Source of the DNA: Trichoplax sp. H2
Taxonomy: Eukaryota
Reading direction: 5' to 3'
Length of the DNA: 50,365 nt
Assembly: GCA_003344405.1 (NCBI GenBank)
Contig: NOWV01000010.1
Span: forward strand, 1,054,001 to 1,104,365
The position numbers and the translations under genes are program-made. The notes under the pieces were generated by a model. The model was not told the DNA's origin. It searched no databases and was given only the letters and a program-made list of their open reading frames with translations. Every line of letters starts with the position of its first letter. The stretch's first letter is position 1. Below are positions 1 to 50,365 of the stretch, piece by piece.

Positions 1-110
1 CTTCACTCTAGTGTCCACGGAGGTAGAATTTTTAACTATCGTTCCATAACGAATGGAATTAGTTCTTATTCAGTTTAATTGATATCGTTTCAACTTGACC
101 TAACAAATAG

Positions 111-532
111 GAACCATCAATCCTTACAGAACAAGCAATCGAAGATGATTCGGAAGATAGTTCAAGTACAGAATCTTCGGATGATAGTGATACTGAAACA
201 GTCAGATCCGCGAAAGAAGAAAAAGGTCCAAAATGTAAAAGGAACGAAGATAAAGATAGCAAAAGGGTAAGTTGTACATTATCACGCGTGAGTAAGTGTA
301 ATTTTTCTAATTTTGCAATCAGTTAGCTAGGATAATAGTACTACTGGAATAACAATCTCTATATACGCGTATTTGACTTAATTTATTTGATTGATGATTA
401 TGCAAAAACATCAATTTTAAGGAACGAAAGAAATTAGCGAAGGAAGCCCAGAGAGAGAAAAGAAAAAACAAAACTCCGAAACACGTTAAGAAAAGGAAAG
501 AAAAGGTTGCTAGAATGAAGAAAGGAAAATAA
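111..532 (+). CDS. RIOK1: RIO1 family serine/threonine kinase, last two coding exons (111-266, 422-532); 5' part lies outside the window
   Basis: The spliced phase-0 GT-AG join reads [29 protein letters not shown]...[46 protein letters not shown]. The acidic stretch followed by [22 protein letters not shown] is the characteristic RIO1 C-terminus. Confidence 0.9.
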
Positions 533-1888
533 ATTGTGTCTTGTAAATGGATCAAGTAATCGTGTCGTTATACGCACAATATGCATTACCATATTTGCTG
601 TAAACATGGAATGGATATATGCAACATTTGTCGCTTGAAGTGAAAGATTCGTATAAAATATGATACGATTAAATCGGTGTTCCGGTTTGAACTCTGTATT
701 ACTTGTTAAAGCTTTAAATAGAAAAAAGATCCTACTATCTTTAAAATTCAATTTTAAGATAACAATAAGCGAAGGAATTAGTGTAAAATGAGAGACACAG
801 TTAATTAAATCAATGTTCAGGTTTGGACTCTGTATTAATTATTCATTAAGGTCAATACTGAAATGCCATAAGGCCTTGCTACCGGTACGCTACACATTCA
901 CTCTTAGAAGTAATAGCTGTATTATTAACCATTCTCTATGGTCACATAGTATTTTTTAAAGACCACCTAATCTGAAGTTCAATACAGTCAGGAAGGCAAT
1001 AAAATGTGAAAATAACTTTATTAAAATATTAGCATCAACATTATACTAACTAATGTACTACTTGAAAGTATGCAAGTACAAGAAGACGCAGCCTAGTAAC
1101 AATGCTATGTGTAGCTTGTCGTTCGAGAATCATAGCTACGCGCGTGCAATCCTAATGACTATTTTAACACATAAGAATAATTTACACACTTTAGTATTAC
1201 AGTTCTAACTGTATATAAATTAGTCATCATGAGCTGACGTAATAAACGTTATAGAAGCAAGAATAAAGTAAAGTCATAACTTCTTTCCTTAAGGATGTAA
1301 CAGAAATGGTTACCTGAGTATTTAAATTATTATATAGCTTCAATCTTATTGATTTTATATCATCAATAATAAACATATGCGTTCCATTGCATATTAACTT
1401 AATATATTCGAGGAACGATAGTCAGTTAATTCTTGCCAAAAGCTGGTTAGGCAAATCTTATACAATAATTATCACATGATAAAATTAGTAAGTTTGATAA
1501 ATTGGACATTTCTGTTAGTTTCATAGAATTAGTACTGTAGCTTACCCGTTATCGTAACGTAAATATTAAGTAATTATTGAACGTAGAAATTCATCATGAA
1601 CTGATGAATTACAGATAGATTTTTATTGAAACAAATAGCACAATTTTAGATTTGAAACATTTTTAAGCAGAGAATGTACAAATAGTGTTCAATATTCATC
1701 TTAATTCTTGCTTGTTAGGTAGAATTTGGCATTATCGTTGAGTCGGAGTTTAATCACATTCGTCGATAACTGGAGTTTCTTAATTATACAAAGGCATAAA
1801 GAGTATGAGCTGAATTTTATTATTCAGCAGAGATCAATGCAGCCCTTGCATAGTTTACTCTTTCATTTGTTGTTCAACCATATCTTAC

Positions 1889-5223
<3,335 letters not shown>

Positions 5224-5567
5224 TTAAAATGTGCAGACAGGTTTTATTGATTCAATTTCTTTTGTCACGCTATCCACAAACCAAGTCGTTATCGACAATA
5301 ACTCGACGATGGGCTACAATTTCAACGTTTGAAGGGAATCACAAACTTTTCTCAGTTAATTTCTGACTACTTGTGAGTCAGAAAGAGAAACGCCATTGAG
5401 TGAGCCATCAAGGCAATGCTCCATTTCCTATGGTGGGACGCTTGTTGTTGTTGATGTTTTTGTTGATATTATTTTTAATACCGAAGGGAGAGGCTGATTG
5501 GAATGTAAAGGAGTAGACTGTTGCAAACCGCGCACAGGATCGATACGATACCATGAACTAGATAGGG

Positions 5568-5854
5568 CAATCCAATACAGCAAAGAGAGAGAGAGAAAAT
5601 GGTGGGTACTGGTACGATACTGGTACTGATCGCCAGTCTGGCGTCCAATGGAAATGAGTACTATACACTGTAGGAGAGAGTACTATGTATTGTAGAACTC
5701 GATAGCACAATCCAATACAGTACAGTACAGTACAGCAAAGACTGAGAGAGAAAATGGTGGGTACTGGTATTACAGTATGCTGGTACTGATCGCCAGTCTG
5801 GTATCCAATGGAAAAGAGTACTATACACTGTAGAAGAGAGTACTATGTATTGTA
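5568..5854. repeat. Imperfect tandem duplication of a ~130-145 bp unit (5568-5694 and 5708-5854)
   Basis: Both copies read CAATCCAATACAG..CAAAGA..GAGAGAAAATGGTGGGTACTGGTA..CTGGTACTGATCGCCAGTCTGG..TCCAATGGAAA.GAGTACTATACACTGTAG.AGAGAGTACTATGTATTGTAG. Confidence 0.9.
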
Positions 5855-7290
5855 GCACAGCCGTCTCATTGGCCATCACTTTCTTTCTAGGAAGTCGAGT
5901 GTACAGTACGTACACAAAGGCTACGACTGCGCCTGAGTCACCGGCTGACAATACTCTTCTTGTACTAGGTAAGTGTTGAATCATCAGTAACGATAGTATA
6001 GCTGTGTAGTGGATGCAACATGGACTTTCCTTTTGTTATGGTAACATCTTGCCTATCGTAGAGTAGAAATAATCGACGAGAAACCAGCGGAATTTACACT
6101 GCTGTGCAGTGTACACTAGTAGTCATCGACAGTGCAGTATTATTAGTTGATGTCGTTGAAAATATCAATTTGGAAAAAGCTCTCCTAGGTCTAGACAGCG
6201 GGCTCCAACTATTCTGCAGGACAATATCGACCTAACAGATTAAGTCAACACACCATCGTGACGTGTGTTCATAAAGTTGACAGTAGTCACGTGACATGAA
6301 GTCATTCATGATCTTACCTCAAGATCTCCAAACCAGAAATTGTAGCTGCTGACAGTGTACTGTACAGTACACTGTACAGTAGCAAAACGATCGTTGAATA
6401 CAGTACTGTATACTGTACACTATACTGTATAGCTCTACCCATTGGGAATTGACATCGAAATTACAGGGACTACTAGAGCTGCAGATCCCTGCCATGGGAC
6501 TCAACCCCACAATATATCCGAACATTTTGCAAAAGCTGGAACCGAAATGCTGATAGTGCTAGACATCGACTTTGTTTTTGTGCATTTTTTCAATTACTTG
6601 GACAGCGTTGAGTAAAATAAGTGAAGAAAAACTGGAGCACATCGGCAGCTCCACCTCGTACAGTACATGACGTCGATCTGAAGTGAAGGCTGAACTTTCA
6701 ACTATGGATTTACCTGGACGTGTATACAGTACAGTAAAACTGCATGGCGTAAAGTACTGTACAGTACAGTACACAGTACAGTACTGTATCCAACTTCCTA
6801 CAGTACTGTACTGTACTCTCCATTTTGTCTCGTACTGTACTGTGGTGAGGACGCATAACCAAGGTTGCCAGGACAGGACATGCTTCGCTGTGGATGAAAT
6901 AATGTACAATTTAGCCACGACAGTTGGAGCGATCGAATACGGTGGCTCACAATCTGAAAACTTTAAAGCTGTAAGTTTTGTACTTTTAGAGACATTAAGC
7001 TTTAAAATATAAAAGCTTAAATAAACTATGCTACCTATTCTACTGTACAGTACAGTACCTTCTTAACAGGATTTGACTAGATTTACAAGTTTGCGGGTAA
7101 ACCTACAGTACCGTAGAATCCCCTCCCCGTACCGGCAACCCTCACGAAAACATTGACCCGTCGTCGGGTTTGACCGGCTTCTACGGTACAGTACGGTACT
7201 GCACACAGTGTACAGTACAGTGAGTACTGTATCTTACAGTACATTTTACTGTGTCGTACTGTACGGTACCGTATAGCGATTTGTACTGTG
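5700..7290. repeat. Patchy (TACAG/TACTG)n pentamer arrays in the divergent PCMTD1-PEX3 upstream region
   Basis: Dense patches at about 5715-5735, 6350-6430, 6720-6845 and 7040-7290, e.g. GTACTGTACAGTACAGTACACAGTACAGTACTGTA at 6753-6788. Confidence 0.9.
7111..7186. mobile_element. 76-bp TA-flanked miniature inverted-repeat element with CCGTA termini (Tc2/pogo-like ends)
   Basis: TA|CCGTAGAATCC...GGCTTCTACGG|TA forms a 10/11 inverted match. The same CCGTAGAATCC 11-mer recurs at 33811-33821. Confidence 0.45.
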
Positions 7291-7409
7291 TTGTAGATGA
7301 GCTTGAGGTATCAAGGCTTGAGCTATCACAAACCGAGCGAGAACTTGCCTTGAAGAGATCTCAAAACAATTTCAGCTTGGCATCTTGTGCCGTTCTACTG
7401 GATTTCAAG

Positions 7410-10400
7410 ATGACTTTCATGAATGCAATGTACAACTTTTTCAATCGTCATCGCCGAAAAATTATCATTTCGTCAGCCATTGCTGGAGGTATGTATTGCT
7501 CAAGAATCGTTGATAAGGGACTGTGAACCGATTGCAATTTTATAGTTGGATGCATACCAATACTAGGCTCAAAAAGATGCCAATGCTTTTCTTATCCACA
7601 TGCAGTAATTCTATTTGTCTAATCGATAGCATTGTCCAATTAACTTACCATTCATTCATTCTATTATTATCCAGAGTCTTGTTGCATCATCTACGATAAT
7701 AGTACAACTACAAGATTCACCGTAGTAATAGGCAATCAAATCATAACGATGATAATACGAAGATGGATAGACTACGATCACTTATTCGAAAGCACGCAAT
7801 TGCAAATTGCGGTCCGTACACACTGACATACCTTAACAACTTTCAAAGTCTTTTCATCTTATATACATGTATCGAGTGTAGGCTTAGCATATCATAGATA
7901 CTCTATGTTGTAACCATGTCATAGTTTTGACTTAGTAGCGCAAGAAACACGGTATCATTATCTTAACTCCTATACAGTACACTGTAGATGCAGTAGGTAA
8001 AGTGGTGAAATAGACAGCAAGCAAGCGATCGAACGCTTTTACTATCAGTCTATCAACTTGAAATGCTCTGACCAAAGTCCAAAACAGTCCAAGCTCTTGT
8101 CATCATTATCATCCCCAGAATCTGCTCATTTAGATATCATAGATGATGACCGAGATAGATTAAGTCGATAAATGGATTGAAATGTTCACCTTGAAATGAA
8201 GTTGAAAAGGATAAACAGACACATTAGCTAAATGACATTTCTTATAAATATAGACAGTAATTTGTAGCACTGTATAGAAAACGGAACACTTGTCAATATA
8301 GGCAACGCATTATGAGATGTAAAACAGAAAACAGCATTTTTTTCTTATAAATACAGTACAAATAGTAATTTAAACTATTCAAGAAACTCGTCTATGCAGC
8401 CAACGTATTAGAACATGTAAAAAAGGATAGATTGTCATAGAACGAATCTGCAGCAACTTCACTTAGTTTCGTGCAATTTAATCCTAATAATGTAAGCTAG
8501 AAACCATAGGGGTCACTAGTGCAAAGCATGTCTTATAGACATCTCCTTATTTCTAGAGGAAATGAAGGTATAGCTGAAGCCCGTAAGATATACTTAATTA
8601 ATCGTACTATGAAGTATGTACTGTACAACAGCACTTTATCGGACACGATTTTGTATTGCTGCCACAGACCCTGACAAAAATCGAAGCAGGCTTTTTCTCC
8701 TAAAACTATAAAATAATCTCTCCATTATAATAAACTTGTTTCTCCATCTCATGACAGCTAGATACTAACAATTTAGGTACTATAGAATCTAATTTACAAT
8801 CCTAAATTAATAGCAATATATTTATAACCAAGGTGTTGTTGTCTTGGTCAAATATTCACAATGGCGATTGCAAAAATATATTGAAGGCGAAACAACGTTA
8901 CAAATGACACGAGCAAGGTATGTACAATTGATACGATCACAAAGTACCTTTTCAATAAGGGATTTAGTAATTAATTACTGTATTCGCCTATTCCAAAATT
9001 AGTAGTCACCGCTATACTGCTGGCGTAAATCGCTTCTTCTGTTACTTGATTAGGATATAAACCATTATATCCTAAATCTTATTCATCTTTATCGCTTTTA
9101 TAGGATGGAGAATCATTTTAACAACAATCAAAAGACTTGCCATTTAACAAGTAAAACTAATAGTAGTATTCATACTCTTATATCTATCTTGACAAGTAAA
9201 ATTACTCATATGAAATGTATGATACCTGACCAATTTTCCTGTAAAATTTACCTGCATATCTATTTTATATTCTTACGTATAGTTATATCATTACTGCCAA
9301 ATCTAAGTGAAGCAATCGAAAAAGAAATCAATTTGGATGAGTTAACAGAAAAACTGAAAGCAAGGTAGATTCAGAACAAAAATACTAGGTTAAATGGTGT
9401 CCGTTTATTTATCAGTAAAACACTTTGTGCAAAATTCTTATTTGATAAAAATGATTATCATTCCATAATCATTAAATTAATTTTTTTAATATTCATCCGT
9501 TAGACCTCCAAATCGTCTGCAAATCTGGGAAAATTTAAAGACGCTAAGTAATAAACTTGAACTGCTATTCTTTCGGTAGACAGGATATTGTATCTTAGAT
9601 ATGTTATATCCATTTATTACATAGCATTTACACAAGTGGTAACCAAGTTATACAGCGTATGCATGCTAACGATTTTGGTTCGTATTCAACTAAATATTAT
9701 TGGTGGTTATATGTACCTTGATAGCACAAATGATAAAGAGACAAAAAATGTAAGTTGCTATTATTGTAATCACTTATATGACAATAACTTAAAAGCATTC
9801 GTATGAAGAGAATTCTTCTAATTCATAATTGCAGGCAGATAGCGATCAAACTTACGCCTCTGCACGATTACAACAGCGCTATCTTTCCGTGGTCTATTAT
9901 TTATTGGGAGATGGTATTGCGCTAATATCAATAAAAGATTAATACAGTAATAGCCAAACGTTATCTACATTATATAACTCCAAATCAATTTGTTTATATT
10001 AGGAATGAAAGAGTTTATAAAAGTTGTGAAAGATACCATAAGTGATATTGTTACAAAGTAAGTTATATGAATATTCGAGATATTATAATACAACTATATT
10101 TAAGAATCTTTATACTTATGCAATACTGAGTACAGTAGATGACCAATAAGGATGATTGCCAATAGATAAAGTAAACTTGTAAATAAACTCATTTTCAATT
10201 TCGATGTCAATCAATTCAAACAGCTTAAGCCTAAAGAAAGAAGTATCACTTGGCGATATTAGTCAATTGTTTCAAAGAATAAGGATGGTTTTACATGATA
10301 AATTATGTCAAGCTAATCAAGATTCGAAAAGGTATAGTCATAGTTTACCCTATAATTTCAATTCCTGTTAATGTAATCAAAGATTCACTTACAATGTCTC

Positions 10401-11260
10401 ATTATATTCATTTTTGACACTATATCTAGCTTTTTAACCTCGTTCATGATACCTCCTAACGATGAAATAAGTGACTCGGTATTTAGCTATGCTTCACTAT
10501 GAAACTGACCTACCTTGTTAATCGTCAATAGTTTCTGCGATATTTTTGCAATCTTCAGGAATATGATATATTTTAACTAATTACTGAACCATTGTTTATT
10601 TACGTATAGTTTGAATCCCTTCAAGAGAATCAATTATTTAGTAAACTGATGTCAGAAACTAGAGATATGATAGAAAGTCAAGATTGCATTAAAGTAATGA
10701 ACCATTGTTTAGATTTTGGTTTTAATACTTTTATGGACAAGGTTGATGAGGCTGTTAAACAGCAAGTGACTTCGAAGAATATTGAGTAAGCTTCCTTACA
10801 TTCGATAACATAAATTAGTTATTATCAATTGTTACTTTTCTTGTAGTACTTTGTAATGAATCTTTATTTGATTACTATATTACAGAATTACTTTGGCAGT
10901 TGCAAAATTATTGCCAGTTGTAACGAGTCAACTTAAAGTCATGATGAAAGAATCAAGTAACACTTCCAATTCATTCTTGCAGGTATACAGTACTATTGTT
11001 TAAAGAATCCTATTTTAAACTTTTAGTAGCTATTAATGCCGTTAGAGATGGAATAACTTTAAATTCTTTGTGTTATTAATGCCTGTTACTAACAGTTAAT
11101 CAGATTAATTGTATGTAATTATGCTCAAAATACCCGTAAAATAAGCAGAGGTAAATTGTAATTCTTGATTACTTTTGAACAATTTTAGAAATTGATGGAT
11201 CACAAATTAATTGAAATGTTATCATTGAACATATATGAAGCATTTGCGCAGCCTATTTAA
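7410..11260 (+). CDS. PEX3: Peroxisomal biogenesis factor 3; 13 exons (approx. 7410-7488, 8833-8917, 9104-9150, 9283-9364, 9504-9547, 9625-9749, 9835-9913, 10003-10057, 10224-10331, 10430-10478, 10610-10785, 10886-10982, 11189-11260)
   Basis: The spliced product has [21 protein letters not shown] (N-terminal membrane anchor), [53 protein letters not shown] and the C-terminal NIYEAF. These are all PEX3 hallmarks. Confidence 0.95.
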
Positions 11261-11746
11261 AGAAAATGCACAATAAGGATATCATTATAAAATGTGTTAG
11301 ATGTTACAGCCCCATACGGAGAATTTACAACTTAATCTAAACATAATTTCGATTTTCGTATTGTAAACACATCTCCCATGCAATTATCAATGCCATTTTT
11401 TAACATTTCTTATCATTTATGTACAATCAACAAATGTATTAAGTCTATTATAAGAACTGATAGATTATACTCGTAAATGCAATGATGCGATCATAGCAAA
11501 TTCTTTTTTATTGCATATTACTAGTCATGTCTATATGACAATCGCCATAGTTTTATTTCTTCGCCCATAGCTAATTTAGGGTATGTTCAGAAACTATCTA
11601 AATAAGGTAATCTTATGGTACTACTGTAAACTCCATAAATCTTTCCACTACGGTGTATTTCTCTTAGTCGCTACGGTACATAAATATTTACTTGCAAAAA
11701 ATTTTCATTAATTTTCGATAGCACTATTATAAATGCAGTGACTACT

Positions 11747-12518
11747 ACTAGCTTATATCGCCCATGGTTATAAACTTTAATCATAATATTAATTATAACC
11801 GAGTGACCTATAAATGTATAATAAATGAATGATTAATTCTTTCAACACATTCTTTGGACTTCGAAAGGATTTCTTAAAACCGTGTTGCTCATTCTTATCA
11901 AACCTGTGNNNNNNNNNNNNNNNNNNNNGATTGGTTAGCAAATGTTTAGTTTTAAATACCTCTGACGGCTCTACGAAGCCTATAAATGATAGTGCAATTA
12001 GAAAATTTAGAGAGAGAGTAGAAGAAGATTTTATTTGAAGAACTTGTTGAATTTAAAAGGCCTTCGGGGTCGAATTGTCGTAAGTTAAAACGTTCTTCTT
12101 TTTGAAAGGTTGTTTGGTCGTTGACAGTTCTTAAGTCTGTCATTTATTTTAATAATACTTAAAGCTAAGTATTTGTAAGGTTGTTCGGTTTATACTTCTC
12201 TCCATTTTTGTTTTGAAATAAATTGTTGTTCGGTTATTTCCCCAAATTTTATTTGGTGTCAAAGTATTAGCGTTAAGTCGACCGGAGTGCAACGAAAGTA
12301 GAATCAAAGTTTGTTAAAGTTTCGTAGCTTGATCTCTACACATTTCATTTCATTACACTAGCTTATATCGCCCATGGTTATAAACTTTAATCATAATATT
12401 AATTATAACCGAGTGACCTATAAATGTATAATAAACGAATGATTAATTCTTTCAACACATTCTTTGGACTTCGAAAGGATTTCTTAAAACCGTGTTGCTC
12501 ATTCTTATCAAACCTGTG
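11747..12518. repeat. 162-bp near-identical direct repeat (11747-11908 and 12357-12518) either side of a 20-N scaffold gap (11909-11928)
   Basis: ACTAGCTTATATCGCCCATGG...TTATCAAACCTGTG occurs twice, with one T/C difference seen (11826 vs 12436). The first copy is cut exactly at the gap. Confidence 0.92.
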
Positions 12519-13121
12519 TTTGATTGAATATTAGAATATACGAGTAGTCCTTCGTAGTAGTAATCTAATGGAATACTACTTAATCCCAATTGCACGATAA
12601 TTTTAATGATAATGGCAACGAGCAGCCCTCATTTATTTTATTTAGTATAATGAACGAAAGCATAAGTGAAATGTTTAAGTAATGTAATATACTGCCTTTT
12701 GATTGTCCTATCCATTTTCATGTATTCTCATCAAGAAAGATCATTATGTTTCATTAACATCACACATGCAATTATTAGGCAACAATCAATCAAATGGTTT
12801 ACACATATATATATCCATTAAAGAAATGTAAATGATTTTAACATTTTATGAGATATGATTTTTACATCCTAGAGAATTTAAAATAAGTATCGTTAATATA
12901 TATATATACCTTATTTAATGTAGTAAACATGATCTTAGAGAGGTATTTTAAAATTCTAATGCCGCACTATTGATTTATTACTGTCTTCAATTGTATGCAT
13001 GAAAACTATGATATCAGAATGCGCGTAGTAGAATACTTTTCGTAATGTATGATCGAACTAGATTAATTCAGTGAACTAATTGAAATTACTTTTTCGTATA
13101 ACAGTATGTATTATAGCAAAA

Positions 13122-16100
13122 TTATGATCTGTTAGCCTTTTTCTTCTCATCCATCACTTCTCTTCGACAACACTTGGTAAAGGTTTTATGAAAGTCTTTA
13201 CATTTGTTCATTTCTTTAATTTCGTTTATATGTCGATTGATGCTAGTTTTTGATTCTAACTTCATTTTCTTAGTTGTAATCATATTGAATAATCTATCGA
13301 TACTGATAGATTTTAGATGACAACGATAGCCTTTCTTAGCAGCTAGGATACCCCATTTGCAGCAATTGCGAACTTTATTGACTAATCTTCTTTCATATGT
13401 TGTTAAAACGTCTTCCTCTTCATGTTTTGCCCCATGACCAGACGTAGCCATAGTAGGTGAACTTTTATTGTCTGCTGCTATTGCAAATTATATAAAATAG
13501 CAATAAATATATAAATAATATGTTTCAATTTAACGATTTCGAGTTGAAATAGACCTACTAAGATAATTCATAAAAAGAAAATTAAAGCTAAAATGCTTTA
13601 TTTAATTACTACCCGCTAGCATGGCAAAGTGAACAACACAAAGCATATCTAGTTATGTCCTGTTCGAGTCATAGTTTTATCCTAGTAAGTACAGCATACT
13701 ATCAAATTGATACCTATTTGATAGTAATCTGATAAGCAAATTTTTTAGCTACCATTTGTTTCCATATTCAATTTCAAATATTAAAAAGGAACAAATTCAG
13801 TACTCCAGACTTATAGTTGAATAAATTTTGAATAGACCCTAACATGTAATGAATTACATTTTTGTCACTGCAATTTAAAGAAGTAACCCTTACATCGTTT
13901 AATGGCTTTCTCATAAATATGAGCTAATACAGTAGCTTAACTAAATTGCAACATTCAAAACTTTAAAGCCTTAGGTAATACTGCTACGATATTAGATGTT
14001 CATTTGTTGAATTCCTTTGGTTGTAGTTTTCCTTTGCACTCGAACAAGAACTGAGATAATAATCGATTGCTATCCATAAATAGATTAAGTCCATTTTATA
14101 ATTTTCTGTTTAGTTACTGTAAGGATTAGTAAATGAAAGGACCAAGTTTTCTAGCCCTCGACGTACCTCGGATTATTATATTACACTTTATTAACTTTAA
14201 ATAGTTGCTCATTGATGAAAGATAGTTATATGAGATTTATCACGTGTTTGTACTGTATATCGGTAAAACTAGGATATTATAATGTTTACGGTAAAGATAG
14301 CAAATAGAGCGGTAATTCATATATTAGAATATGGTTAGTTCATCATATTCTGACTAGTAGAAATAATGTCTAAGTAACTACTGTATTAATTTCCATATTG
14401 GATTAATGATGGTCCGCTGTAAAATGCTGTTACTAATAATAATATGAATATGTATAAAATATGGTAGAATGTTGCTTTGCTGATTGCAGCTGTGAATGCT
14501 ACGCTACGAAAGGTATTAAGGTGGAAACTTAGATTATTCCAGTAATTCTTTCTAAAAGTGCTTAGAAGTTGTATTCCTCTAGAGTAGAGCTGTGCATACG
14601 TTGTCTTTGTATAAGATCTAGTAAAGTTCTAATTTTTATAAATTTTGAATTTTCGTGATTGCTTATATCACAATAGCATATCGGAAGTCTTTCTCTTTAC
14701 TAGAGATAGCATTACATTACTAATGTATGTTGAATTGAATGTTCAAAATATATCACGCTTATATATATAATCATTGGGACCATAATTTTATCTATGGATT
14801 ACTCGCAGTAGAGCTACTGTACTACCGTCCTTCATAAAGTAAACTTCTTTTCTAAATATTTTGTTTCTAAGAAAATCGGCTAGATACAGTAGCAATTACT
14901 ATTCCCTATTTTGAAAATGTATAATAGCGATGAATTATTTCTTAATTAAAATTCAATTATGCTTTGTATTGACGTGCAGTATAGTAGAATATTCACAGAT
15001 CTAGCGTATTTTAGATTTAAAATGTGATACTTTATGTCATCGGCAATCTATTTTTTGTGACTTTAACTTCGGAGATTAGAGTTAGCTTTATTTCTACAAT
15101 GAAAATTGCTTGTAAAACAGAAGTTAAGTTGTTTTCACTAGAATGTAATCCTACTCATAATTTATTCTATTTGATTTATGCGTTGCTTCAATATCAAAGT
15201 ATCAATCAAGCATATGTTGATCTTTAGTCTATATCGCTATACATAACTCGAACGTTTAACTTTAATATCTACCTTACAACGTAATCATGGTTGTTATGTA
15301 TAAATACGATATAATATCTCCTCAATAAAATGAATAAAGTGCGTATCTAGATAGCGTTTATTATCGTTAATGTCAACAGACTAGCTGCAATTCGTACACT
15401 TATCGTTATAGTAATATGATTACAATCTACTCTATCATGGCTAATTAATTGAAAAATATTACGTAAACTGAAACTTAATGAATCATAAAATATTTATACT
15501 CTATATTGTTACAGTTTTACGTCAATCTAATTAATGTTATGCGCGTACTCGGTCAAGGTCAACTATGTAATTTTTTATGTTCATATGAACTAATTAATTA
15601 ATGGCATAAAAACATGAAGTAATACGTAGGTAAGTACAATAGTTAATATATAAATAAAAATAAAATTAGACCAAACGGTCATTTATGTTACTCGTTTAAG
15701 GAATAATAAGATGAGATTTTAACACTAGTGCTTGTTCAATTTCATGCCAGCTAGGTACTGTACTGCGTATCTTTTGAACAAATAAACAGGCATGGTCATT
15801 GTAGTAGGTCATTGAATTCTAGCAATATCCGAAAATCTTATAATTTAAACTTTTATTTGAGTAATGAGGAAAAAAAAGTGTGAAAAATAACAATATTTAC
15901 TCACGTTATTTTTAAGTGAGTTAGAAATGATATTTAAGTGATAGCAGCTACGTGGATCTTTTATCTGCATAGCTTTGAAACTGATCAATAATAGCCAAAT
16001 ATCTCTTTGTACACATAAGTAAATAGTAATAATTCATCATGAAAGCAATTTCTATTGTCTTTCTCAGAAGTTTTTAAATACTGCACTATTTCATCTTCAA

Positions 16101-18710
16101 TATTGCAGATAAAATTATTATTTTATAATCCCATTAAAATCTAACTACGACTAAAAATCGCATTGAAATTTTAGCTCTAAAGGCAGATTTTCTATTATTG
16201 TTATCATATCACATATTCTCTTTTTGGGTATCAAGTAGAATATTGATAGGCATGCTTCCCTTTCCTTTTTTGTTAATTTGATAAATTTTCATCTACATAG
16301 GGTCTTGTCGATAGAATATTGTCGATTTTAAGAGTGATCGCTATATTAATCGTCATAACAATATAGTGCAGTTGAAAATTTATAAAAGCGATTTAAATTC
16401 AATTCAATGAAGTTGATTCATTATTTATCGATCTCGATCCCTAGACAAGTATTTATCAATTAATTTTTTACATCTGATTTCGTAGAAAGTATCAGTGGTG
16501 CATACAGTAATTTGATGGTGCTATTTTTCTCCTAAATTCATTATAATAATAAATATAATGTTAAATATTAAGCTCTCTCTATCAAAATGCAAAAATATGA
16601 TAATTTTTTCAATTTGCTAGCAATTAGGGCCATAAATTATTTCATCGTTTTCATTTACTAATAATCCATTCTATATTCTTATGCTGTACTTTTATACTTT
16701 ATTCTGGAAAGATGCTAGTCTACATGATAGCTATTATAACTGAATTTTTCAAGTAATAGATAGTTATAAGCCCCTTTTTTAAATAATTCTAATGTGCGAC
16801 ATCTTGTTTATAAAGTAAGCTCCATGAATAACTATTATATTGATAGAAATTGGACTCTCACCAAAGGTTACACAGAAAAGGAAATAAATGTTTTAACAAT
16901 GATGATAGTCTATTAATGTGCGTTTTAGTTGTGAAAACGAGTAAGAGGTGTTAGATTCGATGACGATCAAAGTACTAACGTAGGAATTAAGTAACATAGT
17001 CATGAAGTATTTTGGTAGTATTTCATTAGAAATAAGAAGCCCAAACATTTAATGATGAAACGTTGTTGTCACATCGCTTGGATATACAACAGATCTTTAA
17101 GACCGTATAAGTAAGGTAATATGAAGTCTTCTAGTCAATGATAACTAATTAAACGTTATATCATATTATAATAACTTATGATGTATATAAGTTTATAGTC
17201 ATGTTGGTGGGGAATTAATGCCTTGTATTTCACCATTAGATACTATAAACAAGTCATAAAATAACTAACTTGCACGAAAAATAGACTGTATAGCGTACAG
17301 TATGATCAATTTTCATGATTAGCAAACAGCGTGGATGTACATATCTATCATCATATTAGAAGAAAACAAAAGTTCCCATTTTAAGCACTAAAGAATAAAT
17401 GTATAAACACGTGATGAAAAACTATAAACGCAAGTTGGCGATAAGTTAAAATATTACAAATGACTGACAATAATGAATAGCATAATGTATGTGGTAAAAG
17501 GCTATAAAGTATTGTGTATGGTAAATTAATATGAAAAAGTCAGGGAATTAGAGTTGATCAAACCCATGGAGAAGAAGTCGATTTGTTGATTCTCATTACT
17601 CATTATAATTAAGGATTTGAATAGTAGGCGGGGCTAAATAAATAGTGATCATCTAATTTTTCTTCATTGAAATTAAAATTACTTTAGACGATTAACCTCT
17701 ACGAGAGACAGAAGTAAACTGTTGGATAGGCTTACCTAAACTAAAATAGTTGTAGTCAATCAATGCCTTAGAGATTTCGCTTTTTAAAGAGTTCCACAAG
17801 TAATCTTAACGATCATAGCTACCGTCGCAATAATGTAGACATAATAGCATATCCATTTTAATACCGTAAGATATAGATAAAAAGTGATAATTGAACACTA
17901 CCCAAATTGAAGGAGATTGTACATGTGCGTTTATATCTTTATAGACTATCTAAAAACGCTCCCTTATTATTTAGATTGACTATTTTGATGTAAACAATAC
18001 AAAAAATTTCATTACATATTAGTAAATTGTACAGAGTAAGTGCATATGTACAAGAGAGAGAGGAGAGAACATGTCTAAAAAGACTTATTCTGTTATCCGA
18101 GTTAACTTAGTGTGCATATTTAACAAATAAGAATATCTCGATTACTATATGTACCGTAGATGACGAGTACAAACTCGTTTGATTACTCAGTTGCTATATT
18201 CATTTTTACTTACTACTTGGAGCAATAAATTAAATAGGAAAGTTGAAATTGGTGAAAGAAAATTGTTAAATAGGAAGATTTTGTCATTATTACTGATAGA
18301 ATATTAGCTAGAAAGCTATCAAAATGATCTTTAGTATCTTTCGTCAGTTTAAACTTTAATTAAACGCTCTTGCTATTGGAAGTGGTATTCTGTAAGTATT
18401 TCTTAAAGTTAAAGTAATATAGAAACATTGAATTTTTGATTTCATAAGAGAGGGTAATAATTTGGTTAAAACTTGCTATATAGACTCATTTATCACTTAA
18501 AATGCTGTTATCAATTGTCAGATATTTTCTTATAAGAACTATTATACATGAAAATAAACTTAACCCATACTTATTCAGAGTAATCGTTTATTGTAAGAAA
18601 ATTAATAGCTATGATGAAGATAGTTTATATCTGTTCTTACCTTTGGCTAAAGTTGGTAAAGCTACGGCTACCATTATAGTCAATGCTAAAATTGTAAACG
18701 ATAGTTTCAT
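13122..18710 (-). CDS. Putative 141-aa secreted protein with an anaphylatoxin-like six-cysteine domain; exons 18710-18641 and 13477-13122
   Basis: Exon 1 is MKLSFTILALTIMVAVALPTLAK (signal-peptide-like) ending in G|GTAAG, phase 1. The exon 2 acceptor TTGCAATAG| is also phase 1 and in frame with the 109-aa ORF containing CCKWGILAAKKGYRC-x39-CKDFHKTFTKCC. Confidence 0.75.
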
Positions 18711-19739
18711 TTCGACGACAAAGAAATTGAAGAATAGATGCCTTGCAATTGATGGTAATCAATTTTTCTTGATTAGTAGTTAGTTTGCCAGATAGTACAA
18801 CTAATGTTGGCCTTATTTAGTATAAGATTAATTTCGAAAAAAGGACGAGGAAGAGAGCGATAGAGGGGAAAACTTCAGACTATAATTATGTAATGATCTA
18901 TCGAGTAAAGGGTAACCCGACTTCTTTTATTTACTGCCTTAATTGATCTAAAGTAATTATACTCGTATGATTTGGATCCTAGATAACACGTATACATATA
19001 CATATACAGTATATAGAAACTGTTATTGTTTTATTTCATGGCATGATCATGGTATTATTTATTTTATCGATTGTGTCTCGACAACACTGCAATCTATTTC
19101 CTTCATCAACTTATAGAATAGATAATAAAATCAGCTATTCTAAGACATACAACATGATTGGACGATTATTGACCACAAAACAAGTTTAAAATAATCATCC
19201 GTAGTCCTTATCAGTAACGAGAACCCTAATTAGCCTATTGGATAAAAGTCTTGACATCGCCTATTGAACAAAATTAAGATGCAACTGGAAATAAAGCCTA
19301 TCCTATAAACACCAGTAATACAATGCGAATAATTTGCATTGTATATCTTTTAATTATTGTACGGTCTTATGTAGTCTTATGCATATATATTCATTTTGAT
19401 GTATTTCCAAGCAAATAAAAATCAATATTGTTTTATTCACGATAGAGAAGTTAATTGCAGGAGGTGCAGATTTCTTGTCTTTTATGTTTTCAAAGATAAA
19501 TAATACGTTTGTACATGCTTAAACTAGAAACACAATCTAAACATGGACTTCCTTACTAGCATTAAGAGTAGAAGTTTTTTGTATATATTTTAATATCAAC
19601 AGAGCAGGTTGATAATGATGAATGTTAATTAACTTCCAGCATGCTTGGACTGCAACATAAAATCAAACCATGTAATGTTCATTGGTAAACTAGTATGTAC
19701 ATAAATAAATCCTTTCTTGCATGATTTTTTTATCATTAA

Positions 19740-21920
19740 GAGTTGAGGCTAAGTTAGTTTAACCTCCATTCTATAAAGGTTATGTATTGTTCCATTTCCA
19801 ACATTAGATCGATTCGTTCATTATTAATTGGCCAGATGACAGATGAAATAAATTATACTCTTTATATCCGATTGAGTAGAATAGAAGTTGGCAGATATTA
19901 CTAATAGCATTGGTATTTGTAACATGATAAAGGATTTAATCCCATGAGAGAATCTTTGCATCATTCATGGCATTGCATGCAGATTGATATCAAGACGTGA
20001 TCTCATATCACGATTTTAATTAATAGAATGTAATATTGTACATAAGGACTACAAATGGCGCCGAATAATCAGTTGGATCTCCAGCCTTGCCATTTATTAT
20101 AAGATCGGCGCCTTTATGACTCACACCAATATATGCCATCGATGCAACAGTATGACATGGAAAAATTGGATAATAGAACTCGATCACGGTAGAACTAGAA
20201 TTATTATCTTCGTTCCAATTTTGATTTCGGTATGTAAATAAATCAAACTTCCGTTTCAACGATCCTTAAGATGTTCGAGTTAAGGGCCATTTCTAATCAT
20301 AGCTATCATTTGAATTGTTGGAATCTACTGCACAGGCAAAATAGACCATGCTATAGCGTCAATCTATATATACTTGCCAATTGGATAATTAAAGAATTAG
20401 AAAATGTGTAAAACAATATACCAGGTGAATAAGTATTAATATTGTGTTTTTACCATCAGACTTGGGGCGTATTACGGTTTATACCCATACTATTATTTTA
20501 TTCATAATTAGGGATAATTAATTATGCGCGTAACGAGTCTTATCCAATATCTCACTATCAATTTTAGACGTTCTTATTAATAATATTCCCCCCAAAATAA
20601 TTAAGGAATCATTTCATATCATATCCGGTGGAAGAAGAACAGTGAATGGTCTTTCATACTTTAAATAATGTTGATTAATAAATTAGCTGTTGATCATTTA
20701 CTCAATGGGCAAATTAGAAGATCTTAATTTCTAACGGATCTTGACAAAGTAAACTTCTCATTATTTTAATAGCAACTACTAATCAGCATTCAATTCCGTA
20801 AACTTAGTTGTTTATTGTGTACCTCTAAAATCTCTATAGATTAACAATCGTCTACAATATGATGCAGCTACCTGGGTAAATATTACCAAATCAAATACGA
20901 TGTTATCTTCCGCAGTATTGGTTGGTTATTTTCTTCTGACGTATAATAACCTTGTGAAATTAAGAGTTGCTTCGATAAATCAGTAAACACAAAGTGATTT
21001 ATCGTTCTCTTTACCGTGAGCGTTTGTTCTACTATTAATAATCAAATCATTAATGTTCTTTCATTAAAAAGCTGAGAGAAAACGATGCTATAGCGTTTGA
21101 AGAAAAAAGTACTGAATTCTATTGTTTTTAAAGAGTAAATTATATGACAATTAACAGTTTGATTCCAATACAACGTTATAAATCTATTCCTATTGAAAAT
21201 TATTTTAAATAAAACTGAACTTACCACTATATATCTGCGTTCATTACGTACTCTATACATAACTGCCAAAGAAATACTTTCTGAGAAGTTAAAATGAGGG
21301 TGATATAATTAATTCACAAATTGGGGATGGGCTAAATTATTTCTATAGCTAACGTATCGTTAATTTAGCATACTAATTAATTCATTGGTTCTTTATAGGA
21401 TATTTACCTTTTTGATTTGGTAGCTTTTAAACTGAGTTTGCGTCCAATTACGATATGGTTATCGTTACGATTAATTTTATATGATACGTGGTAGACAGTT
21501 TATTTTGAAATTTAGAACGTATGCGTCCCGAATTACGGTAACCATCCACTTCAGATTTTTAGATAGCGCCCAAGTTCTCATTAACGATTAGCCATTCAAT
21601 TAAATTCTTTCCATACGGTATGGTAGTTAATTACGATTATCGTATTTTCTTCAAGGGCTATAAATATTCGTTCCTAATTTTATCCGTAAAATTTGAATTT
21701 ATTAATTGAATTCTCTTGTCAGTTATATTTAGAATTTGTTTCGTAATGTTCATCGTCCTTCTGTCACCTATTGAGCAGTTCCTGCTTGCAGATAGGACAT
21801 TCTTAACTGAAGTTTACCTGTGCAATGAGCAGTATATAATTTGTGATAGAGTGGCCAACTCGACTAATATATTCTTCACTCAGCGTATAGCTTGGATCAG
21901 AAAGCTTCCGCGTTGAGATT
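19740..21920 (+). pseudogene. Possible heavily decayed intronless LRR-containing GPCR-like sequence
   Basis: Stop-riddled fragments in plausible order: PPFYKGYVLF, LRR-like NIVFLPSDL, LSILDVLINNIP and MGKLEDLNF, then PCEIKSCFD..*FIVLFTV and hydrophobic IFRICFVMFIVLLSPI. This is pattern recognition only; there is no intact frame. Confidence 0.25.
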
Positions 21921-23254
21921 CGCTATCGAATACTAACGTAGACATTAGTAACATTAGGATTAGTATTGCAATCCATGCGACAATAGAAAGCTTACAGTTA
22001 TCGCATCGTCTTCAGAAAGTTATTTACAACCATGTTTAATAATACCGGTCTTTACTATCCCATGGTAACCTGGTGTATAGCGTGCACATAATTATCCTCG
22101 CATACCACTGCTTGATATAGCAATTACGATAGGATAATAATTATAATTGGTAACAAAACGAGATGACAGATAGAATGATTTAAAAAAATTGGACAATTAA
22201 CAAAGGCTGGCGTTAGTCGTAATTAGATATATTGTGCTGTAGATTGTAGGTAAGTCTAGATACTGATAGGACTCTTGTGCTCTTCAGTCTCTAGTGTCTC
22301 TTTGCGAAGCAGATTGCATGCGAATACGGTCTGCAGAAGAGGAAAGAGAACTAACAACAATAAAAACAAAAACAACTACCCTAGCGATAGCCCTCGCAAA
22401 ATTAATACAAGTAGACAGTTCTCACATAATATCGTGATTTACATCAAAATTATTTTATTGCGCATGTATACGAGCTTATTGAAAATTTGAATTGTTTACT
22501 ACACTCGCAGTCAAGTCTTATACACTTTGAAGAACTCACTATAATTGATTGGAAATAAAATAGTAAATACCAGGGACTATATTAGGAAGGAGGAAAATAT
22601 TAATCGAGCAATCCTTGTAAATTCCCCCATTCTATAATCACGCAATAGAACGATCTGATGGATAAAATGTTGTACCATGATTCTGCATTAAGACGAGTAA
22701 AGCTCTTCTATTCTATATACTAGGTATTGTTTATTTGTTTTACAGGACACATTGAAAAATGGCCATATCTTCATTGATACCATTTTCGTCTTTTTATTCT
22801 CTTTGATAGATCAAGAATAATCAAAGATATTGTCTTGTATTAAGCTATAGAATGTTTTTAAATGCAAAATAGTTTGTGTATTAGAGATTTGAATTGTAAG
22901 GTATTGGAGAGAATAAAGCAACTTACGGTTAGACAAGTGAACTGAAACAGTTTATTATTCCACTGTGTGTACAATGCTACAGCATATCACAGGTGCATCA
23001 TGTATAAATATCATAGGTCGAAAAGCAAATTATAAACAACACTTAATGCTTATATCCGACTACCGCATACCTTTGAAGCTGTTATTTAAACACCTGACTT
23101 AGCTACTACCTGAATATCGTGAAATAAAATGTGCAAGTACTTGCAGTACACGAAGTATAACGAGCGTGGGTTCTACTATTTATTTTTTATTTTGAGGCAA
23201 GATGGTGTTCCAAGGTCCGTCAGTCGCCTACAGTGGCCAATAGGACTGATAGAG

Positions 23255-23436
23255 ACTTAAGTCAGCTGATTTTTTAATCAATAATGACGCGATATTTTTA
23301 GCTGTCAGCATCTTTGACTTATTATGCAGACTGCCATCAGTCTCTTTTCCACACAGGTGATCCCTGTGGAAAGTTATGTCAGCCTATTTTCTAATAATGA
23401 TGCGACATATTAGCTGTCAGTCCCTTTGACTTATTT
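23255..23436. repeat. Two diverged copies of a ~60-bp unit
   Basis: GTCAGCTGATTTTTTAATCAATAATGACGCGATATTTTTAGCTGTCAGCATCTTTGACTTATT versus GTCAGCCTATTTTCTAATAATGATGCGACATATTAGCTGTCAGTCCCTTTGACTTATT. Confidence 0.7.
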
Positions 23437-23644
23437 TATTGCGAAGTAGAAAATAACTTGAGTACTAAGGTAGTGTATTACCCAAATCGAGAATTAAGAG
23501 TCAAACTACGTATAAAAATACATAATCTAATATAGCCTAACGTATAATTACAACTAATGAGTCAGTGATCACTCGTGCCGAAAAGAGAGACAGAGACAGA
23601 TGACCTACAAAACCCAAGTTAGGTATTTTTCAGGTTTCATTTGG

Positions 23645-24605
23645 CATAATACTTTATATAATATAGTCGGTTAATAGAGTAAAATCCAATCTACGGTATA
23701 ACAAATGAATTCCGATAGAACGACCAAGGAGTAATAAAAGAACTACCGTCTAGAATACCTTATTGTTATTGAAACAAAATTGAAAAAAAAATTAAAAATT
23801 GATACATAGCAATGGCCGTATATACGCGCTGTGTATTCTACCTCACACGTGTATCATAGCTGAGTCCAATACTGTGTCCTTACTTCTCAGTAATACTTTG
23901 TATAATTAATGTAGACGCTTAATAATAGAATAAAATATAACTTACAGTACAATAAATGAATTTCTATAGGATGGCCAGGAAAAATAAAAGAACTGCTATC
24001 TAAAATATCTTATTGTTGTTAAAATAAAATCGGCCATCAAATTGCTAGATAATGCATAGCAGCGGCTGTCCATAGTGTATTCTATCTCGCATGTGTATTA
24101 TACCGGAGTCCAATACTGTGCCCTCAGTTCTCAGTAATACTTTATGTAATTAATTGATATAGACGGTTAATAGAAGAAAATATAAGTTACAATACAGTAA
24201 ATGAATTTGGATAGGATAACCAAGGAGTAATTAAAAGAACTGCTATCTAAAATATCTCAATATTGTTAAAATAAAATCGGACATCAAATTGCTAGCTAAT
24301 GCATAGCAACGGCTGTCCATAGTGTTATATAACCGAGTCCAATACTGTGCCCTCAGTTCTCAGTGATACTTTATATAATTAATTGATATAGACGGTTAAT
24401 AGAAGAATATAGTACTTATAGTACAATAAATGAATTTTGGATAGGATAACCAAGGAGTAATTAAAAGAACTGCTATCTAAAATATCTTAATATTGTTAAA
24501 AAAAGTCGGACAAAAAATTGCAAGCTAATGCGTAGCAACAGCTGCATATTGAGTGCACATAGTGTATTCTACCTTGCACGTGTATCATAACCGAGTCATA
24601 CACTG
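23645..24605. repeat. Tandem repeat of about four diverged copies of a ~230-250 bp unit
   Basis: The anchor AATGAATT..ATAG.A..CCA.G.....TAAAAGAACT.C..TCTA.AATA recurs near 23704, 23956, 24200 and 24429. GAGTCCAATACTGTG.CC...TTCTCAGT.ATACTTT also recurs. Confidence 0.92.
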
Positions 24606-27597
24606 TTTTCTGAGTGCTCCACTCAGAAGCAAAAACACGCACATAACTAAGGCTATATAAGAAAATGAACAGGCAGTGAAAATATCATATCGTTATTCCA
24701 ATCAAAACATGACGCAGGTTATTGCACGACGCAGTCGTTATGCAATAGTAAATCCAGGTACCGGGTCCGGTACCTTTTATCGAGAGATCTGTCACGATAC
24801 GAAACGTAGCTGAAATTGGACTGGTGATTTCAGCTAATTACGGTAGCAACATGGAGCAGCAGCACTCAATTTCCAGGTAATGGATTGCGAACCAAGAAGG
24901 GATTATTAAGCCCATTCATTTCAGGAAATTACCGCAAAATTGCAAAACTAGAACCATTTACCTGAGTATTTCTTATTAACAGGTTATTATTTGGATAAGC
25001 CGTTAATGAAAATACGGATAATTGTCATTGTTTGAGAAGTTAATATTACAGGTTGATGAAATTATATAGGGCTGAATTGTTGTAGTTTAAATGTTATTTT
25101 CATACATATTAGTGCGAGACATTATGATACTAATTGTCAAGCTGTTGTTGTAAGTGCATAAAATTAATGAATAAGATTCTATTTCATATTAATTTAGATA
25201 AGATTTATCTTATAGAAATTATACTCGTACATTTTAGATGTAATAGATTACTTGTTTTGCATATATGGGTTATAATTAATTAGTTACAGAGGGTCATGAA
25301 ACTGGCGTAACAGAAACGTTTTTGAAATAAAACATTTTATTTCATTGTAAAAGCGATTTTGGAGTAATGAATTGATTTAGGATGAAACCTGGCCGAAAAT
25401 AATACCTGATGATAACCAGGAAGTCGGTAGCGTAGGTGCCGAGTATGATATACAGTAGATGTAAAAGTCTAGATAAATTTAATTCTTTGGCCAATAATTA
25501 TCGAGCTTTATGGAAAATTTAAAATCAACATATAAGGAAACTGCTGTAAGTTATGCTAGTTGATAAAGTCTACGATTTTTCTGAAAAAATACGCCATGCT
25601 AACTATATATCTTGAAATAGAAAATATAAATCCAAATAAAAACATAGATTTTTCGTTATTTAGATATATTACTTTCACATCCCTACCTTGTTTATATGCA
25701 ATGTATGATCTTGCTGGTCTAATAACTTAACGTTTCTAAAAAAGTTATCATTCTTTTGATTGTAGATTTGAAAAAAGCAAATCATACGCAGTTTCCTATA
25801 TAAGTTATATGAAAATAATAAATATGGGTATTGAATGCCTTTAAGTAGCTCTAATGCTGATACAGTTAATATTCAGCTAAAACGTTTCAATTTAGCTGCT
25901 GAATTGATATGAATAAGAGGGTAATTTAGTAAGTAAGGACATTGCAGAAGATAATATCTCGTCTGCAACATGATTCGCTATTTCTGTAATTATGATATTC
26001 ATCTAAGGGCTCGAGGTAAGTTTTACTCAGCATCGCTCACAAGGTAAACAGTGTCGTGCATTTTCGCTGATTTGATTCTAATAGCAATTTATGAATTGAG
26101 GATATATTAAGGGTTGCTATAAAATCGTAAAATCGCATACGCAAATATATAGCCAAATCGCAACGTTACCAGCATTCTATTTTATTTTCCAGATAGTTTT
26201 GTAGCTAATCAATTATTTTACTTTGTCAGCATCGATAATTAACATTATTAAAATGGATTAATATTATTAATACAATAATTACTCATTTACTTATTATTCA
26301 ATTTTAAAATGGCAGTCTTATGTACTTATGATGACTCACAAAGTAATAAAAAGAATCATTGTATTAATTACCTATCTTTTCGCTATAGTACTGTACTGCA
26401 CATCATTTGCATATGAATCCTGCAAATAGTTTACCTAAATATTGCAAATATTGAACTTTACCCAGAATATCACTTAGACAAGCGGTTGATTGACTAAAGA
26501 TATTTCAGATGATTCAATTAGTCATTTTTATTGGTATAATTACTATTTATATCAAGAGAGTGCTACGCATGGATGATGTGTAATAAGATTTTAATGCAAG
26601 ATATAATTGATAATAGGAAACGTTATTTAAATTTAGTATTTACAGACCAGTAAAGTTTTAACAGTGATACAATTTCAAAATGTTTATTATAATATTTAAA
26701 TAAACCTGAGCTATTCCTACAATCTATTTTATCATCTATGCAGCAGCCTAAATAGTGATATCTAAAAACATGTAATCAGTTTCCGACTACGATAAACACA
26801 TATTCTGTTTGTTCTAATAAGTTCATATACACAACGTCATTGACCATAAAATAAAATCTGTAAGTACCTCTAATGACGGTCAGATATCATGCATAGCAGA
26901 GATAATATCTTGGCGACACGACCATAATGAAAAAATTTCGATTTCATTATGAGCGTGAAATATAGGACCAATTACTTCAATATATAATATAATCTATTCT
27001 TTAAATGAATTTGCTATAAAAAGTATTTGACATACGTATGTCTATACTGTAATACTCTATCTTTAAATAAGCAGACGCAAAGGAATACTTAAATTAAATA
27101 TTAGTAAATGGAGTGGTAGTAGAATTAATTTAAAATATTTAGTTTTATATCTTAAATAAGGATGAATTTACGTAAAATTCTTTTATGGTACCAATGAATA
27201 AGACCTTATCTTTTTACTCATCTACTCGTACTTAGCAAATCTAAAGTCTGACAGTGTTACTTGGCTCTGGAGAATTAATAACTCTTCCAATATTGACTGA
27301 GCGATAATGAAGATAGATATTCTGGTCATATCAGTTTATTAATTTGATATATATTTAAGATATTGACGCAGTTAACCATACGTTTTGTCCATTTACGATG
27401 CAAAACTATAATAGAATGATAGATGACCTACGTCAATTCTTAATTTATGCTTATTATTTCTAATCGATGTAAAGCTAAAGCATATGGGCAAGCTTTTGTT
27501 CCCTTATCGCGTCTAACATACATTTATATCAGTCATCGACAAACATATGTTTCATATAAATTGATCAGACTGTCAGGAAATTTTAAACATAATCACA

Positions 27598-30500
27598 ATG
27601 GCGGCTAGTAGAACCATCAATAGTTGGGTTTTTCTAATCATAGCTCTTTCATTCCTTGTACAAACTAATATTCACTCTTCTCAGGCTGCAGTAATATTTG
27701 ACATCGATAGCAATGTATCTCAACCTCTACCAACAACGGATAACGTAAGTTGAACAGTATTAATAAAAGGTTTCACTGAATGGAAGTATATGCTTTCAAT
27801 TCGAATGTGTTAATGTCATCATTCTTATTACTATTAGTATTAATCTTTTATTCCGTTTACTTAATCGATCGGCTTAGTTTTAGCGTATTGACGTTTAAGC
27901 ATAATTGGATCATCTATTTTCCACAAAAAAGAAAAACTTTATTGCAATCCGACATCATTTCATCTATTGGAGCTATTGAAGCTGCACAAATTAGAAATAT
28001 TGTCAACAATAAATCGGAGTTACTTCTTATTGATTAGCTTAAATGCCGACGATAATGTACCTTATGTATCCATTAGATGTAATCAGCTGCACAGTACAAT
28101 GTTGACAGAATGTCAAACAGCAATAATTTGACTTCACATTAATTATAAAAAATTTTCTACATATTATATTAAATATTATCCATCAGCCATATCGACTATG
28201 ATTTGTCGCTCTAATAAAAATGATTACAATTTTTTGCTCAAAGACAAGTGGTGGTGCTGGTGATACTTGCTACCAGATGAGACATAGCTGGTTTCCCTGT
28301 GCTAATAACGTAAGCAATTAGTTGACTATTTCGTAAAAAGTAAGAGACGAAGCAAATATTAATAGCACCGCTGCAAGATTTGTTAATGATTATAAAATTA
28401 GCTCCAGTATTTATAAAAATATATAGAATATCATGAAGATTTTTGTAAGACGTTCCAGTATTTCTTGTTTAAAGTTTGAAAGACTGATTATGAAGCTAAT
28501 ACATGACTACTTTATAGATTCCTGGAAATTTGATTTTAATGGTCTTTTATGGCACGATATTGATAATGGCAGCTAAATTAATTTCAGGTATGGAAGGATA
28601 AAATACTGTTTTAATTATCGTATGAAGAGTGTACGATTATAATACCTGACATAGAATACATAATTAATCTGCCTCATCTTAAATCTGGTCGATCAATTAC
28701 CTATGCTTTGTGAGCTTATCAAGTTAGGTTCTCAGAATACGATTAGTTTCATAAAATAATACAACATTTTATTATATTTTGTTATGGGAATCATGTTTAC
28801 ACAATCTGATGTACATAACATATTAATTAATGTATTTTAACAGATGGAGCAGAATTGTTGTTAGATTTAGGATTGCCAGCCAGCATCATTGGTAAGTGAG
28901 ATCTATTGAAGTTGCAGAATCATCATTACCTCATAATATTCGTATATAACATACCGTAATAACATAGTAATTTAGAAAGCGAATTTGCGAAAATAGATAA
29001 TATAAGCATAATAAATGATAATAATAATGATTTAGGACTTTATAACAATTAGGTGGGTTGGTATTGCCACTACTAGGAGCCATACCTGATGCAGTCATGA
29101 TTTTAGTATCTGGATTAGGACCTAAAGAATTAGCGCAAAGAAAAATAAGCGTAGGAATGGGGTATGAATTTTAGTTTACCGATAAGGCTGAAAAGTTTAG
29201 AACAGAGAAAAATACGAAGATGAATTGAACTTGATAGTATTTACAAGCTATTGATAGAAATAAGCAAATGTTAAGTTAATGCTGGACTCGTTCTGTTTGC
29301 TCATGAACTAATTTCTCAATGATTAATTCTAGAGCATTGGCTGGTAGCACAATTATGTTGCTAACACTAGCTTGGGCGGGTAGTTTAATTATTGGCAGGT
29401 GTGATTTAGGCGAAGACGGTAAAGCAATCGAAAAAACGGGCGCTGATAAATTTAGCCTAACCCGCCAGGTATTCAACTTGAACTACTAGATGTTGCTCTT
29501 ACCTAAGATTGATGATCGTTTCGTGTCTTTTATCTTTCTTGAATCAGCCATAAATGAAATCTATAAATATCCTTTGTTATTTTAGGGAGTTACCGTTATG
29601 AGTGATGTCAAAGTTGGTGTTATTGTGATGGTTTTAACATCTCTATCCTACCTGTAAGCTCTATGTTGATATGTTAATTAATTTAGATGCTAAGTAAAAC
29701 GCAAAATCTACCTCTATTTCGATTGTTATACAGTAGTATTTTCAAATTATTAAACAAATTAGAATTTGATTTATAGTTAAGGGTTTAAGTTAGGTTTTAG
29801 CTTTCTTGACTGATTAAATAATCGCCAATGCTATGCAATATTTCAATATCTTCTATTTATGATCCAGCGTTGTGCAAACTGCTGATTGGGTTTATGGTCC
29901 GAGCAAAGTAGGGCCTCAACCGGCTTATATTCGCTACTGTGCTCTAGCAACAATGATTATAAGCATTATCAGCTGTATTGTTAACATGGCCTATTTGGTA
30001 AATACTGTGTTAAATTTATTTTTTTAGCTATGATAGCAAAAACTCAGTTTTATGTTTGATAAATACTCATTCAATTGGATAATTTAGATATGGGATAGTA
30101 AAGCTGCAGAAAGAAGGCAGCAAAGACGTCATGAAGAAATGTAAAATGATTAAGTTGAAACTATTAATGATTACTCATAACGTATTTAAGATTGTTGTTG
30201 CTTGAATTCCAACTGAATGACAGTTATCATTGAAAATAGGCTGAAAAGAAAAGTAGTACAAAAATTCATTCTGAATATGACCGCTTCATTTACACAGCCG
30301 TCCAAAATAGGCGATGTTGAAAGAGCACAAGATCATAACACTAAGGTAGCTGGTACAAGCCAAGCTAATGAGGACGAAGAATCTACGAATGAGAAAAGCC
30401 GATTGGTTCCTCCTGCAGCTGGTGTGTATAGAATAAGGCTAAATTTATATTAACCTAGTCTTTTCAGTCAAGTTTTACTGTTAAAAGTAGCAAGATGTCG

Positions 30501-32689
30501 CATCGAGTTAAGATCTTAGAACTGTATATTTATTAAATTCTATCTGTTTGTACTTATTAGAGCGAAATATAGCTAAATTAATTGGTATATACAGTAAATT
30601 TATGATATCTCTTTAATTTAGGTCTATCTAAAAAGTATTTTACTGCATGGAAAGTAATGGCTTCAGCAAAAGAGAGCCAAGAAGAAAAAGAAGAGGAAGA
30701 GAGCCCGAAACAAGACGAAAATGAGCAGAAAAAAGAAACAGATGAACCCAAAGGAAAGGTATACAAGTAGAATTATTAAGCAATCATTTCCATTGGAAAA
30801 TATTGGTTCATGATAAAAGATTTTTGGTTATTCTTCATATTCGGGAAAGAACAAAGTACTGCACAGTGCATCATCACTATATTTAGCTAACGATAGATGG
30901 TGAATCCTGTAGCCAAATTAAACACTGATGTCATAAATGAGAGCTGATAGAATTAGTCATGTAAGAAAAATTTTCATTTGATCACTTGAAGAAGACCGAA
31001 AAAGAATCAACTATATCTAGTGATCTTGATCTATTTATTATAACCTATGAACTATCAATTATTTAGAAATGGCTATGCAATATTGCCAACTGATTTTTTA
31101 ATTTACATAATATGAGTCAATGATATATTCGTATGGCTATCCATACGGGATAAGTTGTATAAATTAAAAGACAGATTATAGAGTCACGAAGCAGTAATTT
31201 ATTGACGAGCAACTTCGCTTATTATTATTTATAGACTAAGTTAATCATCGTAAATAAAACTGATACCATCTATTATCTTTGGCTGATTTAGGATAGTGAT
31301 GAACCTGAAGATAAGGACAAAGTCCTAAAGAAATCGATAGCAATGTTACTGGGTGGATTATTACTGGTAGCTAGCTCTATATTTAAAGCTAAAGATTTAA
31401 TTTGTTAATTTGCGCTTGCTTTTTTAGTAGTTAATTAGCAATCAAGTTTATCAATAAGTTAACTAAAAGAAGTAGTTTTAGATGCAATTGTAGTTTTATC
31501 CAAGTTTTAATTCATCAATACTAATTATTGGATAATAAATAATTAATTATATGTAATCAAATAATTTTGATGGTCAATAATTTTAGATATTAAATGGAGT
31601 TGTTTCAAAGCGCTGCTCTGATTTTGTTACTTACTAATGATTTTAGGTAATTAATATAATAAAATTTAGAATTTTATACTTTTCTGTCATACAGGTAACG
31701 TTTTTCTCAGATCCGATGTGTAATGCTGTTGTAGCATTAACTAACCCATATAATGAGAACTACATTCCAATTTCCGGTAAGCAAAGTTATCATTACTATT
31801 AATTAGTATAAAAACGACATATAACTTGATTCTTACACAACAAGGGAGCTCTAGTTATTCCAATACTAGTGCTAATATCGATTAAATATCAAATTTAAAT
31901 AGTGCGATATTAATTTTGACATCTTGTTCTATTACATAATTATTTAAAATTTCAATCCGGAAAACTAGCCTTTTATATCTCGTTTGTGGTCAATCCAATT
32001 TGCTCCAATGCATCTGAATTAATTTCTTCTTTGCAATTTGCTGCTAAAAGAAAGCGATTAAATATAACCGTAACATACAGCCAGGTTACACTACTATTTT
32101 CGTATTCAGTTATTTCTATAATTACTATCATTAAAGAATTTTATTAAGTTAGCTTATGTTGATAGTTATTTTGCGTCGATTTGTTTTAGCTATATGGAGC
32201 AGCTACAATGAATAATACGTTATGCCTGGCTGTATTTACTGGATTAGTATTTTTCCGAGGTTTACAATGGGAATCATCCGCAGGTTAGTCTTAAGCATTC
32301 AAAATTTTGACTGCTATTTAACAGCTTTTTCTCTATTTCTTAAATTCCATAGTGGTGTCTAGACGACTAATTTGACTATCATCTATTTATTTTAATCAAA
32401 TTATCGCAGAGGTATTGGTGATATTAATAGTTGTATGGTTTGTAGCAATATTTGGATATAGGGAAACTTATAAGGTAAAGATAAGGGAATAAAACAAAAA
32501 AATAGTTATATTTAAAAAAAATTAGTATCAATGAAATTGACAGATGATGTCTTTAAGTTGATTTGTCTGATTAAATTTAACTTCATGTTATTTCCATAGG
32601 TATGGATGGGCTTTCCGATCGCCGTCATGTACATTTTCTCTATTGTCTTAGTAGCAATTTTGCAAAGTCCACTAGTTGGTTGGAAGTAA
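27598..32689 (+). CDS. Ca2+/cation antiporter (CaCA) superfamily member of the NCL/EF-CAX type, with no recognisable EF-hands; 17 coding exons
   Basis: Signal peptide MAASRTINSWVFLIIALSFLV (27598-27744), then CYQMRHSWFPC, GNLILMVFYG, the alpha-1 region GAELLL..GGLVLPLLGAIPDAVMILVSGL..ISVGMGALAGSTIMLLT..GRCDL, and the alpha-2 region FSDPM..FYISFVVNPICSNASELISS..SQLYGAATMNNTLCLAVFTGLVFFRGLQWESSAEV. Stop TAA at 32687-32689. These motifs closely match plant NCL exchangers as I recall them. Confidence 0.9.
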
Positions 32690-33899
32690 CGCAATTAAGC
32701 TGGCAGTTGCAGTCTGCGATAACAGAAAATGCTTGATAGCATTCAATACATCTTCTATATTTGACAGGCTAAATAGTTTAAATTTTTACTGGCTATTAAT
32801 TAATCTTTACTTTGTAAAGTTAAACGTTATATAGATGAAATAAATATCATTATTATGACCAAACACTATAGAATACAAGAGTAAAAATGCCTTTAAAATC
32901 TTACAGTAAACCATTTTTTTATGAGGAATATTTTAACTATGGTATGATATAGGTGAAACTGAAGCAATTCTAATAGTCGTGTTGATTGATTATGTATGCT
33001 CTACAGAGGTTCGTTATTTAAGCTAGAACATATTCTTAAATTAAATGCTAGAGATATCGATAGACCGAAAAATTTTTAAATATAGTACTTCTTTATAACC
33101 TTATTAATAGTCCAGCTACAATGCTAATTACTTCGGTAATCAGGCTTGTTCATGTATATCTCCAATGTGTACCTACATACATACAATATGTAGCTGCTTT
33201 AGCGAAAATAGACAATTATATTTTCATCTTATGTTCAGAATCAAATTTAGATATTAGTCCACTGTGCTGAAATTGCAAATTGAAGAATTAAGTATTAAAA
33301 ACAACATTCGTTTTCCTGACATATGCAAAGATAATTTCTTTTATAATTTGATAGTCAATTGTTTCTCTATCAATATCTAATGCAGCTATATAAAATGAAT
33401 TTGTTTCAAACTAATCTGCTATATGAAATACACCTTTATAAATTAGATTATTTTACCTTTAGTGTGTTAATAAATGCAAATACAAGAGCAAAGATGTCGT
33501 TAAATTACTGTGTTTTATAGTAATCACTTGAATGCCTTTATTTCGTTCGTGTACTCACATATGGTTACATGAATCAGTTGGTATGACGGATCTTAGCAAT
33601 TTTCGTATAGTTATTTTATTCTAGGAATTAGACAGTACAGCATAAATCGCATGCAAATGCGGTTTTGCAATTTTAGAAATTTAAAATGTATCACAATTCA
33701 TGCAATTAAATAAATTGATGATTCATCGAATTAGCCTAATTTAGAATTAAATGATAGCGAAAAGAGGAAATAATACAGTATTATAGCTGTGACGGATATA
33801 ACTACACTACCCGTAGAATCCTATTTAATTAATCGATAACATAATCGTAAATTAGGTTGCCCTAATCAGTTATCTGCTAGTCTGCAATAAGGCATAGAA

Positions 33900-34345
33900 A
33901 AGAATTTAGAAATTGCCCGCAATATAACCTGATATACAGTCTAATACAGTGCTCAGCTATCACTAGTCAAAATTCTTAAAGTACATGCAAATCGTTCGTG
34001 TACTGTAGATAATGAGTAACTTGTCAAGATTATAATTATGCTTTAGTAAAAGCGTTAGGAATAAAAGTTCGCCGCAATGTAACCTGATATGCTGTACAGT
34101 ATAGTACTCAAAATTTTTAAAATACATGCAAATCATTGGTCTACTGTGAATATGAGTAACTTTTAAGGATTACAATTATGCGTTAGTTAAGGGGTTAGGA
34201 ATAAAAATTAGCCATAATGTAACCTGATATAGTGTATGCGTATAACGTAGTACTCAAAATTTTAAAAATATATGCAAATCATTCGTCTACTGTAGATATG
34301 AGTAGCTTTATCAAGATTACCATTATATCTTAGTTATGGCGTTGG
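33900..34345. repeat. Tandem repeat of three diverged copies of a ~140-155 bp unit
   Basis: GCC..AAT.TAACCTGATAT...CAAAATT.TTAAA.TA.ATGCAAATC.TT.GT.TACTGT...ATGAGTA.CTT..AAGATTA..ATTAT recurs near 33915, 34070 and 34211. Confidence 0.9.
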
Positions 34346-34739
34346 GCCCATTTACGACGTGTAGATTTTAGTTTTAGACTAATTATCAATTTTTATATAG
34401 TGCTGGAGTAGTTTTTACTGCCACAATCACTACAGACTTAACAGATTTTCTTTTTTATTTATAATGGCGCAAGTTAGCTAATTCTTATAAATTACAGCAG
34501 TTTGTAATCCATAGGTTTGCAGATTACAAATGTAACAACGTCAAAACACCACAACCTAAACGTACAATAAAGCTATTCAATTTTTTTTAAAAACTGTTAC
34601 AAGTTTTCAGCATTTGACGGATAATCACTTTCAAGCAGGTTGGTTAAAGCTTCATATAATAGAATGTAGCCTGCATAAAACTATAGCAATCATATAAATG
34701 AATGCATTTAAATGAATTGATCTATTTTCTTCCTTTGCA

Positions 34740-36680
34740 TTACTTTGCCTCAACCAATTTCCACCAATGGCCACAATCACATTGTTGCGGATTACCTTTC
34801 TTTAAAGTCATATAGATAATTTGAGTTGCTTCCGGCTCACCTTATCGTTTGCAAAGAGTAAAGTATTAATGAACAATGTGTACTATCATCAGAGCAAGTA
34901 AAAGCTATTTACACGATTTCACCATAAGGTATGAAATAGAAAAAGTAAGCAGTGATATACATTTCTATACAGAAAAGTCTATTTTTCTAGATTGATTCAC
35001 ATTTACAAGGCAACCATCTATTAATAGAAGATAATGAGTGGATTGGAGCTGAATAAAAGCATTCCTTGAGTATTTTTTTTATATATTTATAGATGGCATT
35101 GACATATATATATATTTGTACATTGTTTAAATTAGCTCTTTCTAGCTTACTACTGTAGGATAGTCAATAGCCGTAAAGGTAATTGTGCAGTCGCTATCGA
35201 TATCGGGGTAACAGTTATGGAATAAACACTGGATACTTACAAACGCAACCCAATATCCTTTCATCGAAATGAGAAGGGACCCCGCGTGGGTTTACTGCAG
35301 TTCCCCATGGACCTTCGTGAAAGCTCATATCAAAGGGATCCTAAAAGATCAATTTTACAGTTATTGTTAGGCAGCAGTTGATATTAAAATCTTATTGTAG
35401 TACACTAAGGTTTCCATAAAATAGTAGCGTACAGCCCTAGAACAGAGCCAGTAGAAACCGTTCAATAGTTATAAATAGAAACTGTAGAAATTGTTAGGAA
35501 GAGAATTATAGCAGGAAGAATAGAAAAACTTTATCATGATGAGGATACATAAGCTATCACTTCGGCATGCTAATTTTTATGGCTATTACTAGTTCATAGC
35601 ATGATAGTAACGATTGGATTTTGCTTTATTCAAGGGTCTACAACATTGAATATAATTTCCTACTGTATGCTACATTCAAGCTTGAATGATATTTAGGGGA
35701 AATGGAAGATTATTCTTTCAGTGCTGAGGAGAAGATTGCGATGGCCATTTCTATATACATTCAATCATGTATAATGGTGAAATGGCCGTTTACATCTTGA
35801 TAATGGCGAATCACTATACAAACGATATAAACTCTGGTTGAAGCGACAATAAAGTCCAAAGTATTAAACTAGTTGCTGCATAACTGTTAATGTATCGATG
35901 CTGGCATAAAATGTGATATTACTGCTATGAATATTATATGTACAATAGTACTAAAAATCCTATAGATCGTCATGATGTCTGCCTATTCTGTTCAAAGTGA
36001 TTTTTGTACGCGGCGAAAAATGGAATCTAGAATTATGCAATTACTAAGTACGCGTACATAGGTTATAAAGAGAATGTCGATGACTGCTCGGTAGGAACAT
36101 TGAAGCTTATTCCTTTGATTATCGTTTAATAAATTAAGCGTTTGTTTTCATGACTTACAGTGTTACCAGTCATCATAGCGTCATGTTCAAATTTTTCTTT
36201 ACCGGTTGCTTGCTCACTAGCGCTAGGGATTCGGCCAGTGACGCCAACATCTGAAGCTACAATTGGAAAAAAGGAAAATGCCCATCTGTGAGCTACCAGA
36301 ACAAATCCTACATCATTATATACAGACTAGACTAATGTCGTAAAATGGAATTATTTGGGTATAAGACCATTGAAAAGTATTTATTTTAGTGTAGAGGAAG
36401 AGAAGTGGTATACAGAAAAAGTCTTGAGCACATAGTGCGCTTTGATGCACAAGCATACTAAACATCCACATGCAAAAACACCCGAAAAGTTGGTACATAT
36501 GTAATATGAAAATGTTATGTCATCCAAGCTTCAATTTATGAGTATGATAGGTTCAAATATTTAGTTATAGTTACATTGCGTTGTTTCATGACGAACTCCG
36601 TTGATTAAAGCTCGTGAGACAGTAGGATTAAAAATGCAACGGTAGAAACTCGGCAGTGACAATCGAGTCAGAGAAGCCAT
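34740..36680 (-). CDS. COX5B: Cytochrome c oxidase subunit 5B; 4 exons (36680-36575, 36256-36159, 35340-35241, 34840-34740)
   Basis: Transit-peptide-like MASLTRLSLPSFYRCIFNPTVSRALINGVR, followed by IPSASEQATG, DPFD, GTAVNPRGVPSHFDERILGCVCEPE and the Zn-binding region GNPQQCDCGHWWKLV. Intron phases are consistent. Confidence 0.95.
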
Positions 36681-36717
36681 TTTTCTTTAGCAGCGATGGA
36701 AGAGTTGACCGTTTTTT

Positions 36718-36729
36718 TGCGCATGCGTA
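36718..36729. promoter_or_regulatory. NRF-1-like palindromic site 38 bp upstream of the COX5B ATG
   Basis: TGCGCATGCGTA is an 11/12 match to the NRF-1 consensus TGCGCATGCGCA, in an otherwise AT-rich window. Confidence 0.6.
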
Positions 36730-36839
36730 CCAGAAGGAGCACGGACAATCACTAGCAGCAGTGCCCAACCCCGGTACTCGTCCCCGGGCTTGAGCACTGG
36801 CCTAACTCTACTGTGGTCGGATCCCATCGAGGTCAAACG

Positions 36840-37715
36840 ACAGTACTGTAGCCTACAATACTGCTTGTCAATACTGTACACTGTACACTGTACTGTACGA
36901 TGCATGTGTTTGTGTCGCTACAAGTTGAAGTGTATAGCTGCTACAGGGTAGCGGTAGCGGTCACGTTTACAGAGGGAAAGCTGTGTACTATGTACTGTAC
37001 TGCAACCTGGATAGGCTATCAACTGGACTAGTCAGTAGTCCTTCTTCCGTACTCTACTGTCTATATACAGTACAGTATATTATGGAAAATCATAGACCAA
37101 CGCCAAACTACAGTATCAATCTGACTGTGAAGACAGTACTGTTATAATGTACCCTAGTGTACAGTAAGTAAAAAGTGCCTGATGTCTTCAACATCCAGAG
37201 ACCAAATCCAATTTGCTTTTTTTTGTCTTAGTCCCAGGAACATGGACATGACAGTTTGGATTCATACAGTACAATGTACACTATCCACTGTACACTGTAC
37301 TCGAGGTTCTTTTACTGTACTGTACAGTACAGTATACTGTAAACTGCACGAGGCTCTTTTACAGTACAGTACTGTACAGTACTGTACTGTACTGTAAAAC
37401 CTGGAGCTTCCAAGTCCCTTGGAAAAAAAACGTACAGTTTGTCTCCATATGATATACTCTACATGGTGTAGATGCTTTATATTGAACACATGAAGGGAGA
37501 GATTCAATCAGGGGCTTTTGAATCGACTTTTCTCTTACTGTAGAAATGTCAGTATGTTTTTTTCTTAACTCTATCATTGTACCACACGTCTGCAACCGTC
37601 CACTACGATTGTCATCGTAACATGAGTTAGACTTGCAAAGAAAATTTGCAACCAATACTGTACACTGTACTGTACAGTACGGTATCATGAGTAATGTACT
37701 GTGCACTGTACACTC
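36840..37715. repeat. Patchy (TACAG/TACTG)n pentamer arrays upstream of COX5B
   Basis: For example TACAGTACAGTACTGTACAGTACTGTACTGTACTGTA at 37360-37396, with further patches at 36840-36900, 37265-37340 and 37655-37715. Confidence 0.9.
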
Positions 37716-39250
37716 AACGTCGAGCATAGTAACCGTGTCCGCAGCTCGACTCGAAGTCGACTCAGACCTTGGAAATTTCTTGATTGCTCTTGATCACTTA
37801 CAGCTTACATACTTATGCCTTGTACTCGTATACCATCTCTACGCTCTTACAGTAAATGAGTTATCTTTCAATTGCATTAATGCATGTTAAACTTCGTAAC
37901 ACTTTACTGAGAAAAATCACCATCGAAATAACCATGAGCTCATCCAATTTTTCAAATACGTGTACATTTCAATAGGCCAGAGATAGGTTGTTCTTTGAAC
38001 TGCTCATTGCGAGTGGTTATAACGAAATGAAATACTGTCTTCATTTTTCCTAGGATGCTAATCAATTCTTATTAAGGAAGCGTTTACTACTGTACAATGC
38101 AAATGCTGCTTCCCAATGAGATAGATGAATAAGGAAGGATTGAATACCGTAGTAATGATATCAACACGCTTCTGTACTATTGATTCAAGTAGCCACAGTA
38201 AACACTTGAAGTATGATGGATGACTGCTGTAACTCTTATATCTGCTAATAGATCCCTTGCTCGTTGTAGTGGGTGTACTATACTGTACTTGTACTTTTCA
38301 CTGTATTATTTATCGTTGACTCCTAATAATTAATTATCCCTGAATTTCCTATCATACTTTTCTACGCCATTGCAAGTTTAAACAGTTCTTTGTTTCTTTA
38401 CTCTCGTGAAGTAATATTACCATGTATCGACATGCATTTACAATAACTATGTCGTTATTAATTCTAAGAAAGTCTTTCCCTTCTACTATTAATTCTAAAA
38501 ACGTGCATCCTACTAAGCATTACCAGTTCTTCAATGACAACATATAAAATGATGAGTGAGTTTTGCCGAAACGACAATGACTCAACGTTCTTACGCAATT
38601 GGTCAAACCATCCAATTAAGTAAAGGCAGAGGCAGAATTTAATGATTCAATTCATCTGCATTTTCGTACTAGTCACACAATAGCTATAAATGATTATTGT
38701 GTTAAGAACCTTAGGCTAATGTACTTTATTGCCGAAACAAAAGTATTTATCTAGATGAGGAAAAACAAATAAATACTTGCCTTGAGCAACTATCGGCATT
38801 TTCATGCTGTGTAAAATACGACTGTGAACAAACGGTACCGTAGTTACTGATGCTTAAAACACATCACAAGCAAATCATTATACACCTATTTTGTCACTAC
38901 TCTTAGCAATCCAAGTTATAACTACATCATAGAGCATTAACTATTCCTAAATATATGTCAAATCGATGTACTAGGCAGCATTTGAATACATGAATATACG
39001 TGGCTGTACTATATACTCCCTTACGAGTTTTCGCACTGCTACAATATAAACCAATAATGTAATATCTAGCCATTTTTAAAAGTACGATAATTAAAAATTA
39101 AGATAATTAGGCAAGAACGATGAATACCAGGTCAAACCAGAACGTACGATCTTTATATTCTGTTAAAGAAAATTATTTTATTTTTTAGAATATTACCATA
39201 CAGCACTAAATAAAATAAGTTATATCGTAAGCGTACCAATAATATAACTT

Positions 39251-42200
39251 TTAATCTTCCTGATGGTCATGATCTTCCTCTTGGACACTGGCAGTCGTTA
39301 CTGACATGTCAGGTGGGCCTTCGTCGTCATCTTCGTGAGCCTAAACGCACAACGGAAAATTGTTAGGACCTTCCATGTTAGAAGTTAGTATAACATCTAT
39401 TACAAAATCTATTTAACCGCAGCTTCTTCCTCTTTGTTCTGTTCCTCACGTTCTTCTTCTTCTTCTTCTTTTTTGTCGTCTTCTGGAGTTTCGCTATAAA
39501 TATAACAGTAGTGATTAAGCATTTGCAATAGCCAGATCATAAGAAAATTTTTAGAATTACTTACTCCTCTGCCGCTGGTGCTTCTTCGTTTGGAGTGTCT
39601 TCGTTAGCATCTGAGTCACGTTTCTCTTCAGCCTCCTCTCTATCAGAGTGCTCTTCAGCTTCATGCTCATCAGCTGGTTGTTCTAGGATATTATAAATTC
39701 GCAGATTGTTAGAAAGGTAAAAATTTAGACATTTCTAAAAAGTTAATACCTACCTTCTCTGTTTTCAGGTTCTTCCGGTTCTTCCTCCTTAGGTGGAACG
39801 CCTAACGCATATACAGTTATTTTATTAGCAACAATTTATAAACATTTACTGACTAGGGATATTTGTCTTACCTCCAATGCGTGGTGGTGAAGACAACCTT
39901 TTACTAGAAGTTCTGTTAAACTCAGGTGGAGGTCGGTTGATATCATTAGCATTCTTAGCTTGATGTTGAGTACGACCACTATTTAGAACAAACAGTATAG
40001 AGAAGATGCATTAAGAATAACGATGACTAATATTTTTTTATTGTACTGCATTCGATGATGATTGAACCTATATCGGAATTTGGATCCAAAGCGGAGGAAA
40101 GACTTCTTTACTGGCTTCTCTGGAGTTAGCAATCTATTTCGTAAACAGAACGCGAACAAAGTGTACTGTAAATTATCACAACTACCTTAGTTGCATAATT
40201 ACTGCATATACCGTATTGCAATTATATCACTACAAAAAGTAATTTAAATGGTACGTTTAATTAATTACCTAAAGAAGGCGTGATTTTCTATACAGACTTT
40301 CCACAGTCTTTTAGCTTCGGTAACAGATGCAAGGCGGAATCCAATCTTCTTTTCATAATTTTCATTCTGTAAGATTGCAATTACGTTACCACAATCTTAT
40401 CACAATATCTACAAAAGGTTTCAAAACGACCATACCTGTGCAGGGCGTACTTTAATGTAGAACTTCTTTTTCTTGTACAAGATTTGCAAGATTTGAGGCC
40501 TTTTAATTATGAAATATGTTAGATCGAAGCGGATTTATGTAGCTGTAAGATATAAAGTTAATTTTTATAATTACCATGCAAATCGGTTGATTCGCAGTTG
40601 ATCACGGTAGACGTATAATCCATTAGCAGAAACGCCAATTTCGATCTTTACAGCCTCGTTGTCCTGAAGGGCGAAGCCAAACATTTATTAACTCAGACGT
40701 AATTTATGCAGTGCGAATGAATAATTCAACGCAAAAATACTTACAAAGGCAAAGTATTTTTCAACACCATAAAGTGCCAATTTTTTAGAATTTTCTAAGA
40801 AATGAGCTTCAGCGTCAGCGGGCGTTTGTCCTCTACACGAATTTAAATTATTCGGTATTTTATTAGCAATACAGTATTTTCGGGATTTGATAACATCAAA
40901 TGGTACATACTCTATTTCTTTGTGATATTCCATTACTCTTTGTTCCAATTCTTCAGACTGATAAAAGGAGAATATATGGAATTCAGTGATGTACTAAATC
41001 ATATCTACATTAATGGGTAGTCTTACCTGCACATCATCTGGAGCAACTTGGAATTCACTAACGTAATTGCCAATACAAGTTTCTGGATCGTAATCACCAA
41101 TCTCAGCTAATTTTTGGAAGAAGAAGCATAGAAATAGTTAGTTATGCGGGATTACATTGCTAAAGCACTCCATACGGACGTAGTTAAAATTTTGACCCTA
41201 CCTTGAACTGTATAGGCACCTAGCAATGCGTAAGTGTTAAATGAGCAAGGCAACCTTTAAAAGGGTATAAAAAATATATTTTAACAATCAATATATCAAA
41301 TATAAATTACAACAAAGTTAGGCTTCAGTCATTGCTACGAACTTTCCAGACATGAGATCTTTTCTGACTTGTAAGACAAAGAAGTATCTGAAATCAAAAA
41401 TTTAACTTGTTAAAAATATGGACATTCAGATTGCTAAAACGACCCTTAACTAATGTACCTTGTTATATCCTCATGTAACTGGCTTGGGTTGTTACTGTAA
41501 AACTTTACGCCAAAGTAGAAGTTTGGTTCATTTCCTATCAGAAACAAAACAAAATTATAACATCAAATAAGGACTCACAACAAGTACGGCTGTCCTAGGT
41601 TACGCAGATTTGAAAGGTAATCGTTCCAATCGAACACATTGAAAATAAACTAACAAATCCTTATCTTACCTTTCAATTGGCGTTTTATCGACTTCAAAGG
41701 ATATATCCAGTTCTATACATTGTATTAAATAGAGTGCGATTTAAATATATAAAATATTAATTAAAATCATCACGACATTTGGCTACGTCGATAATATGTA
41801 AATTTAATATTATAAAGAAAGATATGTAGTTTCTTATATGATCGAAAAACTAAAGTTGAAAGATATTTTTTATAAGCTGATACTGTAAAAGAATTCTGTG
41901 CTATTTACAAGTATTCGCTGAAATAAACAGAACAGCACAGCAGATATTATCCTCAGTACGAGAACTTGTATGGTACCTTGTTGTTTGCAGCATCCAAGAA
42001 ATAAACGCCAAAGTAATCCTTCTCTTCAAGGTTTAATTGCTGAGATACCTTGTCAAACAGCACATTACCTTTGGCTTTTAACTACAAATATAAAAAGTTT
42101 TTTACGATCAAGAATTCGAAAACTTTAGAGACAAGCAAGAAAATTAGAATAATCCTGGAATACTAAAGCAATCTGATGTGCATAAGAACAGGCACTGCTG

Positions 42201-45200
42201 TACTTACGCTATATTTATAGCAACGTCTGAGTTGTATAACTACAACACAGTGTTTATTAAGGTATAATGGGCGAGCGTTCACTATATACTTTCATAATGA
42301 AATACTGTAAATATTAACAGTTAAAAACAACGAGTACAGTACTATTAGAAGAACCGTTGTGTAGAATGGTAATGGTGTCAACGATAGATACGAAGAAGCA
42401 TAATCTTTACCGCGTTAAGTTTGCATTTGTGTATGAAATTATCAACATCAAGAGCTAAGCAAGTATCAGTAGTCTATTTAATTTTAGGGCTAGTCCTAAA
42501 ACAGCGATCATTATAATATGCTTAGATTTGTTTAAGCCAAAAGTTTTTTACGCGATCTGTCGTGCTATACACTGGATGTACGCGTATACTTGCTTTAGCA
42601 AGGTTAAGCGTCAGGTTTGAACGGCTACATAGCTAAATTACAACAAGAATTCAGTTCATTTTATACTGTACGCCTAAACTAAAAATATCTAGTCTGAACA
42701 CTTTTTACCGTGCGTATTTTATACTGTACAGTACATACGGTAACTAAGTTGTCATAAAATTATTCATGGGCGAAAATCAGTTTACAGTATGAATGAAACA
42801 TTAATACACTGTATAGTAGTTGCATTCTTTTCTAGTAAAGCTCTTTAATTTAAAGATCTCTACAGGGGTTTACAAAACTTTTGTTATTGATCACCGTTTA
42901 CTTTACAGACAATGCAGTCAACGTAAGCCCATATGGAAAAATACGCATTTTTTGCCTGATTTGCTAATAGCTGCTAAAGGACAAGAATTCAAAATTTACA
43001 CAACTCTTATTAACTGGTAATATTTTTCTACCGGATTGTTACGTCTGGAATGCAATCTTATAAGCAGGAAAAAGCCTCAATACAGTACGAAATATTGTGC
43101 AACATTCGGCCAACACCGTAATTGACTAAATCCAAAACATTTTAGATTAGCCAGTGTCGCCACATTGTTTCCTCATAATGTAATTCTATTGTATTACTTC
43201 ATACTATTTCTTAAGAAAACACTTTTTATTATTTTTCTTCTTTAACGTAATAAATTACTCCATCGTATAGAAATTTGACTACAGCGTCAAATTTCTAGCA
43301 ATACATTTCCGACTTTGATACTGTACATAATTTCTTGTGGTTGCAATTGAGATCTCCATAATTATATTATTTATATTATTGAAAGCGTACTAACTGTACG
43401 TAAGATTGGCATGCAAACTTACGCAACGCAACGCAAATGTTGTAAAATTTCAAAATGGGTGGTGGTAAAAATAGAACTTTCTACCGAATTCCCAAGGTGG
43501 GCCTTTTTTACTATTGTTTATTCCATGTGATATGTTGCGCTAATGGAACTGTTACTCTTTAAACTGGTCTTTAACTAATTATTAGATGGCTATGAATTCT
43601 TTGTAAATGTGATCGCTATTTGGACACTATAGGGGCTCTTTCAGATAGGATATAGTATTATGCTGCAAATTAAGCCCTTTTCAACTAGAATCTGAGAAAA
43701 ACAAGAGATTCACTCTTAGATTTAATTACAATTGCGAAAGGTGCCGCTTGTTGCGAAGCTTTACCAGCGCAAAGTCAAAATGGAACAGGTCAAGTAGAAA
43801 GCTATGTAGTATTACGATATTTTTAAGCATCACTAAAGCTCAGAAAAAAAAGCAGAGATATAGTATGTTAAATACTCTCGTCTCTATCCAAACCAACTGA
43901 CGCTGCTAGTTTGAGTGAATTATAAGCAACACGCTAACAATGGCAAATTAGCGATATACATACTGTATGACCGTAAAGAAAACACAGTGCGAATTTCATG
44001 TAAACTATCTTGCCTTCGGACCTCAACCAGAATTATAGTAGTCGACGTTATTTACATAAGAAACATCTAAGCCACTGCACCAAATGAACAATCTGTCTAT
44101 AAAGTAACTCGAGACACATGAAGGCAAAATACGCCAAATGTTGGAACGATTTTTCATTTAATACAGTGCTCGTTGTTAACAGTTATTGACGATTCTGTCC
44201 TGGGTTTCTTAGACGCTATACTGTATAATTTGTGTGATAATGTACAGTAAAGTAAGTAAATTTAAGCTTGATCGTCATGAACATGGTATAGTACAGTAAC
44301 GAGCGGCTTAACCACAATAGCCAGGAACTCTAATTAAAAGTATATTATCGACTAGTTTCTTCACTGAATAGAGGGCTAGTGAGAAGCTTCACATTCATTA
44401 TGCTTTTTCTGTTTTTGGTAACTGCTGTCCTACTGTAACAGTTGGACAAGCATTCACAAAACTCGTAGTAGGTTTTATAATTAAATTAAATATGACACGC
44501 TAGAGTAATCCACGGTATGAGGTTATAGTATGAACTTTTTAAATATTTTTTTACTTGTCGGGAAAGAGTAGCTTACAAAAGTGCTAAAATAGCATATTTA
44601 TGACGTGGTACAATATAACTAGATAGCAGTTGCAACCTGAATGGGCGAGTCCTTCAGAAAAATGCTGTAGTAAAAGATTACAGAACTGAATGCTACAAGC
44701 AATATATCGAGTCGACATAAGCAGGGGTAGCATGTACAGTATGATAGAACTGGTCAATCTATGATTTGTCGTTGGATTTGTGACTATTTCTGTATAAAAG
44801 CAGGAAAAGCTGCTAAGAAAATAATATTTTCAATAGTTTCAGCTGCAGATATCACTCCGTTCTGCGATGTTATCTTTTTATATGAAGTTACGGGGTGGAG
44901 TTGTAACTATGAAGTTGCAGAAAAAAATTTAGACAGGGAAACTTACAAACAAACACCCAGCTATGCAACTAATGCAAGTAAATTGTAGTATATATCTAAA
45001 TGTATCTTAAGAGATGACAATCAATGTTTTTTACACGGAATAGAAATTATCAGTATCCGTTAACGCTAGAATCAGAATTAGTAGTCATGCGTTTGTCCGC
45101 CAGTACGAATTATTTGTGATTCGTAAAGCTGGAGTATACTACAGCAAAAGTTCCGCGTGGTAGTTTCTGATAAAAAAATCCTTTCAAATATATAGAAATT

Positions 45201-46761
45201 CATGCTAAAGTACTTCTTCAAAATAGCGTTGTCACTACTGTACAACGTGAAAAGAACCTTCTATCAAAAAAGAATCGGGTTGGCTATATCATTCTTTTAA
45301 TTAAAAAGAATGGCATATAGCGCCACCTTGCAAGTGTTTTCTTGCAAATTGTGATTTATCTAGAACAGTCGTTGTTATCTTATGAAATAACAAATATTAC
45401 AAAAGCTTATCCTTGTTGTATAGTGGTACATAAGCGATAAAAATCAATTTATATCTCAATAAAGGGTTTAAACTGATTAAGCGGATAGACTTAGTGATAA
45501 TATAGCGAACACAGTAGGAGCAAAGATTACTATTACGTTTAAATATATGGTCGATAAAGTGTTGTAAATTCGATTTGACTTCGGACCGACCGGCTATGTA
45601 CAACAGATTTTACTGCATCACCCAGTCAGCAGGGGTGACAAGGTAGCGCAGCACGTGCGTCTACATCATTACTAGTAATGTCGGAAATTCATCTCATAGC
45701 TAGAATAAAAATTTTCGAATCTTTTTAATAGATAACGCTAAGTAAATCTGAGAAAAAATTGCCCAACTTCAGTTCTGTTAGCGTTGCTTGGATTAACAAT
45801 ATGTCACAAGCGAATAGAATAAAAAGAGGTCTACATGCACGTACATGCAGTGAATCGTCTAAGACAACAGCCAAGCGCATCAAAAAAGGGTGTTATTAAT
45901 ACGTTTAAAGTGTACCGTGCCGTATCGCACGGTACACCCTTCAGAGCAGACTACAGGGTCAATAAAACTCAGAAACAGGTTTACCTTAAAGTTACTTTTT
46001 TAATGTAGGAAAAAGTCCTTAAATTTATCGTCTAAACGCAAAATAATTGTCAGCAATTGATTTTACTGCTAGAAGATACAACTTAGTGCCTATTGTACCA
46101 AAGGGTATCTGGATAAATATCCACATTAAAGAAACAAATTCACCTTTTCCACCGATGTCGGTAGGTGTTAAGATGTAGAGAAAAATGCCGACACCAACGC
46201 GTACTGTACACTTGGAACACTTTGTATAGCTCTGTTCATAGTGAAAACGTTCTTGTCATACTAATAACTGTTAAGTCAAGTGCTGTATCGGACAGAAATA
46301 GCGAGTTCAACAAGGAAAACTTAGTACTATGGGCAATGCTGCAAAATGTGCCAGTAACACTGGCACTATCGCGGTTCAGCGCGTAGCAAATGGTTGCAAA
46401 ATCAATCATGAAATCATGATTCAAGGCGTTGAGTTCCCCCCAAAATTTGCCACCTTTGATTGTATCACAGTGAACCGTCTGCCAGTCACAATCATGACTT
46501 TACACATTATAGTTTGCACTATGCACAACGACCGTATTCAAACTTTGAACCTATTAGTTTCACCCGGTACAGTACCATGCGTGTGTGTAAAAGGGAACTT
46601 CTGATGCAAGAATGCTATCTGGCCCCGGACATCCAAGGAGTAACTTTTTAAAATTTACATTTGTAAAATAAAAAATGAAGTAGTTCAAACGATGTACTTA
46701 CATCCAAATCGCATTTAAATTCGGTGTCGTCTAATAATTTGACTTTGCACGTTGCCCTCAT
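39251..46761 (-). CDS. Protein 4.1/EPB41-like FERM plus FERM-adjacent domain protein, ~450 aa, 18 exons; exon 1 is 46761-46702, then a 4.6-kb intron and exons from 42081 to 39251
   Basis: [154 protein letters not shown] and the FA motif GSKFRYSGRTQ, followed by an acidic tail. Confidence 0.93.
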
Positions 46762-47647
46762 GTTGATGTAGTTAGTTCAAGCCGTGTAACGTATTTTGCA
46801 AAAATGGACAAGACAAAGCGCTATGCCGCACAACCAAACTAAGAACGCTCGGAGATAAACGGCGGGTAAGACTGCTGCTGTCCGCGTCGAGTAACTGTGT
46901 GATCACGTGCCACCGAACGCGGTGGCAATTGTTAATGATTGGCTAAAAAGTTAGCGTCAGTTATGACATAAATCACTGACTGTTAATACAATACATTACT
47001 GCCCTGAGTACAGTACTGTATTATCACCGCTGTGCCATGCTGAACTACAGTGTACTGTATAGTATGTACACAGTGCGATCGTGTGGATGATACAGTACAA
47101 AACATGTTAATACAAAATAGTAGAGTACAATACTGTACGTACAGTACAGTACAGTACAGTACAGTATTCAAATAGAAAAGAACTACAGTACAGTACTGCA
47201 CGGATATACTGTACTGTACACTGTAAAGTACAGTGTACTGTACTGTATAGTATCGTATCGTACACGAATACGGTGTTTGATTACACCGTGACGGTATCAT
47301 GCTCTATCATAGAAAAATCGTAGAAAAGAAGACCAGTAAGGAGTCCTTGATCCTAAAGTACGCATAGAAGGAAGTAATGCGGTTGCATGCTTTTATAACT
47401 CCAATTATGATTAGTGGAATTTAAATATGTACATAAATGTTCAATGCTATCAGACAAGTCAATCATTGTTTATTATTGAGTCATAACCAACAAAGAAAGA
47501 GGTATGTCGTTAACAATACAAAAAATAGTTGGTTAGTGTTAAAAAAGTATTGTACAAACACAGTACAGTACACTACTTTACTGTACTGTACTATATACAT
47601 GCATATGGCTGAATACAGTTACTAGTTACTACAATACACATGAACTG

Positions 47648-47780
47648 TAGGGACAGCCATTTGCAATACAAAATCAAGACCAACAAAATTTGTACATATT
47701 CGCAGCCTTAAACCACGCTTTAACCCTTAAACTACGCTAACCCTAACCCTAAGCAGGTTCTTGAATCAGAACCGTCCCTA
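47648..47780. mobile_element. Possible small non-autonomous element with short inverted ends and internal telomere-like repeats
   Basis: TAGGGACAG...CCGTCCCTA is an 8/9 inverted match. Internal TAACCCTAACCCTAA lies at 47738-47752, with degenerate units just before it. Confidence 0.35.
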
Positions 47781-49401
47781 GACTTGCGTTTCAGCGTATT
47801 TGTACTGTAAAGTACAGTACTGTACGTAGGTCAGTCTACTGTACTGTATCATTTACATTACATACATGTACAGTAACTTATATAACTGACTTAAATTGAT
47901 GAAGTAATGCAATTCATTGATTGATCTTATTTATTGAATAATTTTTTTTTTATTATTACAGTACAGTAATTATTATCCTGTTAATAACTCTCCATGCTCT
48001 CTAGTGAGAATAATGTGTCTGCTCCTTTCATTCCTGAGTTTTTAAAAAGCAGCAGGGGTCAATGACTCACAGTCACCTACAGAAAGTCTCATTTATAAAG
48101 GCTGTCCTATGAAACAAATAGCGGCCACATACTGTTGTACTGTACTGTACTGTACTATAATGTCTCACTGATGAGCCTGAGGCTTGGCTATAATTCAAAT
48201 AATGCTTGATTAACTGAATTTATATTAATTATTATAATCACAATTACCATCATTTACGATTACAACTACCGTACAACCTGTTTAAGTTCACTCGCGCTCT
48301 GAAAGCACAGCACTTTAGTTGTACAGTGTGCTGTACCATGGATTACTAGAAGTCGACCGGTTTACTGTAGTGGCCTACCGTGGTGGTCTTTTGACCACAG
48401 GTCTAGTAGCCCAAAGTACAGTACTGTACTGTACAGTACATAAAGGTAACACCTACAGTACCGTATACTGTACATTGTACAGTATATAGTACTGTAAGTA
48501 AAACTGAATGGACTTTGTCTTTTATGCACTCTTACCCCTATGTACTATGTACAGTGTACACTGTCCACTGTACAGTGTACAGTACACTCATCACTTATGA
48601 ACTGTTGTACAGTACTGTGCAGTACTGTACTGACTCACGGACTCGCATTATTAAATAATAGTATCATATTTTTTGTTAGTCCTTAATTTTTTCATAGTTT
48701 TCATGTTAAACGGTTAACGTACGCAATAATACAGTATTCTGTATCCCTGTCCCAAACTACAGCACATATCTTACAGTACTGTATTGTACTGTACTGTACG
48801 CAATGAAAAAAGAACTTGAGTACTGTACTGTAATGTACAGTATTGTATTGTACAGTACTGTACTGCCCTACAGTACTGTACAGTACAGTACACTGTACTG
48901 TACACTAGTGTACAGTAGTACTGCATTGTGCAGTATGCCAACTGTTGTGTACAGTACAGTATTACTATCCAGAGTTAATACGATACTAACAACTGTATTA
49001 AAAGTTAGTACTACTGTACAGTACTGCACACGGCCTCACAGAAGTGCACAAGTTGCTCTCTAATAATGACGATCCGCCCAGATCTGGAACTTGCTGAGAA
49101 ATGGACTGACTTAGGGACTAAATTAATAAAAGCGAGAGGAATTCACGGTGGCCGTTCACTGGCTAGAAATAACCAGGATCACTCTGTTGCGAAATGGTTG
49201 CAGTGTCAAAAATATTCAAAAAAAGTTGTAGTGCTCGTTTTGTGTCCAATTCGGACTGCTATATCAATTCTAAAGTCCGTAGTCAGTGAGTCAGTGGAGA
49301 ATAACATTCAACATTATATTATCAACAACGCTGAAATGTACTGTACTACAGAGTACAGAGTTTTCGATGTGACTTTTCTCAAGTTGGAGCTCTGGCCTTG
49401 G

Positions 49402-49636
49402 TGCGCATGCGTGTTACATACTACGTAGAAATGGATAGCGTTTGCAGCAGGGTTACAGTGTAGCCTGTTGATGCTCAGCGATTACTGTAGTAGCGAGTCT
49501 AGTAGAGAGACATTTAGTATACAGTAGATTACTGTATCTGCATAGTACTGTACAAACAGTAGCTTTTAAAAGTCGAGTTTTAGCAGTGACTTATCTCTTC
49601 TCAAGTTCTACCGCGGATACCTACTACGCATGCGTT
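49402..49636. promoter_or_regulatory. Two NRF-1-like palindromes upstream of the probable gene at 49988
   Basis: TGCGCATGCGTG at 49402-49413 and TACGCATGCGTT at 49625-49636. Confidence 0.4.
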
Positions 49637-49987
49637 TTATAGATTCCCGTAATAGAGTACAGTACTGTACTGTACAGTATAAACCGAAACTGAACGGTTC
49701 TGAACGTACAGTACAGTACTGTACAGTACTGTACTGTACAGTGTACAGTAGACTACTAAAAGGTTTTCTTTTTAGTAGTCCATGGTACTGTACAGTACTG
49801 TACAGTATACTGTACTGTATAGCAGCGGGTCTACAGTAGTACTGTATACAGTACTGTAGAGATATGCAGTACAGTACTACAGTACTGTACTGTACACAGT
49901 CAAGACAGCAGCTGATCGACATTTTTCACTTATTGTATGAGTAGAGGACATGATAGCCTACTGCTAGCGTCTCTGCTGTGAACAACA

Positions 49988-50032
49988 ATGTCCGACTTGG
50001 TTCAATTGAAACAAATTTTAGAAAATGTCGTG
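49988..50032 (+). CDS. Probable first coding exon of a gene continuing beyond the window (product not identifiable; weakly importin-beta-like N-terminus)
   Basis: AACAACAATG start context, MSDLVQLKQILENVV, then the donor GTG|GTTAGT. It lies directly downstream of a pentamer-array field, as other gene starts in this window do. Confidence 0.4.
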
Positions 50033-50365
50033 GTTAGTAGGCTGATGTACAATGTATAGAGTTATACGTGTTGAAATTATAATGCTTTGCTATAATAAGA
50101 AAAGGAAACTTTAGGCGGTATTGCCAGCGAATTGATAGTAGTGTAATGGATTAGATTTGATGATAGCCATGGTTGGAATACATTCTAGTCGTCATAGAAG
50201 AGTGTTTTACCTTGTAAATTAATTTTATTTATGAATTGGTTGGTATCTTTTTGCCGTTTTAAACACTTCTGCACCATTTTAATCTATAAACAGTATAGAA
50301 GGGATTTCTTCATGTCGTAATGACTACAGTGATATTGGTATTAGTTTTTCGATAGCAAGAGTAGA

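What the first reader, a model, noticed from the sequence alone, without database searches (positions are those of the whole stretch)
13122..18710. Small secreted protein consisting of a stand-alone anaphylatoxin-like domain, hidden by a 5.2-kb intron
Seen: a signal-peptide exon splices in phase to an exon with six Cys arranged CC-x12-C-x39-C-x9-CC (CCKWG...FTKCC). The domain is basic and preceded by an acidic segment ending in a dibasic site (EEEDVLTTYERR). Established: the anaphylatoxin module of C3a/C4a/C5a and fibulins has CCxxG, C, C..F..CC connectivity and is normally embedded in large proteins; C3a is a cationic GPCR ligand with antimicrobial activity. Inference: this could be a free-standing, possibly convertase-processed signalling or defence peptide in an early-branching animal, with a much longer central insertion than C3a.
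Basis: partly seen in the sequence, partly recalled or inferred. Interest (0 to 1): 0.7.

Follow-up and report, generated by a model that had tools for sequence, protein, structure and literature searches.

The report
Stand-alone anaphylatoxin-like secreted placozoan protein
This is a real, spliced Trichoplax gene for a small secreted six-cysteine protein enriched in neuron-like secretory cells, with distant relatives that probably come from other animals; its cysteine pattern resembles the complement anaphylatoxin module, but that kinship is not yet proven.

Summary
The gene is real. RNA contigs from 2 of 4 runs (two studies) join 18641 to 13477 across a 5,163-nt GT-AG intron. One 1,148-nt contig holds both UTRs and the whole 141-aa frame, so the protein stands alone. 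GenBank lists it as hypothetical. Published single-cell tables tie it and two placozoan orthologues to peptidergic cells, with modest specificity and no peptide detected. New here: two distant relatives in metagenome contigs, with non-placozoan base composition, share the six-cysteine core CC-x12-C-x38/41-C-x11/12-CC, the basic charge and a stop 13-14 residues after the last CC. The anaphylatoxin reading is plausible but unproven. CC-x12-C matches fibulin-2 modules, but the other two spacings (x38-41, x9-12) differ from the canonical x9-12 and x6. Pfam and PDB searches gave no hit, and the fold models were too poor to test it (pLDDT 48). The RR cleavage site is not conserved, and placozoans lack C3. 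Best reading: a folded paracrine ligand from an unnamed family.

The parts
18711..18927 (-). 5' untranslated part of exon 1 (extent of the RNA contig; true start not shown)
   Evidence: X8 record 28 covers 18641-18927
18641..18710 (-). Exon 1 coding part: 23-residue signal peptide plus first base of codon 24
   Evidence: Translation; hydropathy peak 2.87 at residue 7, none above 0.82 after residue 35; orthogroup flagged 'wSP_nTM' in PMC10580291 Table S5a
13478..18640 (-). Phase-1 intron, 5,163 nt, GT..AG; three tandem in-frame acceptors (13478, 13475, 13472), the first one used
   Evidence: Joint 13477/18641 in X4 and X8; splice contexts
13365..13477 (-). Spacer and start of the first helix (residues 24-61), with EEED and an RR pair at 13391-13386 that is not conserved
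13167..13364 (-). Six-cysteine core CC-x12-C-x39-C-x9-CC (66 residues, 16 K/R against 5 D/E); candidate long-insert anaphylatoxin-like domain
   Evidence: conserved in P0004, L137 and L055
13122..13166 (-). 14-residue basic C-terminal tail and stop codon
   Evidence: 13-14-residue tails in all four family members
12614..13121 (-). 3' untranslated region with AATAAA at 12979 and 12642
   Evidence: X8 record 28 ends at 12614; signals listed

Best explanation
A single-copy, two-exon placozoan gene for a secreted, basic, mostly helical protein of about 118 residues after signal-peptide removal. It belongs to an unnamed family also present outside Placozoa. Most likely it is released by peptidergic (neuron-like) cells as an intact, three-disulfide folded protein, not as short cleaved peptides, and acts as a paracrine ligand on a cell-surface receptor. 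Its basic surface may hold it on sulfated glycans or mucus. Its core is probably a free-standing relative of the fibulin-type anaphylatoxin module, with about 27 extra residues between Cys3 and Cys4. Shown: gene structure, transcription, stand-alone frame, family conservation, and (from published tables) peptidergic association. Inferred: secretion as a folded unit, disulfide pattern, anaphylatoxin ancestry (about 55%), receptor-mediated action.
For: Whole transcript in one contig. Orthogroup OG_3364 has members in Trichoplax H2, T. adhaerens and Cladtertia H23. The T. adhaerens gene sits in the peptidergic-delta module (score 0.556) and the Cladtertia gene in the pan-peptidergic module (0.676). 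The H2 gene has fold change 6.5 in peptidergic delta cells, signal peptide, no TM, no short-neuropeptide signature and no mass-spectrometry peptide. All six Cys are kept in P0004 at 65-68% identity. L137 and L055 were the only 2 of 13 stop-free pattern matches with exactly six Cys. With the eight pattern positions masked, L137 scores z 4.1 and 4.6 against P0002 and P0004, and L055 z 3.5 against P0004; the other 11 cores reach at most 1.9. A two-sequence placozoan-type profile ranks L137 (E 3e-6) and L055 (E 0.002) above the rest of 3,892 ORFs (next 0.42). L137 searched back into the genome returns only this gene (E 0.0045). L137 has a hydrophobic N-terminus in a 149-aa single-exon frame. Fibulin-2 modules 1 and 3 have CC-x12-C, with CC inside a helix, Cys3 in a loop and Cys4 at the start of the last helix; the model places the cysteines the same way (helices 26-47 and 93-115).
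Against: No receptor, activity or protein-level evidence. Cell-type specificity is modest: fold change 6.5 against 500-1,100 for some peptide precursors in the same table. The T. adhaerens gene is the lowest-scoring listed member of its module, the H2 gene is in no module, and the fold-change column may cover peptidergic types only. Anaphylatoxin kinship has no statistical support: no ANATO hit for any member or half and no C3a, C5a or fibulin chain at E<=10. C4-C5 spacing is x9-12, not x6. Gly, Ala and Phe were fixed by the search pattern, so their presence in L137 and L055 is not independent evidence. L055 is the weaker relative (z 0.9 against P0002; no match back to the genome) and its 5' end is missing. 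The organisms behind L137 and L055 are not identified.
Confidence: 0.45

Rival explanations
1. Same family and same secretory role, but the fold is unrelated to the anaphylatoxin module; CC..C..C..CC arose by convergence in a new helical disulfide fold.
For: Two of three inter-cysteine spacings differ from the canonical ones in all four members. No profile or sequence hit to ANATO, C3a, C5a or fibulin. No fibulin or ANATO match over cut-off in the genome.
Against: CC-x12-C is exact in 4 of 4 members. In the window protein and P0004, which were not selected by pattern, Gly three after the first CC and Phe three before the last CC sit where they do in anaphylatoxin modules (recalled consensus). 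Predicted helix and loop positions match fibulin-2 module 1.
Confidence: 0.35
2. A structural or carrier protein of the secretory granule or extracellular coat (glycan-binding, dimer-forming like the fibulin-2 anaphylatoxin region), not a receptor ligand.
For: Pan-peptidergic module membership in Cladtertia alongside vesicle genes such as synaptotagmins. Low specificity and no processed peptide. Strong positive charge. The fibulin-2 anaphylatoxin region is a dimerisation unit.
Against: Assigned to one peptidergic subtype (delta) in both Trichoplax species. Small, single-domain and single-copy, which is typical of signalling ligands (inference).
Confidence: 0.2
3. A cationic antimicrobial or defence protein released after removal of a pro-segment, working like the antimicrobial side of C3a.
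For: Net charge +14 to +16, amphipathic-looking helices, a short acidic patch and RR before the core. Placozoans do make acidic-propeptide antimicrobial candidates (PMC12013895 passages).
Against: Those candidates are the top-expressed genes of ventral epithelium, whereas this gene maps to peptidergic modules. The pro-segment is barely acidic (net -2), and the RR is KN in 2 of 4 members. The sequence is not in that paper's three text supplements.
Confidence: 0.15
4. A fragment or exon of a larger protein (fibulin or C3-like) that only looks stand-alone.
For: Anaphylatoxin modules are normally embedded in fibulin-1/2 and C3/C4/C5. A phase-1 intron after a signal-peptide exon is typical of shuffled modules (general knowledge).
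Against: One RNA contig holds start, stop and both UTRs, and no other joint touches the exons. No strong donor site inside exon 2. All four members stop 13-14 residues after the last CC. No longer relative among 3,361 candidates (weak evidence) or among 1.84 billion representatives. Placozoans lack C3/C4.
Confidence: 0.02

Closest known systems
Anaphylatoxin-like modules of fibulin-1 and fibulin-2 (mouse fibulin-2 S427-G545 crystal structure, PMC11220139)
   Same: Six cysteines ordered CC..C..C..CC; CC-x12-C; CC in a helix, Cys3 in a loop, the last three in or at the start of the following helix (low-confidence model); secreted.
   Different: Here a single module is the whole mature protein, not three fused modules ahead of EGF repeats. 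Cys3-Cys4 is x38-41 (fibulin-2: x12 and x9) and Cys4-Cys5 is x9-12 (fibulin-2: x6). No detectable sequence similarity.
Complement anaphylatoxins C3a, C4a, C5a (Pfam PF01821 ANATO, 36 positions)
   Same: Cysteine order, basic helical character, a short tail after the last CC, and possibly action as a free soluble ligand.
   Different: Encoded as its own gene with a signal peptide, not cut out of a thioester protein. Core is 66-70 residues instead of 36. No conserved C-terminal Arg. Placozoans lack C3/C4 (PMC6321704).
Placozoan neuropeptide precursors and arminin-like antimicrobial candidates (PMC10580291, PMC12013895)
   Same: Small, signal peptide, no Pfam domain, linked to secretory cells; listed unnamed among candidate genes in Table S5a of PMC10580291.
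   Different: No amidation signature, no detected short peptide, far lower cell-type specificity, and a conserved three-disulfide core instead of repeated short peptides.

Membership tests
Anaphylatoxin/fibulin domain (ANATO) | Six cysteines in the order CC..C..C..CC | tested here: met
   4 of 4 members; six conserved Cys is the stated hallmark (PMC8960428 passages)
Anaphylatoxin/fibulin domain (ANATO) | CC-x12-C spacing | tested here: met
   x12 in 4 of 4 (fixed by the pattern for L137 and L055); x12 in fibulin-2 modules 1 and 3
Anaphylatoxin/fibulin domain (ANATO) | Cys3-Cys4 about x9-12 and Cys4-Cys5 x6 (36-position core) | tested here: not met
   x38-41 and x9-12; cores of 66-70 residues against fibulin-2 numbering and the 36-position Pfam model
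Anaphylatoxin/fibulin domain (ANATO) | Score over the Pfam PF01821 cut-off | tested here: not met
   No ANATO row at E<=10 for P0002, its halves, P0006, P0004, L137 or L055; HMMER filters drop weak matches and the insertion splits the domain
Anaphylatoxin/fibulin domain (ANATO) | Helical-bundle fold superposable on C3a, C5a or fibulin-2 | tested here: inconclusive
   Models at mean pLDDT 48 from 2-3 sequences; best VIA-align Z 6.0 and 6.7 to generic helical pairs
Anaphylatoxin/fibulin domain (ANATO) | Disulfides C1-C4, C2-C5, C3-C6 | not testable with these tools
Complement anaphylatoxins C3a/C4a/C5a | Released from a C3/C4/C5 thioester-family precursor | tested here: not met
   Complete 141-aa transcript; placozoans lack C3/C4 (PMC6321704 passages)
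Complement anaphylatoxins C3a/C4a/C5a | Conserved C-terminal Arg of the released fragment | tested here: not met
   Members end in S, S, G and Q with no shared tail motif; feature stated
Fibulin-1/2 | EGF repeats and fibulin C-terminal domain after the anaphylatoxin modules | tested here: not met
   Stop codon 14 residues after the last CC within the transcript
Convertase-processed neuropeptide precursors | Conserved dibasic sites flanking a short peptide, amidation signature, detected peptide | tested here: not met
   RR not conserved; 'nosignature' and no peptide in Table S5a. Mass spectrometry of short peptides would miss a 10-kDa disulfide-bonded product (inference)
Convertase-processed neuropeptide precursors | Signal peptide, no TM, expression in peptidergic cells | tested here: met
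   (expression taken from published tables, not recomputed)

The most novel reading that the evidence does not exclude
This is the first-noticed member of an unnamed family of free-standing anaphylatoxin-domain protein hormones of non-bilaterian animals, secreted by neuron-like cells. It shows that the module existed as an independent signalling ligand in an animal that has no complement, so the GPCR-ligand role of C3a and C5a would reuse an older stand-alone signal.
Probability: 0.25. Interest if true: 0.8.

Novelty: new variant of a known kind. Interest (0 to 1): 0.58.

Why it matters
Placozoans coordinate behaviour without neurons through peptidergic cells and have hundreds of GPCRs, most without a known ligand (923 counted in PMC10580291). 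Ligand hunts there have centred on short peptides. A conserved, folded, disulfide-bonded product of those cells, with relatives that appear to come from other animals, is a testable candidate for a missed class of early animal protein signals. If the anaphylatoxin fold holds, it also bears on where that module came from, since it is otherwise described inside C3/C4/C5 and fibulins and placozoans lack C3. If the fold does not hold, it is still an unnamed conserved secreted family.

Tried and rejected
Protein databases: word-index searches with P0002 and P0006 found only P0003 (same protein) and P0004. The 206-2,000-residue search found none of 3,361 candidates. phmmer over 1.84 billion representatives found P0004 and one repeat protein, P0005, rejected as chance. 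ESM Atlas: nearest clusters unrelated, no usable named hit. Pfam and NCBIfam: only sub-threshold rows such as Conotoxin E 0.07 over the N-terminal 65 residues. PDB sequences: monellin, LUSH and a thioesterase at E 0.1-3, chance. Folds: two models at pLDDT 48; Foldseek gave nothing at E<=0.001 and VIA-align only generic helices; no anaphylatoxin chain was listed, which neither supports nor excludes the fold. Paralogues in the genome: one match to the protein itself. The one weak ANATO hit, L002, lies off-frame over another reading frame. The three weak Fibulin_C hits look like cadherin repeats. A loose pattern gave 271 matches, of which I read 30; a tighter one gave 9, all read. L042 and L008 looked promising but are a non-coding repeat, and L041 is a 32-residue frame without the second half. 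These genome searches are exon-wise and loose, so absence of paralogues or fibulin is not proven. Peptide-pattern scans found no relative in metagenome contigs (355 stretches), viral contigs (62) or prokaryote genomes (90). The DNA pattern gave 0 stop-free in-frame matches in 38 viral loci. Literature: no description found in searches; no 'anaphylatoxin' entry in ten supplements of a sea-anemone matrisome paper. No complex prediction was run, as no binding partner is claimed.
Full report
Verdict. It is a small secreted protein linked to placozoan peptidergic cells, and it has distant relatives that probably come from other animals. The anaphylatoxin label fits the first half of the cysteine pattern but is not established. 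The proposed cleavage at RR and a C3a-like defence role are not supported.

1. The observation. On the minus strand, 18710-18641 encodes a 23-residue hydrophobic N-terminus plus one base. A 5,163-nt GT..AG intron follows, and exon 2 (13477-13122) continues in frame. I laid four runs on 10500-24500. Two of them, from two studies, hold a contig across 13477/18641. X4 is RNA on record; X8 is RNA by guess, but a contig that skips a GT-AG intron points to RNA. X8 record 28 (1,148 nt) runs from 18927 through the junction to 12614, 28 bases past an AATAAA, so start, stop and both UTRs lie on one contig. X18 and X19 cover parts of the gene only. No other listed joint touches either exon. The neighbour downstream is a convergent PEX3 gene. 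The 141-aa product is in GenBank as a hypothetical protein of Trichoplax sp. H2. The core is CC-x12-C-x39-C-x9-CC; the mature part has pI 9.8 and net charge +14; the spacer is only weakly acidic (net -2). A relaxed form of the motif occurs once in the window and in 0 of 200 shuffles.

2. Relatives. Protein searches gave one relative, P0004 (104 aa, 65-68% identity, all six Cys kept), and the gene is single-copy in the genome search. PMC10580291 (I saw sections 13 and 52, passages, and parts or searches of supplements 3, 4 and 5; file 4 is cut in storage) puts the gene in orthogroup OG_3364 with one T. adhaerens and one Cladtertia H23 gene. Sixteen matched in frame, three of these had a stop, and 2 of the remaining 13 had exactly six Cys: L137 and L055. 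Neither Cys4 nor the nearby stop was in the pattern, yet both have Cys4 at x12 or x11 before the last CC and stop 14 and 13 residues after it. With the eight pattern positions masked, L137 scores z 4.1 and 4.6 against P0002 and P0004. L055 scores 0.9 and 3.5, and 2.1 against L137. The other 11 cores reach at most 1.9. A profile of the two placozoan-type rows ranks L137 (E 3e-6) and L055 (E 0.002) first among 3,892 ORFs, the next at 0.42. L137 searched against the genome returns only this gene (E 0.0045, 33% identity); L055 returns nothing. L137 is a single-exon 149-aa frame with a hydrophobic N-terminus, seen on 20 contigs. L055 lacks its 5' end but has a candidate phase-1 acceptor like the window gene (inference). 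Their GC3 is 0.50-0.51 against 0.31 here, with flanks at 0.36-0.38 against 0.26, and no relative of L137 was found in prokaryote genomes. I infer non-placozoan animals; the hosts are not identified. L137 is a firm relative, L055 a probable one.

3. Expression. Table S5a of PMC10580291 lists the H2 gene among candidate genes, unnamed: highest fold change 6.5 in peptidergic delta cells, signal peptide, no TM, no neuropeptide signature, no detected peptide. That column may cover peptidergic types only, and some peptide precursors in the same table reach 500-1,100. The module table is not restricted in that way. The T. adhaerens orthologue falls in the peptidergic-delta module (0.556, its lowest listed member) and the Cladtertia orthologue in the pan-peptidergic module (0.676); the H2 gene is in no module. 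The link to peptidergic cells is thus consistent across three species but modest.

4. Is it an anaphylatoxin domain? PMC11220139 (passages and section 7) gives fibulin-2 modules as CC-x12-C-x12-C-x6-CC and CC-x12-C-x9-C-x6-CC, bonded C1-C4, C2-C5, C3-C6, with CC in a helix, Cys3 in a loop and Cys4 near the start of the next helix. For: the order, the exact x12, and the same helix-loop placement in the model (helices 26-47 and 93-115 of P0002, with Cys at 38, 39, 52, 92, 102, 103). The Gly after the first CC and the Phe before the last also fit, by recalled consensus. Against: Cys3-Cys4 is x38-41 and Cys4-Cys5 is x9-12 in all four members. No member or half matches Pfam ANATO, and no C3a, C5a or fibulin chain appears at E<=10. 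Both models have mean pLDDT 48, so the fold searches are uninformative. I put kinship at about 55%. It cannot be filed as a member on present evidence.

5. Processing and function. The RR before the core is KN in P0004 and L137 and RR in L055, and it lies in the predicted first helix, so cleavage there is not a family trait. The conserved basic pair sits inside the core (AA followed by two basic residues). The tails share no motif and no terminal Arg, which PMC8960428 (passages) names as a hallmark of C3a-type fragments. PMC6321704 (passages) reports that placozoans lack C3/C4 and have only two CD109-type genes of that family. The antimicrobial candidates of PMC12013895 (outline, section 7, passages, three text supplements) are ventral-epithelium genes, and this sequence is not in those supplements. 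The best-fitting mechanism is secretion of an intact folded protein from peptidergic cells, acting locally through a surface receptor (45%). Rivals are a granule or matrix component (20%) and an antimicrobial (15%); on the separate question of fold, a convergent non-anaphylatoxin fold stands at about 35%. Receptor, activity and disulfides are all inferred.

6. Novelty. The gene model and an unnamed table row exist. I found no description of the protein, the wider family or a stand-alone anaphylatoxin-like protein in the library searched (listings only, apart from the papers named above and passages plus a supplement search of PMC12549020). Subscription journals are mostly missing from that library, and figure-only supplements could not be read. 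The scan's own notes held nothing on this or similar sequence. Class: new variant of a known kind. Interest 0.58; 0.8 if the fold and a ligand role are both confirmed (probability about 0.25).

Noticed in passing
window 13472-13480 (minus strand): The acceptor is a triple in-frame NAG run; RNA contigs use the first AG. The others would drop one or two alanines.
   Followed up: partly
window about 7400-11870 (plus strand): PEX3 gene convergent with the finding: Pfam Peroxin-3 hit on 10610-10786, spliced joints at 10785/10886 and 10980/11187.
   Followed up: partly
window 1889-5223 (minus strand): PCMT-domain exons followed by a SOCS-box exon, the layout of PCMTD-type proteins (name recalled).
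   Followed up: partly
window 11929-12358 and 14362-14632: Multi-copy repeats: contig depth several-fold to about a hundred-fold above the flanks, with many loose ends. The second lies inside the 5.2-kb intron. A stretch beside the N gap near 11900 recurs at 12399-12530, possibly an assembly duplication.
   Followed up: no
window about 27565-32140 (plus strand): A signal-peptide-like exon and hydrophobic exons that resemble EF-hand-bearing sodium/calcium exchanger-like proteins known from plants (recalled); single exons gave no Pfam hit.
   Followed up: no
window 35215-36790 (minus strand) and 40688-40993 (minus strand): Exons resembling cytochrome c oxidase subunit 5B (recalled; no Pfam hit on the short pieces) and a FERM-domain exon (Pfam FERM_M).
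   Followed up: no
G000, e.g. L012, L017, L024, L030, L031; L042 and L008: Two dispersed non-coding repeat families account for part of the excess of pattern matches (271 against 104 in the reversed control).
   Followed up: partly
L055 999-1023 (minus strand): Candidate splice acceptor in phase 1 ahead of the spacer, suggesting the same signal-exon plus mature-exon layout as the window gene. The contig ends before any upstream exon.
   Followed up: partly
window 13478-18640: Run X4 covers much of the intron at lower depth than the exons: unspliced RNA or DNA in the library.
   Followed up: no
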